Source: an uncultured Spirochaetales bacterium
GTDB lineage: Bacteria; Myxococcota_A; UBA9160; SMWR01
Assembly (NCBI GenBank): GCA_964653555.1
Contig: CAZZFT010000010.1
Coordinates: 6,389-70,388 of the forward strand
Direction: 5' to 3'
Length of the DNA stretch: 64,000 nt
Shown here: in pieces, positions 1 through 64,000 of the stretch
Position numbering within the stretch: position 1 is the stretch's first letter
How the letters are laid out: each line of letters opens with the position of its first letter
Notes under the pieces: generated by a model
What the model saw: the letters and a program-made list of their open reading frames with translations, nothing else
What the model was told of the DNA's origin: nothing
Database searches by the model: none
Translations under genes and position numbers: made by a program

Positions 1-1
1 C

Positions 2-346
2 TCCGGCGGCTCCTCGAGCGGCACGCAGGCCTCCTCCGGGTCGTCGGAGCCGGCGAAGACCGCGCCGCCGAAGGGCGTCGCGCCCCCGGCGGGCTCCAAG
101 ATGGCGAAGCTGCAGCTCAAAATGACGCCCGAACAGGTGACGGAGATCATGGGCGCGCCCACGGGCCAGAAGAACTACATCACCGGCAAGGCCTTCAATC
201 CCTTCACGGCCTACGGCAACGACTCCGGCAGCCGCATGGAGTACGCCTACAAAGGCGAGGGCCGCGTGGTGTTCGCGGTGCCGCGCTGGGGTGGCTCGAT
301 GAAGGTCGTGCGGATCGACTACGACCCGGCCGAAGACGGCAACTGA
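2..346 (+). CDS. BamE (SmpA/OmlA)-like small lipoprotein, 5' end outside window
   Basis: The frame of track ORF 101..346 stays open back to base 2, through a Ser/Gly/Pro/Ala-rich linker of the kind that follows lipoprotein signal peptides. The C-terminal part 'LKMTPEQVTEIMGAPT...GRVVFAVP...VVRIDYD' resembles BamE/SmpA_OmlA domains. The true start lies upstream of the window. Confidence 0.5.
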   Translation, partial: SGGSSSGTQASSGSSEPAKTAPPKGVAPPAGSKMAKLQLKMTPEQVTEIMGAPTGQKNYITGKAFNPFTAYGNDSGSRMEYAYKGEGRVVFAVPRWGGSMKVVRIDYDPAEDGN

Positions 347-370
347 TCCGCCGTCGACGTCCAGGCCCCG

Positions 371-1924
371 GTGAGCACGCAGGCCATCCCCCGCATCGCG
401 CCCGGTGGGTCCGGCGAGACCGTCGTGGTCGGCGGGACGCCCCTGGACATCGACGCCCTGGTCCGCGTCGCGCGCGGTGGCGCGCAGGTGGCGCTCGACG
501 CCGATCCCGCCTATCGCGCGCGCCTCGAGGCGGGACGCCGCGCCCTCGAGGTCGCGTTGCGGGAGGGGCGCCCGGTGTACGGCGTGACCACGGGGGTGGG
601 CGCCTCCCAGGGCAGCGCGATTCCCGAGGCCGAGCGCAAGCTCGTCACCCAGAACCTGCTGCGCTTCCACGGCTGCGGTACGGGTCGCGCGCTCGACGCC
701 GAGGAGGCATGTGCCGTGGTGGTCGCTCGGCTGGCGTCGCTCGCGCGCGGCTACTCGGCCGTGCGCCCGGTGGTGCTGGAGCGACTGTGCCAGCTCGTGA
801 ACCGCGGGATCGTCCCCCGCATTCCCGAGGAGGGATCGGTCGGCGCGAGCGGCGACCTGACGCCGCTGTCCTACCTGGCCGCGCTGCTGGTCGGCGAGCG
901 CGAGGCGCTGGTGGCGGGCGAGACGGTCCCCGCGGAGGAGGCGCTGCGCCGGGCGGGGCTCGAGCCGCTCGCGCTCGAGCCCAAGGAGAGCCTCGCGATC
1001 ATGAACGGCACCAGCGTGATGACCGCGCTGGCCTGTCTCGCCGTGGACCGCGCGGCGCGTCTGGCGCGCTGGGCCTGCGCGATCACCGCGATGACCTCGC
1101 GGGCGATCGCCGGCAACCCGCGGCATTTCGACGACGCGATCTTCGCCCTCAAGCCCCACCCCGGCACGCGCCGGGCGGCGGCGTGGATTCGCGAGGATCT
1201 GGCGCCGAGCGAGGGCATCCGACCCGCTCGCCTCCAGGACGTCTACTCCGTGCGCTGCGCGCCCCACGTGGTCGGTGTTCTGCTCGACGCGCTCGCCTTC
1301 GCGCGGCAGGCGCTCGAGATCGAGCTGAACGGGGTGAACGACAACCCGATCGTGGACCCGGACTCGGGTGAGGTGCACCACGGCGGGAACTTCTACGGAG
1401 GCCACGTCGCCTTCGCGATGGACGGCTTGAAGAGCGCCGTCGCCAGTGTCGTCGATCTGCTCGACCGCCAGATGCAGCTCCTGTGCGCGCCGACCTCGAG
1501 CGGGGGGCTGCCGGCGAACCTCAGCGCGGGGGGGACCGGCTGCCACGGCTTCAAGGCGATGGGGATCAGCACCTCGGCGCTCGCCGCCGAGGCACTCAAG
1601 CTGACCCTGCCGGCGGCGTCCTTCAGCCGCAGCACCGAGTCGCACAACCAGGACAAGGTGAGCATGGGGACGATCGCCGCGCGCGACTGCCGCCGGATCC
1701 TCGAGCTCGGCGAGACGGTCGCGGCGATCGTGCTGCTCGCGGACTGCCAGGCCCTCGAGCTGCGCGGCGATTCGCCCGGGGCCGGCCGCACGCGGGCGAT
1801 CCGCGAGGCGGTGCGCCGCGCGGTGCCGGCCCTCTCCGAGGACCGGCGTCAGGACCGCGACATCGAGCGCGTGCTCGCCCTCTACCGGACGCGCGAGCTC
1901 GTCTTCGACGCGAAGACCGCCTGA
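371..1924 (+). CDS. MIO-dependent aromatic amino acid / histidine ammonia-lyase family enzyme
   Basis: 517 aa, GTG start. Carries the Ala-Ser-Gly MIO triad in 'GSVGASGDLTPLSYLA', plus the 'YGVTTGVG', 'GVNDNP' and 'SHNQDKVSMG' blocks conserved in HAL/TAL/PAL lyases and aminomutases. Confidence 0.9.
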   Translation: MSTQAIPRIAPGGSGETVVVGGTPLDIDALVRVARGGAQVALDADPAYRARLEAGRRALEVALREGRPVYGVTTGVGASQGSAIPEAERKLVTQNLLRFHGCGTGRALDAEEACAVVVARLASLARGYSAVRPVVLERLCQLVNRGIVPRIPEEGSVGASGDLTPLSYLAALLVGEREALVAGETVPAEEALRRAGLEPLALEPKESLAIMNGTSVMTALACLAVDRAARLARWACAITAMTSRAIAGNPRHFDDAIFALKPHPGTRRAAAWIREDLAPSEGIRPARLQDVYSVRCAPHVVGVLLDALAFARQALEIELNGVNDNPIVDPDSGEVHHGGNFYGGHVAFAMDGLKSAVASVVDLLDRQMQLLCAPTSSGGLPANLSAGGTGCHGFKAMGISTSALAAEALKLTLPAASFSRSTESHNQDKVSMGTIAARDCRRILELGETVAAIVLLADCQALELRGDSPGAGRTRAIREAVRRAVPALSEDRRQDRDIERVLALYRTRELVFDAKTA

Positions 1925-1927
1925 GCC

Positions 1928-2386
1928 GTGTCGGGTCCGGGGACGCGCGGAGTGCGGCGGATCGCGGAGACCCGGCCCGGCCTCCACGAGACTCGTGTCG
2001 AGATGGACGTGCCCTTCCACCACGTGGACGCGCTCGGGATCGTCTGGCACGGTCACTACCCGAAGTACTTCGAGGCGGCGGGGATGGCGCTCCTGCGCTC
2101 GCTGCGCCTCGACGGCGGCGACCTCGTCGGCGGGCGCTATCGCCTGGTCGTGATCGAGTCGGGCGTCCGCCACGCGTTTCCGCTGCGCTATGCCGACTGC
2201 GTATCGATCCGGGCCTGGATCGCCGACTACGCGCGCCGGCTCACGATCCGCTACGAGATCCGCAACGAGACCCACGGCCGCCGCGCGGCTCGGGGCTTCA
2301 CCACCCTCGCCACGCTGGACGCCGAAGGTCGCCTGCGCCTCGAGACGCCGGCGGCGATCGTGGCCCGTATCTGCGGCGAGGACTGA
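1928..2386 (+). CDS. 4HBT/YbgC-type hot-dog acyl-CoA thioesterase
   Basis: 152 aa, GTG start 3 nt after the lyase stop. Has 'VPFHHVDALGIVWHGHYPKYFE' and 'LVVIESGVRHAFPLRY', typical of the 4-hydroxybenzoyl-CoA thioesterase fold. Confidence 0.8.
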   Translation: MSGPGTRGVRRIAETRPGLHETRVEMDVPFHHVDALGIVWHGHYPKYFEAAGMALLRSLRLDGGDLVGGRYRLVVIESGVRHAFPLRYADCVSIRAWIADYARRLTIRYEIRNETHGRRAARGFTTLATLDAEGRLRLETPAAIVARICGED

Positions 2387-2418
2387 CGGGCTACCGCCCC
2401 GCCGGCGGCCCGGGTAGC

Positions 2419-3216
2419 ATGCGCTCTCCGACGGAGGATCCCATGGAACCGGTCCCGAGCACGTCCGCGAGTCGAGTCGGCGCCGAGGAGATCCCTCCTC
2501 ACGCGCCGCTCACCGAGTACTACGAGCGCGATCGCCAGGACTACGTCGTCGACCTCTTCAACCGGACGGCGCGTCACTACGACACGATCGAGAGCCTGTT
2601 CCTCAAAGGAGGGCTCTGGTACCGGCGCTACGGGATGAAGCGCGCGGGCATGAAGCCCGGCATGCGCGTGCTCGACGTCGCCACCGGCACCGGCGCCGTG
2701 GCGCGCGGCGCCGCGCGCATCGTCGGGCCCTCGGGGCGGGTGTTCGGCTGCGACCCGAGCCCCGGCATGCTGGCCGAGGCGAAGAAGGTGTTTCGCGGCC
2801 CCCTCACCCACGGCGTCGGCGACACCCTCCCCTTCCGGGACGAGCAGTTCGACTTCGTCACGATGGGAATCGCGCTGCGCCACGTCTCGAGCCTGGCCCA
2901 GACCTTCCGCGAGTACCTGCGCGTGCTCGTGCCGGGCGGCCGGCTGTGGATCCTCGAGGGCCACGTGCCGAAGTCGAAGCTCGGCTACAACCTCACCCGC
3001 TTCGTCTGGGCGAAGGTGATCCCCGGGATGACGTTGCTCTCCACCGGCAGCCGCGAGGCGAAGCTCCTGATGGACTACTACTGGGACACCGTCGAGAAGT
3101 GCGTTCCGCCGGATACGATCGTCGCCGCCCTGAAGGACGCCGGCTTCGCGGACGTGAAGTTCGAAGTGGTGGTGCCCGGGGCCTTCTGCGAATACACGGG
3201 CACGCGGCCGGCCTAG
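2419..3216 (+). CDS. class I SAM-dependent methyltransferase (UbiE/COQ5-like)
   Basis: In-frame ATG at 2419 inside track ORF 1483..3216; the upstream part of that ORF is Arg/Pro-rich artefact. SAM motif I 'VLDVATGTGAVA', then 'FDFVTMGIALRHV' and 'LVPGGRLWILE'. Confidence 0.85.
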   Translation: MRSPTEDPMEPVPSTSASRVGAEEIPPHAPLTEYYERDRQDYVVDLFNRTARHYDTIESLFLKGGLWYRRYGMKRAGMKPGMRVLDVATGTGAVARGAARIVGPSGRVFGCDPSPGMLAEAKKVFRGPLTHGVGDTLPFRDEQFDFVTMGIALRHVSSLAQTFREYLRVLVPGGRLWILEGHVPKSKLGYNLTRFVWAKVIPGMTLLSTGSREAKLLMDYYWDTVEKCVPPDTIVAALKDAGFADVKFEVVVPGAFCEYTGTRPA

Positions 3217-3248
3217 CGATCGGGTTTCCGGGCGGGGATCCCCTGCCG

Positions 3249-3566
3249 CTACTTGTAGGCCACGGCGGCGCTGACCGGACCGCGCAGCCGGATCGCCTCG
3301 CTGCGCGCGAAGCCGGCCTCCCGGCACCAGCCGGCGAACTCGGCGCCGGAGTAGTCGAAGGCGTCGCCGAACCCGACCAGCACGTTGAGCGACATCAGCA
3401 GGCCGAAGGCGTTCGCGCGCCGCTCGTCGTCGATCAGGTTCTTGATGACGACGAAGGCCCCTCCCGGCGGCAGCGCCTCGAAGGCCTTGCGGATCAGTAC
3501 GCGCTTCTTCTCCAGGTTCCAGTCGGGACCCGGGTCGGGGGGGGAGGCGTCGTCGCCTGGCGCGCG
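3249..3566 (-). pseudogene. C-terminal fragment of a family-2 O-methyltransferase (no start codon, N-terminal two thirds missing)
   Basis: Hand translation of the minus frame gives '*RAPGDDASPPPDPGPDWNLEKKRVLIRKAFEALPPGGAFVVIKNLIDDERRANAFGLLMSLNVLVGFGDAFDYSGAEFAGWCREAGFARSEAIRLRGPVSAAVAYK*'. This matches only the last ~100 aa of ~340-aa O-methyltransferases (the '...HDW...' region onward). The frame opens directly after a TGA at 3567-3569 and contains no ATG/GTG/TTG before the internal Met, which would leave only 48 aa. Confidence 0.6.
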
Positions 3567-3570
3567 TCAC

Positions 3571-3987
3571 TCATTCCGGCTTCTCGATCTTCGAGTCGCC
3601 CAGCGACCAGTAGCCGCGCAGGGCGCGCAGCTTGCCGGCCTCGTTCACGGTGTAGGTGAAGATCCCGTGGACGGTCATCGCCGCGCCGTTCGGGAACCGG
3701 GTCACGAGCGTCAGCACGTGGGCCGACTCGTCGCCCGCGGCGAAGGACTCGTGGGCGGTGATCGTGACGCTCTCGGTGGGCGCCAGGTTCTTGTCCCAGA
3801 ACTGCTCCGCCTCGGCCCTGCCGCGGAAGCCCTTGCCCGTGGGATTGGTGGGGCCGACGCCGATCGGATCCTCGATCACCACGTCGTCGGCCATCAGCTC
3901 GAGCCACTCCTCGCGCAGGCGCGCCTGCACGCAGCGCCAGGAATGGTGTGCGGCGGCCATCGCGGGGTGCTCTCGGGTCGTCGTCAT
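3571..3987 (-). CDS. SnoaL-like / ketosteroid-isomerase-like NTF2-superfamily protein
   Basis: 138 aa. The ATG at 3987 is preceded by GGAG. Has 'W..LMADDVVIEDPIG...GRAEAEQFW' and the size typical of SnoaL/KSI-like cone folds. It is the tail of artefactual track ORF 3571..6120. Confidence 0.75.
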   Translation of the reverse strand: MTTTREHPAMAAAHHSWRCVQARLREEWLELMADDVVIEDPIGVGPTNPTGKGFRGRAEAEQFWDKNLAPTESVTITAHESFAAGDESAHVLTLVTRFPNGAAMTVHGIFTYTVNEAGKLRALRGYWSLGDSKIEKPE

Positions 3988-4019
3988 CGGGAGCTCCTTC
4001 CCTGCACTCGTTGCCCAGC

Positions 4020-5993
4020 CTACAGCGCGGCGGCCACGCGTGTCGCCTCCTCGGTGGCCTTGCGGATCAGGCCGAGCCCGGTGCAATCGCCGACGCAGAA
4101 GGCCTCGGGCACCCGCTCCCTCACCGCGTCGAACAGCGTCGTGTCGGCCTCCAGCTCGCCGGCCACCACCACCGTGTCGGCCGCCACGAGATGGCTGCCG
4201 GCGCCTTCCGGCCGGACGGCGATGCCCTCGCGGGTGATCCCCTCGTAGGCGACGCCTGTGTTCACGGCCACGCCCAGGCGATCCAGGCGATCCATGTGCT
4301 CGGCGAGCCGCTTGGGACCGATCTCCGGTGCCAGGCGCTCCCCGTGCTCCACCACGCTCACCCGGCGACCGCGCGCGGCGAGGAACTCGGCCAGCTCGAT
4401 CGCGGCGAGGTCGCCGCCCACCACGACCACCCGGCGACCGAGAGGCATCCACCAGCGGCTCGCGGCCGCGAGCTGGCGCGGGGTGAGCCAGCGCGCCGCC
4501 GGGCCCATCCGCGCGCGCAGGCGCGGGCCCGTGACCACGTGGGGGAGGTCGTCGCCGGGGATCTTCGGCACCACCACCCGCCCGCCGCTCGCGACGACGA
4601 CGGCGTCGGGGCGCAGAGCGGCGACGTCCTCGGCGGCGAGCGCGCGTCCCCGGTGCACCTCGATCGGAAGCCGCGCCACCTCCCGCAGCAGGAAGGAGAG
4701 GAAGGGCGCGTTCTCCGGATGCACCGTCGCCGCCATCACCAGCGACCCGCCCAGCTGGCGCTCGCGCTCGTAGAGGGCGACGCGGTGACCGCGTTCGGCC
4801 GCCAGGCGCGCGGTCTCCAGGCCGCCGGGCCCGCCGCCCACGATCACGACGCGCTTGGGCGCGGCGGTCGGCGACAGGTCGAGCTCGCCCTCGCGTCCCG
4901 ACAGGCCGTTCACGGCGCAGTTCATGTTCCCGGTCTCCATCGAGTCGATGCAGTTCTCGCAGGAGATGCAGGACCGGACGCGCAGCGCGCGGCCGGTGCG
5001 CAGCTTCTCGGGCAGCGCCGGGTCGGCGAGCAGCGGCCGCGCCATCACCACCAGGTCGGCGTCGCCGCTCTGGAGGATCGCCTCCGCGCGCAGCGGGTCG
5101 TGGATGCGGCCCACGGTCATCACCGGCACGTCCACGACGTTCTTCACCGCCCGCGCGCCGGCGAGATTGTGCGCCTCCCCCCACTGGGAGCCCGTGACGA
5201 TCATCGACGTCAGCCGGTCGATCACGCCGCCCGAGACGTGGAAGGCGTCCACTCCCGCCTGCACCAGGCGCGGCGCGATGCGCGCGGTGTCGTCGATCGG
5301 ACGACCGCCGGGAACGCGTTCGTAGCCCGAGATGCGAAGCGTGATCGGGAAGTCGCCGCCCACCTCGCGCCGGATCGCAGCCAGCACCTCGAGCAGGAAG
5401 CGCAGGCGTCCCTCGCGCTTGCGACCGGCGTAGCCGTCGGCGCGCTTGTTGCGCCAGGAAGAGAGGAAAGATCCCACCAGCATGTAGCCGTGAGCCGCGT
5501 GCAGCTCGATGCCGTCGTAGCCCGCCTCGCGGACGCGTCGCACCGCGGAGGCGTATTGGTCCAGGATCGCCGGCAGTTCTTCGGCCTCCAGGGCCCGGCT
5601 CGGTGTGCCCGTGAGGTAGGAAGGAATCACCGAGGGGCCGAGGCTCGGGATCTTCTCCATCTGCGGAGAGAGCGCGTCGGGCCCGGCGTGGACGATCTGG
5701 GGCTGCACCTTCGCGCCGTGGGCGTGGCAGGCATCGACCACCGCGCGGTGCGCGCCGATCACGTCGTCGGAGGCGAAGTGCATCGACTGGGGCACCTCGC
5801 GGTGGCGCCGGTCCACGACGCAGGCCTCGAGCGTGAGCAGGCCGACGCCGCCGCGGGCGCGCGCCGCGAGGTAGGCGACGAGGCGCTTCGTGGGCAGCTG
5901 ATCGAGCCCGGCATAGCCCGTCGTCATCGGCGACATCACCAGCCGGTTCTTGAGCTCCATGGCCCCGATCCGGATCGGCTGGAAGAGCTTCAC
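4020..5993 (-). CDS. FadH-like 2,4-dienoyl-CoA reductase family NADH:flavin oxidoreductase (OYE barrel + 4Fe-4S + FAD/NAD(P) domains)
   Basis: 657 aa. The GTG at 5993 overlaps the upstream stop (GTGA). Has 'NRLVMSPMTT...ELHAAHGYM', the Cys cluster 'CISCENCIDS...NC', and Rossmann motifs 'VVIVGGGPGGLE' and 'VVVVGGDLAAIE'. Track ORF 4020..10112 is an artefactual extension. Confidence 0.9.
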   Translation of the reverse strand: MKLFQPIRIGAMELKNRLVMSPMTTGYAGLDQLPTKRLVAYLAARARGGVGLLTLEACVVDRRHREVPQSMHFASDDVIGAHRAVVDACHAHGAKVQPQIVHAGPDALSPQMEKIPSLGPSVIPSYLTGTPSRALEAEELPAILDQYASAVRRVREAGYDGIELHAAHGYMLVGSFLSSWRNKRADGYAGRKREGRLRFLLEVLAAIRREVGGDFPITLRISGYERVPGGRPIDDTARIAPRLVQAGVDAFHVSGGVIDRLTSMIVTGSQWGEAHNLAGARAVKNVVDVPVMTVGRIHDPLRAEAILQSGDADLVVMARPLLADPALPEKLRTGRALRVRSCISCENCIDSMETGNMNCAVNGLSGREGELDLSPTAAPKRVVIVGGGPGGLETARLAAERGHRVALYERERQLGGSLVMAATVHPENAPFLSFLLREVARLPIEVHRGRALAAEDVAALRPDAVVVASGGRVVVPKIPGDDLPHVVTGPRLRARMGPAARWLTPRQLAAASRWWMPLGRRVVVVGGDLAAIELAEFLAARGRRVSVVEHGERLAPEIGPKRLAEHMDRLDRLGVAVNTGVAYEGITREGIAVRPEGAGSHLVAADTVVVAGELEADTTLFDAVRERVPEAFCVGDCTGLGLIRKATEEATRVAAAL

Positions 5994-7513
5994 TCTCGAC
6001 TTCGCTCGCCGACGGCTCGCTGCGCGCGGCCTTCGGCCGCTTGCGGGTCTTCGAGCCCGGCCGCGGCGTTGCGGCCGGCGACGCGGCCGAAGAAGGTGGC
6101 GTCGCCGATCGAGAGTCCACTCGCGTAGCCGCGGCCCTCCAGACACAGGCCCGCCGTGTTGCGTCCGGCCGCGAACAGGCCGGGAACGACCGCCCCCTCG
6201 GGCGTGAGCACCTCCGCAGTCGCCCGGATCGCGAGGCCGCCCAGGGTGAACACCCCGAAGAAGGAGTTCGCGGTGCAGCAGTCGAGCGCCGCGAAGGGCG
6301 GCTCCGAGAGCGGTCGCAAATGGGCGGGGGCCTTGTGGAAGAGCGGGTCCTCGCCGCGCGCCGCCCAGCGGTTGTAGCTCTCCAGGGTGTGGACCAGCTC
6401 TCCCTCGGGCATTCCGAGCGCGCCCTCCAACGCCGCGAAGCTCTCCTCGACGGCCGCGATCCGATGGGCGGCCTGGGTTCGGGCGTAGATCGCGTCGTCC
6501 ACCACGAGCCAGGCCCGCCCGCCCGCCCGGTACACCATGGCGTCGCTGGTGCGCCCGAGGTAGGCGTCCTCGTTCACGAAGCGCTGACCCTGGGCATTCA
6601 CCAGCACGCCCTTCAGGTGGCTGGCCGGCGGGTAGTAGGCGTTGAGCACCAGTCCCTCGTGCATGTTGACGGAGGCGGCCCCGGCGCCCGTTCCCATGCG
6701 GATGCCCCGACCGTCGTCGCCGGGCGAGGCCGCCTTCCAGTTGCACTGGAGCAGCTGCGGGGCGTGTTCGGCCACCATCGCCTCGTTCAGGACGAAGCCG
6801 CCCGCGCACAGGATCACGCCGCGCCGCGCGCGGATCACGAGCTCGGCCCCCTGGTGGCGCGCCACGACGCCCACCACACGTCCGTCCTCGCGCTGCACGA
6901 GGCGCAGGGCCTCGCAGTCGTTCAGCGCGCGGGCGCCCGCCTCGTCGCTGGCGCGCAGCAGGCACTCCATCAGGTAGCCGCCGGCCTCTCCCGCTCGCGC
7001 CGGCTTGTGGCCGCGCGGCGCCGGCACCGCCTGCCCGGCGAAGGGGTACACCTCCTCGTTTCCGCTGTAGAAGAGGCCATCGTCGCCGAAGGGGTGGGTC
7101 GTCTTCTCGGCGACGTAGCTCTCCTTGAACTCGACCCCGAGCGAGCACATCCAGTCGAAGTGCTCGAGGCTCTGATCGCAGAACAGGCGCACCTTCTCCT
7201 CGTCGGCGTGGGTCCCGGCGGCGAGCCGGACGTGCTTCGTCATCTCCTCCACCGAGTCGTCGAAGCCGCACCGTTTCTGGATGCGAGTACCGCCGCCGAA
7301 GTACAGGACGCCCGTCGAGAGCGCGGTCGTTCCGCCACCGCGCGTCATGCGCTCCAGGACCAGCGTGTCGGCTCCGGCGCGCGCGGCCTCGATCGCCGCC
7401 GCGGCCCCGGCGCCGCCGTGGCCGACGATCACGACGTCGTGGGTGCGGTCCCAGCGGGAGACGGACTCGGCGCGCAGCGCGCGGGTGGTGTCCGTCGCCC
7501 CCTCCCCGGACAT
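5990..7513 (-). CDS. FAD-dependent oxidoreductase, 3-ketosteroid-delta1-dehydrogenase / fumarate-reductase-flavoprotein-like
   Basis: 507 aa. FAD Rossmann motif 'DVVIVGHGGAGAAAAIEAARAG', plus 'LCAGGF' and the C-terminal 'GLFAAGRN...GYASGLSIGDATFFG'. Confidence 0.85.
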   Translation of the reverse strand: MSGEGATDTTRALRAESVSRWDRTHDVVIVGHGGAGAAAAIEAARAGADTLVLERMTRGGGTTALSTGVLYFGGGTRIQKRCGFDDSVEEMTKHVRLAAGTHADEEKVRLFCDQSLEHFDWMCSLGVEFKESYVAEKTTHPFGDDGLFYSGNEEVYPFAGQAVPAPRGHKPARAGEAGGYLMECLLRASDEAGARALNDCEALRLVQREDGRVVGVVARHQGAELVIRARRGVILCAGGFVLNEAMVAEHAPQLLQCNWKAASPGDDGRGIRMGTGAGAASVNMHEGLVLNAYYPPASHLKGVLVNAQGQRFVNEDAYLGRTSDAMVYRAGGRAWLVVDDAIYARTQAAHRIAAVEESFAALEGALGMPEGELVHTLESYNRWAARGEDPLFHKAPAHLRPLSEPPFAALDCCTANSFFGVFTLGGLAIRATAEVLTPEGAVVPGLFAAGRNTAGLCLEGRGYASGLSIGDATFFGRVAGRNAAAGLEDPQAAEGRAQRAVGERSRE

Positions 7514-7519
7514 GCCCGC

Positions 7520-8374
7520 CTAACCTGCCCAACGCGACAGCTCTGCCAGCTCGTCCACGAACCGCAGCACGCCGTCCACGTCGCGCGCCGAAGTCGACGC
7601 GATCACGCGGTGGACGCCGAGCTCGGCGTACCGCTTCACGAGATCGAGGTCGAGTCCGGGACGGGGAGGCGGCGTGACGCTGATCTCCAGCGGACCCAGG
7701 CCGTCGGGGCGCTCGCCTGCGTCCACGGCCTCGCGGATCCATCCGAGGCAGCGGGCGACGATCTCGGGCGCGGTGAAGAAGCCGTACCACCCGTTCCCGC
7801 GCCGTGCGGCTCGCTGCGCCGCGGCCCGGCTCATCCCGCCCACCACGATCGGCGGATGCGGGCGTTGGAGCGGCCGCGGCTGGGCATCGATGCCCGCGAA
7901 GCGGTAGTAGCGGCCGGCGAAGCGCGGCGACTCCTGGGTCCACAGCGCGCGCAGCACGTCGATCGACTCGTCGGTCACGGCGCCGCGCTCTTCGAAGTTC
8001 GCGCCCAGTGCGCGGAACTCGGGCTCGAGATAACCCGCGCCGAGGCCGAACAAGAGCCTTCCGCCCGACACCCGGTCCAGGCTCGCCAGCTCCTTCGCCA
8101 GCTCGACGGCATTGCGCTGGGGCAGGATGATGATGCCGGTGCCGAGCCGGATCCGCTCCGTGTGCGCGGCGATGTGGGCGAGCGCCACCGACGGGTCGAG
8201 GAAGGGGGTGCCAGGCGCGGCTGGGGAGGGAGGGGCCTGGGGATCGGGCAGCACCACGTGCTCGCCGGTCCAGAGCGATTCGAGCTGCGCGGTTTCGGCG
8301 GCGCGCGCCACCCGCACCATCGCCTCCGCGTCGCCGCAGGGGCCGAAGTTGATCCCGAACAGGCCGATCTTCAT
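7520..8374 (-). CDS. LLM-class (luciferase-like) F420/flavin-dependent oxidoreductase
   Basis: 284 aa. Has 'SLWTGEHVV', 'RIRLGTGIIILPQRNAVELAKELASLDRVSGGRLLFGLGAGY' and 'RPHPPIVVGG'. Lies 6 nt upstream of the next gene in the operon. Confidence 0.85.
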   Translation of the reverse strand: MKIGLFGINFGPCGDAEAMVRVARAAETAQLESLWTGEHVVLPDPQAPPSPAAPGTPFLDPSVALAHIAAHTERIRLGTGIIILPQRNAVELAKELASLDRVSGGRLLFGLGAGYLEPEFRALGANFEERGAVTDESIDVLRALWTQESPRFAGRYYRFAGIDAQPRPLQRPHPPIVVGGMSRAAAQRAARRGNGWYGFFTAPEIVARCLGWIREAVDAGERPDGLGPLEISVTPPPRPGLDLDLVKRYAELGVHRVIASTSARDVDGVLRFVDELAELSRWAG

Positions 8375-8386
8375 CCCTGCTCCGCT

Positions 8387-10072
8387 CTACGCACCGCGGA
8401 TCACCTCTCCGGGGAAGGCGCCCGTCGGCTGGCCCTTCTCCATCGCCGGAACGCCGTTGACGATCACCATCTCGTAGCCGCGCGCGTCGACGGTATAGCG
8501 CTCGGTGCCGCCCGGGAAGTCGCGCGCGATCGTGTGCTCGCCGGCTGCGAGATTGGGCAGGTCGATCAACGCGAGGTCCGCCTTGCCGCCGGTGCGGATC
8601 ACTCCACGGTCGACCAGGCCGTGCACGGCCGCCGGCATTCCGGCCAGCCGCCAGATCGCGTGCTCGAGCGAGACCGCTTCGGGCACCCAGTCGGTGAGCA
8701 GCAGGGTCGTGTAGTCGGCGCCGACGAAGCTCGCGAGGTGGGCGCCGCCGTCGCTCGAGCCCGCCATCACCAGCGGGTCCCGCACCGACGTGCGCACGAC
8801 GTTGGCGATGAACTCGCGCGCGGCCGGCAGCGTGCGCACGTTCCAGCAGGTCGCGAGGCGCTCGGAGATCGAGACGTCCAGGAACGCGTCGAGGGCGTCG
8901 CCGCCCCGCTCGGCGGCGATCTCCGCCGCGCTCCGTCCGACGAGCGCACGGTTGGCGTCGCTGCGGACCAGCTCGACCTCGAGGATCTCGATCGGGAACG
9001 GCGCGGCGCGGTTCTCCCGGAGCAGGTCCGCTCGCAGCCGCTGGCGGACCGCGGGGTCCGAGAGCTTGCGACAGCGCTCCTCGACGCTGCCCGTCAGCGC
9101 CTCGAGCCAGGCGGGCATCTCGTCGAAGACGAAGGTGTCGTCGAGCCGCAGGTGCAGAGCGAGGCGCTGGGTCGCGAACTGGGGGTGCATGCGCAGGCCC
9201 TGGCCGCGCGCCTCGTGCACGAAGTCGAGGGCGCGCTGCCAGCCCATCGGCTGGTCCGGCGTCGGGGCGAGCAGGCCCAGCTCGATCGGCTTCCCCGAGG
9301 CGTGCGCGATCTCGAGCAGCAGCTTCCGGTCTTCCTCGTCGAACCCGACGCTGTGGCTGCGCGGGATGATCTCGACCACGCCGTAGGGGAACTCGGCGAG
9401 CACCGAGCACAGCGCCACGATCTCCTCCGGCGCCGCGAAGTTCGAGGGCACCCCGCGGCCGTCCTCTCCAACGTGCAAGTCGAGCTGCGAGGTGGAGAAG
9501 CCGACGGCGCCCTCGCCGAGCGCCTGGCGCACCAGCGCCTGCATTTCCCCGATCTCCTCGGGAGTGGCGGCGCGCTGCGAAGCATCGTCGCCCATGGCGT
9601 GGCGGCGCACTGCGCAGTGGCCGACGTAGCCGCCGACGTTCAGCGCGATGCGACCCTCGAGCCGCGACCAGTAGTCGGAGAAGCCGCCGCCCGAGAAGCG
9701 GAAGCCCTCCCGCAGCGCCGCGCGCGACATGCCCTCCACGCGCGTCAGCATTCCCGCCAGCCAGTCGACGTCGGCGGGTTTCGCCGGGTACAGGGTGAAG
9801 CCGCAGTTGCCCGTCAGCACCGTGGTGACACCGTGCTGCATCGAGGGAGACGCCGCCGGATCCCAGTCGAGCTGCACGTCGTAGTGGGTGTGGACGTCGA
9901 TGAAGCCGGGCGCGACGAGCAGGCCGTCGGCGTCCACCGTGCGCCGCGCACTCCCGTCGACGCGGCCGATCGCTGCGATCCGTCCGCCCGACACGGCGAC
10001 GTCGGCGGTGAAGCCGGGCAGCCCGGTCCCGTCGACGACGTTGCCTCCGCGGATCACGAGGTCGTAGGTCAT
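8387..10072 (-). CDS. D-aminoacylase-type (N-acyl-D-amino-acid deacylase family) amidohydrolase
   Basis: 561 aa from the ATG at 10072, with the strong RBS 'GAGGAGaagcgATG'. Has 'DLVIRGGNVVDGTG' and the metal-binding 'PGFIDVHTHYD'. The track start at 10153 (TTG) sits in the -35 of the putative promoter. Confidence 0.85.
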   Translation of the reverse strand: MTYDLVIRGGNVVDGTGLPGFTADVAVSGGRIAAIGRVDGSARRTVDADGLLVAPGFIDVHTHYDVQLDWDPAASPSMQHGVTTVLTGNCGFTLYPAKPADVDWLAGMLTRVEGMSRAALREGFRFSGGGFSDYWSRLEGRIALNVGGYVGHCAVRRHAMGDDASQRAATPEEIGEMQALVRQALGEGAVGFSTSQLDLHVGEDGRGVPSNFAAPEEIVALCSVLAEFPYGVVEIIPRSHSVGFDEEDRKLLLEIAHASGKPIELGLLAPTPDQPMGWQRALDFVHEARGQGLRMHPQFATQRLALHLRLDDTFVFDEMPAWLEALTGSVEERCRKLSDPAVRQRLRADLLRENRAAPFPIEILEVELVRSDANRALVGRSAAEIAAERGGDALDAFLDVSISERLATCWNVRTLPAAREFIANVVRTSVRDPLVMAGSSDGGAHLASFVGADYTTLLLTDWVPEAVSLEHAIWRLAGMPAAVHGLVDRGVIRTGGKADLALIDLPNLAAGEHTIARDFPGGTERYTVDARGYEMVIVNGVPAMEKGQPTGAFPGEVIRGA

Positions 10073-10122
10073 CGCTTCTCCTCGGGCGTGCGGGAGCCGG
10101 CGCACCGGCCACCCGAGTTTAC

Positions 10123-10153
10123 ATAGTAACCAAAATGTATCTCGGGATGTCAA
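10123..10153 (-). promoter_or_regulatory. candidate sigma70-type promoter of the 10072->3571 operon, in a local low-GC island
   Basis: The minus strand reads TTGACA (10153-10148), then 18-19 nt, then TTACTAT (10129-10123). This is embedded in the AT-rich stretch 'gagtttacatagtaaccaaaatgtatctcgggatgtcaatcat', about 50 nt upstream of the ATG at 10072. A short inverted repeat TACAT-N10-ATGTA overlaps the -10. Confidence 0.35.
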
Positions 10154-10177
10154 TCATCGGGGCGGGGATCCCCCTCG

Positions 10178-10954
10178 TCAGGTGCCGTTGGCCATTCGGC
10201 CGCCGTCGACGGTGATCAGATCGCCGGTGTGGTAGCGGGCCGCATCGCTGATCAGGTACACGGCGATGCCCCCGATCTCCTCGGGAGTGGCCATCCGGCC
10301 GAGCGGAATCTTCGCGACCGCCGCCTGGCCGAGCGGATGGCTCTCGTCGAAGGGCACCATCTCCGACTTCGTGAGTCCGGCGCAGATCATGTTGGCGCAG
10401 ATGCCCAGCGGGCCGAGCTCGAGGGCGAAGGTGCGCACCAGTCCCGCCATCGCGCTCTTCGCTGCGGCGTAGTGCCCGATACCGGGTGTCGCGGCGAAGT
10501 TCGTCAGGCTGCCCGTAGCGATCAGCGACCCGCCCCGGTCGCCGGTCTTCGCTCGCTCCACCATGTGGCGCGCTCCCTCGCGCAGCGTGACGAAGGCGCC
10601 GCGCTGGGCGACGCGCTGGAGCGCGTCGTACTGGTCGAGGGACATCTCCACCAACGGCGAGAGGCACACGAACCCGGCGTTGGCGATCACGCCGTCGAGC
10701 CGTCCCATCTCCTCGAGGGCGCGGGCGAAGCCGCGCTGCTGGGCCGTCTCGTCGGCCACGTCGACCGCGAGACTCGCCAGGCGGACCCCGTGCGCGCGCA
10801 GCCGCTTCGCCGCTTCCTCGTTGCGGTCTGCGCGTCGTCCCCAGATCACGATGTCACCCCCGGCGCGGGCGATCGCCTCGGCGAAGCCGAAGCCGATCCC
10901 CGAGTTGCCGCCGGTGATCAGAGTGACCTTGCCAGAGAGATCGAAGGGGTTCAT
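10178..10954 (-). CDS. short-chain dehydrogenase/reductase (SDR)
   Basis: 258 aa from the ATG at 10954 (RBS GGGAGG). Has 'TGGNSGIGFG' (TGxxxGIG), the catalytic 'YAAAKSA' (YxxxK) and 'HTGDLITVDGG'. Confidence 0.9.
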   Translation of the reverse strand: MNPFDLSGKVTLITGGNSGIGFGFAEAIARAGGDIVIWGRRADRNEEAAKRLRAHGVRLASLAVDVADETAQQRGFARALEEMGRLDGVIANAGFVCLSPLVEMSLDQYDALQRVAQRGAFVTLREGARHMVERAKTGDRGGSLIATGSLTNFAATPGIGHYAAAKSAMAGLVRTFALELGPLGICANMICAGLTKSEMVPFDESHPLGQAAVAKIPLGRMATPEEIGGIAVYLISDAARYHTGDLITVDGGRMANGT

Positions 10955-11026
10955 CGTGACGCTGCCTCCCGGTGGTGCGCAGGCTATCAGAAGGCTCGGG
11001 ACGGCAAGCAGGAGAGAGATCCGTCG

Positions 11027-11418
11027 ATGCAGCAGCTGCGGATCCACGTGCTCGGAAAGGTCTCCCTCGACGAGCTGGCCACGCCCGAGCTCGGGCCGCG
11101 CGACGCGATCCTGCGCGTGAAGGCGTGCGGCATCTGCGGCAGCGCATGGTCGCCCCGGCGCGTCCCAGCGCCTGGATCTCGATCGTCGCGCTGCACCGCG
11201 CACCCGAGCCGGTCGACTTCCTGTCGGTGATGGCGAAGCAGCTCACCCTCGCCGGATCGATGGCCTACCCGGACGACTACGGCGAGATGGTGCGCATGCT
11301 GTCCGAGGTGGACCTGTCGCCGGCGATCACCCGCCGCTTTCCCCTGGCGCGCTTCCAGGAGGCCCTGGCCACCGCGCGCGACCCGGCGGTCGCAGGCAAG
11401 GTGCTGATCGAGCCCTGA
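11027..11418 (+). pseudogene. zinc-type alcohol dehydrogenase (MDR family) remnant with large internal deletion and frame change
   Basis: Frame 1 from the ATG at 11027 gives the MDR N-terminus 'MQQLRIHVLGKVSLDELATPELGPRDAILRVKACGICGS', then nonsense to a stop at 11230. A second frame gives the MDR C-terminus 'ISIVALHRAPEPVDFLSVMAKQLTLAGSMAYPDDYGEMVRMLSEVDLSPAITRRFPLARFQEALATARDPAVAGKVLIEP*' ending at 11418. The junction is near 11145-11165. About 200 central codons, including the Rossmann domain, are missing. Confidence 0.65.
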
Positions 11419-11472
11419 GCTGTGCGGCCGACGCGCGGACCCGCAAGCCCGAAGCAACGGGCTCCCGCCAGG

Positions 11473-12633
11473 CTAGGCGCCGGAGGAGAGGCAGGCGTAG
11501 GTCGCCGAAACCAGGCTCTCGGCGCGCGGGTCGCCGGTGACGCCGAGCTGCATCTGGTTCATCGCGTAGCCGAACGCGATTCCCGTCTCGGGGTCGGCGA
11601 AGCCGAGCGAGCCCCCCGCACCCGGGTGCCCGAAGGCGGACTCGGGCGCGGCGGCACAGAGGCTGGGAGAGAGCATGAAGCCGAGCGCGAAGTGCGTCGG
11701 AAAGAGCAGCACGCGATCGGGCCCGTGCACCCGGGACGTGGTGGCCGTGGCCAGGGCCGCGGGCGACAGCAGCCGAACGCCGTCCACCTCGCCGATCAGC
11801 GCCGCATAGAAGCGCGCCAGCGCGCGGGCGCTGCCGATCCCGTTCGAGGAGGGCATCTCGGCCGCGTGCAGCGCGCGCGTGTTCCACATCGGGCCGTAGG
11901 AGAACAAGCGCGAAGGCCCCTCCAGGACGCGGCCCAGGAGCGTCTCGGGGCCCAGGAAGCGCGCGCGCAGCGCGAGCTCTTCGGGGTCCGTGGGCTCGGG
12001 GGCCGGGTAGAGCGTCGCGACGCGCCCCTCCTCGCGCTCGGGAAGGCCGATCCAGAAGTCGAGGCCGAGAGGCCCGGCGACCTCCTTCGCGAACAGCTGC
12101 CCCGGGGTCGTTCCGGTCGCGCGCCGCACCACCTCGCCGAGGATCCAGCCGAAGGATCGCGCGTGATAGCCGTGGGCCGCACCCGGCTCCCAGTTCGGCG
12201 CCTGGGCGGCGATCGCGGCGCACACCGGATCCCAGGCGAGCACCTGTTCCAGGGTGAGCTCGCCGTCCACGGCGGCGAGACCCGCGCGGTGGCTGAGCAC
12301 CTCGCGCAGCGTGATCGCCTGCTTGCCGCGCGCCGCGAACTCGGGCCAGTAGCGCGCCACGGGGGCGTCGAGGTCCAGCACGCCGCGCTCCACCAGCAGG
12401 TGGACGAGCGCCGCCGTCGGCCCCTTGGTCGAGGAGAAGAGCAGGACGGAGGTGTCGCGCAGCCAGGGGCGGCGCGCCTCGCGGTCCGCGTAGCCGCCCC
12501 AGATGTCCACGACCGGTCGGCCGTCTCGATGGACGCAGCAGGCCGCGCCGACCTCGCGCTTGGCGAGGTTTCGCGCGAACGCCTCGCGCACCGCTTCGAA
12601 GCCCGGGGCACAGGAACCGTGCACGATCGCCAC
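11473..12633 (-). CDS. beta-lactamase-family serine hydrolase (class C / EstB-like esterase)
   Basis: 386 aa, GTG start. Has the Ser-x-x-Lys motif 'FSSTKG', plus 'ITLREVLSHRAGL' and 'FGHPGAGGSLGFADPE'. Confidence 0.85.
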   Translation of the reverse strand: MAIVHGSCAPGFEAVREAFARNLAKREVGAACCVHRDGRPVVDIWGGYADREARRPWLRDTSVLLFSSTKGPTAALVHLLVERGVLDLDAPVARYWPEFAARGKQAITLREVLSHRAGLAAVDGELTLEQVLAWDPVCAAIAAQAPNWEPGAAHGYHARSFGWILGEVVRRATGTTPGQLFAKEVAGPLGLDFWIGLPEREEGRVATLYPAPEPTDPEELALRARFLGPETLLGRVLEGPSRLFSYGPMWNTRALHAAEMPSSNGIGSARALARFYAALIGEVDGVRLLSPAALATATTSRVHGPDRVLLFPTHFALGFMLSPSLCAAAPESAFGHPGAGGSLGFADPETGIAFGYAMNQMQLGVTGDPRAESLVSATYACLSSGA

Positions 12634-12685
12634 GGTTCCCTTCTAGCAGCTTCGTCGGATCCGGGCCGTGCGGATGCCGTGAGAA

Positions 12686-12728
12686 GGGCGCTCCCCGCCA
12701 CAGGCCCAGAACTGCGCGGGGAGCGCCC
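12686..12728 (-). terminator. perfect 13-bp GC-rich inverted repeat (stem-loop) downstream of the integrase gene
   Basis: GGGCGCTCCCCGC (12686-12698) and GCGGGGAGCGCCC (12716-12728) are exact reverse complements separated by a 17-nt loop. There is no U-tract, so a terminator function is only a guess. It could equally be a protein or recombination site. Confidence 0.3.
12709..12719. repeat. left copy of 11-bp direct repeat GAACTGCGCGG flanking the integrase
   Basis: The exact 11-mer occurs again at 13568-13578. The two copies bracket the integrase ORF. Chance occurrence is not excluded. Confidence 0.3.
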
Positions 12729-12824
12729 GCACCCGGAGCCCGGGCAGCAAGGGAGCGAGGTCCCGGGGCCGGGCGCAAGAATCGACGTCCGGTGCATCGG
12801 CGCGCGCAGACGTCCGGGCTCGGA

Positions 12825-13424
12825 TCACGTCAGCCAGCCGTCGCGCCGTCGCATGGCCTCGGCGAGGCCATCCGGCGCCACGCGGGTGAGATAGCGCTGG
12901 GTGGTGGCGGGGCTGCCGTGGCCGAGCTGGGCCTGGATCAGGCCGATCGGCACGCCCTCGCGAGCGAGCTCGGCAGCGAGCGTGCGCCGCAGCACCTCCG
13001 CCGACACGCGTTTGTCCAGGCGGGCCTTGCGGCCGAGCCGCGCGAACAGAGCACGCAGGTAGGAGGGACTGATCGTTCCGCCCTGGAGCGTGCAGAACAG
13101 GGGACAGCGCGCGTCGAGGGCGAGCTCTCTCCGGCGCGCGAGCCAGGTGTCCAGCACCCGGAAGGAGGCGCCGTCGAGTGCCACGATCCTGTGTCGGTTG
13201 GGACGCGCGACGCGGATCGTTCCATCCTCGCGGTCCACGTTTCGCGACGGGAGCGCGATCACCTCCGCGACGCGCAGGCCGCATCGGTACATCACCGTGA
13301 TCAGAGCGCGGTTGCGCAGGCCCGTGGACGACCGGACCGAGCACGCTTCCAAGAGCCGGCGTACTTCTTCCGGTGTCAGCAGATCGTTTCTCCCGGATTC
13401 TCGACCCGACCCGTTCGGAACCAC
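12825..13424 (-). CDS. short tyrosine recombinase/integrase (catalytic domain only, non-canonical active site)
   Basis: 199 aa, GTG start. Box I 'LRNRALITVMYRCGLRVAEVIAL'; box II 'SAEVLRRTLAAELAREG...LGHGSPATTQRYL'. Arg, Arg, His and the Tyr nucleophile are present, but the first box-II His is Glu (HxLR -> EVLR). There is no N-terminal core-binding domain. Confidence 0.8.
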   Translation of the reverse strand: MVPNGSGRESGRNDLLTPEEVRRLLEACSVRSSTGLRNRALITVMYRCGLRVAEVIALPSRNVDREDGTIRVARPNRHRIVALDGASFRVLDTWLARRRELALDARCPLFCTLQGGTISPSYLRALFARLGRKARLDKRVSAEVLRRTLAAELAREGVPIGLIQAQLGHGSPATTQRYLTRVAPDGLAEAMRRRDGWLT

Positions 13425-13567
13425 CTGTCACCACCTGACGCGTTCCGTGAGCCCGAGTCAGGGCATCACGACACTCGATGGATTCTGTGGGAGGCATTGC
13501 GGTCGCGGCAATACCCCAGGGCATCATGTGCGCCCGTTACCGAGGTCGGCCCACCAGAAAAGTGTCG

Positions 13568-13578
13568 GAACTGCGCGG
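13568..13578. repeat. right copy of 11-bp direct repeat GAACTGCGCGG
   Basis: Identical to 12709-12719. Confidence 0.3.
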
Positions 13579-13635
13579 CGCGACGGAAAGCGGGGCGCGA
13601 CGGGACGCAAGTGTCCTTGCGGCCCGCGATCCCGT

Positions 13636-14937
13636 TCAGCCCCGGCGGTCGAGGCGTGGGAACGCGCGTCCGATCGACGCGAGCCACTGCACCAGGCGTA
13701 CCGCGTGCAGACTCACCACGGGCTTGCCGCTGGCGCACAGGGCCACGGCGAGGGCGCGGTCCGGATCCGCCCAGGAGAAGGTATTGGTGAAGCCGATGTG
13801 GCCGAAGGCGTTCTCGTTGTCGACGCCGAAGAGGCTGACGCCGCTGCTGCCAAGCATGAAGCCGAGCCCGTAGCGGATCGGCAGCCCGAGCGTGAGATCG
13901 ACCTCCCACCACGCCGCTTCGCCGGTCGCGTGGCGTACCGTGCTCGGTGCGAAGACCTGGATACCGTTCTGCTCACCCCCGTCGAGCAGGCACTGGTAGA
14001 AGGCGCACAGCTCGCTCGCGGTGGAGACGATGTTCGCCGAGGGGACGATCCCGGTCAGGAAACGCGGGTCGTTCGCGATCGCAACCACCTGGTCGAGGTC
14101 GGCGCCGAGCGCGTTGCGCAGTACGATCGAGGCGGGGAAGGGCACCGGAGGACCGGTGACGGCATCGCGCGCCACGAGAGGAAGGTCTTCCTCGCGCACT
14201 CCATAGCGCATCCAGCGATAGCCGAGCGGCCCCACGATCTCGCGCTCGAGCACCGTGCGGATGTCGTCTCCGGTGACGCGCCGCACCACCTCGGCGAGTA
14301 CGAATCCTCCGGTGGCGGCGTGATAGGCGAGGACCCGCCCCGGTCGCGAGCGCAGTCGGGACTCGCACAGGATCTCCACCACCTTCTCGGGTCGGGCGAG
14401 TAGATCGAGGTCGAGAGACTCGGGAGGCAGGTTCGGGATCCCCGCCTTGTGGGAGAGCAGATGCCGCAGGGTGATGCGGTGCTTTCCGTGCTTCGCGAAC
14501 TCGGGAATGAAGTCGCAGACGCGGTCCTCCAGGTGGAGCACGCGCTTCTCGTCGAGCTTGTGGATCACCATCGCGGTGATCGCCTTGCTCGCGGAGAAGA
14601 TGTCGAAGGGCGTGCTCGTGCTGGCCGACAGCTTCGGCGCATCCGGGGGGTCGCCCGGCGCGTTGCCGCGCGCGTGGCCGATCGCCCGGTTCAGCACCAC
14701 CACGCCCCGGCGGCGCACGCAGAGCTGGAGCGCGGGGTGGACACCCGTGCGATAGAGCGCGACGACGGCGCTCCACACGCGCTCGACGTTGGCGGCCGGC
14801 ACGTCGGACCCGCCGGGATCCTCCCGGCCGACGTCGATCAGCCCGCTCGGGTCGCGGGGCACGCGGCAGCGCTTGATTCCGGGTATTCTCGCCTGGCCGA
14901 TCCAGTAGAGCGGATCCACGGCGGCCCTCGCGGTCAC
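13636..14937 (-). CDS. beta-lactamase-family serine hydrolase
   Basis: 433 aa. The GTG at 14937 overlaps the stop of the SWIM gene (GTGA). Has the Ser-x-x-Lys motif 'FSASKAIT', plus 'ITLRHLLSHKAGI' and 'FGHIGFTNTFSWADPD'. It is the tail of track ORF 13636..15810. Confidence 0.85.
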   Translation of the reverse strand: MTARAAVDPLYWIGQARIPGIKRCRVPRDPSGLIDVGREDPGGSDVPAANVERVWSAVVALYRTGVHPALQLCVRRRGVVVLNRAIGHARGNAPGDPPDAPKLSASTSTPFDIFSASKAITAMVIHKLDEKRVLHLEDRVCDFIPEFAKHGKHRITLRHLLSHKAGIPNLPPESLDLDLLARPEKVVEILCESRLRSRPGRVLAYHAATGGFVLAEVVRRVTGDDIRTVLEREIVGPLGYRWMRYGVREEDLPLVARDAVTGPPVPFPASIVLRNALGADLDQVVAIANDPRFLTGIVPSANIVSTASELCAFYQCLLDGGEQNGIQVFAPSTVRHATGEAAWWEVDLTLGLPIRYGLGFMLGSSGVSLFGVDNENAFGHIGFTNTFSWADPDRALAVALCASGKPVVSLHAVRLVQWLASIGRAFPRLDRRG

Positions 14938-16136
14938 TCGTCCCGATCTTCGTTGACCGGACCCGCTCCCAGATAGACGTCTAGGCCGGCGATCGAGGCA
15001 TTGCGGTAGATGCGGGCCATGGCGGCCTCGCAGTTGGATTGCCCGCGCCAGAACGGGAAGCCGCCGAGTCGCGCGACCACGGCACCCGGCTTGCGCGGGA
15101 TGCGCACCTCGATCTCCTCGTCGCGCGGGCGGGACGCTCCGCCCCAGAATGCGCCGGGGTCCTCGGGCAGCGGCTCGTCCGGGACGATCCGCTCGGGCGG
15201 CGGCTCGATCACCTCGGGGATCGGCGGCAGCTCGCCCAGCAGCTCGCCGTCCTCGTCGAATTCGTCGTACTCGTCCCGGAAGGACTCGGGGGGCGGCGGG
15301 GCGGGGGGCTTCGGGATCGCTGCCGACCCGAGGGCCGCCAGCAGCTCGCCGCGCTCCATTCCCCGCAGCTGGAAGATCAGGAAGGGATCGCGGTCGAACT
15401 CCTCCCCCAGCAGGTAGTAGACCGCCGCGATGTGCTTGCAGGGATTGGCGTTGTCCGGGCAGGAGCAGTTCGCCTTCAGGTCGCCGCTGGCGTTCGGAAA
15501 CAGCGAGAGGTTCTGTTCCTCGAACACGGCCAGGATCTCTTCGGGGATCTGCCCGCTGCCCAGCTCGACCGCGATGTCCGGTCGTTGGGTCAGTGCCTTC
15601 GTCACCTTCTTCCAGTCGGTGCTCGAGAGCATCGAGAAGTGCATGCGAACGAGATAGGGAGCGTCGCGCGACCCCTGGACGTGGGCGGTGACGAAGCCCT
15701 TGCCGATCTCGATGTCGACGATGTGTCCCTGGCGGGCGTAGTTGCGCCCGCGACCGAGGCGCCGCCCCACGGCGAACTTCTCGAGCACGTCGACCCAACG
15801 CCGCGCCCACCAGTTCTCCGCGACACGCCCGCGCCGGACCCTGCCGCGGTTGCCGTTGCGATGGGGGCGCCCCCGTCCCCGGTTCTGGGAGCGCGGGCCG
15901 CGTCGTTGGCCCTGGCGCTGGCCGCCGTTCGGCCGCGCTTCGGCGTCCTGCGGCGCATCCTCGCGCCCCCGGCTCGCGGTCTCCACTTCCCGATCGTGAC
16001 CGTTTGCGCCGTCGCTCCTGGCGTTTCCGCCCGGCTTCTCGCGGAATCCGCCGGGCCCGCGTCCGGCCGACCCGCGCCCACCGCGTCGCCGCCGCCGGCG
16101 TCGCCGCCGTCCTTCGTTTCCGGACTCTTCCGACAT
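14934..16136 (-). CDS. SWIM zinc-finger protein with Arg/Gly-rich N-terminal tail (partner of the SNF2 helicase)
   Basis: 400 aa. SWIM CxCxnCxH signature 'CSCPDNANPCKHIAAVYY'. The first ~105 aa are Arg/Gly-dominated, including nine consecutive Arg codons. The start lies 1 nt after the SNF2 stop. Confidence 0.85.
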   Translation of the reverse strand: MSEESGNEGRRRRRRRRRGGRGSAGRGPGGFREKPGGNARSDGANGHDREVETASRGREDAPQDAEARPNGGQRQGQRRGPRSQNRGRGRPHRNGNRGRVRRGRVAENWWARRWVDVLEKFAVGRRLGRGRNYARQGHIVDIEIGKGFVTAHVQGSRDAPYLVRMHFSMLSSTDWKKVTKALTQRPDIAVELGSGQIPEEILAVFEEQNLSLFPNASGDLKANCSCPDNANPCKHIAAVYYLLGEEFDRDPFLIFQLRGMERGELLAALGSAAIPKPPAPPPPESFRDEYDEFDEDGELLGELPPIPEVIEPPPERIVPDEPLPEDPGAFWGGASRPRDEEIEVRIPRKPGAVVARLGGFPFWRGQSNCEAAMARIYRNASIAGLDVYLGAGPVNEDRDE

Positions 16137-16137
16137 G

Positions 16138-19100
16138 CTAGTCCCGCACGGTGTCCCTGCGCAGCGAGAACACCTCGTGCAGCTCCTCGTTGGAGAGCTC
16201 GGTGATCCACTGCTCGCCGGTTCCGACGATGTCCTCGGCGATCGATCGCTTGCTCTCGATCATCTCGTCGATCCGCTCCTCCAGCGTGCCGACGCACACG
16301 AACTTGTGAACCTGCACGTTGCGGCTCTGGCCGATCCGGAACGCGCGGTCGGTGGCCTGGTTCTCCACGGCCGGGTTCCACCAGCGGTCGAAGTGGAAGA
16401 CGTGGTTGGCGCCGGTGAGGTTGAGGCCGATGCCACCGGCCTTCAGGGAGAGCACGAATACGGGCGGCGCGTCGGAACCACCCGCCTGGAAGCGCTCGAC
16501 CATCGCGTCACGCCGCTTCTTGGGCGTACCGCCGTGGAGGAAGAAGATCTCGCGGCCCAGCTGGTCCTGGAGGTGTTCCTGAAGGAGCTTCCCCATCTCG
16601 GCGAACTGGGTGAACACCAGCGAGCGGTCCCCCGCCTGGGTCACCTCTTCGATCATCTCTCCGAGTCGGATCAGCTTTCCCGACCTCCTGCCGAGCTCGG
16701 AGCCGTCGCCCAGGTAGTGGGCCGGGTGATTGCACACCTGCTTCAGCTTCGAAAGCGTCGCCAGGATCACACCGCGCCGCTCGATGCCCTCGGCGTCCTT
16801 GAGCTTGCGCTCCGCCTCTTCCACCACCTGTTCGTAGAGCGCGCCCTGCTCGCCGGTGAGCGCGCAGAACACCTTCATCTCGAGCTTGTCGGGCAGGTCC
16901 GAGATGATGGAGCGGTCGGTCTTCAGGCGGCGCAGGATGAAGGGCTGGGTGATGTGGGAGAGCTGCTCCACCGCGTCCGGATCGCGGTAGGCCTGGATCG
17001 GCACCAGGAACTCCCGGCGGAACTGCTCCTGCGTGCCGAGGAACTCGGGGTTGAGGAAGTCCATGATCGACCACAGGTCACCCACGTGATTCTCGACGGG
17101 CGTGCCGGTGAGGGCGATGCGGTAGTCGGACATCACCGCGCGCACCGCCATCGACTGCTTCGTGTCCGGATTCTTGATGTTCTGGGCCTCGTCGAGGATG
17201 ACGCCCGCCCAGCGCATCGAGCGCAGGTCCTCGATGTCGCGGTGGACGAGGGCGTAGCTCGTGAACACGACGGCGTGGTCCTGGGCCTCGGCGACGAACT
17301 CGTATCCCTTCTTCCGCTGGGGGCCGTGGTGGATCATCGTCCGCAGCTTCGGAGTGAAGCGCGCCGCCTCGCGTTCCCAATTGGCCAGCACGGAGGTCGG
17401 GCATACCAGCAGCGCGGGGCGGTCTTCGCCCTTGATCCGCTCGCGTTCGATCAGCGCCAGCGTCTGGATCGTCTTGCCCAGGCCCATGTCGTCAGCGAGG
17501 CACGCCCCGAGCTCCCAGCGCCGCAGGAACTCGAGCCAGGCGAAGCCCTTCTCCTGGTAGGCTCGCAGCTCGCCGACGAAGCCGGGCGGGGTGGACAGGG
17601 GCTCGATCGCGCTCTTGTCCTGGAGCCGCTCGAGGAGGGCGCCGAGCCACCCCGTCGCCTGGACGCCGGCGAAGTGGATGCCCGCCGAGGAATCGGCGGC
17701 GCCGAGCGCCATGCGCACGATCTCGCGCGCGGTCACTTCGCCTCCACGCCGGTTCTTGTAGAACTCGAGCGCGGCGTGGATCTCCTCCACGCTCGTCTGC
17801 ACCCAGTGGCACCGGACGCGCTGTAGCGGCTCCTTGAGCCGCGCGAGGTCCTCGAGGTCGCGTCCCGAGAGCGGGTTGCCGGCGAGACACACCTCCCAGT
17901 CGAAGGAGACGAAGTCGTCGAGCCGGGGCTCGTTCTCCATCTCGTGGTGCTCGGCGGTCCGAACCCGCGCGCGCACCGAGAGGTGGTGCTCGGTCTCGTT
18001 GCCCTTCCACCAATCGGGCAGGATCGTCCCGAAGCCCGCCTGCTGGAGTGCCGGAGCGGTCTGGGTCAGGAACTCGTGGGCGCCGCGCGCGTCGAGGGAG
18101 TAGCCCGAGGGCTTGCGCGAGCGGAGGCTCATCTCGATCTTCGGACACACGCCCGAGGCCTGGGCCAGCGAGATCAGCAGCGTCTGGTGCACGTCGTATC
18201 CCGACCGCTGCAGGGAGGCAGCCTTGCGGCCGCGCAGGATCCACGCGTCGGCCGTGGGGACCAGCAGCGTCGGGTCGTCGGTTCCCTGGAGCAGGTAGCG
18301 CACGTACCAGCGCCGTTGACCCGGTCGCGCCGCTTCGCGCATGCGCGCCTTCCCGTTGCGCCGCCCGTGCTTGCGGGCGCGCGGATCCTCCTTCGGCGGC
18401 GCGGGCTCCTCGAGGCGGAAGCACAGGCGGAACGGCGCGCCTACCGCGACGTCGAGCGGCTTGCGCCACTCCCGGATCTGCTCGGAGAGATCCTCGAGCT
18501 CGGCGTCCTTGCTCTTGATCGCAGTCTGTTGGGAGCGCAGCGCGGCCAGCCAGCGGTCGTGCACCGTGCCGTCCGGGACCTCGCCGGCGAACAGGCTCGG
18601 GCTCACCGAGACGGCACCGTCCTCCGCGTCGGGCTCCTGATGGGAGCGGACGATCTGGTCCACGAGCTGTTCGACGAAGCGCTTGAGCAGCGTGACCGCG
18701 GCCTGCTGCGGAACCGACTCCCCGTTGAGAACCAAGGCGCGCGCCGCGGCAGGCATCGCGGCGGCGAGCCGTTCCAGGTATTCCCGGTCCTCGGTGATCC
18801 AGACCACTTGCCAGCAGGCGTGCAGCTTGCCGTCCTCGTCGAAGCGCGTACCGGGGAGATAGCGCTGGCGCGCGACCAGGGAGCCGGCCAGGCGGACGGC
18901 GCGGATCCAGAAGCGGAGATCCGGTCCCCCGAGCACTCCGTGGAGTCCATCGCCGCGCTGGCCGTAGGCGGAGAGCAGGTCGAGAGCCTCGCTCGGGTCC
19001 AGCGAGATCCCCTCCACCCGCCAGGGTGCGTGCACGGGGGGCTCGTCCGAGTCGGGGGTCTCGCCGATCAGCGTGCTCGAGGGCAGCGGCTGGGTCCCGC

Positions 19101-19320
19101 AGGTCGGGAGCCAGGCCGTGGCCTGGGCCTTGCGTCTCGCCGTGGGTCGAAATCCGATCGGCAGCTCGCGGGCAGCCCGAGTCACCGCCTCTGCACCGGC
19201 GTCGTAGGGATAGGGCCGAGCGCCCTTCCGCTGGCTCTTGCTCGGCGTCGCACCTTCGGCCGGTGACTCTCCCCAGAGGAAGAGCGCGCCGTCCAGGAAC
19301 GCGCCGTGCAGGATGATCAT
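16138..19320 (-). CDS. SNF2-family DEAD/DEAH-box helicase with N-terminal SNF2-associated domain (HelZ/RapA-like)
   Basis: 1060 aa from the ATG at 19320 ('MIILHGAFLDG...'). Helicase motifs present: 'LADDMGLGKTIQ' (I), 'ILDEAQNIKN' (II), 'LTGTPVENH' (III) and 'GGIGLNLTGANHVFHFDRWWNPAVENQATDRAFRIGQ' (V/VI). The 107-codon upstream extension in the track is Arg-rich and not credible. Confidence 0.9.
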   Translation of the reverse strand: MIILHGAFLDGALFLWGESPAEGATPSKSQRKGARPYPYDAGAEAVTRAARELPIGFRPTARRKAQATAWLPTCGTQPLPSSTLIGETPDSDEPPVHAPWRVEGISLDPSEALDLLSAYGQRGDGLHGVLGGPDLRFWIRAVRLAGSLVARQRYLPGTRFDEDGKLHACWQVVWITEDREYLERLAAAMPAAARALVLNGESVPQQAAVTLLKRFVEQLVDQIVRSHQEPDAEDGAVSVSPSLFAGEVPDGTVHDRWLAALRSQQTAIKSKDAELEDLSEQIREWRKPLDVAVGAPFRLCFRLEEPAPPKEDPRARKHGRRNGKARMREAARPGQRRWYVRYLLQGTDDPTLLVPTADAWILRGRKAASLQRSGYDVHQTLLISLAQASGVCPKIEMSLRSRKPSGYSLDARGAHEFLTQTAPALQQAGFGTILPDWWKGNETEHHLSVRARVRTAEHHEMENEPRLDDFVSFDWEVCLAGNPLSGRDLEDLARLKEPLQRVRCHWVQTSVEEIHAALEFYKNRRGGEVTAREIVRMALGAADSSAGIHFAGVQATGWLGALLERLQDKSAIEPLSTPPGFVGELRAYQEKGFAWLEFLRRWELGACLADDMGLGKTIQTLALIERERIKGEDRPALLVCPTSVLANWEREAARFTPKLRTMIHHGPQRKKGYEFVAEAQDHAVVFTSYALVHRDIEDLRSMRWAGVILDEAQNIKNPDTKQSMAVRAVMSDYRIALTGTPVENHVGDLWSIMDFLNPEFLGTQEQFRREFLVPIQAYRDPDAVEQLSHITQPFILRRLKTDRSIISDLPDKLEMKVFCALTGEQGALYEQVVEEAERKLKDAEGIERRGVILATLSKLKQVCNHPAHYLGDGSELGRRSGKLIRLGEMIEEVTQAGDRSLVFTQFAEMGKLLQEHLQDQLGREIFFLHGGTPKKRRDAMVERFQAGGSDAPPVFVLSLKAGGIGLNLTGANHVFHFDRWWNPAVENQATDRAFRIGQSRNVQVHKFVCVGTLEERIDEMIESKRSIAEDIVGTGEQWITELSNEELHEVFSLRRDTVRD

Positions 19321-20008
19321 TGCGCTTTCTGCTCTCCTCGAGCGCGGCGTACGCGAAGCACCTTCTCCGAGGCGCGGTCGCCGGCCGGTCCGCACCGGAC
19401 TCGGTGCAGGAGCCGGATGGCGGCGCTCTGCCGCTGCGGTCGTCGCGAGCGCGTCTCTCGCTCGCGATCCGCCGTTCTTGCCTGTCTCGACGTCAATCCT
19501 TCGACGTTCGGGAGACTCTCCGTCTTCTCGCTCTCGCCACCTGGCAGGCGCGGTGGCGCAGATCGTCGGCGTGGGGCGCGACCCGCTCCGAACGTCGCCT
19601 CCCGGTTCCCGGGATGTCCCCGGGAGCTCCGGGGACCGCATTCGGAGGGCGAGCTCGCGCGGTTGCTACACGCCCTTCAGCTCTCAGCCAGCTCTAAGCT
19701 CGATCAGCCTCGGCATCGGAAGCTGCGCGGATCGCCTCGGGGCCGCGGCCGATCCATGCGGTGATGCCCAGCGGCGAGTATCAGGAAGAGCGTCTGCTCC
19801 GTGCAGAAGGTGCTCGCCGAATCCCTCGCCTGGGCAAGAGTGAACACGATCGGGGTGGGATTTCGCAACCCCCAAAATGCCGGGGGCGGCAGAGTGTCCC
19901 CCGGACGGCGATCCGCCCGGACCTCGGGCTCGCCTGTCCCGACCGCTCTTGACGGCCCGCCGCGGCGAGATCTGTAGCGCCAGGTCGCGCCGCGGCGTCG
20001 CCTTCGGG

Positions 20009-20566
20009 TCAGCGCGACAGCCCCCGCTCGTCCTGGAGCAGGCGTTCCAGGCGCACACGTGCCCGCTCGAAGGGATCCCGGATCGCGGTGTCGCGGGCTG
20101 CGCGGCCAGCGAGGAGGAAGTAGCTGCTCTGGACCAGGAAGTAGCCCCAGAACGCCAGGCAGATCGAGAGCAGGCCGCCCGCCGCCAGGGAGCGGGCCAC
20201 CCCGAGGCCGGCGAGGCCGAGGGCCGCCTCCACCATCGCCGCGCGTAGCGGGCGCGACCCGCCGAGCAGGGCGCCTCGGCCGCAGGCGACGATCGCCGCC
20301 GCCCCCACCGCGGCGCCCGGGAGGCCCGGCGTCCCGAGCGCGACCCCGATTCCGGCCAGGCCCGTCAGCGCGAGCGCCGCCATCCGGGTGCGGTGGTTCG
20401 CGGCCAGGCCCGCCGTGTACGCGATCGCCGCAGCGATCGCGTACAGGCGCACGGCGGCGGGGCCCCCCATCAAGGGGGATGCGAACGTCACCACCACGGG
20501 CAGGAACGCCGCGGTGGCGGCCGCGAAGACCAGCGAGCGTCGGAAGCCGTCCCGGCGCGACATCAC
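20009..20566 (-). CDS. polytopic membrane protein of unknown function, translationally coupled to the PspA-like gene
   Basis: 185 aa. Has 4-5 Ala/Gly/Leu-rich hydrophobic segments and a charged C-terminal tail 'RDPFERARVRLERLLQDE'. Its ATG overlaps the upstream stop (ATGA at 20563-20566). Confidence 0.6.
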   Translation of the reverse strand: MMSRRDGFRRSLVFAAATAAFLPVVVTFASPLMGGPAAVRLYAIAAAIAYTAGLAANHRTRMAALALTGLAGIGVALGTPGLPGAAVGAAAIVACGRGALLGGSRPLRAAMVEAALGLAGLGVARSLAAGGLLSICLAFWGYFLVQSSYFLLAGRAARDTAIRDPFERARVRLERLLQDERGLSR

Positions 20567-21093
20567 CGACCCTCCGCGTGGGTGCGCCGGCGCAGCAGCT
20601 CGAGCTCGACCTCCTCCTCAGCCACGGTCGCGGGTCGCGAGAACACCTCGCTCTCCTCGACGCGGGCGGCCGCGATCCGGGTGCCGACCCGGGCGCGCAG
20701 CTCCTCGAGCTGACGCTCCTGAGCGGCTTGCTTCTCGGCCAGCCGCTCTCGCAGTCCCTCGAGCTCGGTGAGACGCCGCCGGGCGGCCTCGGCCGCGCGC
20801 CGGATCGGGAGCAGCTTGCGCACCGAGAAGCGCGCCAGCTCCTCCTGACCGCCGGAGATCGCGAGCTCGACGTCCGCATCGAGAGAGCCGGCCTCGCGCT
20901 CGAGCCGCTCGGCGTGCTCGACGAGACGCCGCGACTCCTCCGCGATCGCCTCCAGTCGCGCGCGCTTGCGATCGAGCTCGAGCTCGGCCTCGCGCAGGTG
21001 CTGCTTCGCGAGCAGCGTGCGCTCCTCGAGCTGCTCGAGCATGCCGTGGGCGTCCGCCTTCACCAGCAGACCCAGTCGTTCCATGAATCGCAT
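20563..21093 (-). CDS. PspA/IM30-family (phage shock protein A-like) coiled-coil protein, short form
   Basis: 176 aa with the strong RBS 'AAGGAGAAcccccATG'. The N-terminus 'MRFMERLGLLVKADAHGMLEQLEE' resembles the PspA N-terminal amphipathic helix. The rest is heptad-like and Glu/Arg/Leu-rich. Confidence 0.7.
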   Translation of the reverse strand: MRFMERLGLLVKADAHGMLEQLEERTLLAKQHLREAELELDRKRARLEAIAEESRRLVEHAERLEREAGSLDADVELAISGGQEELARFSVRKLLPIRRAAEAARRRLTELEGLRERLAEKQAAQERQLEELRARVGTRIAAARVEESEVFSRPATVAEEEVELELLRRRTHAEGR

Positions 21094-21248
21094 GGGGGTT
21101 CTCCTTGAGGGGTGGTTTCCGGGGGGAGGGTCTCGGCTCGGCGCTTCTCCGAGCCGCCGCGGCGCGGCCGTCCGTCGGTCGCCGCGATCCAGTGTCGGCG
21201 AGGCGGTGGCGCCCGGCCGTCAAGGCGGGGTAAAGACCCGGACCGAGC

Positions 21249-21270
21249 GGTTTACGTTCGCTTTACGGCG
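21249..21270 (+). promoter_or_regulatory. tandem 11-bp direct repeat (GGTTTACGTTC / GCTTTACGGCG), candidate OmpR-family response-regulator box
   Basis: TTTACG occurs at 21251-21256 and again exactly 11 bp later at 21262-21267, in the divergent pspA-like / response-regulator intergenic region. A TAGACT -10-like hexamer at 21289-21294 would place the transcription start at about the ATG (21302). That fits the absence of an SD and suggests a possibly leaderless mRNA. Confidence 0.3.
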
Positions 21271-21301
21271 GGTCGGGAGGTCGCGATCTAGACTGGCCGC
21301 G

Positions 21302-22000
21302 ATGTCGAAGCGCGCTCCCGCGGTGCTCGTCGTCGAGGACGAGGAAGCGATCCGAAGGGGTCTGTGCGACGTGCTGGCCTTCCGGGGTTATGCGCCGGAG
21401 GGCGTCGAGCGCGGAGACGACGGGCTGGACCGGGGACTCTCCCGGGAGCACGCGTTGGTGCTGCTCGACGTGATGCTTCCGGGCAAGAGCGGCATCGACG
21501 TCTGCCGGGAGCTGCGCAGCGCTCTGCCCGAGCTGCCGATCCTGATGCTCACCGCGCGAGGCGCCGAGGAGGACGTTCTCGAGGGGTTCCGAGCGGGGGC
21601 CGACGACTACGTCACGAAGCCCTTCTCGGTGGCGGAGCTGCTGGCCCGGGTCGAAGCGCTGCTGCGCAGGAGCGGGGCGCGGGTGCACGACGAAGAGGGT
21701 CCTCCTTTCGATTTCGGGCCCTGGCAGGTCGATCGCCGCACCCGGACTGCGCGGCGCGGCGAGCAGAGCGTGGAGCTCACCCAGCTCGAAGCCGCCCTGG
21801 CCGCCCTCTTCGCGGGAGAGCGGGGGCGGATCCTCTCCCGCCGTCGACTGCTGCGGGAGGTCTGGGAGATCGCCCATCCCGATCGGGTCGAGACGCGCAC
21901 CGTCGACATGCACGTGTCGAAGCTGCGCAAGAAGCTCTGCTCCGCGGGCGAGGCGCTGATCCAGACCGTGCGGGGCGAAGGCTACCGCTTCACGGCATGA
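21302..22000 (+). CDS. OmpR/PhoB-family response regulator
   Basis: 232 aa. Receiver domain 'VLVVEDEE...LVLLDVMLPG...DDYVTKPF'. Winged-helix output 'LTQLEAALAALF...TVDMHVSKLRKKL...IQTVRGEGYRF'. Confidence 0.92.
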   Translation: MSKRAPAVLVVEDEEAIRRGLCDVLAFRGYAPEGVERGDDGLDRGLSREHALVLLDVMLPGKSGIDVCRELRSALPELPILMLTARGAEEDVLEGFRAGADDYVTKPFSVAELLARVEALLRRSGARVHDEEGPPFDFGPWQVDRRTRTARRGEQSVELTQLEAALAALFAGERGRILSRRRLLREVWEIAHPDRVETRTVDMHVSKLRKKLCSAGEALIQTVRGEGYRFTA

Positions 22001-24066
22001 GGCGGATCCGCCTCGCGCTGCTCCTCGTCTCGGCGGCGACGCTCGCCGTCGTGGGTGTGCTCGCCTGGCGCGCGAACCAGGGGTTCGCCGCCGAGCGCGC
22101 GATGCGACACCAGGCGGTGGCGGAGCGCGCCTTCGAGGAGATGGAACGCGCCCTGGGCGACTTCCTGGCGCGCGAGGAGGCCAGACCCTTCGAGGACTAC
22201 GCCTTCTATCTGCCGGTGAGCGGCGAGCGATCCCCGCTAGCGCATCCTTCCGAGCCTTTCGTCATCGGTGCTTTCCAGGTGGATCCGGAAGGGGTGGTGA
22301 CGACGCCGCTCGAGCCCGAAGACGATGCGACGGCGCGGCAGCGCGGCGACTGGCCGCCGGACGACCGCGCGCGCGCCTCCGCCGCCCGTGTGCGCAGCGC
22401 GGTGGCTGGACTGTGGCCTTCTCGCCCGGGCGCGCTCCAGGAGACGGACGCCGTCGCGCGCGCGGACGCGGAGGCCCTCGGTCGCCGCGCCGGCGGGCCC
22501 GACGCGGAGGCGGTGGTCGAACCCTCGACACCGCCCGGCAGTCAGGCTCCCGGAACGACGCGCGTCGTCTCCGGGCCAGGGTTCGACGCGCGGGAGATCG
22601 ATCGCGATCGGTCGTCGCTCGCGAAGGGGGAGGCGCAGAGCGCCTTCGACGTGCTCGAGAGCCTGAACCGCTCGACGGAGGAGCGCCGGGAGCGCAAGCA
22701 GAAGGTGGCTCGAGCCCCCTACTCGGCTCTCTACGGCAGCTCGAGCCAGGCGGCCGGATCCCTCGCCTCCGAGGCCGAGGGCCCTCTCGCCCCGCTGCCG
22801 ACCGTGGCGCCGCCGGAGCTCGCGCTCTCCGACCGGGCGGTCGCGCCCGCCCTTCGCGCCGCCCCCGGGAGCCCGACCCCGGCTCCCCAACGGCGGCCGT
22901 TCACCGTCACCGAAGACAAGGCGCGGTCCGTCGCCGAGCCGAAGCGCGCGAGCCGGGAGCTGCGGGTCGCGATCGACCCGATGGTCGGAGTCGCCCACGG
23001 CGAGGGAGAGCTCGTCCTCTACCGCACGGTGCTGGTCGACCGGAGCGGCTATCGCCAGGGTCTCGTGATCGACCGCGCTGCCCTGGGCGCCTGGCTCGAC
23101 GAACGCGTGATCGACCAGACCGAGCTCGGCGACGTGGCGACGCTCTCCTTCGGGGGCGATCGGGCGGGAGCGGCGGCAGGCGATTGCTACGTCTTCGCCC
23201 ATCGCTTCGCCGAGCCCTTCGACGCGCTCCAGGCCCGGCTCCAGCTCGCTCCGCTTCCCGGCGCGGGATCTCCCGGTGCCCTGTACGCACTCGTCGCGCT
23301 GCTGCTCGCTCTCGGAGCGGCGGGTCTCTATGCCGTGCACCGCACGGTGGCCGTCGCGGTGCAGTACGCCGAGCGGCGGAGCAACTTCGTCGCCGCCGTC
23401 ACCCACGAGCTGAAGACCCCCCTCACGTCGATCCGGATGTACGCCGAGATGCTGCGCGACGGACTCGTCTCGGGTACCTACAAGCGACAGGAGTACTACG
23501 ACACGATCACCGACGAGTCCGAGCGCCTCTCCCGGCTGGTCGACAACGTGCTCGAGTTCTCGAAGCTCGAGGGCGGCCGCGGGGAGCTGGCCACCACGGT
23601 CGGCTCCGTGGGTCCGGTGCTCGAGGAGGCCGCCGAGAAGCTCGCTGCCCACGCGAAGCGCGAGGGCTTCTCCCTCGAAGTGCGCCTGGCGCCCGAGCTC
23701 CCGGTCGTGCGCTTCGACCGGGACGCGCTGCTCCAGGTGCTCTTCAACCTGGTCGACAACGCGATGAAGTACGCGAGGTCCTCCGAACGGCGCATCGTCG
23801 AGCTGGAGGCGATCCGTCACGGAGACGCGGTCACCGTCGCCGTCCGGGACTTCGGTCCCGGGGTTTCGCGCTCCCACCTCGATCGCGTGTTCGATCCCTT
23901 CTACCGCGGCGAGTCGGAGCTCACACGGACGACGAAGGGGACGGGAATCGGACTGGCGCTGGTGAAGGAGCTGGCCGAACGAATGGGCGCGGCGGTGAGT
24001 GGGGCCAACGCCGACGGCGGCGGGTTCCAGGTGCGTCTCGTCTTTCCGATCGAGGGCGTCGCCTAG
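21997..24066 (+). CDS. sensor histidine kinase with ~400-aa extracytoplasmic region
   Basis: 689 aa. The ATG overlaps the regulator stop (ATGA). TM1 is 'IRLALLLVSAATLAVVGVLAW' and TM2 is 'ALYALVALLLALGAAGLYAV'. H-box 'VTHELKTPLTSI', N-box 'LVDNAMKY', G-boxes 'RDFGPGV' and 'GTGIGLALV'. No recognisable HAMP between TM2 and the H-box. Confidence 0.9.
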   Translation: MRRIRLALLLVSAATLAVVGVLAWRANQGFAAERAMRHQAVAERAFEEMERALGDFLAREEARPFEDYAFYLPVSGERSPLAHPSEPFVIGAFQVDPEGVVTTPLEPEDDATARQRGDWPPDDRARASAARVRSAVAGLWPSRPGALQETDAVARADAEALGRRAGGPDAEAVVEPSTPPGSQAPGTTRVVSGPGFDAREIDRDRSSLAKGEAQSAFDVLESLNRSTEERRERKQKVARAPYSALYGSSSQAAGSLASEAEGPLAPLPTVAPPELALSDRAVAPALRAAPGSPTPAPQRRPFTVTEDKARSVAEPKRASRELRVAIDPMVGVAHGEGELVLYRTVLVDRSGYRQGLVIDRAALGAWLDERVIDQTELGDVATLSFGGDRAGAAAGDCYVFAHRFAEPFDALQARLQLAPLPGAGSPGALYALVALLLALGAAGLYAVHRTVAVAVQYAERRSNFVAAVTHELKTPLTSIRMYAEMLRDGLVSGTYKRQEYYDTITDESERLSRLVDNVLEFSKLEGGRGELATTVGSVGPVLEEAAEKLAAHAKREGFSLEVRLAPELPVVRFDRDALLQVLFNLVDNAMKYARSSERRIVELEAIRHGDAVTVAVRDFGPGVSRSHLDRVFDPFYRGESELTRTTKGTGIGLALVKELAERMGAAVSGANADGGGFQVRLVFPIEGVA

Positions 24067-24074
24067 GCCACCGC

Positions 24075-25106
24075 TCAGAGGGGCTCGACGAGGGGATCGT
24101 TGAGGTACTCCCGGAAGCTCTCGAGCGAGCTCTCGACGCGCTTGGGCGCGTCGAAGACGGCGACGTTGAACAGCGCGTCGCCCTCGTTCACCAGCGGGAG
24201 CTCGCTGCGGCCGATCACGATGCCCGCGCGCTCCGCGAGCACCGGGATCTCCTCCGCCCCGAGCGGGTCGCCGACGATGCCGAGGCGGTCGCCGACGGCC
24301 ACGGCCGCGCCCAGCTTCGCGCGCCCGCGCAGGATCCCGCTTCCGGGAGCGCGCACCCATTGGCTCGACTTGGCGATGAAGGGCTTCTCGCCCGGCCTCG
24401 AGGACGGCGCGGCGGGCAGCATGCGCAGGGCGCGCATCACGCGCATCACGCCGCGGAAGCCCGCCTGGATCGCCACCTCGTCGAAGCGCAGCGCCTCGCC
24501 GCCCTCGTAGAGCAGGATCGGGATCTCGCGCTCGAGCACCGCCTGGCGCAGGGAGCCGTCGCGCAGGTTGGAGTCGAGAACCACCGGGACGCCGAAGGCC
24601 CGAGCCAGGCGGTCCGTCTCCGGGTCCGCCAGGAAGGCGCGGATCTGCGGGAGGTTGGAGCGATGGACGGCCGCAGTGTGGATGTCGATGCCGTGGGTCG
24701 CGTGATCGACCACCTCGGAGACGAACAGATGGGCGAGCCGCGACGCGAGCGAGCCCCGGGGCGAGCCGGGAAACGAGCGATTCAGGTCGCGGCGGTCGGG
24801 CAGGTAGCGCGATAGGCCCACGAAGCCGTAGAGGTTGACGATCGGGACCGCGATCAGAGCCCCGCGCAGCCGACGCAGCACCCGCTGAGCGAGGACGCGC
24901 CGGATGATCTCGACACCGGCGATCTCGTCGCCGTGGATCGCCGCGCACACGAACAGACGCGGGCCGGGGGCGCTGCCGCGGATCACCTCGACGGGGAGAG
25001 AGATCTCGTTGCCGCTCACGCGTCGTCCCACCGGGATCTGGATCCGTTTGCGCTCGCCGGGAGCGACGGCGGTTCCGGCGATCACGAGCGGTGCCTCGTC
25101 GTTCAT
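24075..25106 (-). CDS. succinylglutamate desuccinylase/aspartoacylase (AstE/AspA) family zinc hydrolase
   Basis: 343 aa from the ATG at 25106. Has 'LFVCAAIHGDEIAG' (HxxE zinc motif), 'DLNRSFPG' and 'HGIDIHTA'. It is the tail of track ORF 24075..25859. Confidence 0.85.
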   Translation of the reverse strand: MNDEAPLVIAGTAVAPGERKRIQIPVGRRVSGNEISLPVEVIRGSAPGPRLFVCAAIHGDEIAGVEIIRRVLAQRVLRRLRGALIAVPIVNLYGFVGLSRYLPDRRDLNRSFPGSPRGSLASRLAHLFVSEVVDHATHGIDIHTAAVHRSNLPQIRAFLADPETDRLARAFGVPVVLDSNLRDGSLRQAVLEREIPILLYEGGEALRFDEVAIQAGFRGVMRVMRALRMLPAAPSSRPGEKPFIAKSSQWVRAPGSGILRGRAKLGAAVAVGDRLGIVGDPLGAEEIPVLAERAGIVIGRSELPLVNEGDALFNVAVFDAPKRVESSLESFREYLNDPLVEPL

Positions 25107-25159
25107 GGCGCCCGCATTCTCGCGCGTCGCTTCGCCGCTGTCGCCCGTCGGGTCCGCGC

Positions 25160-26560
25160 TCACGAGTCGGCGGGACCCGCCGTCGAGGCGACCAGCGCCT
25201 GGAGGTCGTCTCGCATCATCCCGCGCAGGATGCGCAGCTCCGCCGCCCGATGCGGGGCCAGCCGCAGCGTGAGCCAGGCGCGCAGCTCGCTCCAGAAGCT
25301 CTCGGTGTGCTCGAAGAAGCGAAGTGCGACCCAGCCGGTCGCGGGAGCCACCACCGCCATCAGCGAGGCTCCGAGCGCTCCCCACGCACGTCCGGCCAGC
25401 GCGATTTCGATCGCCCAGGCGATCGGGAACAGGAACAGCCCGGAGATCACCTTGTAGGTCGCCGGCTGGTCCCCCTGGTCCTCCACAGTGGAGGCGACCC
25501 AGCCCGGAACGCGGTAGGGGAGGTAGTTGAGCGCGAGGCCGACGAGTGCGATCGGCAGCAGAACGGCGAGGGTCGGCACGCGGAAGCCCAGGTAGCCCGC
25601 CACGTGGCTCCAGGGATAGTCCGCGATCACGTGGTCGTCGCGCAGGTGCAGGGTCTCGAGCAGCAGCTCGTAGCGGCGTGCCATCGCCTCCAGGGCCTCC
25701 ACGCGCTCGCGATCCTGTGCACGCACCGCCTCGTAGCCGGCGCCGAAGGACTGACGCAGGGAGAAGCGCTCGCCGAGTCCGGAGCGGCCGGGCATCGGCC
25801 GCTTGGGCTCGGAGGCGTAGATCTCGGCCGCGCGCTCCACGAGCCGTGCGGTGTGCCACGAATCGAAGTTGAGGGTGACGCCGCGCAGTCCGGCTTCGAT
25901 CTTGTGGGTGAGATCGCGGACGCCCGATTCGTCGTCGCCCTCCGCGCTGCCGCGGATCGCGGCTCCGACCGTCACCAGCAGACGCGATCGGAACCGCCCT
26001 TTCTCATCGAAGGTCAGGCCGACCGGGACGATCGCGACCGACTCGGCGCCGCTCTCCTGGGCGCCGATCGCGATCCGGGCGGCGCCCGTGCGCAGCGGCT
26101 GGAGCGACGGTTGGTCGTGACTGACTCCCTCCGGAAACAGCGCGACGGCGCCGTCCGCGGCGAGCTCCGCGAAGCAGCGCGAGAAGGTCTCCCGGTTGCG
26201 GGAGGTGGACCCGTCCTGAGCGCGGTAGATCGGGATCGCGCCGACCAGGGAGAGCAGGGGCAACACCGCCGGATTGCCCCATAGCGTGTGCTTGGCGAGG
26301 AAGCGCGGCAAACGCGGCAGCAGGGCGACCAGCACGATCGGGTCGACGAGCGCATTGCCGTGATTGGCCACGAACAGCACCGGACCGCTTGCCGGGACGT
26401 GCTCGGCGCCCTCGATCTCCACGCTGCGGTAGAACACCGCGAGCACCAGACGCGCCAGTCTTCGGGCCAGGCGGTCCAGCCGGCGGCGCCGTCTCGCCGC
26501 CGACGAGCCCGCCCGGTCGTCCCCCGCCGCTCGATCCTCCACGACGCGGGGAGTCACCAT
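25160..26560 (-). CDS. membrane-anchored lysophospholipid/glycerol-phosphate acyltransferase family protein (PlsC-like)
   Basis: 466 aa, RBS GGGAGG. Acyltransferase blocks 'FVANHGNALVDP' and 'ALFPEGVSHD', then 'IVPVGLTF'. C-terminal hydrophobic helices are present. Confidence 0.8.
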   Translation of the reverse strand: MVTPRVVEDRAAGDDRAGSSAARRRRRLDRLARRLARLVLAVFYRSVEIEGAEHVPASGPVLFVANHGNALVDPIVLVALLPRLPRFLAKHTLWGNPAVLPLLSLVGAIPIYRAQDGSTSRNRETFSRCFAELAADGAVALFPEGVSHDQPSLQPLRTGAARIAIGAQESGAESVAIVPVGLTFDEKGRFRSRLLVTVGAAIRGSAEGDDESGVRDLTHKIEAGLRGVTLNFDSWHTARLVERAAEIYASEPKRPMPGRSGLGERFSLRQSFGAGYEAVRAQDRERVEALEAMARRYELLLETLHLRDDHVIADYPWSHVAGYLGFRVPTLAVLLPIALVGLALNYLPYRVPGWVASTVEDQGDQPATYKVISGLFLFPIAWAIEIALAGRAWGALGASLMAVVAPATGWVALRFFEHTESFWSELRAWLTLRLAPHRAAELRILRGMMRDDLQALVASTAGPADS

Positions 26561-26584
26561 TGGATCCGGCCTCCCGATCCCACC

Positions 26585-27706
26585 TCAGGTTCGCGCGCTG
26601 AGGCCCAGCGCCTCCCGGGCGACGACCCCGCGCATCACCTCCGACGTTCCGCCCCCGATCGTCTCCCACAGGCTCTGGCGCCACAAGAGCTCCACCCGCT
26701 CGCCGTGGACCAGCGCCCCGGGCCCACCGAAGTCGAGGGCTGCGCGCGCGATCTCCTGGCACACGACCGTGTGTAGGACCTTGTTGGCGGCGGCCTCCGC
26801 CACGCCGGTCCGCCCGTGCAGCATCGCGTCGAGCACGCGTAGCCCGCACGCCTCCACTTCTGCGACGCGCACCGACAGCTCGGCCAGGGTGGTGCGCACG
26901 CGCGGATCGCCCGTGAGGCCCCGGCCCCGGGCCCAGGCCACCACCTCTTCGAGGTCGCGGCGCACGCGGCCGGGCGGAAACTGGATGTGGCGCTCATCGG
27001 CGAGCGCCTCGGCCATGATCTTCCAGGCGCCGTTCTCGGGCCCGATCCGCTGCTCGACGGGAACCCGGACGTCGTCGAAGAACACCTCGTTCAGCTGGTC
27101 GCCGTCGAGAGTGGGTAGCGGTCGTACGGTGACGCCCGGCGCGTTCGCCTCGATGATCAGCAGCGAAAGGCCGCGTCCCCGGCTCTGGGGATCTCCGGTG
27201 CGCACCAGGGTCCAGAGGCAGTCCATGTCCTGGGCGTAGGATTGCCAGCACTTGCGGCCGCTCACCGTGTAGTCGGAGGCCCGTCGCTCGGCGCGACAGC
27301 GGACCGCGGCCAGGTCGGATCCGGCCTCGGGCTCCGAGTAGGCGAGGGAGAAGTGGATCTCTCCGCGCCGGATCGGTGGCAGCCAGCGCTCGCGCTGGGC
27401 CTCGGTGCCGTAGCGGGCGATCGTCTTCGCGACGATTCCCGAGGCGAGCGGATTGCGCGCCGCGCGCGCGTAGGCCACTTCGTCCCACAGGATGTACTCG
27501 TAGGTGAGCGGCCTTCCGCCCCCCCCGGCCTCGACCGGCCAGCCGAGGGAGAGCCAGCCGCGATCGGCCATCGCGGCGAAGAAGGCCTTCACGCTCGGCC
27601 AGTGGTGGCCCTGGAGGAAGAACGCGTCGAGGTCGCGGTGGTCGGCGAGGAATGCGACCACCTCGGCCCGGAACGCCTCCTCCTCGGGCGAGAAGGCGGG
27701 GTTCAC
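26585..27706 (-). CDS. acyl-CoA dehydrogenase family protein (long paralog)
   Basis: 373 aa. The GTG at 27706 overlaps the hydratase stop (GTGA). Has 'FSLAYSEPEAGSDLA', 'SGRKCWQSYA' and the C-terminal 'IGGGTSEVMRGVVA'. Confidence 0.85.
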   Translation of the reverse strand: MNPAFSPEEEAFRAEVVAFLADHRDLDAFFLQGHHWPSVKAFFAAMADRGWLSLGWPVEAGGGGRPLTYEYILWDEVAYARAARNPLASGIVAKTIARYGTEAQRERWLPPIRRGEIHFSLAYSEPEAGSDLAAVRCRAERRASDYTVSGRKCWQSYAQDMDCLWTLVRTGDPQSRGRGLSLLIIEANAPGVTVRPLPTLDGDQLNEVFFDDVRVPVEQRIGPENGAWKIMAEALADERHIQFPPGRVRRDLEEVVAWARGRGLTGDPRVRTTLAELSVRVAEVEACGLRVLDAMLHGRTGVAEAAANKVLHTVVCQEIARAALDFGGPGALVHGERVELLWRQSLWETIGGGTSEVMRGVVAREALGLSART

Positions 27707-28548
27707 GAATCCTCGCCGCGTGCGTTCGGGTTCGGGTTCCAGTGCGGCGCGCGCTTCTCCGCGAAAGCGCGCGGACCCTCCCGGAAGTCGGGGTGGCTCC
27801 AGTGCAGGCGCAGCAGACTCCAGGCCGCCTCGAGCGCAGCGGTGTAGCCCTGCTCCAGGCTTCCCCAGATCGCCTGCTTCGAGAGCGTCATCGCCTGGGG
27901 CGAGTTCTCGAGCATCTGCTCGGCCATCGCGATCGCAGCGGGCAGGACGGCCGACGGCTCCGCCACCAACTCGTCCACCAGGCCCAGCTCGTAGGCGCGC
28001 CGCGCCGGCATCCGGTAGTGACGGCCCAGCAGGGTCATGCGCAGCGCCGAGCCGAGGGGCAGGCGCTTGGCGAGTCCCACGTTCTCCAGGGCGCCCACCA
28101 TGCCGACGTTCACGTGGCTGTCCATGAAGGCGGCGTTCTCGCTGGCGAGTACGATGTCGGCGTCGACGACGAAGTGCAGGCCGCCCCCGACGCACAGTCC
28201 CTGCACGGCGCACAGCACCGGCTTCCACACCCGATTCTGATGCGGGGACCAGTGCACCGCTTCGGCGAGCGGGCGGTTGACGAACACGTCTCCCGCGCCC
28301 TCGCTCTCCGCCTCGCCGACGTCGAAGCCGGTGCAGAAGTGCCGCTCGCCGGCGGCGGTGACGATCGCGACCCGGATCGCGTCGTCGTCGCGCACCTCGC
28401 TCCAGATCGCGCGCAGCACCGGCTGCATGGCCGGGGCGAGCGCGTTGCCGCGTTCGGGCCGGTCCAGCGTCACGATCGCGATGCCGTCGTCGCGTCGCTC
28501 GTAGCGGACGCCGGGCAGCGGTCCTCGCAGGTCGGGGGCAGTGTTCAT
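27703..28548 (-). CDS. enoyl-CoA hydratase/isomerase (crotonase) family protein
   Basis: 281 aa. Has 'IAIVTLDRPERGNAL', 'VTAAGERHFCTGFDV' and 'AVQGLCVGGGLHFVVDADI'. Confidence 0.9.
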   Translation of the reverse strand: MNTAPDLRGPLPGVRYERRDDGIAIVTLDRPERGNALAPAMQPVLRAIWSEVRDDDAIRVAIVTAAGERHFCTGFDVGEAESEGAGDVFVNRPLAEAVHWSPHQNRVWKPVLCAVQGLCVGGGLHFVVDADIVLASENAAFMDSHVNVGMVGALENVGLAKRLPLGSALRMTLLGRHYRMPARRAYELGLVDELVAEPSAVLPAAIAMAEQMLENSPQAMTLSKQAIWGSLEQGYTAALEAAWSLLRLHWSHPDFREGPRAFAEKRAPHWNPNPNARGEDS

Positions 28549-29495
28549 GCGTCGAGGCCTCCTAGTCCGTGATGCGCGAGCAGCGCGTCGCGGGCGACGT
28601 CGGGGTGAGGCGGCTGCGACGCGAGCTGGCGGAGGCGTCGCGAGACGTGGAAGACCGGGCCGTCCACGGTGATGCCGAGGGCGCCGAAGATCTGATGGCA
28701 GGTGTAGGCGGCCTCGAGTGCGGAGCGGGTGGCCGACAGGCGCGCGGCCGCGGCGCGCGCCCGGAGGTCGCCCGCTCCTGCGTCCCAGGCATGGCTCGCG
28801 ATGCGCGCGAGGGTGGCGGCGGCGTCGAGGCGCATGTGGGCATCGGCGAGTGGGTGGGCGACGGCCTGGAAGTCGCCGATCGGTCGCCCGAACTGGGTGC
28901 GGTTGCGCGCGTGCTCGACGGCGGCGAGCACCAGCGCGTGGCCGGCGGCGGCGGCGTAGGCGCCGAGCGCGACGTCATGGAGAGCCCAGGCGCGCTCCGG
29001 GACCGCGAGCGGAGGGCCGAGCTCGAGCTCCACGCGGCCCCAGGGCTCGCCGCCCAGCGTATCCACCGCTTCGATCTGCGACCGCGGTGTTCCCCGTCGC
29101 ACGCCGTCGGCGTCGATGGCGAGGAAGCAGTCGGCGACCGGTGCGAAGGGGAGCAGCGGCGGTGCGCCGAGGGCCACGATCCACTCGCCTCTCGTCACCC
29201 GCGCGCGATCCGGGGGATCCAGCACCTGGCAGGCGAGCACCGTCGCGGGGAGCGGTCCCGGGAACGTCGCTGCTCCGAGCGACTCCATCGCCGCGACCAG
29301 CTCGCAGGCGCCTCCCTCTCCTTCGGGCGTCGCGAGCGCAAGCACGCCCAGAGCCGCGAGCTCCTGCCACAGCGAGCGGGGAAGGGTACCCGCGGCCTCG
29401 CGCACCCTCTCCTCGGGACACCGCTCGGCGCAGAACGAAGCGATCGCGTCGGCGATCGCCTGCTGCGTGTCGTCGAGGGCGAGATCCAGGGGCAC
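28545..29495 (-). CDS. acyl-CoA dehydrogenase family protein (short paralog, candidate non-catalytic/beta subunit)
   Basis: 316 aa. Keeps the ACAD C-terminal helical domain 'AVEHARNRTQFGRPIGDFQAVAHPLADAHMRLDAA', but the N-terminal and middle domains are shortened. Its stop overlaps the next start (ATGA). Confidence 0.75.
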   Translation of the reverse strand: MPLDLALDDTQQAIADAIASFCAERCPEERVREAAGTLPRSLWQELAALGVLALATPEGEGGACELVAAMESLGAATFPGPLPATVLACQVLDPPDRARVTRGEWIVALGAPPLLPFAPVADCFLAIDADGVRRGTPRSQIEAVDTLGGEPWGRVELELGPPLAVPERAWALHDVALGAYAAAAGHALVLAAVEHARNRTQFGRPIGDFQAVAHPLADAHMRLDAAATLARIASHAWDAGAGDLRARAAAARLSATRSALEAAYTCHQIFGALGITVDGPVFHVSRRLRQLASQPPHPDVARDALLAHHGLGGLDA

Positions 29496-29499
29496 CTCT

Positions 29500-30438
29500 T
29501 CAGACCCGCGACGGAGCGTTCCAGCGACTGGACGCGATCGCGCGCAGGTGGGCCGAGGCTCCGCCGAGCTCGAGACGCAGCGCCTGGAGTCGCATCGAGA
29601 ACACGTGCAGATCGTGCTCGCGCGTGAAGCCCATGGCCCCGGTCATCTGGTGCGTCTCCCGGAAGACGTGGTTCGCCGCATCCGCGGCTTGAGCGGCCGC
29701 GGTGGCGGCGGCCTCCTCGGGCGCCTCCTTCGCCGCCGCCTCGAGCGTGAGCCAGCGGGCTCCTTCGATCTGCACGACGCACAGAGCGAGCCGGTGCTGG
29801 AGCGCCTGGAAGGATCCGATCGCGCGTCCGAACTGCCTGCGACCCTTCACGTACGCGACGGTCACGTCGAGAGCGGCCTGCATGGTGCCGACGAGCTCGG
29901 CGGCGAGGGCTACGCGCCACCAACGCCGCAACGCGTCGCCCGAGCCGGGACCGAGCGACTCCCCGGATCCGCCGTGGACGGCGATGCGCCCGACCGGCAG
30001 CATGAAGTTCGACCGCACCGGCGTGGTGTCGCCGGGCACGAGCGAGACGAGACGCGCCTCGCCGCCCGCGTCGACGAGGGCGGTGCGCGCGCGGTCGCCG
30101 AAGCGCACCGGCCCCGGGTGGGCGAGGGAGACCAGGGCCACCGGTCCGGGAAGCGCGCGTCCGGTGAGACGCGGGGCGACGAGCAGCTGCGCCCCCGCCG
30201 GCAACGTGCCGGCGCAACGCGCCACGCACTCCGTCACCATCGCTGCCTCGAGAGAGCCCGTGTCCCCGCCCAGTGCGATCTCGGCGAAGCCCGCCTCGGA
30301 GAGCGCCGCGTCGAGGGAGACGTCCCATTCTCCCTTCGCGTCGAGGGCGATCGCCCGCGACGCCCCCGCGTACCGCTCGCACAGCGCGTCGACGGCCTCC
30401 AGAATCGCGGATTGATCGTCGCTCCAGGCATAGTCCAT
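29500..30438 (-). CDS. acyl-CoA dehydrogenase family protein (short paralog, candidate non-catalytic/beta subunit)
   Basis: 312 aa. Has 'TVAYVKGRRQFGRAIGSFQALQHRLA' and 'THQMTGAMGFTREHDLHVF'. Separated from flanking ACAD genes by 3-4 nt. Confidence 0.75.
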   Translation of the reverse strand: MDYAWSDDQSAILEAVDALCERYAGASRAIALDAKGEWDVSLDAALSEAGFAEIALGGDTGSLEAAMVTECVARCAGTLPAGAQLLVAPRLTGRALPGPVALVSLAHPGPVRFGDRARTALVDAGGEARLVSLVPGDTTPVRSNFMLPVGRIAVHGGSGESLGPGSGDALRRWWRVALAAELVGTMQAALDVTVAYVKGRRQFGRAIGSFQALQHRLALCVVQIEGARWLTLEAAAKEAPEEAAATAAAQAADAANHVFRETHQMTGAMGFTREHDLHVFSMRLQALRLELGGASAHLRAIASSRWNAPSRV

Positions 30439-30441
30439 GGG

Positions 30442-31587
30442 TTACTCGCGCGGCAGACCCAGCCAGCGGCTGGCGATCAGGTTGAGGTTGATCTCGGTGG
30501 TGCCGACGGCGACTCCGGCCGGCATCGCGAGGCGCCAGTAGGACTCGCCGAAGTGGCCGTAGGCGAGCGACTCGCTGCCGAAGATCTCGAGTGCGAGGTC
30601 CGAGACCGCGTTCTCGCACATCGTGCCGGCGACGCGCGCCAGGTTGGTGTCGGGGGTCGGCTCGCTGCCCTTCGCGCGCAGGTCGATCACGCGGTAGGAG
30701 AGCAGCCGCCCGACTTCCACGGCGCAGCGGGCCGCGCCGAGCTTCTCCTGGACGACCGGGTCGCCCAGCATGCCGCGCTCACGAGCCGCCCCGGCCAGCG
30801 CGTCGAGCGTGAGCGCCGCGCGCGCGTAGCGCATGGCTCCTACGCGCTCGAAGGCGAGCGCGTAGGAGACGACGCCCCAGCCTTCGCCCTCGGGACCGAG
30901 CCGACAGCCGGCCGGGATCCGCGCTTCGTCGAAGAAGAGCTCGTGGAAGTAGCGTTCGCCGATCACCGCCGGAACCTCTCGCACCGAGATCCCGGGTGCA
31001 TTCATCGGCGCCAGCAGCACCGTGATGCCGCGGTGCCGCTTCGAGGTCGGGTCGGTGCGTACGAGCAGGAAGCAGTACTCGGCCCCGGATACGTAGGAGG
31101 TCCAGATCTTCGATCCGTTCACGACGTAGTCGTCGCCCTCCCGCACGGCAGCGGTGCGCAGGGAGACCAGGTCGCTTCCGGCCTCCGGCTCCGAGAAGCC
31201 TTGACACCAGAGGACGTCACCCGCGGAGATCCTCGGCAGGTGGAGCGCCTTCTGCTCTTCGGTGCCGTACTTCATGATCGTCGGGCCGATCCAGTTGACG
31301 TTCATGTACTGGGAGCCGCGCGGCTCGCCGACCCGCCACATCTCCTCGGAGAGGATGGCGTGCCGCCAGGGTGTGGCGTCGCCGCCCCCGTAGGCCGCCG
31401 GCCAGTTCTGGGTGAGCCAGCCGCGCTGGGCGAGCTTCGCGCAGAAGGCGCGCGAGAAGGTGGACTGGGCGTCGCTGCCTGGTCCGTCCGCGGAGAGCTC
31501 CGCCCAGTCGGGCGGAAGCTCCGCGTCGAGGAACGCGCGCAGCTCGCGCCGGAAGGTCTCGTCGCCTTCGGACCAGTCGAATTCCAA
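30442..31587 (-). CDS. acyl-CoA dehydrogenase family protein (long paralog)
   Basis: 381 aa. Has 'WCQGFSEPEAGSDLVSL', 'YVVNGSKIWTSY' and 'AVGTTEINLNLIA'. Confidence 0.9.
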   Translation of the reverse strand: MEFDWSEGDETFRRELRAFLDAELPPDWAELSADGPGSDAQSTFSRAFCAKLAQRGWLTQNWPAAYGGGDATPWRHAILSEEMWRVGEPRGSQYMNVNWIGPTIMKYGTEEQKALHLPRISAGDVLWCQGFSEPEAGSDLVSLRTAAVREGDDYVVNGSKIWTSYVSGAEYCFLLVRTDPTSKRHRGITVLLAPMNAPGISVREVPAVIGERYFHELFFDEARIPAGCRLGPEGEGWGVVSYALAFERVGAMRYARAALTLDALAGAARERGMLGDPVVQEKLGAARCAVEVGRLLSYRVIDLRAKGSEPTPDTNLARVAGTMCENAVSDLALEIFGSESLAYGHFGESYWRLAMPAGVAVGTTEINLNLIASRWLGLPRE

Positions 31588-31729
31588 GGGTCACCTCCCC
31601 CTGTTCGCGAGGACCTGCGCAGTCTATCGCGGACGCGGCCTGCGGCGCGCCGTCTCGGCCGCGAGGGTCCGATCCGCGTCTCTCTGCATTTTCCTTCTCT
31701 GACTCGCGCCGGTGGTGTAGGTCTAGCGC

Positions 31730-33400
31730 GTGGCCCGCACCGCTCCCGAAGCCCTGGACACGCCTCGCTTCCCCGACTACGAGCCGACCGTTCCGAGGTT
31801 CCTGGCCGAGGTCGCCAAGGGCCACCGCGAGCGGCCGCTGATCGCACTCGGCGACCGCCGCATCAGCTACGCCGAGGCCGAGCGCGCCTCCGCCCGCCTC
31901 GCCCGCGGTCTGCTGGCCCGGGGCATCGCGAAGGGCAGCCACGTGGCCGTGCTGGCGCCGAACGGCCCCGACTGGGTGGTGTGGTGGCTGGCCGCGGCGC
32001 GCGTCGGCGCCGTCGTGGTTCCCCTCAACACCTTCTACAAGCCGCGCGAGCTCGGCTACGTGCTCCGCCACGCCGACGTGCAGGCGCTGATCGCGGTGCC
32101 GCGACTCCTGAGCCACGACTACCTGGAGCGCATCGAGGCCTGCGCGCCGTCGCTCGCCGGTCAGGCCCCGTCGGCGCTGTCCGCGCGCGAGCTCCCGCTG
32201 TTGCGGCGTGTCTTCGTCGCCGGGGACGGCGGGGGACGCAGCTGGGCGACCCCGCTCTCGGAGCTCGAGGCCACCGCCGACGCCTCACCGGCGCCGGACG
32301 GGTCCCGGCTCGCCGAGATCGAGGCGGCCGTCCGCCCGGCCGATCCCATGCTCCTGATCTACACCTCGGGCAGCACCGGCGATCCGAAGGGCGCCCTGCA
32401 CAGCCAGGGAGCGCCGATCCGGCACGCCTACAACCTGAACCGGTTCCGCGATCTCGAGACCTCCGACCGCATCTTCTCTCCGATGCCCTTCTTCTGGGTG
32501 GGCGGCTTCGTGTTCACGCTCCTCTCGGCGATGCACGTCGGGGCCTTCCTGGTCTGCGAGGAGGCGTTCGAGCCCGGCGAGACCCTGGCGCTGCTCGAGC
32601 GCGAGCGCGTGACGATCGCCGCCGGCTGGCCGCACTACGCGAAGGCGATGGTCGACCATCCGAGCTTCGCGTCGCGCGATCTCCGCTCGATCCGTTCGGG
32701 CAACCTCTACGCCGTCCTGCCCGAGGCGTCGCGGCCGGCGGACCCGGAGCTGCGGTCGAACTCGCTCGGGATGACCGAGACCTGTGGTCCCCACACGATC
32801 GACCGGATGGACGTCGATCTCCCCGAGCGGCTGCGCGGGTCCTTCGGTCGCTCGGTTCCGGGCCTCGAGCACAAGATCGTCGACCCGCAGACCGGCGAGA
32901 CGCTCGGGCCCGGTCGCGTCGGCGAGATCTGCGTGCGCGGCTACAGCCTGATGCTCGGTCTCTACAAGCGGGAGCGCGAGGAGGTCTTCGACCGCGACGG
33001 CTACTACCACACGGGAGACGCGGGCCACTTCGATGCCGAGGGCTACCTCTTCTTCTCGGCCCGGCTCGGGGAGATGATCAAGGCCGCCGGCGCGAACGTG
33101 ACCCCGCGCGAGGTGGAGGTCGCGATCGAGGCGCTTCCCGAGGTGGTGTCGGCCTTCGTCGTGGGCGTGCCCGATCCCGTCCGGGGACAGGCCGTGGCCG
33201 CGGCGGTGGTGCTCAAGCGCGGCGCCGCCCTCGACGCCGACACCGCCAGCGCGCGCCTGCGCGACGAGCTGGCGAGCTACAAGGTGCCGCGCCACTGGCT
33301 CTTCGCGTCGAAGGAGGAGCTGCCCTTCACCGACAGCGGCAAGATCGACAAGAAGCGGCTGGCGGTGCTGCTGGCCGAGCACCCCGGCATGGGCGTCTAG
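31730..33400 (+). CDS. AMP-dependent acyl-CoA synthetase/ligase (FadD-like)
   Basis: 556 aa, GTG start, divergent from the ACAD operon. AMP-binding motif 'LIYTSGSTGDPKG', plus 'YHTGDAG' and the C-terminal 'DSGKIDKKRL'. Confidence 0.9.
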   Translation: MARTAPEALDTPRFPDYEPTVPRFLAEVAKGHRERPLIALGDRRISYAEAERASARLARGLLARGIAKGSHVAVLAPNGPDWVVWWLAAARVGAVVVPLNTFYKPRELGYVLRHADVQALIAVPRLLSHDYLERIEACAPSLAGQAPSALSARELPLLRRVFVAGDGGGRSWATPLSELEATADASPAPDGSRLAEIEAAVRPADPMLLIYTSGSTGDPKGALHSQGAPIRHAYNLNRFRDLETSDRIFSPMPFFWVGGFVFTLLSAMHVGAFLVCEEAFEPGETLALLERERVTIAAGWPHYAKAMVDHPSFASRDLRSIRSGNLYAVLPEASRPADPELRSNSLGMTETCGPHTIDRMDVDLPERLRGSFGRSVPGLEHKIVDPQTGETLGPGRVGEICVRGYSLMLGLYKREREEVFDRDGYYHTGDAGHFDAEGYLFFSARLGEMIKAAGANVTPREVEVAIEALPEVVSAFVVGVPDPVRGQAVAAAVVLKRGAALDADTASARLRDELASYKVPRHWLFASKEELPFTDSGKIDKKRLAVLLAEHPGMGV

Positions 33401-33518
33401 CCACCGCGGACCGGATCGCCCGTCTCGCTTCGGTGAGCCGATCGTTTCGCGAAGCGCAGCGGGTCGAGCTCCGGGATCGTCGAGTGCGAATCGAAGCCGG
33501 CGGGCTCCTTCCTCGACG

Positions 33519-33914
33519 TCAACCGGACCGCGTCGACCCTGGTGCGCGAGCGCGCAGGATGATTCCGCAGCCTGCGCCCCAGACGACCATCACGACTGCG
33601 AGCGTCCGACCCGCGGTGCCCAGCGCCGGCGCGGGGAAGGCCGCGTGCGAGGGGGTGGGAGCTGGCGCCGCCGCATCGGCGGGTGGCGACGGCGCAGGCT
33701 GTAGGGGCAACGCGCCGCGGCTCCGATCGCTCGAGGAAACGATCACGATCAGCCCCCCACCGTCCGAGTCCTCCGGCGGTCCCGTTCCGCTGACCACCAC
33801 GACCGTGGTGTCGCCGTCACATGCCATCAGCGCGCACGTGGTCGAGATCGACGCGAGCAGGCGGCGAAGCACTCGACCCGAGGGCATCCACATCCGCATG
33901 CAGCATCTTGGCAC
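33519..33914 (-). CDS. hypothetical small protein (weak call): lipobox-like N-terminus, C-terminal hydrophobic helix + Arg tail
   Basis: Only ORF in a 0.73-kb gap. Has 'RRLLASISTTCALMAC|DGD' (lipobox-like LMAC) and the C-terminal 'LAVVMVVWGAGCGIILRARA'. My hand count of third-position G+C is about 81%, between coding (~90%) and non-coding values. It may not be a gene. Confidence 0.3.
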   Translation of the reverse strand: MPRCCMRMWMPSGRVLRRLLASISTTCALMACDGDTTVVVVSGTGPPEDSDGGGLIVIVSSSDRSRGALPLQPAPSPPADAAAPAPTPSHAAFPAPALGTAGRTLAVVMVVWGAGCGIILRARAPGSTRSG

Positions 33915-34126
33915 GAATCGGACCGACTCTCGCGGGCGTACGACGCAATTCCACTTCCCCGATCTTGCGAGAATCCAATGTGGAGCTCGCGCAGGATGTG
34001 GCTCATGCCGGGGAAGGTCGAGAGAGAGAAGGCGCGGCCGCGACGCCCGTGCTCGAGCGCCCCGCGTCCCGGCGGGGACGCCGCGCCGTGAAGCCCGGCC
34101 GACGGCGGCGTGGGTCGCCGGTTCGC

Positions 34127-35117
34127 TCAGCCCGTCACGCGGCGGAGCAGCTCGCCGGCCCGCTCCACGCTGCCCTCCTCGTGGCGTCGGCGGGAAGGTT
34201 CACGATCACCCCGTCGAGCCCGACTCCGAGGACCCGGTCCTGGAGGAACTCGCCGACCGTATCGGCGTCGCCCAGGAGAAGCGCCTGGTCGATCGTCCGC
34301 TGCATGTTCTCGGGGAGCTTCGCGAAGTCGATGCCGCGCCGGTGGAGGAACCCGTCGCGCGCTCTCTCGGCCTCCTCCGGGGTGGGAGCGAGGATCATCG
34401 AGCCGAGCCACGAGACGCCGATGCTCGCGCGGTCGCGCCCGACGTCGGCGCAATGGCGCTCGAGTGCCTCGAGCTTGCGCGGAACGTCCGAGGGCGGACA
34501 CGTCCAGTTGCTCTCGTCGGCGAACTCGGCGACGAGCCGGAGCGTCCGCTTCTCGCCCGTATCCCCGATCAGGATCGGTGGGCCGCCCGCGCGCACGGGC
34601 GGCGGCTCGTTCAGCGCTTCGCTAGCGCGATAGAAGGCGCCCTCGAACGATGGTCGCTTGCCGCGCAGCATGGGATGGATGATCTGGAGTGCTTTCTCCA
34701 GACGGCCGAGCCGCTCGCCGAGCGGTAGGAACTCGAAGCCGTAGCCGCGGTGCTCGACGTCGAACCAGCCGGCCCCGATCCCGGCGAGCGCGCGCCCGCG
34801 CGACACGACGTCGAGCGTGGTGACCATCTTCGCCAGCAGTGCAGGGTTGCGGTAGGTGTTGCCCGCCACCAGGGTCGACAGGCTCACGCGCTCCGTACCC
34901 GCCGCGAGGGCCCCGAGCAGCGTGTACGCCTCGAGCATTAGGCGTCCGGCGGACCGAGCGCGGGTAGCTGGTAGAAGTGGTCCCTCACCAGCACCGTGTC
35001 GAAGCCCGCCTGCTCTGCCCGTCGCGCGATCGAGCCGACGGCCTCGAACAGACCCGCTGCGTCCACGCCGGGGTAGGTGAAGTTCGGGATCTGGAGGCCT
35101 CGGCGAATGACGGGCAT
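34127..35117 (-). pseudogene. LLM-class F420-dependent oxidoreductase (Rv1855c-like), disrupted by at least one frameshift
   Basis: The ATG at 35117 gives 'MPVIRRGLQIPNFTYPGVDAAGLFEAVGSIARRAEQAGFDTVLVRDHFYQLPALGPPDA*', with TAA at 34938-34940. The family sequence continues in another frame from the overlapping ATG (TAATG, 34936-34938) as 'MLEAYTLLGALAAGTERVSLSTLVAGNTYRNPALLAKMVTTLDVVSRGRALAGIGAGW...'. Near 34180-34190 the family-like C-terminus ('HEEGSVERAGELLRRVTG*', ending at 34127) switches frame again. Confidence 0.7.
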
Positions 35118-35204
35118 GGGATCTCTCTTCCGTCGCGGGCGCCGTCCGCCCTTGTATCACTCTCGGCGTGTGCCGATCGGAACGGTTCGGAATCCGCTAG
35201 CGTC

Positions 35205-36251
35205 GTGATCCGGTTGGACCACGAACGACGAGCACTGTGCGCATCGCCGGCGATCGTCGGGGTGCGATGGGTGGTCCTGGCTCTCGGAGCCGGGTTGCTG
35301 ACGCAACCCTCTGGGGCGGGTGACGCCATCTTGCGTCGGGTTGCCGGGATTCCGCTGCCCGGTGTGGTGGGCCGCATCGACCACCTCGCTCTCGATCCGG
35401 CGCACCACCGCTTGTTCGTCGCAGCTGTCGCGGAGGGCAGCGTCGAGGTGCTCGACCTGGCGGAGAATCGCCGGGTCGGCCGGATCGAAGGCCTCTCCGA
35501 GCCGCAGGGTGTTCTCTACCTGCCGGAGCCCCAGAGGCTCTATGTGACGATCGGCGGCGCTGCCGGCGTCGCAGTCCGGAGCGGCGCCGATCTCGCGAGC
35601 ACCGAGCGGATCGCGACCCGGGAGGATCCCGACAACATCCGGTACGAAGCGGGCGCCGACCGGATCTGGGTCGGTGCCGGAAGGGGAGAGCAGGCCGCGC
35701 TCGTGGCGCTGGGTTCCAGCGCCGGAGAACCCCTCTTCGACATCGCCTTGGATGGCCATCCGGAATCCTTCCAGCTCGAGACGAAGGGCTCGCGAATCTT
35801 CGTGAACGTGCCGAGCGAGCAAGAGGTCGAGGTCGTCGACCGCGAGCTGCGCAACGTCGTCACCCGATGGAAGCTCCCCTGCGCCTCGAACTTCCCGATG
35901 GCGTTCGACGAGGAGCGCAAGCGCCTCTTCGTCGTCTGTCGTCGGCCGGCCCGAATCGTCGGTCTCGATACGGACACGGGCCGGGTGGTCACGGAGGGCG
36001 ACGGCCCCGCCGACGCGGACGATATCTTCGTCGATTCCGCCGCCGGCCGTATCTACGTCTCGGCGGGGGAGGGACTCGTCCGCACCTACGATCGCCGGGA
36101 AGGCGATCGTCTTGCGGTGGCCGGCGACGTTCCGACCGGGAGTGGCGCCCGTACGAGCTTGTTCGACACCCGGTCGCGCCGCCTCTACGTCGCCGTGCCC
36201 GCTCGAGACTCCGCGCCCGCCGAGATCCAGGTATTCGACGTCGCGGACTAG
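35205..36251 (+). CDS. secreted seven-bladed beta-propeller protein (YncE/YVTN-repeat-like)
   Basis: Seven spaced repeats of R(L/I)(F/Y/W)V...(V)xD: 'RLFVAAVAEGSVEVLD', 'RLYVTIGG', 'RIWVGAG', 'RIFVNVPSEQEVEVVD', 'RLFVVCRRPARIVGLD', 'RIYVSAGEG', 'RLYVAVPA...IQVFD'. Signal-peptide-like 'RWVVLALGAGLLTQPSGAG'. The start is ambiguous between GTG 35205 and GTG 35262. The track start 34977 overlaps the LLM gene. Confidence 0.7.
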   Translation: MIRLDHERRALCASPAIVGVRWVVLALGAGLLTQPSGAGDAILRRVAGIPLPGVVGRIDHLALDPAHHRLFVAAVAEGSVEVLDLAENRRVGRIEGLSEPQGVLYLPEPQRLYVTIGGAAGVAVRSGADLASTERIATREDPDNIRYEAGADRIWVGAGRGEQAALVALGSSAGEPLFDIALDGHPESFQLETKGSRIFVNVPSEQEVEVVDRELRNVVTRWKLPCASNFPMAFDEERKRLFVVCRRPARIVGLDTDTGRVVTEGDGPADADDIFVDSAAGRIYVSAGEGLVRTYDRREGDRLAVAGDVPTGSGARTSLFDTRSRRLYVAVPARDSAPAEIQVFDVAD

Positions 36252-36343
36252 CGGGGCGCTTCCGCCCGATCCGGGCGGCGCGAAGATGCGGGCCTTCCGG
36301 TGCGCTGGCGAGGGCGAGGGCCTGCGGCCGGAACGGGGTCGCC

Positions 36344-36472
36344 GATCGATCCATATCGATTCACTGCTATCGAATTGATCCAGGCTGAGCGCACTCGGGC
36401 CATTTCCATCGCGCTCCATCGTGCGTATGGGGCGTGAAATGCGAACCGTATTGATTCGTGTAGAATGCGTTT
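36344..36472 (+). promoter_or_regulatory. AT-rich regulatory island upstream of the 36.5-43.7 kb operon
   Basis: A visibly low-GC stretch in a high-GC genome. It has three ATCGA(T/A) cores at 36345, 36355 and 36369 ('gatcgatccatatcgattcactgctatcgaattgatc'). It also has TTGATT (36451-36456) and an extended -10-like TGTAGAAT (36459-36466), just upstream of the first gene (SD GGGAG at 36489-36493, GTG at 36500). Confidence 0.35.
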
Positions 36473-36499
36473 TTGCTTCGACCCGCGCGGGAGCGATCC

Positions 36500-37048
36500 G
36501 TGCCCGCGGGTCCCGCACCACCCCCATCTGAGGCCGAGACGATCGATCCGCGATCTCCCGCAGGCGTCGCGCGCCGCGCCACACGCCGCCGCCCGGACTT
36601 CGAGCCACCCCCGCGCGCGCGGACCGCCCGGCTCGCAGCGGTCCTGCTCGCGATCGCTCCTCTCGCCGCCGCGGCGCAGGTCGATCTCTCGGCGTCGCCC
36701 GAGTCGTCCAGCGACGGGGTGATCCAGGTCCGCTGGTCGGGAGCCGACGGAGTCGTGCTCGAGGAGTCGCGTCGTCCCGACTTCGCAGACGCGCACGAGG
36801 TGTACCGAGGGACCGATCGCTCGACCGTGCTGACGGGTCGCATCGACGGCGCCTATCACTACCGTCTGCTCGCGCTCGACGGCTCCGATCCCATCGCCCC
36901 GGACGTGAACGTGGAGGTCGCGCACCATCCGCTCCCGCGCGCCTTCGCCTTCTTCGGCGTGGGTCTGTTCGTCTTCGTCTGCACGACGGCACTGGTGTTG
37001 AGCGATCCCGATCCCTCCGGGCCGAGCGGGGACGACGCGCATGGGTGA
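36500..37048 (+). CDS. bitopic membrane/secreted protein with FN3-like beta-sandwich segment, unknown function
   Basis: The GTG at 36500 is preceded by GGGAG with 6-nt spacing; the track start at TTG 36473 is an alternative. Has the signal/anchor 'RTARLAAVLLAIAPLAAAAQ', the domain 'VIQVRWSGADGVVLEESRRPDFADAHEVYRGTDRSTVLTGRIDGAYHYRLLA' and the C-terminal TM 'AFAFFGVGLFVFVCTTALVL'. Its stop overlaps the next start by 8 nt. Confidence 0.55.
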   Translation: MPAGPAPPPSEAETIDPRSPAGVARRATRRRPDFEPPPRARTARLAAVLLAIAPLAAAAQVDLSASPESSSDGVIQVRWSGADGVVLEESRRPDFADAHEVYRGTDRSTVLTGRIDGAYHYRLLALDGSDPIAPDVNVEVAHHPLPRAFAFFGVGLFVFVCTTALVLSDPDPSGPSGDDAHG

Positions 37049-38282
37049 TATCCTGCGGATCGACGCGGCCCGGCTCGAGTCGGACATCGCGACGCTGGGT
37101 GAGATCGGTCGCAACGAGGAGCGCGGGCTGAATCGGACCGCCTTCAGCGAGGGCGACATGGCGGGCCGCGCCTGGCTGACGGCGCAGATCGAGAAGGCGG
37201 GTCTGTCGCCTCGGCTCGACGGCGCGGCCAATCTCGGGACGCGGCTGCTCGGGGAGCGGGACGACCAGCCTTGCGTCATGACCGGCTCGCACATCGACAC
37301 GGTTCCGGGGGCCGGACAGCTCGACGGCGCCCTGGGCGTGCTGTGCGGTCTCGAGGTGTTGCGCGTGCTCTCCGCGTCGCGCATTCCGCTGCGGTGCCCG
37401 ATCGAGCTGGTCGCCTTCAGCGACGAGGAAGGCCGCTTCGGCGGGATGCTCGGCTCCCAGGCGATGAGCGGCCGGCTCACGCCCGAGTCGATCCACGCCG
37501 CGCGCGACCTCGACGGGATCCCGCTCGTCGAGGCGATGGCCGAGCGGGGCTACCGCGCGATGGACGCGCTGAAGGCCGAACGCGAGCCCGGCAGCATCCA
37601 CGCCTTCGTCGAGCTGCACATCGAGCAGGGCCCGGTGCTGGACCGCCGCGGGTCCTCGATCGGACTGGTCGACGCGATCACGGGCCTGTTCCGCTGGGAC
37701 GTGCGCTTGATCGGGGAGGCCAACCACGCGGGCACCACGCCGATGGATCTGCGCCGCGACGCCTTCCAGGGCCTGGCGGAGCTGGCGGGCGAGATCGATC
37801 GGGTGCTCGAGGAGCACGGGACCGCGCGCAGCCGCGCGACGATCGGCCGTGTCGATCTGCATCCGGGAGCTGCGAACGTGGTGCCCGGCGAGGCCCGCTT
37901 CGCGCTCGAGGTGCGCGACACCGACGCGCGCACCCTGGAGGAGCTGTCCCACGGCTTCCGCCGTGCGCTCTCGGCGATCGCACGGCGCCGAAACCTGATG
38001 TTCGAGTTCCAGGTGGTGAGCGAGATCGCTCCGGTGAGCTGCAGCGAGCGTGTGATGGAGGCGGTGCGCCGGGCCTGCGGAGAGCTCGGCGTCGAGCCCC
38101 TGGCGATGCCGAGCGGGGCCGCCCACGACACCCAGATGATCGCGGGCATCGCACCGGCCGGGATGATCTTCGTGCCCAGCCGCGCCGGTCGCAGCCACTC
38201 GCCGGCCGAATGGACCTCGCCCAGCGACATCGAGCTCGGAGCCAACGTGCTGCTCCACACCCTGCTGGATCTCGCGTCGTGA
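37041..38282 (+). CDS. M20-family Zn hydrolase: allantoate amidohydrolase / N-carbamoyl-L-amino-acid hydrolase (carbamoylase) type
   Basis: 413 aa. Has 'GSHIDTVPGAGQLDGALGV', 'VAFSDEEGRFGG', 'HAFVELHIEQGPVL', 'ANHAGTTPM' and 'MPSGAGHD'-like 'MPSGAAHDTQ', characteristic of the AmaB/AllC/HyuC subfamily. Confidence 0.9.
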   Translation: MGDILRIDAARLESDIATLGEIGRNEERGLNRTAFSEGDMAGRAWLTAQIEKAGLSPRLDGAANLGTRLLGERDDQPCVMTGSHIDTVPGAGQLDGALGVLCGLEVLRVLSASRIPLRCPIELVAFSDEEGRFGGMLGSQAMSGRLTPESIHAARDLDGIPLVEAMAERGYRAMDALKAEREPGSIHAFVELHIEQGPVLDRRGSSIGLVDAITGLFRWDVRLIGEANHAGTTPMDLRRDAFQGLAELAGEIDRVLEEHGTARSRATIGRVDLHPGAANVVPGEARFALEVRDTDARTLEELSHGFRRALSAIARRRNLMFEFQVVSEIAPVSCSERVMEAVRRACGELGVEPLAMPSGAAHDTQMIAGIAPAGMIFVPSRAGRSHSPAEWTSPSDIELGANVLLHTLLDLAS

Positions 38283-39067
38283 GCAAGCCGACGCCGAGCG
38301 AGCCGAAGCTCGATCCGGAAGACGCCTCCGTGACGGAAGCGGCACACCCCGAGTACCTGAACGTCGACCCGCTGCGCGAGAGCTACCGCGAGGCGTTCAT
38401 CGAGAGCCCCGCCCTTCGCCGCTCGGTCGAGCATCTGAGCACGGCGCTCTTGTGCATCGACATGCAGTACCTCGACGCGGCGCCGGGCGTCGGCGTCTTC
38501 GCCGACGCCGTGGTCTCGGGGGTCGCTCCCGAGGCGCAGGAATACTACTTCGACCGGCTCGACAAGGTGGTACTGCCGAACGTCCGCCGCCTGCAGGAGA
38601 CCTTCCGCGCCGCCGGTCTGGAGGTGATCCACACACGCATCCAGTCGCTGACCCGCGACGGCCGCGACCGCAGTCCGGGCCACAAGCGTCTCGGCCTGCA
38701 CGCGCCTCCGGATTCGAAGGAGGCGGAGTTCCTGGAGGTGGTGGCGCCCCAGGGCGACGAGATCGTGATCGACAAGACGGCCTCCGGCGTCTTCAACTCC
38801 ACCAACCTCTCCTACGTCCTGCGCAACCTCGGGATCACCGGCCTCTTCGTCACCGGCGTCTACACCAACGAGTGCGTCTCCACCGCGATCCGCGACGCGT
38901 GCGACCTGGGCTTCTACACCACGCTGATCTCCGACGGCTGCGCGACCGTCACGCCGGAGCTGCAGGAGGCGACGATCACCACGCTGCGCGATCGCTACTC
39001 CCGGGTGCGCACCACCGAGGAGGCGATCGCCGAGGTCCAGCACCTCGTGGGGCTCGAGCATGGATGA
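38279..39067 (+). CDS. isochorismatase-family cysteine hydrolase (N-carbamoylsarcosine amidase / RutB / nicotinamidase-like)
   Basis: 262 aa. The GTG overlaps the upstream stop (GTGA). The Asp-Lys-Cys triad contexts are visible: 'LLCIDMQ', 'VIDKTASGVF' and 'VTGVYTNECVSTAIRDA'. About 45 aa of N-terminal extension. Confidence 0.88.
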   Translation: MSKPTPSEPKLDPEDASVTEAAHPEYLNVDPLRESYREAFIESPALRRSVEHLSTALLCIDMQYLDAAPGVGVFADAVVSGVAPEAQEYYFDRLDKVVLPNVRRLQETFRAAGLEVIHTRIQSLTRDGRDRSPGHKRLGLHAPPDSKEAEFLEVVAPQGDEIVIDKTASGVFNSTNLSYVLRNLGITGLFVTGVYTNECVSTAIRDACDLGFYTTLISDGCATVTPELQEATITTLRDRYSRVRTTEEAIAEVQHLVGLEHG

Positions 39068-40514
39068 CCTGAGCTCGGCGGTGCTCGATCCGCGCACCGG
39101 GTGGTGGATCCTCGCGGGCTTCAGCGTGCTCTGGGTGGTGCTCGGCGGCTGGCTCGGGCGGGGCTCGGACGACCTCGAGGGGTTCATGCTCGCCGGCCGC
39201 CGGGTCGGTCTCGCCCTCGGCGTGGCGACCGCGATGGCCACCTGGGTCACGAGCAACACCACGATGGCCGCGCCGCAGCTCGCCTTCCAGCTCGGCGTCT
39301 GGGGCATGATCGGATACTCCCTGGGCGCGGTGGGCCTGCTGCTCTTCGCGCCGCTCGCCAAGCGCATCCGCGAGCTGATGCCGGGAGGCTTCACCAGCGG
39401 CGACTTCGTTCGCCTGCGCTACGGCGCCACCGCCTGGCGTGTCTTCCTCGCCATCTCCTTCTTCTACGCCCTCGGCTGGCTGATCTCGATGGGCATGGCG
39501 GGAGGCGTGCTGATCCAGGCGCTCACCGGCATCCCCTACCGCTTCGGAATGAGCGTGATCGTCGCGATCTGCGTGCTCTACACGCTGATCGGCGGCCTGC
39601 GCGCGGTGATCGGCACCGACTTCGTCCAGACCCTGATCATCCTGGTCGGCGTCACGTTGCTGGCGTGGCTGGCGATCGACCGCGTCGGCTTCGGCGTGAT
39701 GCACGACGCCGTCCAGGCCGAGAGCCCCGAGCTGCTCGACCTGCTGATGCCCGCCGCGATCATGTTCCTGTTCAACAACCTGCTCTTCGGCGTGGGAGAG
39801 ATCTTCCACTCGAACGTGTGGTGGAGCCGGGCGTTCGCTTTCCGCGAGGGCGTCGGACGGCCCGCCTACCTGATCGCGGGCTTGCTGTGGATTCCGATCC
39901 CGATCGTGGCCGGCTTCGTGGCACTCACCGTGCCCGCCCAGGGGTTGAACGTGCCGTCCGCCGACATGGTGGGGCCGCTGGTGGCGGCGAACCTGCTCGG
40001 CGAGAGCGGCGCCGTGCTCGTCTTCATCGTCGTGTTCGCCGCGCTCGCCTCCAGCCTCGACTCGCTGCTCGCCGCCACCTCGGACCTCGTGCTCACCGAC
40101 CTCTACAAGGGTCACCTGCGCCCCGACGCGACATCCGACGACCTCGCGCGCGCGGCGCGCTGGGTGGTGCTAGGGCTGGGCGTGGTGACCTGGCTGTTGT
40201 GCCTGCCCCGGCTCGCGACCCTCGCCGAGTTGCTCCACTTCACCGGCGCCTTCGTCGCCAGCACGATCTGGCCGATCGCCGCAGGCCTGTACTGGCGCCG
40301 CGCCAGTGCGGGCGGCGCCGTGGCCGGGATGATCCTCGGCACCACCGCCGGGCTGCTCGCCTACTTCGCGATCGGCTTCTACGTCGCGGCGCTGGTCTCG
40401 GCCGCCGTGTCGATGTGCGCCGTGTGGCTCGCCGCGCGGCTCCGGCCCGACGACTTCGACTGGCTCGCACTCGCAGCGACCGGACCGGTCGCGCAAGAGG
40501 AAACGCGCGCATGA
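39060..40514 (+). CDS. sodium:solute symporter (SSS) family transporter
   Basis: 484 aa with about 13 hydrophobic segments. Has 'FMLAGRRVGLALGVATAMATWVTSNT' and 'SGDFVRLRYG', typical of SSS permeases. The start overlaps the upstream stop by 8 nt. Confidence 0.9.
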   Translation: MDDLSSAVLDPRTGWWILAGFSVLWVVLGGWLGRGSDDLEGFMLAGRRVGLALGVATAMATWVTSNTTMAAPQLAFQLGVWGMIGYSLGAVGLLLFAPLAKRIRELMPGGFTSGDFVRLRYGATAWRVFLAISFFYALGWLISMGMAGGVLIQALTGIPYRFGMSVIVAICVLYTLIGGLRAVIGTDFVQTLIILVGVTLLAWLAIDRVGFGVMHDAVQAESPELLDLLMPAAIMFLFNNLLFGVGEIFHSNVWWSRAFAFREGVGRPAYLIAGLLWIPIPIVAGFVALTVPAQGLNVPSADMVGPLVAANLLGESGAVLVFIVVFAALASSLDSLLAATSDLVLTDLYKGHLRPDATSDDLARAARWVVLGLGVVTWLLCLPRLATLAELLHFTGAFVASTIWPIAAGLYWRRASAGGAVAGMILGTTAGLLAYFAIGFYVAALVSAAVSMCAVWLAARLRPDDFDWLALAATGPVAQEETRA

Positions 40515-40633
40515 CGGCCTCCGTTTCGTTCCTTTCCTGGTTGATCACCGGTGCGACGGTCGTGGCGACGATCGCGCCGGTGGTGCTGATCGTCCTCTGG
40601 ATTCGCGACGCGCGGAGAGGGAACCTGTGGTGA
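40511..40633 (+). CDS. 40-aa single-pass membrane peptide coupled to the SSS transporter
   Basis: The ATG overlaps the transporter stop (ATGA), and its own stop overlaps the next start. Sequence 'MTASVSFLSWLITGATVVATIAPVVLIVLWIRDARRGNLW'. Hand-counted third-position G+C is about 87%, which is coding-like. It is below the track's length threshold as a separate ORF. Confidence 0.55.
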   Translation: MTASVSFLSWLITGATVVATIAPVVLIVLWIRDARRGNLW

Positions 40634-41682
40634 ACGCGAGCCTCGACGCGAAGCTGGCCGACATCCAGAGCGAGCCGGCCCTCGACACCCAGGGCTTCGA
40701 GCGGCCTCGGGCGTTGATGGACGCGGTGTCCGAGAACCTGGCACCGCTGCTCGAGCTGGCGAGTCGACCCGTGATCACGGCGCGTCAGTTCGAACGGGAT
40801 CAGATCGCGCAGCTGTGCCGGCTCGCTGCGCGCTACGAGACCCAGCCCCAGCGGATCATCCGGCCGCTGACCGGCAAGATCCTGGTCAGCGCCTTCTACG
40901 AGCCCAGTACTCGCACGCGGCTCTCCTTCGAGAGCGCCTGGCACCGCCTCGGGGGCGACGTGATGTCGATCACCGACCCGTTGTCGACCGGCATCGCCAA
41001 GGGCGAGTCCCTCCAGGACATCGGGGAGATGCTGAACCACTACGGAGATCTGGTGGTGCTGCGCGACTCCGACGAGCGCGCCGTGTACGAGATGCTCGAG
41101 ACGCTCCGCATCCCCATCGTAAACGGTGGCAACGGGCTCGACGAACACCCGACCCAGGCGCTGGCCGACGTGTACGCGCTGCTCAAGTGGCGCCCCGAGA
41201 TCGCGAGCAGCGGGCTGGAGGCTCCCGCGCGGATCGGGATCATCGGCGTGCCCGGACGCATGCGCACGGTGCGCAGCCTGCTGATCCTGCTGACCCGCTT
41301 CGCGGCGAGCATCGAGGAAGTGGTGATCGTCACCGACGAGGAGGAGCCCTTCTCCGAGGGGCAGCAGAAGGAGCTCGACGAGGGCGGCTTGCGGCTGTCC
41401 GTCTCGAATCGGCTCGACGCGACGCTGCCGCAGCTCGACGTCGTCTACATCAACTCGATCGCCTGGAAGGGTGGCGACTACGAGGAGATGGGCGCGAACT
41501 TCCGTCTCGGCGCCGACTCGCCGCTCAAGCCGGGAGCCATCGTCCTGCATCCCCTCGCGCGCGGCGAGGAGCTCGACACCAGCCTCGACGAGACCCCCCA
41601 CAACTGGTACTTCGCGCAGGCGCGCGGAGCCGTCTTCATCCGCATGGCGTTGCTCTCGGCCATGCTCAAGACCTACGTCTGA
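40627..41682 (+). CDS. aspartate/ornithine carbamoyltransferase-family enzyme, PyrB-like but with altered second-substrate pocket
   Basis: 351 aa from GTG 40627, or GTG 40630 which would give a GTGA overlap. Carbamoyl-phosphate motifs 'EPSTRTRLSFE' and 'DEHPTQALAD', then 'LHPLARG' (PyrB has HPLPR) and the PyrB-like C-terminus 'TPHNWYFAQARGAVFIRMALLSAML'. The segment aligned to E. coli 'DILYMTRVQKER' reads 'DVVYINSIAWKG'. About 40 aa of N-terminal extension. Confidence 0.85.
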   Translation: MVNASLDAKLADIQSEPALDTQGFERPRALMDAVSENLAPLLELASRPVITARQFERDQIAQLCRLAARYETQPQRIIRPLTGKILVSAFYEPSTRTRLSFESAWHRLGGDVMSITDPLSTGIAKGESLQDIGEMLNHYGDLVVLRDSDERAVYEMLETLRIPIVNGGNGLDEHPTQALADVYALLKWRPEIASSGLEAPARIGIIGVPGRMRTVRSLLILLTRFAASIEEVVIVTDEEEPFSEGQQKELDEGGLRLSVSNRLDATLPQLDVVYINSIAWKGGDYEEMGANFRLGADSPLKPGAIVLHPLARGEELDTSLDETPHNWYFAQARGAVFIRMALLSAMLKTYV

Positions 41683-41694
41683 GGAACCCGAACC

Positions 41695-43707
41695 ATGTGC
41701 GGAATCGCCGGCATCCTCCACGCCGACCGCGCCCGACCGGTCGACCCGGAGACGCTCGTCGCGATGGCGGCGATCCAGCACCACCGCGGTCCCGACGGCT
41801 TCGGCTGGCGCGCGCTGGAGGGCGTGGGAATGAGCCACGCGCGCCTGTCGATCATCGATCTCGACGAGGAGCGCGCCCGACAGCCCTTCACGAGCCGCGA
41901 CGGCAGTCTCCTGCTGGCGCACAACGGCGAGTTCTACGACTACAAGCGCCTTCGCGCGAACTTGTTCGCGCTCGGTGAGCGCTTCGACACCAAGAGCGAC
42001 TCCGAGCTCGTCCTGCACCTCGTGCCGCGGCTCGGTCTGGAAAGGACGCTGGCGGAGCTGCGCGGCGAGTTCGCCTTCGCGCTCTACGACCGCTCTCAGG
42101 ACACGCTGCATCTGGTTCGGGACCGCTTCGGCATCAAGCCGCTCTACTGGTGCTGCACCGGAGACACGCTGGTGTTCGGCTCGGAGCTCAAGGTGCTCTT
42201 CGCGCATCCCGAGGTTCCGCGGCGCTTCGATCCCGCCGGTCTCTACCACCAGCTCATGCAGGCGATCGTGCCCGGCTCGACGGCCTTCGAAGGCGTGCGT
42301 CAGGTGGCGCCCGGACACGTGCTGAGCGTGCGCCGGCGGGACGGCCGCTTCGCGATCGAGGATCGCCGCTACTGGGACATGCCCTTCCCCGAGGAGGGGG
42401 CCCACGCCGCCCTGTCGGACGAGCAGGCGATCGCTGCCGTGCGCGAGAAGCTGCTGGAGGCTGTGCAGCTGCGGCTCGAGGCCGACGTCCCGGTGGGTTG
42501 CTACCTCTCGGGCGGCATCGACTCCTGCTCGATCCTGGGCCTCGCTTCGGCCGCTCAGCAGTCGCCGGTCAAGGCCTTCACGATCGGCTTCGACAACGAC
42601 GACTACGACGAGACGCCGATCGCGCGCACGATGGCGGAGTCGGCGGGGGCCGACCAGGACGTACTGCGCCTCGACGCGACCCATCTCTACGACCACTTCG
42701 AAGAGACCCTCTGGCACACCGAGCGCACGATCTACAACACCCTCGCAGTGGCGAAGCTGTTGATGAGCCGTCACGTGAAGGAGGCGCGCTACAAGGTCGT
42801 GGTGACCGGGGAGGGCTCGGACGAGCTCTTCGCCGGCTACCCGGCGTTCCGCAACGATCTGTTCCTCCACGGTCTGGATCACATGCCGCCGACCGAGCGC
42901 CGGGAGTGGGAGAAGCTGCTGCACGAGAAGAACGCGCTGTTCAAGGGCGCGATGCTGGCGGAGAACGAGATCGCGGATCCCGCGCTCACGGAGCGCATCG
43001 GCTTCACGCCGGCCTGCCTCCAGCCGTGGCTGGCGGCGTCCCACCACGTGCCGGGCGTGCTGAACCGCGACCTGGCCGCGAAGCTCGAGGGCTACCAGCC
43101 GGGGCGGGCGATCGCAGAGACGCTCGACGCCGACGCGCTGGCCGGTCGACATCCCCTCGACCGGGCGCAGTACGTGTGGATCAAGACGATGCTCGAGGGA
43201 CAGATCCTCACCTGGGGCGGCGATCGGGTCGACATGGCGAACTCGATGGAGGCGCGCCCGGCCTTTCTCGATCACCATCTGGCCGAGCTCGCCGCGACGC
43301 TGCCGCCGACGGTTCGCATCCGCGGCCGTACCGAGAAGTGGGTGTTGCGCGAGGCGATGAAGGGCCTCTTGCCGCGCGTGCTCTACGAGCGCGAGAAGTT
43401 CGCGTTCATGGCGCCGCCCGCCCACACGGATCCGCGCAAGTGGGCCGCGATGCGCGGTCTGGCCGAGCGCCATCTCTCGCCGGCGGCGATCGAGGACGCG
43501 GGGCTACTCGACGCGGAGGGCGTCGCCGCGCTCTTCGCGCTGCACGACGCCCCCGACACCACGGTGGCGACGCGCAACACCCTCGACGCCGTGTTCAACC
43601 ACCTGATCGGCGTCCAGGTGCTGCACCGTCAGTTCGTCGCCAGCGACGTCCCGGCCCAGGCGCGCGAGCGCGCCCGGGAGCTCGGCTGGCGCGCTGAGGC
43701 GCGCTGA
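41695..43707 (+). CDS. asparagine synthase family glutamine-dependent amidotransferase (long AsnB/AsnO-like form)
   Basis: 670 aa, RBS GAGGAA. N-terminal nucleophile 'MCGIAG', then 'HRGPDG' and 'HNGEFYDY'. PP-loop 'CYLSGGIDSCSI'. Confidence 0.92.
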   Translation: MCGIAGILHADRARPVDPETLVAMAAIQHHRGPDGFGWRALEGVGMSHARLSIIDLDEERARQPFTSRDGSLLLAHNGEFYDYKRLRANLFALGERFDTKSDSELVLHLVPRLGLERTLAELRGEFAFALYDRSQDTLHLVRDRFGIKPLYWCCTGDTLVFGSELKVLFAHPEVPRRFDPAGLYHQLMQAIVPGSTAFEGVRQVAPGHVLSVRRRDGRFAIEDRRYWDMPFPEEGAHAALSDEQAIAAVREKLLEAVQLRLEADVPVGCYLSGGIDSCSILGLASAAQQSPVKAFTIGFDNDDYDETPIARTMAESAGADQDVLRLDATHLYDHFEETLWHTERTIYNTLAVAKLLMSRHVKEARYKVVVTGEGSDELFAGYPAFRNDLFLHGLDHMPPTERREWEKLLHEKNALFKGAMLAENEIADPALTERIGFTPACLQPWLAASHHVPGVLNRDLAAKLEGYQPGRAIAETLDADALAGRHPLDRAQYVWIKTMLEGQILTWGGDRVDMANSMEARPAFLDHHLAELAATLPPTVRIRGRTEKWVLREAMKGLLPRVLYEREKFAFMAPPAHTDPRKWAAMRGLAERHLSPAAIEDAGLLDAEGVAALFALHDAPDTTVATRNTLDAVFNHLIGVQVLHRQFVASDVPAQARERARELGWRAEAR

Positions 43708-43723
43708 CCGCGCGATCGCCCGG

Positions 43724-44863
<1,140 letters not shown>

Positions 44864-44916
44864 GATGCCTCCGAGAGAGCGGGCGGCCCAGCATACCGCA
44901 GCGCGCCGAGCCGCGA

Positions 44917-46365
44917 TCAGCCGCAGTCGTCGATCGCCGCGCGCAGGGAGCGCAGCTTCGCGCGGGCCTCGGCGTACTCGGCCTCGGGCGTCGAGTCGGC
45001 GACGATGCCCCCGCCCGTGTGCAGGTAGACCCGACCTCTCCGCACCAGGGCGGTGCGGATCACGACGCAGAGGTCGGCCCCTCCGCGCACGTCGAGGTAG
45101 CCGAGGGCGCCCGAGTAGAAGCCGCGCCGGACGGTCTCGAGCCCGTCGAGCACGCGCATCGCCGCGATCTTCGGTGCGCCGGTCATCGAGCCGGGCGGGA
45201 AGGTGGCGGCGACCGCGTCGAGGGCGTCGTGCTCGGGACGCAGTCGCCCGCGCACCGTCGACACCAGCTGGAACACCGACGCGTAGGGCTCCACCGAGAA
45301 GATTCCGGGCACCGCGATGGTGCCGGGCTCGCACACGCGTCCCAGGTCGTTGCGCACGAGGTCCACGATCATCACGTTCTCCGCCCGATCCTTGTCGGAG
45401 CAGGCCAGCGCCCGTCGCCGCGCGGCGTCCTCGGCGGGATGCGCGCCGCGGGAGGCGGTTCCCTTGATCGGCCGGCTCTCGACACCGCCGTCGGCGTCCA
45501 CGCGCAGGAAGCGCTCGGGAGAGCTGCTCGTGATCGCCACCTCGGGCAGGGCGAAGTGGGCGGCGAAGGGAGCCGGATCCCGCCGTCGCAGCGCGCGGTA
45601 GAGCCGCCACGGATCGCCCTCGAAGGACCGGTCGACGCGGTAGGTGAGACAGGCCTGGTAGATGCGACCGGCCGCGATCTGCTCGCCGATGTGCTCGACC
45701 GCCTTGCGGTAGTCGCCGATCTCGACGTCATCGCGGTCGGACGCTTCGCGTCGCTCCAGGGGTCTGGACCCGCGCGGCGGGCGGGTCGTCGGCCTCTCCA
45801 GCTTTCGCGCGAGGGACCGGGCCGCGATCTCCGCGCGCGCCCGCGCCCGGCTCGCGTCGACGGAGAAGCCGAGCCCCGACACCAGCGCGCTTCCGCACTC
45901 GTGGTCGAAGGCGACGATCGCGTCGACGAACAGCCACACTGCGTCGGGCAGTCCGAGATCGTCGGTGCCGTGCAATCGGTGCACGTCGAGCTGCTCGGCC
46001 AGCTCGTAGCCGAAGACGCCGACGGCTCCCCCGCAGAACGGGATCCCGGGATCGCACGGCGGCGCAGCGGGCATCAGCGCGCGGAGCGCCGGCAGCGTTG
46101 GGCCCACCGAGCTTGTCACGCCCGGAACCAGGCCTCCGTGTACGGCCCGCCGGCACTCCAGCTCGAGCGCGAGACCGCGGGCGCGCAGGACGAGATAGGG
46201 ATCGGCGCCGGCGAAGGAGAATCGGCCGATCTCGGGAAGCGGCAGGGCGCTCTCCAACAGCCAGGGCGCGTGCTCGCCGCGCAGCCGTTCGAAGACCCCG
46301 ACGGGGTCGAGGTCTCCGCCGAGGGGAAGCGAGAACTGGGCCGTCTGTCGCGGGGGAGCGGTCAT
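44917..46365 (-). CDS. chorismate-utilising enzyme, aminodeoxychorismate synthase component I (PabB)-like; anthranilate synthase I not excluded
   Basis: 482 aa from the ATG at 46365 (RBS GGAAAGG). Has '[10 protein letters not shown]', 'RPIKGT', '[19 protein letters not shown]', '[11 protein letters not shown]' and '[10 protein letters not shown]'. No glutaminase subunit is adjacent. Confidence 0.85.
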
Positions 46366-46449
46366 CGCGCCTTTCCGTGGCAACCGTATCGCAGGCGATC
46401 GGCGCGCAGCGAGCCTCGGCAGGCCGAGGGCATGGGCTAGCATCGCCGG

Positions 46450-47304
46450 ATGGATCGCACGTGCTACTTCCATGCCGGCTGTCCCGACGGCTTCGGTGCC
46501 GCCTGGTCGGTATGGAGAGCGTGGGGCGACGACGCCCGCTACATCCCACGCGGTCACGAGCCCGTCCCGAATCCGCGCTCCCACGTCGGCGACACGGTCG
46601 TGTTCGTCGACATCGCGCCCGACAACCGATACCTGTCCGAGCTCGCGGAGAATGCCGCACAGGTGGTCGTGCTCGATCACCATCTCAGCGCCCGCAACCG
46701 CTACCTCGCCGACCCGGCCGTCGCGAATCGGGTGGAGGAGGGCGGACACCGCATCGTGTTCGATCTCGCTCACTCGGGCGCGGTCCTCGCCTGGAGCTAC
46801 TTCCATCCCGAGGCCTCGCTCCCTCCGCTGCTCCAGTACGTCCAGGACCAGGACCTCTGGCACTGGCGTCTGCCGCGCTCGGAGGAGGTGAATGCCGCGA
46901 TCGGCTCGCACCCGCGCGAGTTCGCGGTGTGGGACGAGCTCGCCGGGCGCAGCCCGGAGGACCTGGCGCGCGAAGGCGCCCCGATCCTGCGCGCTCAGCG
47001 GGCCGAGATGTTGCGCACTCTCCAGAGCGCGCACCCGATCGCCGTGGGCGAGTACCGCGTGGAGGCGGTGAACGCCCAGCAGAACCGCAGCCACATCGGC
47101 CACGAGCTGGCAAAGCGCGCCGCCTTCGGGAATCCGATCGGTGTCGTCTACCGGGTGACCGGATCCCAGGTGGATGCCTCGATCTACTCGATCGGCGACG
47201 TCGACGTCTCCGCGATTGCCCACCGCTATGGAGGCGGTGGGCACCGCAACGCCTCCGGCTTCAGCGTCTCCCTGCGCATCTGGCTGGAGGACTTCTGCTG
47301 CTAG
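46450..47304 (+). CDS. DHH/DHHA1-family phosphoesterase
   Basis: 284 aa. Has 'YFHAGCPDGFGAA', the DHH motif 'VVVLDHHLS' and the DHHA1 motif 'YGGGGHRNASGF'. Confidence 0.85.
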   Translation: MDRTCYFHAGCPDGFGAAWSVWRAWGDDARYIPRGHEPVPNPRSHVGDTVVFVDIAPDNRYLSELAENAAQVVVLDHHLSARNRYLADPAVANRVEEGGHRIVFDLAHSGAVLAWSYFHPEASLPPLLQYVQDQDLWHWRLPRSEEVNAAIGSHPREFAVWDELAGRSPEDLAREGAPILRAQRAEMLRTLQSAHPIAVGEYRVEAVNAQQNRSHIGHELAKRAAFGNPIGVVYRVTGSQVDASIYSIGDVDVSAIAHRYGGGGHRNASGFSVSLRIWLEDFCC

Positions 47305-47618
47305 TCCCCCTTCGCTCGTCGAGGCGGCTGGAGCGGCGGGTGCTCGAGCGTCTCCCACTCCGAAGGTGTGAAGGTCCGCATGGCGAGCGCGTGGATCTCG
47401 CCGCCCATCTCCTCCGCGAGCGCGGCGTAGACCAGTCTCTGGCGCGCGACGCGCGAGAGACCCTCGAAGCGATCGGAGACGATGATGGCGCGGTAGTGGC
47501 CACCGCCGGACGCGGCGCCGGCGTGTCCGGCGTGCAGGTGGCTCTCGTCGACCAGGTCGAGGTGGCGCGCGTCCAGCGCCTCGCGCAGTCGGCTCTCGAT
47601 ACGGTGGTGCCGGTCCAT
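47301..47618 (-). CDS. bolA: BolA-family protein
   Basis: 105 aa from the ATG at 47618. Has 'LDLVDESHLHAGHAG', 'HYRAIIVSDRFEGLSRVARQRLVYAAL' and 'IHALAMRTFTPSEW'. It is the tail of track ORF 47301..48632. Confidence 0.85.
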   Translation of the reverse strand: MDRHHRIESRLREALDARHLDLVDESHLHAGHAGAASGGGHYRAIIVSDRFEGLSRVARQRLVYAALAEEMGGEIHALAMRTFTPSEWETLEHPPLQPPRRAKGD

Positions 47619-47699
47619 CGCGCCCGACTCTAGCTCGGGCCTGACGCGGATTCCGGCCGCCGCAGTGCTCGCAGGGCGACACGCGCTCGCCGGCGCGCG

Positions 47700-48458
47700 A
47701 TGATCGCGGGAATGGCGAATCCCCTTACCGCTGCGCAGGGGTCCCGCAGGAAGGCGCTCGCGGCGCGCGTCGCCGCCGTGGACTGGGAGTCGGTCCACGA
47801 GGCCCTGGATCACTGGGGCTTCGCGCGCATCCCGCGCCTGCTGGCCGCGCGCGAGTGCGCGGAGCTCGCGTCGCTCTACGATTCGGACGCCCGCTTCCGC
47901 AAGACGGTCTCGATGGACGCGCACCGCTTCGGCAGCGGGGAGTACCGCTACCTGCGCTACCCGCTCCCGACCCTGGTGCAGGATCTCCGTCAGGGCCTGT
48001 ATCCGCCGCTGGCGCGGATCGCGAATGTCTGGCAGACGCGTCTCGGCGACCCGCATCGCTACGAGCCCACGCTCTCGCGCTTCCTGGGTCGCTGTCACGC
48101 CCGCGGGCAATCGCGACCGACGCCGCTCCTGCTCCGCTACGTGGCTGGCGGCTTCAACAACCTGCACCAGGATCTGTACGGTCCGCTCGCCTTTCCGCTC
48201 CAGGTCACCGTGCTGCTCTCCCGCCCGCGCATCGACTTCGAGGGCGGCGAGTTCCTGCTGGTCGAGCAGCGACCGCGACAGCAGTCGCGCGGCTGTGCCG
48301 TCGCTCTCGAGCGCGGGGAGGCGATCGTCTTCGCCACGCGCGAGAGGCCGGTAGACGGAGCGCGCGGTCCCTACCGCGCCGCCGTTCGCCACGGCGTGAG
48401 TCCGCTGCTGGGTGGCCGACGGACCGCGCTCGGCATCATCTTCCACGACGCTGCCTGA
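47700..48458 (+). CDS. 2-oxoglutarate/Fe(II)-dependent oxygenase (prolyl-hydroxylase-like superfamily)
   Basis: 252 aa. HxD 'NLHQDLY', distal His 'AAVRHGVS' and 'GGEFLLVEQRP'. Resembles the 2OG-oxygenase family often annotated next to alkylation-repair genes. Confidence 0.8.
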   Translation: MIAGMANPLTAAQGSRRKALAARVAAVDWESVHEALDHWGFARIPRLLAARECAELASLYDSDARFRKTVSMDAHRFGSGEYRYLRYPLPTLVQDLRQGLYPPLARIANVWQTRLGDPHRYEPTLSRFLGRCHARGQSRPTPLLLRYVAGGFNNLHQDLYGPLAFPLQVTVLLSRPRIDFEGGEFLLVEQRPRQQSRGCAVALERGEAIVFATRERPVDGARGPYRAAVRHGVSPLLGGRRTALGIIFHDAA

Positions 48459-48484
48459 GCCGGGAGGGCGCATCCCGGGCCGCG

Positions 48485-49093
48485 TCAGCGGGCCAGGCGC
48501 TCCTGCGCCGCCGCGGCCACTTCGGGCATTCCCAGCTCTTCGCCGAGCCGGCGGGCCTCCTCGAGCGACTCCCGCGCGCGGCGGAGCTCGGTGCGCCGGG
48601 CGAGCAGCGCACCGCGCTCGAGCGCGATCCACGCCCGGGTGGGCCGGGCCCCGAGGGCCTCCGCCGCCTCCGCCGCCTCGGCCAGGTGGACGAGCGCCTC
48701 GGCGCCCTCGCCCCGAAGCGCGAACAGCCGCCCGCGCGCGAACTCGATCGGGCCGCCGTAGCAGACCGGAACGGCCAACACGCCGTGGTGGTGCGAGACC
48801 GGAGCCAGCAGATCGAGGAGGGTCTCGGCGCGCTCCTCCTCACCGAGATCCGCACACAGGTGGGCGGTCTCGGCGAGGGTGTTCGTCCACCGGATGTTGC
48901 GCGGGATGCCGGAGAAATCGCCGCCGGCCAGGACTTCGAAGTGTCGGCGGGCGTCGTCGAGGCGCCCGAGGGCGACCAGCGATCGGGCGATCACCGCCCT
49001 CACGTAGTGCGTGGCGCCGCGTTCGGCGCCCAGACCGCGTTCGAAGATCCGGATCACCTCCTCGTGCGCACCCCGGGCGCGGGCGAGACCCAC
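48485..49093 (-). CDS. TPR-like helical-repeat protein; looks like the detached C-terminal ~200 aa of a large ATPase/TPR signal-transduction regulator
   Basis: 202 aa from the GTG at 49093. The frame is open and homolog-like ('...EQALWFGRRIGHPYARACYDAHGV') a further 33 codons upstream to a TAA at 49193-49195, with no start codon there. The C-terminus 'HLAEAAEAAEALGARPTRAWIALERGALLARR...EEARRLGEELGMPEV' is typical of the tail of ~1000-aa AAA/TPR (LuxR/cyclase-type) regulators. Confidence 0.5.
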   Translation of the reverse strand: MGLARARGAHEEVIRIFERGLGAERGATHYVRAVIARSLVALGRLDDARRHFEVLAGGDFSGIPRNIRWTNTLAETAHLCADLGEEERAETLLDLLAPVSHHHGVLAVPVCYGGPIEFARGRLFALRGEGAEALVHLAEAAEAAEALGARPTRAWIALERGALLARRTELRRARESLEEARRLGEELGMPEVAAAAQERLAR

Positions 49094-49214
49094 GCCGTGT
49101 GCGTCGTAACAGGCCCGAGCGTAGGGGTGCCCGATCCGGCGCCCGAACCAGAGCGCCTGCTCCGTGATCCGGTGCGACCGGGCGGGTCGCCGTTACCGCT
49201 CGCCTACCATTTCC

Positions 49215-49688
49215 CTACCTGTCGTCCCGCTTCCCGCCCTCCCGAGGGGTGGTCACCGGGATCGCGCGCACCTCCGGAGCTGGGCCCTTGGGCAGCGCGA
49301 CCGTCAGGATCCCGTCGCGGTAGACGGCCCTCGCCGCGTCCGCATCGAACCCGGCGGGCAGCCGCAGCGAGCGCCGGAACCCGCCGAGGAGGGTCCCCGC
49401 GTGTCGCAGAGTCGGGGTCGGAGGCTCCGACGCCTCGGCGGGCTCGCCGCGGATCGTCAGCACGCCGTCTTCCAGGTAGACCTCGATCTCCCGCTCCCCG
49501 AATCCCGGGAGCGCGGCAGCGACGCGGAGCTCGGCCTCGGTGACGTCGATCGGGGGCGCAAAGGCGCAGGCGCGCGTCGCCACGACGAAGCCGTGCCACA
49601 CCGATGCGAAGAGGCGATCGAAGTCGCCCCACGCCATCACAGACCTGGGTCCGGAGAGGTGTCGGGAAACGATCAGGTGGTGGGTCAT
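49215..49688 (-). CDS. Hsp20/alpha-crystallin family small heat-shock protein
   Basis: 157 aa, RBS GAGGAGG. Has 'PPIDVTEAELRVAAALPGFGEREIEVYLEDGVLTIRGE' and 'YRDGILTVALPK'. Confidence 0.92.
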   Translation of the reverse strand: MTHHLIVSRHLSGPRSVMAWGDFDRLFASVWHGFVVATRACAFAPPIDVTEAELRVAAALPGFGEREIEVYLEDGVLTIRGEPAEASEPPTPTLRHAGTLLGGFRRSLRLPAGFDADAARAVYRDGILTVALPKGPAPEVRAIPVTTPREGGKRDDR

Positions 49689-49740
49689 CGGGCCTCCTCT
49701 TCGCGCTGCGGTCGCTGCCGCTCGGGCGCGAAGCGCGGCA

Positions 49741-49768
49741 ACCCTAAGCGGAGGCGGGGCAGCGTCAA
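49741..49768 (-). promoter_or_regulatory. candidate promoter of the hsp20 gene
   Basis: The minus strand reads TTGACG (49768-49763), then 16 nt, then TAGGGT (49746-49741), about 50 nt upstream of the ATG at 49688. The leader contains an 8-bp stem: CTTCGCGC pairs with GCGCGAAG (plus-strand coordinates 49726-49733 and 49699-49706). The stem ends directly at the SD. Confidence 0.35.
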
Positions 49769-49793
49769 GCCGCTGCGGCCCGCCCGGGACCGC

Positions 49794-50987
49794 TCACACC
49801 ACGCCCGAGGCCGCGAGCCGCTCGAGCTCCGCGGGGGAGAGTCCCAGCTCCCCGTAGACCTCGGCATTGTGCTCTCCCAGCTCGGGCGCCAGGGCGCGCG
49901 AGCGGGGCTCCATCTCGGAGAAGCGGAGAGGGTTGCCGTGGAAGGTCACCTCCCCGAGTGAGGGGTGGGGATGGCGCTCGACCATTCCGCGTGCGATCAG
50001 CTGCGGGTCGGCGACGAGATCCTCGGGCGCGGAGACCCGGGCGCAGGGGAGGTCGGCCCCCTCGGGTCCGAGCGCGCGCAGCACCTCTGCAACGCTTCGC
50101 TCCCGAACCCAGTCGGCCACGAGACCGTTGATCTCGGCGCGGTTCGCCGCCCGGGCGCGGTGATTGCGAAAGCGCTCGTCGCGTCCCAGCTCGGGCCGTC
50201 CGATCGCCTCGCACAGGGAACGGAACAGCTTGTTGCTCGCGGTGGCGATCGCCACCCAGCCGTCCCTGGCCTGCACGGCGTCGTAGGGGGACGCGAAGGG
50301 GTGTTGGTTCCCGAGCCGCGTCGTCACCGCACCGATTGCCGCGTGAATCGAGGCCGCCGAATCGGTGATCGCGAAGATCGCGTCCTGGTTCGAGAGGTCG
50401 AGCACCCGCGCACGTCCGGTGCGGTCCCGCTCGAGCAGCGCGGCCACGACCCCGAGTCCCAGGTACAGGCCCCCGACGAAATCGGCGAGTGCGCCGCCGG
50501 CGCGCGTCGGCGGTCCGTCGGGGAAGCCGGTCATCGCCATCAGCCCGCCGGTCGCCTGGGCGACGATGTCGTAGGAGGCGCGTCCGGCGGCGGGTCCCGT
50601 CTGACCGAAGCCCGACAGCGAGGCCACCACGCAGCGCGGATTGCGCGCCTGGATCACCTCCGGCGCCAGGCCCTGGCGCGAGAGCCAGCCCGCGCGGAAG
50701 TTCTCCACCACGGCGTCGGCGCGCTCGACGAGGCGCAGGAAGAGAGCGCGCCCCTCGGCGCCACGGACGTCGAGGGTGATCGACCGCTTGCCGCGGTTCG
50801 TATTCTGGAAGGAGAGCGACGTCTCCCCTTCCGGTGACGGTCCGTGGCGGTAGTCGTCTCCGACGCCGGGGCGCTCCACCTTGATCACGTCGGCGCCGAG
50901 ATCGGCGAGCACCGCCGTCGCGAAGGGCCCGGCGACGACGCGCGACAGGTCGAGGATCCGCAGGCCTTCGAGAACGCGCCCCGCCAT
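49794..50987 (-). CDS. family III CoA-transferase (CaiB/BaiF)
   Basis: 397 aa. Has 'GLRILDLSRVVAGPFATAVLADLGADVIKVERP', 'NRGKRSITLDV' and 'SYDIVAQATGGLM'. Confidence 0.9.
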   Translation of the reverse strand: MAGRVLEGLRILDLSRVVAGPFATAVLADLGADVIKVERPGVGDDYRHGPSPEGETSLSFQNTNRGKRSITLDVRGAEGRALFLRLVERADAVVENFRAGWLSRQGLAPEVIQARNPRCVVASLSGFGQTGPAAGRASYDIVAQATGGLMAMTGFPDGPPTRAGGALADFVGGLYLGLGVVAALLERDRTGRARVLDLSNQDAIFAITDSAASIHAAIGAVTTRLGNQHPFASPYDAVQARDGWVAIATASNKLFRSLCEAIGRPELGRDERFRNHRARAANRAEINGLVADWVRERSVAEVLRALGPEGADLPCARVSAPEDLVADPQLIARGMVERHPHPSLGEVTFHGNPLRFSEMEPRSRALAPELGEHNAEVYGELGLSPAELERLAASGVV

Positions 50988-51037
50988 GATGGCGGCAACG
51001 TAGCATCGGCCGCGAGGAACGACGTACGCTGGCGCGC

Positions 51038-51361
51038 GTGGCGAGCTTCTCCGGGTGCCGTATCTGCGTGGGCTTCGACGATGGCCGGCCGGACTTCGAG
51101 GACGAGGACTCGGACCTGCAGCTGGCCGACGGCCAGCTGCTGATCTCCTACTGGGACGAGCGCGGGGTCGTGGTGCTGGTGGGCCGCGAGGTGGAGCCCG
51201 GTCTGTTCCAGCTCGTGGCCCGCAGCCGTCCGCGCCGCTGTACGCTGCGGCGCGAGGGCTCGCGCACCCTCATCGGCACCTGGGTGGAGGGAGAGGAAGC
51301 CGGTGTCCTGCGGGTGGAGATTCCCGCCGCGGGCGCGGCGCAGCTGGAGGAGAACCGATGA
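51038..51361 (+). CDS. small hypothetical protein translationally coupled to the amidase
   Basis: 107 aa, GTG start. Hand-counted third-position G+C is about 91%, which is coding-like. Its stop overlaps the amidase ATG (ATGA at 51358-51361). I recognise no family. Confidence 0.6.
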   Translation: MASFSGCRICVGFDDGRPDFEDEDSDLQLADGQLLISYWDERGVVVLVGREVEPGLFQLVARSRPRRCTLRREGSRTLIGTWVEGEEAGVLRVEIPAAGAAQLEENR

Positions 51362-52851
51362 GCTTGGCACCTCCCACCGTCGAAGAGGTGCGTGTGCTCG
51401 CGCGCGACCTCGGCCTCTCCCTCGGAGACGAAGAGATCGAGATCTACCGTCGGCTTCTGCTCGGCTCGCTCGGGGCTTTCGGCGCCCTGGACGACGCACC
51501 GTCGGCCCTGCCTCCGATCCCCGCCGGCCGCCGCTGGTGGGAGCCGACGAAGGCAGAGAACCCGTACGGAGCCTGGTACGTGCGCTGCGAGATCCGCACG
51601 CGCGACGACGGACCGCTCGCGGGCATGCGCTTCGCGGCGAAGGACAACGTGATGATCGCGGGCCTTCCGCTGCTGAACGGCTCCGCGATCCTCGAGGGCT
51701 ACGTCGCCGAGATGGACGCCACGATCGTCACGCGGCTGCTCGACGCCGGGGCGGTTCTGCTCGGCAAGGCGCACTGCGAGCAGCTCTGTCTCTCGGGCGG
51801 AAGCCACACGAACGTGCGCGGTCCGGTGCACAACCCCCGTCGCCGCGGCCGTACCTCGGGCGGCTCCTCGTCGGGCGCGGCCGCGCTGGTGGCGGCCGGC
51901 GAGGTGGAGCTGGCGATCGGCGGTGATCAGGGGGGATCGATCCGGATCCCCGCCTCCTTCTGTGGGCTCGTCGGCATGAAGCCCACCTGGGGGCTGGTGC
52001 CCTACACCGGGATCGTGCCGATCGAACCGAGCCTCGATCACACGGGACCGATCACCGCCGGCGTGCGCGACAACGCGCGCATGCTCGGGGTAATCGCGGG
52101 TCCCGACGGCATCGACGTGCGCTGCTCGGGCGTTCCGGCCGGCGACTACGTGGGCGCCCTCGAAGGCGGCGTAGCGGGGCTGCGCGTGGCGCTGCTCCGC
52201 GAGGGATTCGCGGTGCCGGGCACCCAGGCGCCCGTCGCGGCCGCGGTGCGCATCGCGGCCGATCGCCTCGCGGCGTTGGGGGCGCATGTCGAGGAGGTGT
52301 CGATCCCCGAGCATCTGACGGCCGGCGTCGCGGCCCTCCCGCTGCTCGTGCAGGGCATGTACCGCACCGCGCTGTGCGACGGCGGTCAGGGCATGGGCCG
52401 CCCCGACCTCTACGCGCCCGGCCTCCACGAGCGGATGTCGCGCTGGCGCGAGCACGCCGCCGGCTTCTCGCCGATCCTCAAGCTCGTCACGATGGCCGCG
52501 CACCTCGTCGAGAGCCGGGCCGGCTCACGCTACTACGCCCTCGCCGCCAACCAGGCCTGGCGTCTGCGCGCCGCCTACGACCGCGCGCTCGCCGGCGGAG
52601 ACGTACTGCTCCTGCCCACGACCCCGATGGTGGCCCCGCCGATCCCGGCGGCCGACGCGCCGATCGAGGAGCAGTTCCAGCGCGCCTCGGAGCCCACCGC
52701 CAACACGATCCCCTTCGACGTCACCCATCACCCTGCGATCAGCGTGCCCTGCGGCGAGGTCGACGGCCTGCCCGTCGGCATGATGCTCGTCGGGCGGCAC
52801 TGGGAGGAGGCGACGCTCTACCGGACGGCCTACGCGTACGAGCAGGGGTAG
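51358..52851 (+). CDS. amidase-signature (AS) family amidase
   Basis: 497 aa from the in-frame ATG at 51358 in track ORF 51055..52851. Has 'GMRFAAKDNV', the signature 'GGSSSGAAALVAAGEVELAIGGDQGGSIRIPASFCG' and 'DHTGPI'. Confidence 0.9.
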   Translation: MSLAPPTVEEVRVLARDLGLSLGDEEIEIYRRLLLGSLGAFGALDDAPSALPPIPAGRRWWEPTKAENPYGAWYVRCEIRTRDDGPLAGMRFAAKDNVMIAGLPLLNGSAILEGYVAEMDATIVTRLLDAGAVLLGKAHCEQLCLSGGSHTNVRGPVHNPRRRGRTSGGSSSGAAALVAAGEVELAIGGDQGGSIRIPASFCGLVGMKPTWGLVPYTGIVPIEPSLDHTGPITAGVRDNARMLGVIAGPDGIDVRCSGVPAGDYVGALEGGVAGLRVALLREGFAVPGTQAPVAAAVRIAADRLAALGAHVEEVSIPEHLTAGVAALPLLVQGMYRTALCDGGQGMGRPDLYAPGLHERMSRWREHAAGFSPILKLVTMAAHLVESRAGSRYYALAANQAWRLRAAYDRALAGGDVLLLPTTPMVAPPIPAADAPIEEQFQRASEPTANTIPFDVTHHPAISVPCGEVDGLPVGMMLVGRHWEEATLYRTAYAYEQG

Positions 52852-53510
52852 GCGCCCGCGGAGTCGCGGGCGACCGGCACGCGGGCGCGCCGGCGGGTCG
52901 CGCGACGGCGCAGCGCCAGGGCGATCAGACCGGAGCAGAGCAGCGGCAGCGCGGCGGGCTCCGGGACGGGCATCACGGACACGCCTGCTGCGGTGAAGGT
53001 CGTGTTCCGGCCCGAGCCCGGGGGGTCGACCATCGTCGCCGCAAGCGGCGTATTGCCCGCCGCGAACGTCGCCGTGACGACCGTGCTCCGGATCCGGTTC
53101 GCGTCGATGCGCGTGTTGTTGTCGTCCAGGTCCACGGTGAACGAGAAGGTGTCCCCGGGGTTGAAGCTCGCAAAGGTCAGCGTCAGCACCGTGTTCCCCG
53201 CGCTGAACACCGCGGCCAGGAAACCGGTGGCGGCGATGCTGCCGGGCGTGGGCGTGAAGGGCGAGCCGGTGGCGAGGCTGGTGTCGAAGGTGATCGGGAG
53301 CTGATTCGCAGTGCCCAGGTCGATCACCACCTGCACGATGTCCGACTGCGAGTCGGGGGTCGTGTTGGTGAGGACGAAGACGTCGCCCGCGCTCTCGCTG
53401 GCGCTCGGATCGTCGAAGGTGCCGAGGAACGCGATCGGAACGCCCGCAGCAGGCAGGCCGACGAAGACGGCGAACAGGAACGCGAAGATGGAGCGGTGGA
53501 ACTTGTCCAT
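52830..53510 (-). CDS. PEP-CTERM sorting-domain secreted protein
   Basis: 226 aa. N-terminal signal 'IFAFLFAVFVGLPAAG'. C-terminal 'VPEPAALPLLCSGLIALALRRRATRRRA' is Pro-Glu-Pro, a TM helix and an Arg cluster. It is followed by 17 extra residues that overlap the convergent amidase 3' end by 22 nt. Confidence 0.85.
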   Translation of the reverse strand: MDKFHRSIFAFLFAVFVGLPAAGVPIAFLGTFDDPSASESAGDVFVLTNTTPDSQSDIVQVVIDLGTANQLPITFDTSLATGSPFTPTPGSIAATGFLAAVFSAGNTVLTLTFASFNPGDTFSFTVDLDDNNTRIDANRIRSTVVTATFAAGNTPLAATMVDPPGSGRNTTFTAAGVSVMPVPEPAALPLLCSGLIALALRRRATRRRARVPVARDSAGAYPCSYA

Positions 53511-53704
53511 GGGGGATCTCTCGAGACGGTGAGCGCGGGCTCGCTCGACGCGACACTTCGTCGTGTGCTCATCCGATCGGCAGGCTGCCGGTTCGGATTG
53601 AGTTCACCCCGTCCGAGGCCCCGCGGTGGCGGTCGCACCCACCGGCAGGGGGAACGCTCAACGACCCGGATCTGTTCCGAGAAACCGCGGGGCCGCCTCG
53701 GATC

Positions 53705-54736
53705 TCAGAACAGGACGACCTCGTCGTAGCGGGGCAGCGTCTGGAACACGAGCTCCGGCTGCGCGGCCTCCTTCTCCTTCAGGAACGCGAGCGTCTCCTC
53801 CGTGCCCCGGGCCAGGAAGGCCGCTGCGCGCACCGGACCGGTGAAGGGACCCTCGATCGGCCCGGTCAGGCTGTCCCAGTGGATCGGGATCACGCGCGTG
53901 GGGTGCGTGCGCCCGATCGTCTCGCGCCAGTAGGTCTCGCGGTAGGCGGGAGTCTGGGAGCCGAGGCCGCCGGTGCCGAGGAACACCACGTCGGCCGAGA
54001 AGCCCTCGAGGCCGCCCTCGACGCAGCCGGCGCTGCCGACGACCAGGAACGCGCCGCGCGGATGCGTCACGTGCAGCACGTAGGCCTTGCCCACCTTGTA
54101 GTCGAAGACGCTCACCGGCGGCACGAGCGGGACACGGATGTCCGGGTCGCCGAGCGCGCGCTCGCGCAGCGCCGGATCCGGGAACTGGAAGTGCCGCGAC
54201 TCGATCGGGGTCACCGTGAAGCGACCGATCTCGATCGGCTCCCGGTCGCGCACGACCCGGATCCGGCTCTCCGGAAGCCCCCAGCCGCGGCCGATGTTCG
54301 CCGTGGACTCGGAGCCGAGCAGCAGCGCGCCGGTGCGGCGGGCCACCTCGGGCGCGTCCATCGCGTGGTCGTAGTGGGAGTGGACGGGGAACACCACGGC
54401 GAGTCGTTCGACGCCGTTTCGCGCCAGACCCCGCTCGATGGCGGTCGTGTCGGGCGCGATCCGCGAGAAGTAGAGCGCCAGGGGACCGGGGCGCGTGAAC
54501 CAGCCGTCGGTCATCCAGGCGGTCTCGCCGTCGGAGAAGACGAGGGTGGCGGTGCCGGTGTAGCGGACCGTCACCGAGCCGGGCGGGATGACGCGGCTGG
54601 CGGGAACCGCCCAGGCCGGATCCACGGGCGCCGCCACGTAGGTGTTCAGGAAGATCCAGGCCACTCCACCGAGCGCGAGGAGCAACGCGGCGACGGCGAT
54701 CGCCACTGCTCGCAGCCGCGCGGGTCGCTTGCTCAC
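53705..54736 (-). CDS. membrane-anchored metallo-beta-lactamase-fold hydrolase
   Basis: 343 aa. The GTG overlaps the upstream stop (GTGA). N-terminal anchor 'LRAVAIAVAALLLALGGVAWIF'. Metal motif 'VHSHYDHAMD'. Confidence 0.85.
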   Translation of the reverse strand: MSKRPARLRAVAIAVAALLLALGGVAWIFLNTYVAAPVDPAWAVPASRVIPPGSVTVRYTGTATLVFSDGETAWMTDGWFTRPGPLALYFSRIAPDTTAIERGLARNGVERLAVVFPVHSHYDHAMDAPEVARRTGALLLGSESTANIGRGWGLPESRIRVVRDREPIEIGRFTVTPIESRHFQFPDPALRERALGDPDIRVPLVPPVSVFDYKVGKAYVLHVTHPRGAFLVVGSAGCVEGGLEGFSADVVFLGTGGLGSQTPAYRETYWRETIGRTHPTRVIPIHWDSLTGPIEGPFTGPVRAAAFLARGTEETLAFLKEKEAAQPELVFQTLPRYDEVVLF

Positions 54737-55593
54737 GCGCGCGGCCCGCCGCGCTCGGCGCGGCGGCAGAGGATCGTGCGCACCGGGATCCCGGCGCGGT
54801 CCTCGAGCACCTCGAAGCCGCGCTCCGCAAGCCAGGCGTGCGTGTCGCGGCGGTGCCAGGCGTCGACGAAGGGCTCGTAGAGCGCACGCGCCAGCAGCCG
54901 GAAGTACACCGCCCGCGGGCCGTGGCGCAGCGCCAGGCGCAGCGCACCCAGTCGGTACTGCTCGGGGGAGGGCTCGACGATCGCGAGCCGTCCGCCCGCG
55001 CGCAGGATCCGCGCGAGCTCGTCGAGGGCGCGGTCGGCGGCGGGCGGGGGGATCTCGTGGAAGACGAAGCAGCAGGCGACGCCGTCGAAACGCTCGTCTT
55101 CGAATCCCGTGTCCTCCGCGAGGCCCTGCACGAAGCGCGCGTGCGGAACGCGAAGGTGGGCGTGGCGGAGGAGGTAGGGGGAGGGATCGAGGCCCCAGAC
55201 CTCGCCGATGTCCTGCTCCACCAGCGCCTCGGTTGAGGCTCCGCCACCGCAGCCCACGTCGAGCACCGCGTCGCAGCCGGCGAGCGACCGGGCCATCCCG
55301 CCGCGCGCTGGGCCCATCGTTCCCAGCATCGCGAGATCGAAGCCGGTCGTGTAGCCGCGCGTCAGTCCATTGGAGTAGTTCCCGTTCGGGACGTTGTGGA
55401 ACTCCTGGAGCGCGTAGCGGGGAATCTCCACCGACAGCGGCAGGGCCTCGGGAAGCTCGACCCGCGAGTGGCGGCCGTCGAAGGCGCTAAGCAACAGGCG
55501 GCAGGCCCCGCGCCAGCCCACCCCCTCGCGATCGGTCCACGTGTCGGGAAGCTCGATCTCGGACCAGGGGACCGCGACCGGATCCGCGCTCAC
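54733..55593 (-). CDS. class I SAM-dependent methyltransferase
   Basis: 286 aa from the GTG at 55593, 10 nt after the frdD stop. The track start at 55653 would overlap frdD by 50 nt. SAM motif I 'VLDVGCGGGAST', plus 'FDGVACCFVFHEI' and 'LRAGGRLAIVEP'. Confidence 0.8.
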   Translation of the reverse strand: MSADPVAVPWSEIELPDTWTDREGVGWRGACRLLLSAFDGRHSRVELPEALPLSVEIPRYALQEFHNVPNGNYSNGLTRGYTTGFDLAMLGTMGPARGGMARSLAGCDAVLDVGCGGGASTEALVEQDIGEVWGLDPSPYLLRHAHLRVPHARFVQGLAEDTGFEDERFDGVACCFVFHEIPPPAADRALDELARILRAGGRLAIVEPSPEQYRLGALRLALRHGPRAVYFRLLARALYEPFVDAWHRRDTHAWLAERGFEVLEDRAGIPVRTILCRRAERGGPRA

Positions 55594-55603
55594 GCGTCGT
55601 ACG

Positions 55604-55963
55604 CTACAGCCGCACCACGGCGACGATCGCGAGCAGGCTCCCGAGCGCCGCAATGCCGTAAAGGAGCGGCGCCACCACGGTATCGCGATCGAGACCGCCC
55701 ATGTCGAGGGACACGTGGCGCATGTGATGCGCCCCCTTCCACAGCGGCAGTGCGATGAGCGCCAGCAGCACCAGGCGTCCGATCAGGTTGGCCCCCAGCG
55801 CGTGGGCGCGATCGTAGGAGAGCGCATCGGCGGGCACGATGCCCAGCGGGATGCCCACGCCCACGACCGCGAGCCAGGCGGTGAGCAGCATCGTGCCGAT
55901 CATGATCCCCTGGCCGAAGAGCAGCCAGATCACGGGCTCGAGCTTCAGCAACAGCTCCTTCAT
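55604..55963 (-). CDS. frdD: fumarate reductase membrane anchor subunit D
   Basis: 119 aa with three hydrophobic helices. 'EPVIWLLFGQGIMIGTMLL' resembles the E. coli FrdD N-terminus. The ATG overlaps the frdC stop. Confidence 0.85.
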   Translation of the reverse strand: MKELLLKLEPVIWLLFGQGIMIGTMLLTAWLAVVGVGIPLGIVPADALSYDRAHALGANLIGRLVLLALIALPLWKGAHHMRHVSLDMGGLDRDTVVAPLLYGIAALGSLLAIVAVVRL

Positions 55964-56403
55964 CAGAAGATCCCTCCCGCGAGCACCAGGGCGAGCCCAC
56001 CTGACACGGCGACCCAGATCACGTAGAGCATGACGTGCAGGACCGGCTGCGGCGGTGGCTTTGCCGGGCCGATCTTCGCGGGCTGGGCCTTCGGGAACAG
56101 CCGGAAGAAGCGCACGCCGACGAAGATCACCGCCGCCAGGGTGACGAGGTGGAAGAGCACGTAGAGCGGGTGCGCGAGCTGGGTCATCACGCTCTGCCAG
56201 GCCGCGGGCCCGCTGCCGAGCGCCCAGATCACGCGTAGGGCGACGAGGCCCGCGAGCAGGTACAGGGCGCCGGTCGCGCCGAACAGGGTGTAGGTGAAGT
56301 AGCGGCCCGAGAGCGGGAACTGGGCGGGCATCATCGGAGCCGCCGTGCGGGTCCGCCCGGGCCGGGTGGGAGCCATCGCGTGGGGATGCGAGGCGCGCGC
56401 CAT
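55963..56403 (-). CDS. frdC: fumarate reductase membrane anchor subunit C
   Basis: 146 aa from the ATG at 56403, 2 nt after the frdB stop. Three TM helices. 'GPAAWQSVMTQLAHPLYVLFHLVTLAAV' parallels E. coli FrdC '[28 protein letters not shown]'. Confidence 0.8.
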   Translation of the reverse strand: MARASHPHAMAPTRPGRTRTAAPMMPAQFPLSGRYFTYTLFGATGALYLLAGLVALRVIWALGSGPAAWQSVMTQLAHPLYVLFHLVTLAAVIFVGVRFFRLFPKAQPAKIGPAKPPPQPVLHVMLYVIWVAVSGGLALVLAGGIF

Positions 56404-56405
56404 GG

Positions 56406-57149
56406 CTACTTGCCTCCGCGCGGCACGACGAAGCTCGTGGCCCAGTCGATCACCGCGTTGATCTTCGACTGGTTCACGGCCGCGGCCGGGTCGACGTGCT
56501 TCGGGCACACCTCGCTGCACTCGTTGGCGTAGGAGCAGGCGAAGACCGTCCCCTCGCCGCGGAACACCTCGTTGCGCTCGTGCTGCCCTTCGTCGCGGGA
56601 GTCCATGTTGTAGCGGTGGCCGAGCGCGATCGCGGCCGGTCCGAGGAACTCGGGCTCGTTGCCGACGACCGGGCAGGCCGAATAGCAGAGCATGCAGTTG
56701 ATGCACATGCTGAACTGGCGGAAGTACTCGAGCTCCTCGGGAGACTGGCGATAGGTGCCCTCTTCCACCGCCTTCTCCTTGGCGACGATGATCCAGGGCT
56801 TGACCTTCTGCAGCTTCTCCATGAAGCCGTCCAGATCGATCACGAGATCGCGCACCACCGGGAAGTTCGCGAGGGGGGCGACGTCGACCTTGTCGCCATA
56901 GTTGGAGAGCGGGTCCTTGCAGGTCAGCGACGGCTTTCCGTTCACCATCATCCCGCAGCTCCCGCACACCGCCATCCGGCACGACCAGCGATGGGAGAGC
57001 GAGCCGTCGAGCTCGTCCTTGATGTAGTTGAGCCCGTCGAGCACCTTCCAGTCGGGCTGGACCGGCACCTCGTAGCTCTGCTTGCGCGGCGCCTCGTCCC
57101 GGTCGGGATCGAAGCGGGTGACGACGAAGGTCTTCCTGTTCTCGGCCAT
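56406..57149 (-). CDS. frdB: fumarate reductase iron-sulfur subunit
   Basis: 247 aa. [2Fe-2S] 'SHRWSCRMAVCGSCGMMVNG'. [4Fe-4S]/[3Fe-4S] 'CINCMLCYSACP' and 'CSYANECSEVCPKHVDPA'. Closely parallels E. coli FrdB. Confidence 0.93.
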   Translation of the reverse strand: MAENRKTFVVTRFDPDRDEAPRKQSYEVPVQPDWKVLDGLNYIKDELDGSLSHRWSCRMAVCGSCGMMVNGKPSLTCKDPLSNYGDKVDVAPLANFPVVRDLVIDLDGFMEKLQKVKPWIIVAKEKAVEEGTYRQSPEELEYFRQFSMCINCMLCYSACPVVGNEPEFLGPAAIALGHRYNMDSRDEGQHERNEVFRGEGTVFACSYANECSEVCPKHVDPAAAVNQSKINAVIDWATSFVVPRGGK

Positions 57150-58865
57150 CTAGTACTTCCGCTCCTCCGGCACCCACTTGCCCAGCGTCACGTCCTTGCG
57201 ACCCAGCCGCGGACCCGCGGCGTCGTAGTAGCAGAGCGTGTGGTAGAGATAGTTGTGGTCGTCGCGCGTCGGGGCGTCGCGCCGGGTGTGCGCGCCGCGC
57301 GACTCGCGTCGGTGGGCTGCCGACACCGCGAGCGCCTCGGCCACCTCGAGCATGTTGTCGAGCTCGAGCGCCGCCGTGATCTCGGTGTTGAACACGGTGC
57401 TCGAGTCCTCGAGTCGGACCTCGCTCATGCGCTGCTTGAGCTGGGCGAGGGTGCGCACGGTCTCGTCCATCGAAGCCTGCTCTCGGTAGACGCCGCAGCC
57501 GCTCTCCATGGTCCGATTCAGTTCGCGCCGCAGCTGGGAGAGCTTCTCGCTTCCGCTCCGGGCGTCGCGCGCCGACGCCAGCCGCGCCGATTCCTCCTCG
57601 GCCTGCTGGCGGCTCGCGGCCTCGCCGCCGGCGTCGGTGCCGGCGGCGTAGCGGACGGCCTCGCGCCCGGCGCGGGCGCCGAACACCAGACACTCGGTGA
57701 GCGAGTTCGAGCCCAGGCGGTTGGCGCCGTTGAGCGAGACGCACGCGACCTCGCCCGCGGCATAGAGACCGGGGAGCGAGGTCGCCCCGTCGATGTCCGT
57801 GTCGACGCCGCCCATCATGTAGTGCACCACGGGGCGGATCGGAATCGGCTCGTACACCGGATCGACGCCCGCGTAGATCTTCGCGAGCTCGCGCACCATC
57901 GGCAGCTTCTTGTCGATCGCGGCCTCGCCGAGGTGGGTGAGGTCGAGGTGCACGTACTCGCCGTAGGGCCCCTTCACGCCGCGGCCGGCCTCGATCTCCT
58001 GGACGATCGCGCGCGAGATCATGTCGCGCGGACCGAGCTCGGCTTTCGTGCCGACGCCGTAGTCGCGCGTCACCAGGAAGCGCTCACCTTCGGCGTTCTT
58101 CAGGTGGCCGCCCTCACCGCGGGTCGCCTCGGTGATCAGGATGCCGGTCCCCGGCAGCCCGGTCGGGTGGTACTGGACGAACTCCATGTCCTTGAGCGGC
58201 ACGCCGGCGCGGTAGGCGAGCGCCATCCCGTCGCCGGTCTTGATGTTCCCGTTGGTGGTGAAGGGGAAGATCTTCCCCGCACCACCGGTGGCGAGGATCA
58301 CCGCCCGACCGAGGATCGCTCGCACGACGCCTTCCCGGACGTCGAGCGACGCGACGCCCCGCACGGCGCCGCCGTCCACCAGGAGCTTGGTGACGAACTG
58401 CTCGTCGTAGCGGACGATCCGATCGAAGCGCAGCGAGTGCTGGAACAGCGAGTGGAGCATGTGGAAGCCGACCTTGTCGGCGGCGTACCAGGTGCGCTTC
58501 GTGCTCATCCCGCCGAAGGCGCGCGTCGCAACGGTGCCGTCCTCGTTGCGGCTCCAAGGACAGCCCCAGTGCTCGAGCAGCGTGAGCTCCTTCGGCGCCT
58601 GCTCGACGAAGTACTGGATCACGTCCTGGTCGCCGAGGAAATCGGAGCCCTTGACGGTGTCGTAGCCGTGCATTTCGAGGCTGTCGTCGGAGCGCGCCAC
58701 GGCGGCGGCTCCGCCCTCGGCCGACACGGTGTGGCTCCGCATCGGGTAGACCTTCGAGACCATGGCGACGGAGGCGTCGGGCGAGGCCTCGACGGCGGCG
58801 ATGGCGGCGCGGATTCCCGCGCCCCCCCCGCCGACGATGACGATGTCGTGACGGATGACTTCCAC
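57150..58865 (-). CDS. frdA: fumarate reductase flavoprotein subunit
   Basis: 571 aa from the GTG at 58865. Has 'DIVIVGGGGAGIRAAIAA', the covalent-FAD His context 'YPMRSHTVSAEGG', then 'MEFVQYHPTGLPGTGILITE', 'HYMMGG' and 'GANRLGSNSL'. Collinear with E. coli FrdA. Track ORF 57150..60023 is an artefactual extension. Confidence 0.93.
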   Translation of the reverse strand: MEVIRHDIVIVGGGGAGIRAAIAAVEASPDASVAMVSKVYPMRSHTVSAEGGAAAVARSDDSLEMHGYDTVKGSDFLGDQDVIQYFVEQAPKELTLLEHWGCPWSRNEDGTVATRAFGGMSTKRTWYAADKVGFHMLHSLFQHSLRFDRIVRYDEQFVTKLLVDGGAVRGVASLDVREGVVRAILGRAVILATGGAGKIFPFTTNGNIKTGDGMALAYRAGVPLKDMEFVQYHPTGLPGTGILITEATRGEGGHLKNAEGERFLVTRDYGVGTKAELGPRDMISRAIVQEIEAGRGVKGPYGEYVHLDLTHLGEAAIDKKLPMVRELAKIYAGVDPVYEPIPIRPVVHYMMGGVDTDIDGATSLPGLYAAGEVACVSLNGANRLGSNSLTECLVFGARAGREAVRYAAGTDAGGEAASRQQAEEESARLASARDARSGSEKLSQLRRELNRTMESGCGVYREQASMDETVRTLAQLKQRMSEVRLEDSSTVFNTEITAALELDNMLEVAEALAVSAAHRRESRGAHTRRDAPTRDDHNYLYHTLCYYDAAGPRLGRKDVTLGKWVPEERKY

Positions 58866-58964
58866 CAGATCGCAACCTCGATGGGATGGGCGCCGCGCCG
58901 GATCTCGTCCGCTTCGCGACGGGGGACTCGACAGGGGGTCTCGGGCCCGGTGGGGGCCGCTCCC

Positions 58965-58992
58965 GTAATAACGAATCTCGGGTACTTGCGAA
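58965..58992 (-). promoter_or_regulatory. weak candidate promoter for frdABCD
   Basis: The minus strand reads TTCGCA (58992-58987), then 16 nt, then TATTAC (58970-58965), in the slightly AT-richer stretch 'cccgtaataacgaatctcgggtacttgcgaaagc'. It lies about 100 nt upstream of the frdA GTG. Confidence 0.25.
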
Positions 58993-59026
58993 AGCGGAGG
59001 CGGGCGAAAGCGCCGTGCCGCCCGGG

Positions 59027-60040
59027 TCAGCCAGCCGACACGGGAACGGGCAGCGCCGGCTCCTGCTGAGAGAGGCAGTGGATCGCCCCGAGCCCGAGGA
59101 CCAGCGTCGAGCAGGGCACGCCGACCACGTCGCGTCCGGGTAGCAGGTCGCGCATCACGGCTAGGGCCCGCTCGTCCGAGGACGCGCCGAAGACGGGGAC
59201 CAGCGCGACGCCGTTGGCCAGGTAGAAGTTGGCGTAGCTCGCGGGACACGGCTGGCCGTCGACACAGTGGACCGGAGGTATCGGCAGGTCGTGCACCTCC
59301 AGGCCGGCGGCGACCAGCCGGCGTCGGTTCTCCGCGAGCATCGGCGCATCCGGACCCGAGGAAGAAGTGGCCGCCACCACGACTCCCGGCGCGACGAAGC
59401 GCGCACAGTCGTCGATGTGCCCGTCGGTGTCGTCGGACTCGATCCCTCCGGCCAGCCAGACGACGCGCCGGGCCCCGAGCCAGCGCCCGAGGCGCTTCTC
59501 CATCTGCTCGTGGCGGCGCGCCGGCTTCTCGCGGTTGGGGTTGAGGAGACACGACTCGGTGGTCAGGATCACCCCCTGCCCGTCGCCGTCGATCGATCCG
59601 CCCTCGAGCACGAAGCCCGGCGTCTTGCACGGGATTCCCGCCAGCGCCGCGACGCGCGCGCCGAGCGCCGCATCGAGGTCCCACGGCGGATACTTCCCGC
59701 CCCAGGCGTCGAAGCCGAAGTCCAGGGCCACGCGCTGGCCGATCTCGTCGACGGCGAAGATCGGCGCGCTGTCGCGCAGCCAGGAGTCGTTGGTCGGCAG
59801 CAGATGGAGGCGGACGTCCGCGTCGGGATCGACACCGACCGCGCGCAGGCGTGCCCGGACGTCGGCCGCGGTCGCCTCGTCCGGCACCAGGAGCTCGACG
59901 CTCTCGCGCCCCGCGAGCGCACGCACGATCTCGCCGTACTCGCTGCGGGCGGCCTCGAGGTGCCCCGGCCAGGTCTCCGGGTTGTGCGGCCAAGAGAGCC
60001 AGGTCGCCCGGTGGGGCTCCCATTCCGCGGGCCAGCGCAC
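59027..60040 (-). CDS. aguA: agmatine deiminase
   Basis: 337 aa, GTG start. Has 'WPAEWEPH', 'TNDSWLRDSAPIF', 'DTDGHIDD' and the catalytic Cys context 'GLGAIHCLSQQEP'. Confidence 0.9.
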   Translation of the reverse strand: MRWPAEWEPHRATWLSWPHNPETWPGHLEAARSEYGEIVRALAGRESVELLVPDEATAADVRARLRAVGVDPDADVRLHLLPTNDSWLRDSAPIFAVDEIGQRVALDFGFDAWGGKYPPWDLDAALGARVAALAGIPCKTPGFVLEGGSIDGDGQGVILTTESCLLNPNREKPARRHEQMEKRLGRWLGARRVVWLAGGIESDDTDGHIDDCARFVAPGVVVAATSSSGPDAPMLAENRRRLVAAGLEVHDLPIPPVHCVDGQPCPASYANFYLANGVALVPVFGASSDERALAVMRDLLPGRDVVGVPCSTLVLGLGAIHCLSQQEPALPVPVSAG

Positions 60041-60042
60041 CC

Positions 60043-60909
60043 CTAGTCTCTCAGGCGCTTGCCGATCTCCGCGTAGGCGTCGATCCGGCGGTCTCGCAGG
60101 AAGGGCCAGTTGCGGCGCACCTCCTCGATCGCCCCGAGGTCGCAGTCGACGATCAGCGTCTCCTCCTCGTCCGAAGACGCACGGGCCAGCACCCGGCCGA
60201 AGGGATCGGCCAGGAACGACTGTCCCCAGAAGCGGATCCCCCCCTCCCGGCCGACGCGGTTCACCGCCGCCACGAACACGCCGTTGGCGATCGCGTGGCC
60301 GCGTTGCACCGTTTCCCAGGCATCTTGCTGTGCGGAGTCGACCGACTCACCCTCGTCGAACTGCCAGCCGATCGCCGTCGGGTAGAACAGCACCTGCGCG
60401 CCGGAGAGCGCAGTCAGCCGGGCGGCCTCCGGGAACCACTGGTCCCAGCAGACCAGGGCCCCGATCCGCGCCGGCCTCGTCGTGAAGGCCTGGAATCCGA
60501 GATCGCCGGGCGTGAAGTAGAACTTCTCGTAGTACAGCGGGTCGTCGGGGATGTGCATCTTGCGGTAGACGCCGACCGGCCTGCCGTCCGCGTCGATCAC
60601 CACGGCGGTGTTGTGGTAGACGCCCTGGGCGCGCCGCTCGAAGAGCGAGGCCACGATCGCCATCTCGCGCTCGGCGGCCAGCTTCGACAGCGCCTCGGTA
60701 CTCTCGCCCGGAATCGGCTCGGCGAGGTCGAAGTGGCGCGCGTCCTCGCTCTGACAGAAATAACGGGAGCGGAACAGCTCCGGAAGGCAGGCCAGGCGCG
60801 CACCCCGCTGGGCGGCCGCGTCGAGCTGCTCCAGGGCACGCGTCAGGTTGGTTGCCGGGTCTTCTTCCACCCGCATCTGGACGAGGGCGATCCGCAGGGA
60901 TCCGGCCAT
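60043..60909 (-). CDS. aguB: N-carbamoylputrescine amidase (nitrilase superfamily)
   Basis: 288 aa from the ATG at 60909. Glu-Lys-Cys triad contexts 'ACLPELF', 'VYRKMHIPDDP' and 'ALVCWDQWFPE'. Its stop lies 2 nt before the aguA start. It is the tail of track ORF 60043..61350. Confidence 0.9.
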   Translation of the reverse strand: MAGSLRIALVQMRVEEDPATNLTRALEQLDAAAQRGARLACLPELFRSRYFCQSEDARHFDLAEPIPGESTEALSKLAAEREMAIVASLFERRAQGVYHNTAVVIDADGRPVGVYRKMHIPDDPLYYEKFYFTPGDLGFQAFTTRPARIGALVCWDQWFPEAARLTALSGAQVLFYPTAIGWQFDEGESVDSAQQDAWETVQRGHAIANGVFVAAVNRVGREGGIRFWGQSFLADPFGRVLARASSDEEETLIVDCDLGAIEEVRRNWPFLRDRRIDAYAEIGKRLRD

Positions 60910-61006
60910 GGGGTCTGCGTAGGCCAGCGGCTGCGGGCCGGCAAGGGCCCCCTCGTGACCGGATCCGTCACGGCGACGGTCGACGCTCCTCTCGAAGGAG
61001 GAGATC

Positions 61007-61612
61007 GTGGAGATCCGACCCTCACAGGCCCCGCTCGCATGTCCCGTGGATCGCGTCCAACCCCGCGCGAGCGTGGTCGGGCTGCGCCGCTTCGCGCGGG
61101 GCGTCGCCGAGGCGCTCGCCGTGATCGCCGCGTTCGTCGCCGGCGGAATGGCCGTGGCGGCGGCTCTCGAGGGCGACGCCGCGGCAAACGGCCGCAGGTA
61201 CGCTTCGGTCGTGGAAACGAGCGACCCCACGCCCCGCGTCTGGCTGGTGGACGGGTACAACGTCCTGAACGTCGGGCTCCTGGCCGGGCGCGCGCGCGAG
61301 GGCTGGTGGTCTTCGCGCCACCGCGGCGAGCTGCTCGGGCGGATCGCCACCTTCGACGACCCGGACGCGGAGATCTGGGTGGTCTTCGACGGCGCCCACC
61401 CGCCCGACGCGCCGGCGCCGGGCCGCGTGCGCTCGGTGTTCGCCCCCGACGCCGATCAATGGCTGCTCGGGCGCATCCGCGAGGACACGGCCGGCTCCGT
61501 CGTCCTGGTCACGGCAGACCGGCGACTCGCCGCCAAGGCCCGCCACCGCGGCGCCGAGGTGATGGCGCCGCGGGCCTTCCTGGCGCGCTGCGGGAGGCCA
61601 CTCGGGGTCTAG
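61007..61612 (+). CDS. NYN/YacP-like (PIN-related) domain protein with N-terminal hydrophobic segment
   Basis: 201 aa. The GTG at 61007 is preceded by the strong SD 'AAGGAGGAGatc'. Has 'VWLVDGYNVLN', 'IWVVFDG' and 'VVLVTADRRLA', typical of YacP/Rae1-type NYN domains. The N-terminal 'VAEALAVIAAFVAGGMAVAAAL' may be a membrane helix. Confidence 0.75.
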   Translation: MEIRPSQAPLACPVDRVQPRASVVGLRRFARGVAEALAVIAAFVAGGMAVAAALEGDAAANGRRYASVVETSDPTPRVWLVDGYNVLNVGLLAGRAREGWWSSRHRGELLGRIATFDDPDAEIWVVFDGAHPPDAPAPGRVRSVFAPDADQWLLGRIREDTAGSVVLVTADRRLAAKARHRGAEVMAPRAFLARCGRPLGV

Positions 61613-61647
61613 GAGGCAGCCAGGCCGAGGCCCGGCGCGCGGTCCGC

Positions 61648-62463
61648 CTAGTCCATCTCGAAGTGGCGCAGGATCCGCGCGGCATTCTCCTCCGCCGCCC
61701 GACCGCTGATGTCGATCACCTGCCAGCCCTGCTCGCGATAGAGGCGGCGCGCGCGACGCACCTCGTCGATCAGCGTCTCGGGGTCGGCATAGGTGCTGTA
61801 GGGAGGCGCCCCGAGCGTGCGAACGCGGGCCTGGCGGATCGTGAGCAGGAGCGAGGGATCGACCGTCAGGGCGAAGACCTTCTTCGGGTCCAGCTCCAGC
61901 AGCTCGCGAGGCGGCTCGATGCCCGGGACGATCGGGACGTTCCCGGTCTTGTACCCGCGCTGGGCCAGGTACATCGAGAGCGGAGTCTTCGACGTGCGCG
62001 ACACCCCGGTGAGCACGAGGTCCGCGAGAAAGAGGGTGCGGAGGTTGGCTCCGTCGTCGTGGCGCACCGCGAACTCGACTGCTTCGATGCGCCGGAAGTA
62101 GTCGTCCGAGAAGCCGTGGAGGAGGCCCGGCTGGGACCTCGGTACGGCCTTCAGGTGCTCGGCCACCTTCGCGATCATGCCGCCGAGGACGTCGAAGGTG
62201 GGGACGCCCCGCGCCTCGGCCTCCTGGAGCAGGCCCTGCGCCACGCGTCGGTCGACCAGCGTGAACAAGACGAGGGCACCGACGCGCTCGGCTTCGGCCA
62301 CCACGCGGCGCGCGAGAGAGGCCTGTCGAATGCCGCCGAAGCGCCGGAGCTTGCTGTCGACTCGGAACTGGGCGAGCGCCGCCTTCGCCACCGCGGCGCC
62401 GGTGTCGCCGGTTCCATCGGAGACGATGTAGATCGGTCGGGGCGTCGGCAGCGGCTCGGTCAC
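61648..62463 (-). CDS. ppsR: pyruvate,phosphate dikinase / PEP synthetase regulatory protein (DUF299 kinase-pyrophosphorylase)
   Basis: 271 aa from the GTG at 62463. That start gives an N-terminus ('VTEPLPTPRPIYIVSDGTGDTG') collinear with E. coli PpsR. P-loop-like 'GVSRTSKTPLSMYLA'. The alternative ATG at 62562 adds 33 low-complexity codons of lower third-position G+C and would leave only 15 nt before divergent leuS. Confidence 0.8.
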   Translation of the reverse strand: MTEPLPTPRPIYIVSDGTGDTGAAVAKAALAQFRVDSKLRRFGGIRQASLARRVVAEAERVGALVLFTLVDRRVAQGLLQEAEARGVPTFDVLGGMIAKVAEHLKAVPRSQPGLLHGFSDDYFRRIEAVEFAVRHDDGANLRTLFLADLVLTGVSRTSKTPLSMYLAQRGYKTGNVPIVPGIEPPRELLELDPKKVFALTVDPSLLLTIRQARVRTLGAPPYSTYADPETLIDEVRRARRLYREQGWQVIDISGRAAEENAARILRHFEMD

Positions 62464-62577
62464 GGACGAAGCTTGCCTGATTTCCGGGGCCGCGACCTCG
62501 GGGCGGTCTTCTCCGTCGGTTCGAGCGTCGCGGCGCGACTCCCCGCTGCCGGAGCGATCCATTAGATTCCCCCGACC

Positions 62578-64000
62578 ATGCCCTACGACCCTGCGGCGAT
62601 CGAGGCGAAGTGGCAGGCCTGGTGGCAGGAGAACCAGGTCTTCCGCGCGGAGCTCGACCCGAGCAAGCCCAAATTCTACGTGCTGGACATGTTCCCCTAC
62701 CCCTCCGGCGCCGGGCTGCACGTCGGACATCCCAAGGGCTACATCGCCACCGACATCGTCTCCCGCTACAAGCGGATGCGCGGCTTCAACGTGCTCCATC
62801 CGATGGGCTGGGACGCCTTCGGCCTGCCGGCCGAGCAGTATGCGATCGAGACGGGCACTCATCCCCGCGAGACGACGCGTCGAAACATCCAGACCTTCAA
62901 GCGCCAGCTCTCCTCGCTCGGTCTGGACTACGACTGGTCGCGCGAGATCGACACCACGGATCCGGGCTACGTGAAGTGGACCCAGTGGATCTTCCAGCGC
63001 CTCTACGAGGCCGGCCTCGCCTACTACGCCGAGGTGCCCGTGAACTGGTGCCCCGCTCTGGGCACCGTGCTGGCGAACGAGGAGGTGATCGACGGCAAGA
63101 GCGAGCGGGGTGGCCATCCGGTGATACGGGTTCCGATGCGCCAGTGGATGCTTCGCATCACGGCCTATGCCGACCGCCTGATCGACGATCTCGAGCTCGT
63201 GGACTGGCCCGAGCCGATCAAGAAGATGCAGCGCGACTGGGTGGGGCGCTCGGTGGGAGCCCGCATCGTCTTCGACGTCGAGGGCTCCGAGGACCGCATC
63301 GAGGTGTTCACCACGCGGCCCGACACGCTGTTCGGGGCCACCTATCTGGTGCTGGCCCCCGAGCACCCACGGGTCGCCGGACTCACCAGCGAAGACCGTC
63401 GCGAGGCCGTGGCCCGCTACGTCGAGCAGACCGCTCGCCGCAGCGAGAGATCGCGGGTCGCCGACCAGACCAAGACCGGCGTCGCGATCGGCGCTCGCGC
63501 CCTGCACCCGGTCACCGGCAAGGCGATTCCGATCTGGATCTCCGACTACGTGCTGGCCAGCTACGGCACGGGCGCGATCATGGCCGTTCCGGGTCACGAC
63601 GCTCGCGACTGGGAGTTCGCGCGGGCCTTCGATCTGCCGATCGTCGAAGTGGTCTCGGGCGGCGACGTCGAGCGCGCCGCCTACGAGGGTCCAGGGCGAG
63701 CGGTCCATTCGGACTTCCTGAACGGTCTCGGGACCGAAGCGGCGAAGGAGCGGATGTGCAGCTGGCTCGAGGAGCACGGTCGCGGCGAGAAGTCCACCAG
63801 CTACAAGCTGCGCGACTGGCTGTTCTGCCGGCAGCGCTACTGGGGGGAGCCCTTCCCTGTCGTCCACCGTCGCGATGGCAGCACCGCCCTGGTGCCCGAG
63901 TCGGAGCTGCCCGTGCTGCTGCCGGAGCTCGAGGACTTCAAGCCCTCGGGTGAGTTCGAGCCGCCCCTGGCGCGCAGCCGGGAGTGGCTGGAGACGCGCG
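62578..64000 (+). CDS. leuS: leucyl-tRNA synthetase, 5' part (continues beyond window)
   Basis: Not in the ORF track because there is no stop inside the window. Hand translation from the ATG at 62578 gives '[93 protein letters not shown]...'. It carries the HIGH-type motif 'HVGH' and the LeuS editing-domain segment '[20 protein letters not shown]'. Confidence 0.95.

Follow-up and report, generated by a model that had tools for sequence, protein, structure and literature searches.

Gene content of the locus

The 64,000-nt stretch of DNA analysed here (the window; contig CAZZFT010000010.1, assembly GCA_964653555.1) contains seven consecutive genes on the + strand between positions 36500 and 43707. 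The genes are separated by junctions of -8, -4, -8, -4, -7 and +12 nt, and codon-position GC analysis revealed a continuous run of + strand coding from about 36570 to 43740 in the same frames. The initial annotation had inferred a stoichiometrically coupled set from these junctions. However, overlapping junctions suggest translational coupling but do not show stoichiometric expression. Upstream of the first gene is a 248-nt intergenic leader or promoter region (36252–36499), preceded by a beta-propeller gene ending at 36251. This region holds the least GC-rich stretch of the locus; no sigma-70 consensus site and no Rfam family was found within it. In 26 related loci a divergent MarR-family regulator occupies this position, but it is absent here.

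The first gene, g1 (36500–37048), has a GTG start with a GGGAG ribosome-binding site upstream and encodes a small bitopic membrane protein with a signal or anchor segment, an invariant HHPLxRA motif and a C-terminal TM helix. Profile searches against Pfam and NCBIfam gave no hit. However, an AlphaFold model has pLDDT above 90 for residues 60–142, with seven strands, and its best matches among solved structures are all FN3 domains. The gene is present only where g4 is present, and we infer that g1 is an accessory subunit of the transporter. The fourth gene, g4 (39060–40514), overlaps g3 by 8 nt and encodes a permease of the sodium:solute symporter (SSS) family (Pfam SSF, 112.8 bits, profile positions 1–406). 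It falls below every substrate-specific NCBIfam cutoff (PutP, PanF, ActP), while orthologues in related operons are 70–83% identical. It is followed, with a 4-nt overlap, by g5 (40511–40633), encoding a 40-aa single-TM peptide (MTASVSFLSWLITGATVVATIAPVVLIVLWIRDARRGNLW). This ORF is a real gene: a 40-aa gene was called at the same position in independent assemblies, and tblastn finds it between g4 and g6 at 35–75% identity in most related loci. It gives only a weak DUF7554 hit below the cutoff and is probably a small subunit of the SSS permease.

Two hydrolases are encoded between g1 and g4. The product of g2 (37041–38282, overlapping g1 by 8 nt) carries Pfam Peptidase_M20 and M20_dimer domains and belongs to the hydantoinase/carbamoylase family, scoring 392.7 against TIGR01879 (cutoff 204) and 508 against NF006771 (cutoff 399). 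Its second-best NCBIfam match, the N-carbamyl-L-glutamate amidohydrolase ErtE, scores 405 and does not reach the cutoff of 520. The best solved relative is the N-carbamoyl-L-amino acid hydrolase 3n5f at 296 bits, compared to 205 bits for allantoate amidohydrolase, consistent with an enzyme of the L-carbamoylase type. The next gene, g3 (38279–39067), has a GTG start, overlaps g2 by 4 nt and encodes an isochorismatase-fold cysteine amidohydrolase (Pfam Isochorismatase, 117 bits) with a D61-K165-C199 triad and a 55-aa N-terminal extension. K and C align to the catalytic residues of the cysteine hydrolases 6xix/6xj4, BiuH 6xjm and N-carbamoylsarcosine amidase 1nba. Partial matches to the BiuH and RutB models lie far below their cutoffs.

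The sixth gene, g6 (40627–41682), has a GTG start, overlaps g5 by 7 nt and encodes an ATCase-like transcarbamylase (TCase; Pfam OTCace_N and OTCace) of a distinct subfamily with a conserved 45-aa N-terminal extension. It falls below both ATCase equivalog cutoffs (183 vs 237 and 182 vs 263), and its family is set apart from canonical ATCases, which are 33–38% identical to it. Alignment to solved ATCases shows that every carbamoyl-phosphate residue and the alpha-carboxylate arginine are kept, while the two residues that hold the beta-carboxylate of aspartate are replaced. The initial annotation had proposed that the aspartate-binding residues are lost, which is a slight overstatement: the equivalents of K84 and R167 are kept, and only the R229/Q231 segment is replaced (TRVQK becomes N-S/A/T-I-A-W), together with a change of HPLPR to HPLAR. 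The STRTR, KGE and HPTQ motifs, the R167 equivalent and the replacement of R229/Q231 hold in all 85 orthologues. This fits an alpha-amino acid substrate with a neutral side chain.

The last gene, g7 (41695–43707), begins 12 nt downstream of g6 and encodes a 670-aa glutamine-dependent AsnB-type amidotransferase (Pfam GATase_6/7 and Asn_synthase). The N-terminal MCGIAG, including the glutaminase Cys2, and an SGGIDS PP-loop are intact. The protein scores 420.8 against TIGR01536 (cutoff 267), but only 302.8 against the AsnO model TIGR03104 (cutoff 570). Apart from the qualifications above, the domains are as the initial annotation described.

The operon is conserved and modular

To determine whether this gene set recurs elsewhere, we scanned species-representative genomes and found relatives of the TCase in 394 stretches. 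In the best 80 loci, the amidotransferase gene lies directly downstream of the TCase gene in 79 of 79 testable cases, and of 62 loci with enough upstream sequence, 40 carry all seven genes in the same order. The operon recurs in many, mostly salt-water, bacteria, with Gammaproteobacteria and Myxococcota-like MAGs carrying it at 60–84% identity, and a relative only 44–46% identical keeps the order FN3-SSS-40aa-TCase-AsnB-M20. The possibility that the genes are not co-conserved outside this genome is thus decisively excluded.

The operon splits into an invariant core of TCase and amidotransferase, an optional hydrolase pair (M20 L-carbamoylase and cysteine amidase) and an optional uptake module (FN3 membrane protein, SSS permease and 40-aa peptide). 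Eight loci have g2-g3-g6-g7 only, seven have g1-g4-(g5)-g6-g7 only and two have g6-g7 alone. The invariant part therefore consists of the two enzymes that consume ATP or carbamoyl phosphate, which points to synthesis as the core function.

One of the loci with g2-g3-g6-g7 lies on contig FOUO01000006 of 'E. mobilis DSM 4180'. DSM 4180 (FOUO00000000) is the type strain of Ectothiorhodospira marismortui (PMC8877833), the producer of N-carbamoyl-glutamine amide (CGA), a small salt-protection molecule known since 1991. No paper in the literature that we could search assigns genes to CGA.

We also examined the genomic neighbours of the operon. Glycine/sarcosine N-methyltransferase lies directly downstream on the same strand in 7 loci, followed by a sarcosine/dimethylglycine-methyltransferase-like gene in 6. 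A BCCT transporter lies nearby in 8 loci, and sucrose synthase is adjacent in 6, including E. marismortui. Compatible-solute genes thus appear enriched among the neighbours, although the enrichment was not assessed statistically and some of the loci are phylogenetically related. In contrast, the flanks in the window (acyl-CoA metabolism, CoA-transferases) show no osmotic theme.

A proposed pathway for a carbamoylated glutamine amide

Altogether, these results suggest that the operon is a self-contained cassette for a neutral, nitrogen-rich compatible solute of the N-carbamoyl amino-acid amide type, most likely serving the synthesis, turnover and Na+-coupled re-uptake of CGA or a close analogue. 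We assign this reading a probability of about 0.6. There are no metabolite, expression or enzyme data; the substrates, the order of steps, the direction of transport and the osmotic role are all inferred, and the substrate assignments rest on context and a few residues. We hypothesize that g6 transfers the carbamoyl group of carbamoyl phosphate to the alpha-amino group of L-glutamine, and that g7 adenylates the free alpha-carboxylate of the resulting N-carbamoyl-L-glutamine and amidates it with ammonia tunnelled from glutamine hydrolysis, yielding CGA. In the reverse direction, g3 would convert the 1-amide to acid and NH3 (or act on the ureido NH2), and g2 would cleave N-carbamoyl-L-glutamine to glutamine, CO2 and NH3. 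This would allow pool reduction after osmotic down-shift, or the use of imported solute as a nitrogen source. Finally, g4, with the small subunits g5 and g1, would take up or re-capture the solute using the Na+ gradient.

In this scheme each biosynthetic enzyme has a matching hydrolase, the TCase being paired with the L-carbamoylase and the amidotransferase with a cysteine amidase whose relatives cleave terminal -CO-NH2 groups. However, both g2 and g3 belong to families that can act as decarbamoylases, and the amidase role assigned to g3 is therefore uncertain. Co-transcription of synthesis and degradation genes also risks a futile cycle and needs enzyme-level control that is unexplained. Moreover, CGA was reported only as a minor solute of one species, yet the operon is widespread and also occurs in a few apparently non-marine MAGs, for example a Methylomonas MAG and a Nevskiaceae MAG.

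Alternative interpretations

Sequence alone cannot distinguish glutamine from asparagine or another neutral amino acid as the TCase substrate. It remains possible, though less likely, that the cassette makes and recycles a different N-carbamoyl amino-acid amide, such as the asparagine homologue, or a singly modified product, which could serve as an osmolyte, a nitrogen store or a signal. CGA in E. marismortui would then be made by this cassette only in that lineage, or by other genes. Indeed, the TCase pocket derives from a four-carbon (aspartate) site in which only the beta-carboxylate ligands are replaced, which could suit asparagine as well as glutamine; the operon is far more widespread than any reported occurrence of CGA; and g2 does not reach the cutoff of the N-carbamyl-glutamate-specific ErtE model. 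On the other hand, the one organism with chemical data on a compound of this class carries the cassette, and we are aware of no other natural N-carbamoyl amino-acid amide solute, nor did our literature search find one. A catabolic or scavenging pathway, also raised by the initial annotation, is not excluded but is disfavoured. In this case an external ureido compound would be imported by the permease and trimmed by the two hydrolases, or phosphorolysed by the TCase to carbamoyl phosphate (hence ATP or nitrogen), with the AsnB-like enzyme re-assimilating the released ammonia. A transporter plus two hydrolases is a typical catabolic layout, and catabolic transcarbamylases such as the ornithine, putrescine and oxamate enzymes are generally well established. 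However, the transporter and hydrolases are the dispensable parts of the operon, no carbamate kinase or other recurrent catabolic partner appears among the conserved neighbours, the linked neighbours are osmolyte synthesis genes, and an amidotransferase that consumes glutamine and ATP has no obvious place in a degradative route.

We consider it improbable that the association with CGA is coincidental and that the core pair amidates or carbamoylates something else, such as a cell-envelope component, a secondary metabolite or a thiol cofactor like glutathione amide, known in purple sulfur bacteria. Glutathione amide has been inferred for Chromatiaceae and most Ectothiorhodospiraceae from a glutathione reductase residue (PMC8877833), its amidating enzyme appears to be unassigned, and long AsnB-like proteins probably also amidate envelope components (g7 shows similarity to TIGR03108, but scores below its cutoff). 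This reading gives the TCase and the L-carbamoylase no role, and the operon also occurs in Myxococcota-like MAGs, Woeseiaceae and a Methylomonas MAG. In the same study, E. marismortui, which has the operon, is one of the exceptions in which no glutathione reductase was found, so that the proxy could not be applied. Least likely of all is that g6 is simply PyrB and g7 simply asparagine synthetase, placed next to unrelated genes. Automated annotations call these proteins 'aspartate carbamoyltransferase catalytic subunit' and g7 passes the generic asparagine synthase model, but the missed equivalog cutoffs, the absence of the R229/Q231 equivalents in all 85 orthologues and the separation of the g6 family from canonical ATCases argue against this view, and strict seven-gene synteny across phyla is not expected for housekeeping paralogues.

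Relationship to known systems

The proposed pathway resembles the asnO-ngg cluster for N-acetylglutaminylglutamine amide (NAGGN) synthesis of Sinorhizobium and Pseudomonas, likewise a compact osmolyte operon for a neutral, N-blocked, C-amidated glutamine-derived compatible solute. There, AsnO, a glutamine-dependent enzyme of the AsnB family, is understood to carry out the final amidation of the C-terminal alpha-carboxylate. Here, however, the N-blocking enzyme is a carbamoyl-phosphate-dependent transcarbamylase rather than the Ngg acetyltransferase/ligase, g7 falls well short of the AsnO model, and the operon carries its own hydrolases and a transporter. Compared to the aspartate carbamoyltransferase catalytic chain (PyrB), the best solved relatives of g6 at about 150 bits, g6 shares the fold and trimer-type motifs (STRTR, the K84-type KGE loop, R105, HPTQ and R167), but R229/Q231 are replaced by small or aromatic residues (N-x-I-A-W), and the gene is never next to pyrI or pyrC and is always followed by the AsnB-like gene.

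The g2 enzyme belongs to the same M20 family as the hydantoin-utilisation L-N-carbamoylases, such as the Geobacillus stearothermophilus enzyme (PDB 3n5f), and ErtE, but no hydantoinase or racemase is nearby and its genomic partner is a biosynthetic TCase. Similarly, g3 shares the D-K-C triad and fold of biuret hydrolase BiuH, triuret hydrolase, N-carbamoylsarcosine amidase and RutB, all of which hydrolyse a terminal -CO-NH2 group, although the similarity is low (60 bits or less, over part of the sequence), g3 has an N-terminal extension and all equivalog cutoffs are missed by a wide margin. The functional logic of a dedicated synthesis, degradation and re-uptake set for one compatible solute is that of the ectoine systems (ectABC synthesis, doe degradation, TeaABC/Ehu uptake). 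The enzymes are unrelated, and in ectoine systems the three functions are usually in separate loci, while here they are fused into one operon.

Gene structure of the operon

The window is about 71% G+C, so that raw ORF lists are dominated by shadow frames. Using codon-position GC analysis, we found an unbroken run of + strand coding from about 36.57 to 43.74 kb, in exactly the frames used in the initial annotation. The seven genes, all on the + strand, are g1 (36500-37048), g2 (37041-38282), g3 (38279-39067), g4 (39060-40514), g5 (40511-40633), g6 (40627-41682) and g7 (41695-43707), with successive junctions of -8, -4, -8, -4, -7 and +12 nt. An independent public assembly of the same sequence calls the same genes, including g5, which encodes only 40 aa. 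The same analysis rejected very long ORFs at 29116-34728 (+; 1870 aa), 35157-38345 (-; 1062 aa) and 40240-43473 (-; 1077 aa) as high-GC shadow frames, the real genes being placed on other frames or strands. An ORF at 38452-39072 was likewise rejected as the isochorismatase frame, the coding frame being that of 38279-39067.

A 248-nt intergenic region, the least GC-rich stretch of the locus, precedes g1. An Rfam scan of the whole window at gathering thresholds detected no RNA family, and hence no recognisable riboswitch in this leader. A scan of positions 36100-44000 for sigma-70 promoters and intrinsic terminators gave no promoter-like site, and the one terminator-like hairpin lies inside g5 and is within chance expectation. 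At the other end, a convergent CoA-transferase gene ends 16 nt after g7.

Domain assignment of the encoded proteins

g2 is an M20 enzyme of the hydantoinase/carbamoylase family, scoring 392.7 against TIGR01879 (cutoff 204) and 508 against NF006771 (cutoff 399). The model for ErtE, an N-carbamyl-L-glutamate amidohydrolase, is second best, but the score of 405.2 bits remains below its cutoff of 520. The closest solved relative is the L-N-carbamoylase 3n5f (296 bits), well ahead of allantoate amidohydrolase (205). g3 has the isochorismatase fold (PF00857, 117.4 bits) and carries D61, K165 and C199. K and C align to the catalytic residues of solved cysteine hydrolases that cleave terminal -CO-NH2 groups, namely biuret/triuret-type hydrolases, N-carbamoylsarcosine amidase and RutB, including the C-to-S mutant structure 6xj4. 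However, g3 gives only partial matches to the BiuH and RutB models (76.3 and 54.8 bits, with equivalog cutoffs of 370 and 378 bits).

g4 is a full-length permease of the sodium:solute symporter (SSS) family, with an SSF match of 112.8 bits over profile positions 1-406, but reaches no substrate-specific equivalog cutoff. g5 is a single-TM peptide of 40 aa. g1 has no family match, although it models confidently (pLDDT above 90 for residues 60-142) as a seven-stranded sandwich followed by a TM helix, and all its best solved-structure matches are FN3 domains. In g1 and its orthologues in related loci, an invariant HHPLxRA motif lies just before the TM helix. Since g1 occurs only where the SSS permease occurs, it may represent a previously undescribed accessory subunit of an SSS transporter.

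g7 is a class II glutamine amidotransferase/asparagine-synthetase-type enzyme. It has Cys2, within MCGIAG, and an SGGIDS PP-loop, and scores 420.8 against TIGR01536 (cutoff 267.1). It is not an orthologue of AsnO, the amidotransferase of NAGGN synthesis (TIGR03104, 302.8 bits against a cutoff of 570), and no ngg-like gene lies in the operon or among the recurrent neighbours of related operons.

The g6 transcarbamylase lacks the beta-carboxylate ligands of ATCase

g6 contains both transcarbamylase (TCase) domains (OTCace_N, 129.2, cutoff 29.9; OTCace, 45.4, cutoff 29.4) and is ATCase-like rather than OTCase-like (about 150 vs 72 bits to solved structures). Nevertheless, it fails both equivalog cutoffs for aspartate carbamoyltransferase (PyrB, EC 2.1.3.2), scoring 183.2 against TIGR00670 (cutoff 237) and 182 against NF002032 (cutoff 263). 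Aligned to solved ATCases, g6 keeps STRTR, the KGE loop (K84), R105, HPTQ and the R167 equivalent. In particular, the carbamoyl-phosphate site is intact, with PSTRTRL, VVLRD and DEHPTQA invariant or nearly so in 85 orthologues. In contrast, the TRVQK segment that carries R229 and Q231 is replaced by N-S-I-A-W (YINSIAW in g6 and Y(I/Q)N(A/T/S)I(A/L)W in the orthologues), and HPLPR is HPLAR. By reference to the E. coli ATCase-PALA structures, R167 should bind the alpha-carboxylate and R229/Q231 the beta-carboxylate. The enzyme should therefore still bind an alpha-amino acid, but not one with the side-chain carboxylate of aspartate, and the statement in the initial annotation that the TCase has lost the aspartate-binding residues is only half right. 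The first 45 codons of g6 (40627-40760) encode a conserved N-terminal extension (LDxQGFERPR...) that canonical ATCases lack.

The gene set is conserved and modular

The TCase has more than 120 database relatives at 68-79% identity, and a scan of one genome per species found 394 stretches that encode a relative. We searched the 80 best loci, plus four loci found by exact-protein look-up, with all seven proteins of the window. g7 directly follows g6 in 79 of the 79 loci where the contig allows, and all seven genes occur in order in 40 of the 62 loci with at least 4.6 kb of upstream sequence. Eight loci carry g2-g3-g6-g7 only, seven carry g1-g4-(g5)-g6-g7 only, and two carry g6-g7 alone. The cassette is therefore modular, with an invariant core of the two group-adding, energy-consuming enzymes, an optional pair of hydrolases and an optional transporter module of three membrane proteins.

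Judged by record titles, carriers are mostly marine or saline Gammaproteobacteria, comprising Ca. Thiodiazotropha clam symbionts, Thiogranum, Woeseiaceae, Sedimenticolaceae, Chromatiales, Thioalkalivibrio and salt-marsh MAGs, whereas the closest relatives of this window are Myxococcota-like MAGs. We infer that identities of 60-84% between phyla reflect horizontal spread, strong constraint or both.

The genes are present in a producer of N-carbamoyl-glutamine amide

Among the few cultured carriers are Ectothiorhodospira marina, E. haloalkaliphila, E. shaposhnikovii and 'E. mobilis DSM 4180', all of which carry g2-g3-g6-g7. DSM 4180 (FOUO00000000) is the type strain of Ect. marismortui (PMC8877833), the organism from which N-carbamoyl-glutamine amide (CGA) was isolated, the original work being that of Galinski and Oren (1991). 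The four genes lie on contig FOUO01000006 of this strain, at 60-71% identity. In the literature that could be searched, no paper mentioning the compound assigns genes to it, including a 2020 genome survey of osmolyte pathways in phototrophs, and nothing was found that links these genes to CGA or to salt response.

CGA is glutamine with a carbamoyl group on the alpha-amine and an amide on the alpha-carboxylate. These are exactly the two modifications that a transcarbamylase and an AsnB-type amidotransferase would add, and also exactly the two that an L-carbamoylase and a -CO-NH2 amidase would remove.

Compatible-solute genes in the neighbourhood of related operons

To look for further indications of an osmotic role, we clustered the flanking ORFs of related loci, identified them with NCBIfam and counted them by tblastn. 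A divergent MarR-family regulator lies upstream in 26 loci. Glycine/sarcosine N-methyltransferase (500 bits, cutoff 350) lies immediately downstream on the same strand in 7 loci, followed by a sarcosine/dimethylglycine-methyltransferase-like gene in 6. A BCCT transporter (passing TIGR00842) was found in 8 loci, and sucrose synthase (passing TIGR02470) in 6, including E. marismortui. This enrichment was counted without a statistical test, and some of the loci are related to each other. No carbamate kinase or other catabolic partner recurs. In two Thiogranum MAGs (loci L064, 11148-14393, and L066, 11126-14370), the operon is followed on the same strand by glycine/sarcosine methyltransferase, a sarcosine/dimethylglycine-methyltransferase-like gene and a BCCT transporter, which amounts to a compact osmolyte island. 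Two of the four-gene loci that lack the SSS module (L020, about 12381-13961, and L041, about 12377) have a BCCT transporter about 1.3 kb downstream, which may be a replacement uptake system.

In contrast, the flanks of the operon in this window show no osmotic theme, and a scan of them for osmotic genes found none. At 26585-33400, four acyl-CoA dehydrogenase paralogues and an enoyl-CoA hydratase on the - strand lie divergent from an AMP-dependent ligase (31730-33400, +), forming a compact acyl-CoA oxidation cluster unrelated to the operon. At 43724-46365 (-) and 49794-50987 (-) there are two family III CoA-transferases and a TrpE/PabB-like chorismate-binding enzyme (passing the pabB model TIGR00553, 336.8 vs 328.4), the latter convergent with the operon. 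A protein at 52830-53510 (-) has a C-terminal PEP-CTERM sorting motif, implying an exosortase system in this organism.

Proposed pathway and alternative explanations

We infer that g6 converts L-Gln and carbamoyl phosphate to N-carbamoyl-L-Gln, and that g7 converts N-carbamoyl-L-Gln, ATP and Gln to CGA, AMP, PPi and Glu. Carbamoylation probably comes first, as g6 keeps the alpha-carboxylate-binding arginine, and AsnB-type enzymes that amidate alpha-carboxylates would act on N-blocked substrates, as AsnO does in NAGGN synthesis. g3 would then convert CGA back to N-carbamoyl-Gln and NH3, and g2 would convert N-carbamoyl-Gln to Gln, CO2 and NH3. L-carbamoylases would need the free carboxylate, which would fix this order, although the roles of g2 and g3 could be swapped or overlapping. 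g4, with g5 and g1, would import or re-capture the solute using the Na+ gradient. In the absence of chemical or expression data, we put a probability of about 0.6 on the general model of a cassette for an N-carbamoyl amino-acid amide solute. The co-transcription of antagonistic enzymes remains unexplained under this model. The assignment to CGA specifically is more tentative. Glutamine cannot be told from asparagine by sequence. If the assignment holds, a solute thought to be a curiosity of one purple sulfur bacterium would be a widespread, horizontally mobile, nitrogen-rich osmolyte system with its own degradation and Na+-coupled uptake modules, occurring in marine-sediment Gammaproteobacteria (Woeseiaceae, Thiogranum, Sedimenticolaceae), lucinid-clam chemosymbionts (Ca. 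Thiodiazotropha), soda-lake sulfur oxidisers and Myxococcota. It would also give a genetic basis to a compatible solute described in 1991 and define a new substrate specificity within the well-studied transcarbamylase superfamily, and many database entries now labelled 'aspartate carbamoyltransferase' and 'asparagine synthase' would need re-annotation.

Among the alternatives, the same chemistry could yield a different product, which is possible but less likely. A catabolic or phosphorolytic pathway is disfavoured because the supposed catabolic parts of the operon are the dispensable ones. An unrelated amidation target for g7, such as glutathione amide, was considered and set aside as improbable. 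Least likely of all is that these are plain housekeeping paralogues, which is contradicted by the failed ATCase tests and by the cross-phylum synteny.

The system works like the NAGGN asnO-ngg cluster, in that an N-blocked, C-amidated glutamine solute would be made with an AsnB-type last step, but the AsnO cutoff is not reached and no ngg is present. It also follows the ectoine logic of synthesis plus degradation plus re-uptake, yet the enzymes are unrelated to the ectoine ones. The proposed compatible-solute cassette is built from an unassigned transcarbamylase subfamily, which belongs to the transcarbamylase superfamily but not to the ATCase equivalog.

Distant relatives of the transcarbamylase

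A relative only 44-46% identical to g6 (protein P0132) still sits in the order FN3-SSS-40aa-TCase-AsnB-M20. TCase-like proteins that are 36-41% identical to g6 (proteins P0141 and P0151; loci L087, 594-1670, L088 and L089) share the N-terminal extension, but their STRTR and KGE motifs are degenerate. No AsnB-like gene follows in L087, the one contig long enough to show it, the other contigs being only about 1.6 kb, and we do not count these proteins as part of the system. The L087 protein lies next to a spermine-synthase-like gene, and these proteins may be inactive or repurposed paralogues. In locus L086 (14992-17104), a reverse transcriptase (RVT_1), a bAvd accessory protein and an HRDC-domain gene lie next to a divergent copy of the operon, a set that looks like a diversity-generating retroelement.

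Follow-up and report, generated by a model that had tools for sequence, protein, structure and literature searches.

A relative of aspartate transcarbamylase without the aspartate-binding residues, in an operon with a probable role in the synthesis, uptake and degradation of an N-carbamoyl amino-acid amide

In a 64-kb stretch of bacterial DNA (the window), we describe a gene whose product, as judged from its aligned residues, is a relative of aspartate transcarbamylase (ATCase) without the residues that bind aspartate, and which belongs to an operon (Table 1) whose probable role is the synthesis, import and breakdown of an uncharged N-carbamoyl amino-acid amide; this amide may be a solute for protection against salt. 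The initial annotation had argued for a transcarbamylase acting on something other than aspartate, and this proposal is now supported by an invariant carbamoyl-phosphate site, the absence of the RxQxER motif, family scores below the curated cut-offs, and a neighborhood unrelated to pyrimidine synthesis, with pyrI, pyrC and other pyr genes absent among the neighbors, as had been stated. The operon context did not form part of that annotation, and it is this context that allows a concrete functional hypothesis to be put forward.

Table 1. Genes of the operon at 36473-43707 of the window, in their order.
Feature	Coordinates	Strand	Basis
Membrane protein, ~150-190 aa, start codon uncertain	36473..37048	+	First gene; ORF, tblastn
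M20 hydantoinase/carbamoylase-type amidohydrolase (L-carbamoylase-like)	37041..38282	+	Pfam Peptidase_M20 and M20_dimer
Isochorismatase-family cysteine amidohydrolase	38279..39067	+	Pfam Isochorismatase, E 8.9e-34
Sodium:solute symporter (SSS family)	39060..40514	+	Pfam SSF, E 2.3e-32
40-aa single-TM peptide	40511..40633	+	ATGA overlap with SSS stop
ATCase-like gene, 'HPLAR' clade ATCase-branch transcarbamylase	40627..41682	+	Pfam, NCBIfam, alignments, AlphaFold/Foldseek
AsnB-like glutamine-hydrolysing amidotransferase, 670 aa	41695..43707	+	Pfam GATase_6/7 and Asn_synthase

The ATCase-like gene begins with GTG and encodes a protein of 351 aa, which exceeds the Pfam cut-offs for both OTCace_N (E 1.7e-37) and OTCace (E 1.2e-11) and shares 31% identity with PyrB of E. 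coli (NC_000913.3; BLASTP, E 4e-47). Among the NCBIfam models, those for ATCase outscore the OTC, PTC and knotted families by far. The HMM check called for in the initial annotation nonetheless placed the protein below the cut-offs of both ATCase equivalog models, with 183.2 bits against 236.95 for TIGR00670 and 182 against 263 for NF002032. An identity within the OTCase branch (ornithine, putrescine, L-2,4-diaminobutyrate (DAB) and L-2,3-diaminopropionate (DAP) enzymes) was rejected, given that OTC models peak at 99 bits where their cut-offs are 281 or higher, the PTC model yields 71 against 500, and the DxxxSMG-type 240s-loop and H(C/D)LP motifs are absent from the protein. The knotted transcarbamylases (AOTCase, SOTCase, YgeW) were also set aside, with 30 bits for AOTCase and 27-28 for the YgeW models, over short stretches only. 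An AlphaFold model built on a shallow 24-sequence alignment has a pLDDT of 72.6, with residues 79-126 below 50; when this moderate model was searched with Foldseek, the top matches were all ATCases (E ~1e-20), with TM-scores of ~0.7 (query-normalised) and up to ~0.8 (target-normalised). The features of the transcarbamylase superfamily, namely a two-domain fold and the SxRT, HPxQ and HxL(P) motifs, are thus found with Ala in place of the Pro of HxLP as the sole deviation. Because homologues number in the thousands and share 70-79% identity across phyla, the gene can be taken as real and strongly constrained. A tblastn search with E. coli PyrB found no second ATCase homologue in the 64-kb window.

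Residue correspondences were taken from three independent alignments, i.e., HMMER against PDB ATCases, BLASTP against E. coli PyrB, and MAFFT of 76 sequences, and the wider HPLAR clade was sampled through a further 240 + 120 members (~360). The carbamoyl-phosphate site had been described as intact, and STRTR, HPTQ and HPLAR were indeed located at residues 94-98, 174-177 and 308-312, respectively. In the MAFFT alignment, all 75/75 relatives keep the carbamoyl-phosphate residues, K84 and R167/T168 unchanged, and FYEPSTRTR, R146 and HPTQ, which satisfy the FxExSTRTR/R105/HPxQ pattern, are invariant in these 75 as well as in the ~360 clade members. The HPLP motif, which in ATCase has a cis Leu-Pro peptide, is lacking, and HPLAR stands in place of HPLPR in 353 of 360 clade members. 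The strings DVVYINSIAWKG and VLRDSD are present in the protein, and the reportedly PyrB-like C-terminus does carry TPHNWYFAQARGAVFIRMALLSAML in a helix very like that of PyrB. Likewise, the ~40-aa N-terminal extension is real and conserved, since the alignment begins at query residue 44-46 against PyrB residue 5-6.

In ATCases, R229 and Q231 bind the β-carboxylate of aspartate, R167 and K84 position its α-carboxylate, and the RxQxER motif is said to be present in every known member (PMC4581275). All three alignments pair Y-I-N-S-I-A of the window protein with Y-M-T-R229-V-Q231, so that the replacements of Arg229 by Ser and Gln231 by Ala, originally read from a gapless comparison, hold in the same register; the RxQxER position reads S-I-A-W-K-G, with R234 replaced by Gly. 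The 'RD' noted for the 'RH' after Arg105 corresponds to H106→D, and further changes relative to E. coli PyrB comprise S80→G, deletion of K83, G166→M, T228→N, P268→A and A283→N; the HPLAR clade has gained a clade-specific Asn, Asn and Met. RxQxER is absent from the 75/75 close relatives and from the ~360 members of the wider clade, the family reading A, T or S at position 229 and A at 231 in 66/75 relatives, and because the pattern recurs in both sets, the loss of R229 and Q231 is a family trait and not a one-off. Arg/Gln equivalents supplied from a shifted position had been named as a finding that would overturn the proposal; in the ~360 members of the clade, the stretch matching residues 277-300 of the window protein, the equivalent of the 240s-loop region, holds no Arg, Lys or Gln that is conserved. 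As far as conserved residues indicate, the β-carboxylate site has been lost and the carbamoyl-phosphate site is intact in the HPLAR-clade enzyme.

The operon reads as translationally coupled: the stop of the first gene overlaps the M20 start (37041 vs 37048), the GTG start of the isochorismatase-like gene overlaps the M20 stop (GTGA, 38279-38282), and the peptide gene overlaps the ATCase-like start at GTGGTGA. The first protein is predicted to have a signal peptide or N-terminal TM segment, a β-rich domain and a C-terminal TM segment, and has no match in Pfam or NCBIfam. A tblastn search placed its homologues in 57 loci, each time immediately 5′ of the M20 or SSS gene; it occurs together with SSS in 44 loci and never without SSS, and is probably an accessory of the symporter. 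The 40-aa peptide, for which a gene of 39-40 aa was called at the same site in L082-L088 and tblastn matches were found in several loci, is probably a small symporter subunit. The symporter itself has weak similarity to PanF and PutP in NCBIfam, far below the cut-offs, and of the 63 loci that are fully covered, 57 have its gene directly upstream of the ATCase-like one.

The M20 protein scores 508 bits on NF006771 (cut-off 399) and 405 on the ErtE N-carbamyl-L-glutamate amidohydrolase model, below the cut-off of 520; its top solved structure is 3n5f, an N-carbamoyl-L-amino acid hydrolase (296 bits), ahead of ureidoglycolate hydrolase (214) and allantoate amidohydrolase (205). The top PDB relatives of the isochorismatase-like protein are the cysteine hydrolases 6xix/6xj4, N-carbamoylsarcosine amidohydrolase (1nba), biuret hydrolase (6xjm) and RutB, and its catalytic D, K and C (ciD.QyLDA, KTASGVF, NECVST) are invariant (n = 58 sequences). 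The AsnB-like protein reaches 421 bits on TIGR01536 in NCBIfam and stays below the cut-offs for AsnB (255/499), the AsnO of N-acetylglutaminylglutamine amide (NAGGN) synthesis (TIGR03104, 303/570) and TIGR03108 (392/817). Its nucleophile Cys2 and its PP-loop SGGIDS are each kept in 67/68 sequences, and its closest solved structures are a hydroxyamidotransferase, asparagine synthetases and β-lactam synthetase. Rfam revealed no riboswitch or other RNA leader upstream of the operon, and promoter and terminator scans gave nothing exceeding chance; a MarR regulator and carAB, which accompany the cassette elsewhere, are absent from the window.

At 50% identity, the HPLAR clade comprises hundreds of representatives, its sequences number in the thousands, and the cassette is shared between very different phyla at 55-79% identity. 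The ATCase-like and AsnB-like genes are adjacent in 78/79 informative loci from many phyla, mostly marine, with the AsnB-like gene directly 3′ of its partner on the gene maps; an AsnB-like match was found at the same locus in 77/77 loci with sufficient downstream sequence, plus L093. Hosts are mostly marine or saline lineages, including symbionts of lucinid clams, Kangiella, Idiomarina, Pseudoalteromonas, marine Synechococcus, Zetaproteobacteria, planctomycetes and myxobacteria, with Thiothrix nivea and a Methylomonas MAG bearing 'LW' in its contig label as non-marine-looking exceptions. In a variant arrangement, the order is carA-carB-ATClike-AsnBlike, beside a GgpS-like/phosphatase fusion, a type of gene used in osmolyte synthesis. 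In the Synechococcus locus, a DUF1028 protein takes the place of the isochorismatase-like enzyme. Rfam searches of eight other loci returned a Glutamine-II riboswitch (unrelated), a 5′ ureB sRNA match in the Synechococcus locus, a tRNA, and nothing else. Plasmid carriage was not found, the sole match being to a mislabelled Aeromonas chromosome that carries a canonical PyrB.

Taken together, these features lead us to propose, with moderate confidence, that the ATCase-like protein is an active, anabolic ATCase-branch transcarbamylase with a second substrate other than aspartate, that it and its AsnB-like partner would make an N-carbamoyl amino-acid amide, and that the symporter and hydrolases would import and undo this product. 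The transcarbamylase would N-carbamoylate an L-α-amino acid with a neutral and probably longer side chain, L-glutamine being the first candidate and asparagine the second; the choice of amino acid is a guess drawn from the residues that were lost, and the α-amine is the probable site of carbamoylation because R167 and K84 are kept. The AsnB-like enzyme would then amidate a carboxylate of the N-carbamoyl amino acid with ATP and glutamine, a step proposed because its adjacency is invariant and its catalytic motifs are intact, to give an N-carbamoyl amino-acid amide in which both charges are masked. The Na+/solute symporter and its two small membrane partners would take up this compound or its precursor. 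When the solute is consumed, the isochorismatase-like enzyme would hydrolyse the carboxamide and the M20 enzyme would then decarbamoylate; the two hydrolases mirror the synthetic steps, with the M20 protein nearest 3n5f and the isochorismatase-like protein nearest ureido-amide hydrolases. The anabolic direction is favored by the carAB-linked variant and by the lack of a carbamate kinase in any gene map examined. Furthermore, four loci hold both hydrolases and the ATClike-AsnBlike pair without the transporter, so that the hydrolases there must act on an endogenous product. As synthetic and degradative genes share one coupled operon, a futile cycle would result unless the activities are controlled post-translationally. 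Because a tightly coupled symporter gene accompanies the cassette in nearly every case, the substrate could instead be imported. The mostly marine or saline distribution of the cassette speaks for the proposal, and the hosts that do not look marine speak against it.

A specific candidate for the product is CGA, an osmolyte known since 1991 from one Dead Sea spring phototroph, Ectothiorhodospira marismortui, its known producer. We suggest only tentatively that CGA is what the ATClike-AsnBlike pair makes and that the surrounding cassette serves its uptake and degradation. Reviews name CGA as an osmolyte and do not give genes for it, and full-text literature searches found no paper on CGA genes or on a carbamoyltransferase for Glu, Gln or Asn; searches on PyrB-like enzymes, the five-gene combination, locus tags in Kangiella fitness data and Idiomarina solutes likewise returned nothing on the family. 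No Ectothiorhodospira occurs among the named proteins matched, which, with about one quarter of the proteins named, is not evidence of absence.

Several other readings of the operon were weighed. The ureido-amide could serve as a building block that is processed further, by hydantoin- or pyrimidine-like cyclisation or by attachment to another molecule, yielding a specialised metabolite or signal and not an osmolyte. This is suggested by actinobacterial HPLAR relatives (~45% identity), which lie in clusters with thymidylate-synthase-like, nucleoside-deoxyribosyltransferase-like and dCMP-deaminase-like genes, together with TenA, ThiD-like and Cupin_8 genes and NRPS parts, and by one locus (L092) with an Amidohydro_1 gene of the dihydroorotase/hydantoinase type, in whose map an AsnB-like gene was not called. 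The presence of actinobacterial pairs among pyrimidine-modifying genes implies that the module can serve other products. We nevertheless regard this reading as improbable: the subfamily of the window has no further conserved tailoring enzyme, its flanking genes vary between loci, what is conserved beside the pair is a transporter with two hydrolases that run the synthetic steps in reverse, and the identity of the cassette across phyla is a pattern seen more typically in physiological modules than in natural-product clusters.

A catabolic role is unlikely in our judgment. Under it, the symporter would import a ureido compound, such as an N-carbamoyl amino acid or a ureide resembling allantoate or ureidoglycine, which the ATCase-like enzyme would cleave with phosphate to release carbamoyl phosphate, and the hydrolases would free further ammonia for nitrogen scavenging. 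The frequency of the Na+ symporter and the presence of two ureide/amide hydrolases would fit, as would the Synechococcus cassette, which lies near ureC and a Glutamine-II riboswitch, a nitrogen-assimilation neighborhood. In addition, ureidoglycine transcarbamylase (UGTCase) is a member of the ATCase branch, with Ser258 suggested where E. coli ATCase lists Arg229 (PMC4581275). Yet the carbamate kinase expected of such a pathway appears in no locus map examined, the H(T/S)LP motif of UGTCase is absent from a clade that reads HPLA, and the constant partner, with its catalytic residues intact, consumes ATP and glutamine, which would be senseless for nitrogen scavenging. The carAB of the variant operon supply carbamoyl phosphate and do not consume it, and the transporter-less loci retain the hydrolases and the pair.

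It is also conceivable, though very improbable, that the AsnB-like enzyme adenylates and aminates the ureido carbonyl, so that the pair converts an amine to a guanidino group in two steps and yields an N-amidino amino acid. The strict adjacency of the pair and the intact PP-loop and glutaminase domain would allow for this, and such chemistry has precedent among PP-loop enzymes, as argininosuccinate synthetase and GMP synthetase adenylate and aminate ureido-type carbonyls. To our knowledge, however, all characterised AsnB-family enzymes activate a carboxylate, those with the nearest solved structures are the hydroxyamidotransferase, asparagine synthetases and β-lactam synthetase named above, and an L-carbamoylase-like M20 enzyme with an amide hydrolase fits a ureido-amide better than a guanidine. 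Lastly, that the protein is still an ATCase for pyrimidine synthesis, with aspartate contacted by other residues, has ATCase models and structures as its top family-level matches and the kept R167 and K84 in its favor, but is largely refuted and barely tenable given the clade-wide loss of RxQxER without a conserved replacement, the scores below curated ATCase cut-offs, the lack of pyr context, and the name lately given by NCBI, which is only 'aspartate/ornithine carbamoyltransferase family protein'.

Transcarbamylases are a textbook family in which specificities are still emerging; a 2015 review listed nine and remarked that an engineered transcarbamylase making N-carbamylglutamate would have great value (PMC4581275). 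None of these nine matches the HPLAR clade, and most of its sequences carry the label 'aspartate carbamoyltransferase', very probably in error. Since the enzyme is always paired with an amidotransferase, and a dedicated transporter and two matching hydrolases usually accompany it, one operon is enough to read the whole metabolism of a nitrogen-rich small molecule. This operon is widespread, without previous study, and present in strains available in culture, among them Kangiella aquimarina DSM 16071, Idiomarina, Pseudoalteromonas and Rosistilla. Were the product CGA or a relative, a 30-year gap in osmolyte biochemistry would be closed, a nitrogen-rich solute would join marine metabolite inventories, and a natural enzyme for the production of N-carbamoyl amino acids would be at hand; in the case of CGA, the solute of one Dead Sea spring phototroph would prove to be a product of very many different kinds of organism.

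Compared with known systems, the ATCase-like protein shares with PyrB (EC 2.1.3.2) the two-domain fold, identical S52, T53, R54, T55, R105, H134 and Q137, the kept K84 (80s loop), R167/T168 and E50, and a very similar C-terminal helix. Unlike PyrB, the HPLAR clade lacks RxQxER (R229→S/A/T, Q231→A, R234→G) and has HPLA for HPLP, and the window protein has the conserved 40-aa N-terminal extension, sub-cut-off scores, and an AsnB-like partner instead of a pyrI/pyrC context. UGTCase of Rubrobacter xylanophilus, compared here by description only, likewise falls in the ATCase branch and retains R189 as the equivalent of R167. Its substrate is a neutral isostere of aspartate, the residues suggested for its second substrate are Ser258 and Lys261 and not the Arg/Gln pair, and it carries an H(T/S)LP motif and is presented as enabling some bacteria to draw energy from a metabolite of purine degradation (PMC4581275). 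An identity with UGTCase was rejected, as neither H(T/S)LP nor a carbamate-kinase context was found; by that same description, the HPLAR clade is set apart by HPLA, an anabolic partner and no nearby carbamate kinase.

The synthesis of NAGGN by AsnO and Ngg offers a parallel for the second step, since an AsnB-family amidotransferase there forms the carboxamide at the end of a glutamine derivative that is N-acylated, giving an uncharged 'carboxamine' osmolyte, and the AsnB-like protein of the window scores on the AsnO model, albeit well short of its cut-off. The two systems differ in that N-blocking is ascribed here to a carbamoyl-phosphate transcarbamylase, versus the GNAT/ATP-grasp Ngg, and in that the proposed product carries a carbamoyl group, versus an acetyl-glutaminyl group. 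The DAB and DAP transcarbamylases of the padanamide, zwittermicin and viomycin pathways (PMC4581275) similarly acquired new amino-acid substrates through changes in the 240s loop and HxLP. However, these are OTCase-branch enzymes (HDLP, TRWQ(S/T)(M/T)G) whose target is an amine in the side chain, whereas the HPLAR clade belongs to the ATCase branch and probably carbamoylates the α-amine.

The ORF that the initial annotation had singled out as ATCase-like is real: the ORF listing of the window gives it a GTG start, and its product carries both transcarbamylase Pfam domains. Three alignments (HMMER against solved ATCases, BLASTP against E. coli PyrB from NC_000913.3 at 31% identity and E 4e-47, and a 76-sequence MAFFT alignment) all set Y-I-N-S-I-A opposite Y-M-T-R229-V-Q231 of E. 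coli, and therefore R229 is replaced by Ser and Q231 by Ala, as had been claimed. The carbamoyl phosphate binders S52, T53, R54, T55, R105, H134, and Q137 are all kept, as are K84 and R167/T168, and the alignments also bear out the other proposed departures, namely HPLAR for HPLPR (protein residues 308-312), R-D for R105-H106, and about 40 additional residues ahead of the ATCase core. According to a 2015 family review, the beta-carboxylate of aspartate is anchored by R229 and Q231 and its alpha-carboxylate positioned by R167 and K84, and every known ATCase carries an RxQxER motif (PMC4581275). The carbamoyl-phosphate and alpha-carboxylate sites are thus shown to be complete and the beta-carboxylate site absent, and by the definition in that review the protein is not an ATCase. 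Its best NCBIfam matches are two ATCase equivalogs, on which it reaches 183 bits (cut-off 237) and 182 bits (cut-off 263), with far lower scores for the OTC, PTC, and knotted families; these scores agree with its non-ATCase status and, together with the lost RxQ residues, support the earlier reading of a non-aspartate transcarbamylase. The AlphaFold model is only moderate.

Judging from its relatives, this active-site pattern is a family trait and no accident. Relatives at 70-79% identity number in the thousands, in Myxococcota and many Gammaproteobacteria, and those at 55-79% occur in 80 species-level genomes. Of 75 full-length relatives, all retain the carbamoyl-phosphate site, K84, and R167/T168 without variation; all likewise have Gly for S80, Met for G166, and Ala for P268, and lack K83. 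R229 is replaced by Ala, Thr, or Ser, and Q231 in most of them by Ala. A library-wide HMMER search returned 289 representatives at E <= 1e-30 and also brought to light a deeper sister group (42-46% identity) with the same signature. In the clade named after HPLAR (240 + 120 members sampled), the motif is present in 353 of 360, with Ala replacing the HxLP Pro, to our knowledge a cis-peptide residue in every solved transcarbamylase. Among these 360, the 240s-loop equivalent has no conserved Arg, Lys, or Gln, which counts against the lost pair being supplied from a shifted position, the refuting case named in the initial annotation. The clade has its own invariant residues, N276 (E. coli T228), N326 (A283), M212 (G166), G122 (S80), and P209. 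On sequence grounds, the protein is either the founder or a member of an uncharacterized transcarbamylase subfamily of the ATCase branch, which is very probably mis-annotated in most databases. A third group, of ~355-aa proteins (P0276-P0294 and P0343) with 35-41% identity to the window protein, has in common with it the N-terminal extension and the helix 'HNGYFAQxRGxVFVRMAL' at the C-terminus; the carbamoyl-phosphate motifs of this group are degenerate (STRTR to, e.g., NSRTR, LSETR, or HNHTR; HPTQ to NPTH, HPTN, or RPVH; HPLAR to HPELR or NPHIQ), and it may be non-catalytic or perform different chemistry.

Features of the window and of homologous loci (L-numbers)
Sequence	Feature	Coordinates	Strand	Remark
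Window	Gene 1, ~190-aa membrane protein	36473-37048	+	No family match
Window	Gene 2, M20 hydantoinase/carbamoylase-type amidohydrolase	from 37041	+	Best solved relative 3n5f
Window	Gene 3, isochorismatase-family cysteine hydrolase	from 38279	+	Invariant D-K-C triad
Window	Gene 4, Na+/solute symporter (SSS)	39060-40514	+	
Window	Gene 5, 40-aa transmembrane peptide	40511-40633	+	No family match
Window	Gene 6, ATCase-like protein	40627-41682	+	351 aa; both Pfam domains; HPLAR about 41548-41562
Window	Gene 7, AsnB-like glutamine amidotransferase	to 43707	+	670 aa
Window	Family III CoA-transferase	43724-44962	-	Convergent; family-library scan
Window	Aminodeoxychorismate/anthranilate synthase component I-like	44917-47682	-	Long ORF; by-eye reading
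Window	DHH-type phosphoesterase	46450-47304	+	By-eye reading
Window	Spurious ORF	29116-34728		1870 aa
L060	MarR-type regulator	12440-12895	-	
L072	Stretch with DUF1028 gene (after the cassette), riboswitch, and urease gene	12463-16277		Marine Synechococcus
L072	Glutamine-II riboswitch	13631-13692	-	69.6 bits
L072	Urease alpha-subunit gene	14568-16277	-	5' ureB sRNA match within
L089	Actinobacterial-type cluster	9001-19104		
L091	carA-carB-ATClike-AsnBlike operon with neighboring genes	1-11929		Marine metagenome contig
L092	Actinobacterial-type cluster	499-18996		
L093	Actinobacterial-type cluster	7022-19080		

The ATCase-like gene holds sixth place among seven same-strand genes with overlapping starts and stops (37041/37048; GTGA 38279-38282; 39060/39067; ATGA 40511-40514; GTGGTGA 40627-40633), followed after a 12-nt gap by the AsnB-like gene, where the operon ends because the next gene is convergent. 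For the M20 protein, the N-carbamoyl-L-amino-acid hydrolase 3n5f scores 296 bits, higher than the allantoate and ureidoglycolate hydrolases, and the nearest solved relatives of the isochorismatase-like protein include the 6xix/6xj4 cysteine hydrolases, N-carbamoylsarcosine amidohydrolase, biuret hydrolase, and RutB. The genes of the two small membrane proteins lie on either side of the symporter gene, and their occurrence follows its own, which suggests an SSS transporter with three components. None of the three ORFs downstream is conserved beside the cassette elsewhere. At ~71% G+C, long spurious ORFs abound in all six frames of the window, and ORF length alone is therefore no gene evidence there.

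Gene context was counted by tblastn of the window proteins against the fetched loci. The identical cassette in identical order occurs in 37 of the 63 fully covered loci, the symporter gene in 57 of the 63, and the first membrane protein only with the symporter (44 loci vs 0). An AsnB-like match was found in all 77 loci with sufficient downstream sequence; in gene maps this gene lies directly 3' of the ATCase-like gene, also in actinobacterial L093, the sole exception being L092, whose cluster has no AsnB-like call and includes an Amidohydro_1 gene. In Idiomarina and Thiothrix nivea, the pair is accompanied by transporter genes only, in Kangiella and Pseudoalteromonas by an M20 gene in addition, and marine Synechococcus shows the order SSS-ATClike-AsnBlike-M20-DUF1028; four transporter-less loci combine both hydrolases with the pair, and all seven genes, differently ordered, occur in the planctomycete Rosistilla carotiformis. 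Some cassette hosts are non-marine in appearance. A conserved MarR-type regulator gene lies divergently beside the cassette in about 35 loci (e.g., L009, L016, L019, and L088; also L060, L085, and L086), orthologous from planctomycetes to gammaproteobacteria at 40-50% identity, and is absent from the window and the Myxococcota loci. In one lineage (L091), dedicated CarAB genes precede the pair; its ATCase-like protein (316 aa) lacks the N-terminal extension. Encoded next to this operon are a cNMP-binding protein and a protein joining a sucrose-phosphatase-like to a GgpS/OtsA-like domain; the best NCBIfam match of this fusion, on a truncated protein, is glucosylglycerol-phosphate synthase (344 bits). 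The actinobacterial-type relatives (L089, L092, and L093) sit among thymidylate-synthase-like, nucleoside-deoxyribosyltransferase-like, dCMP-deaminase-like, TenA, ThiD-like kinase, APH kinase, and Cupin_8 genes, with NRPS parts and a radical-SAM gene in addition in L089; these look like modified-pyrimidine or nucleoside natural-product gene clusters.

We infer that the conserved cassette is a make-import-break module for a putative N-carbamoyl amino-acid amide. Acting in the synthetic direction, the ATCase-like enzyme would N-carbamoylate an L-alpha-amino acid whose side chain is neutral, and its constant partner, an ATP- and glutamine-dependent amidotransferase with Cys2 and the PP-loop SGGIDS intact in 67 of 68 orthologues, would then convert a carboxylate of that product to a carboxamide. 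The two hydrolases, going by their closest matches at hand, would reverse both steps, as an amidase of ureido-amides and then an L-carbamoylase, and the symporter would supply or recapture the compound. Glutamine can be reasoned to fit as substrate because two bulky beta-carboxylate binders are lost and two invariant asparagines gained; asparagine or another neutral amino acid is possible. Given the near-universal, tightly coupled symporter, the pathway could also start from an imported compound.

That the pair makes a building block for a further-processed metabolite is unlikely; the actinobacterial pairs, lying in clusters rich in pyrimidine-modifying genes, do indicate that the two-enzyme module has been recruited for other products. 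A catabolic role yielding carbamoyl phosphate is rather improbable, being disfavored by the amidotransferase partner, the carAB fusion, the transporter-less variants, and the lack of a carbamate kinase in any locus map examined. Conversion of a ureido to a guanidino-type group by the AsnB-like enzyme is chemically conceivable, yet without family precedent and highly improbable. A true ATCase is essentially excluded by the loss of R229/Q231 and the sub-cut-off scores.

For the N-carbamoyl amino-acid amide, one candidate is CGA, a solute of this type known from one producer, Ectothiorhodospira marismortui; reviews name it without genes, and our literature search found nothing on its biosynthesis. 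If true, the hypothesis would provide an orphan compatible solute with its genes, and it is specific and cheap to test. With the genes for making and degrading the compound in a single coupled operon, a futile cycle would follow unless prevented by post-translational control of activity; a precedent for such co-transcription is Synechocystis, in which ggpS and the glucosylglycerol hydrolase gene gghA are co-transcribed. In the proposed amino-acid product, a carbamoyl and an amide group would mask both charges, as in the design of the 'carboxamine' osmolytes.
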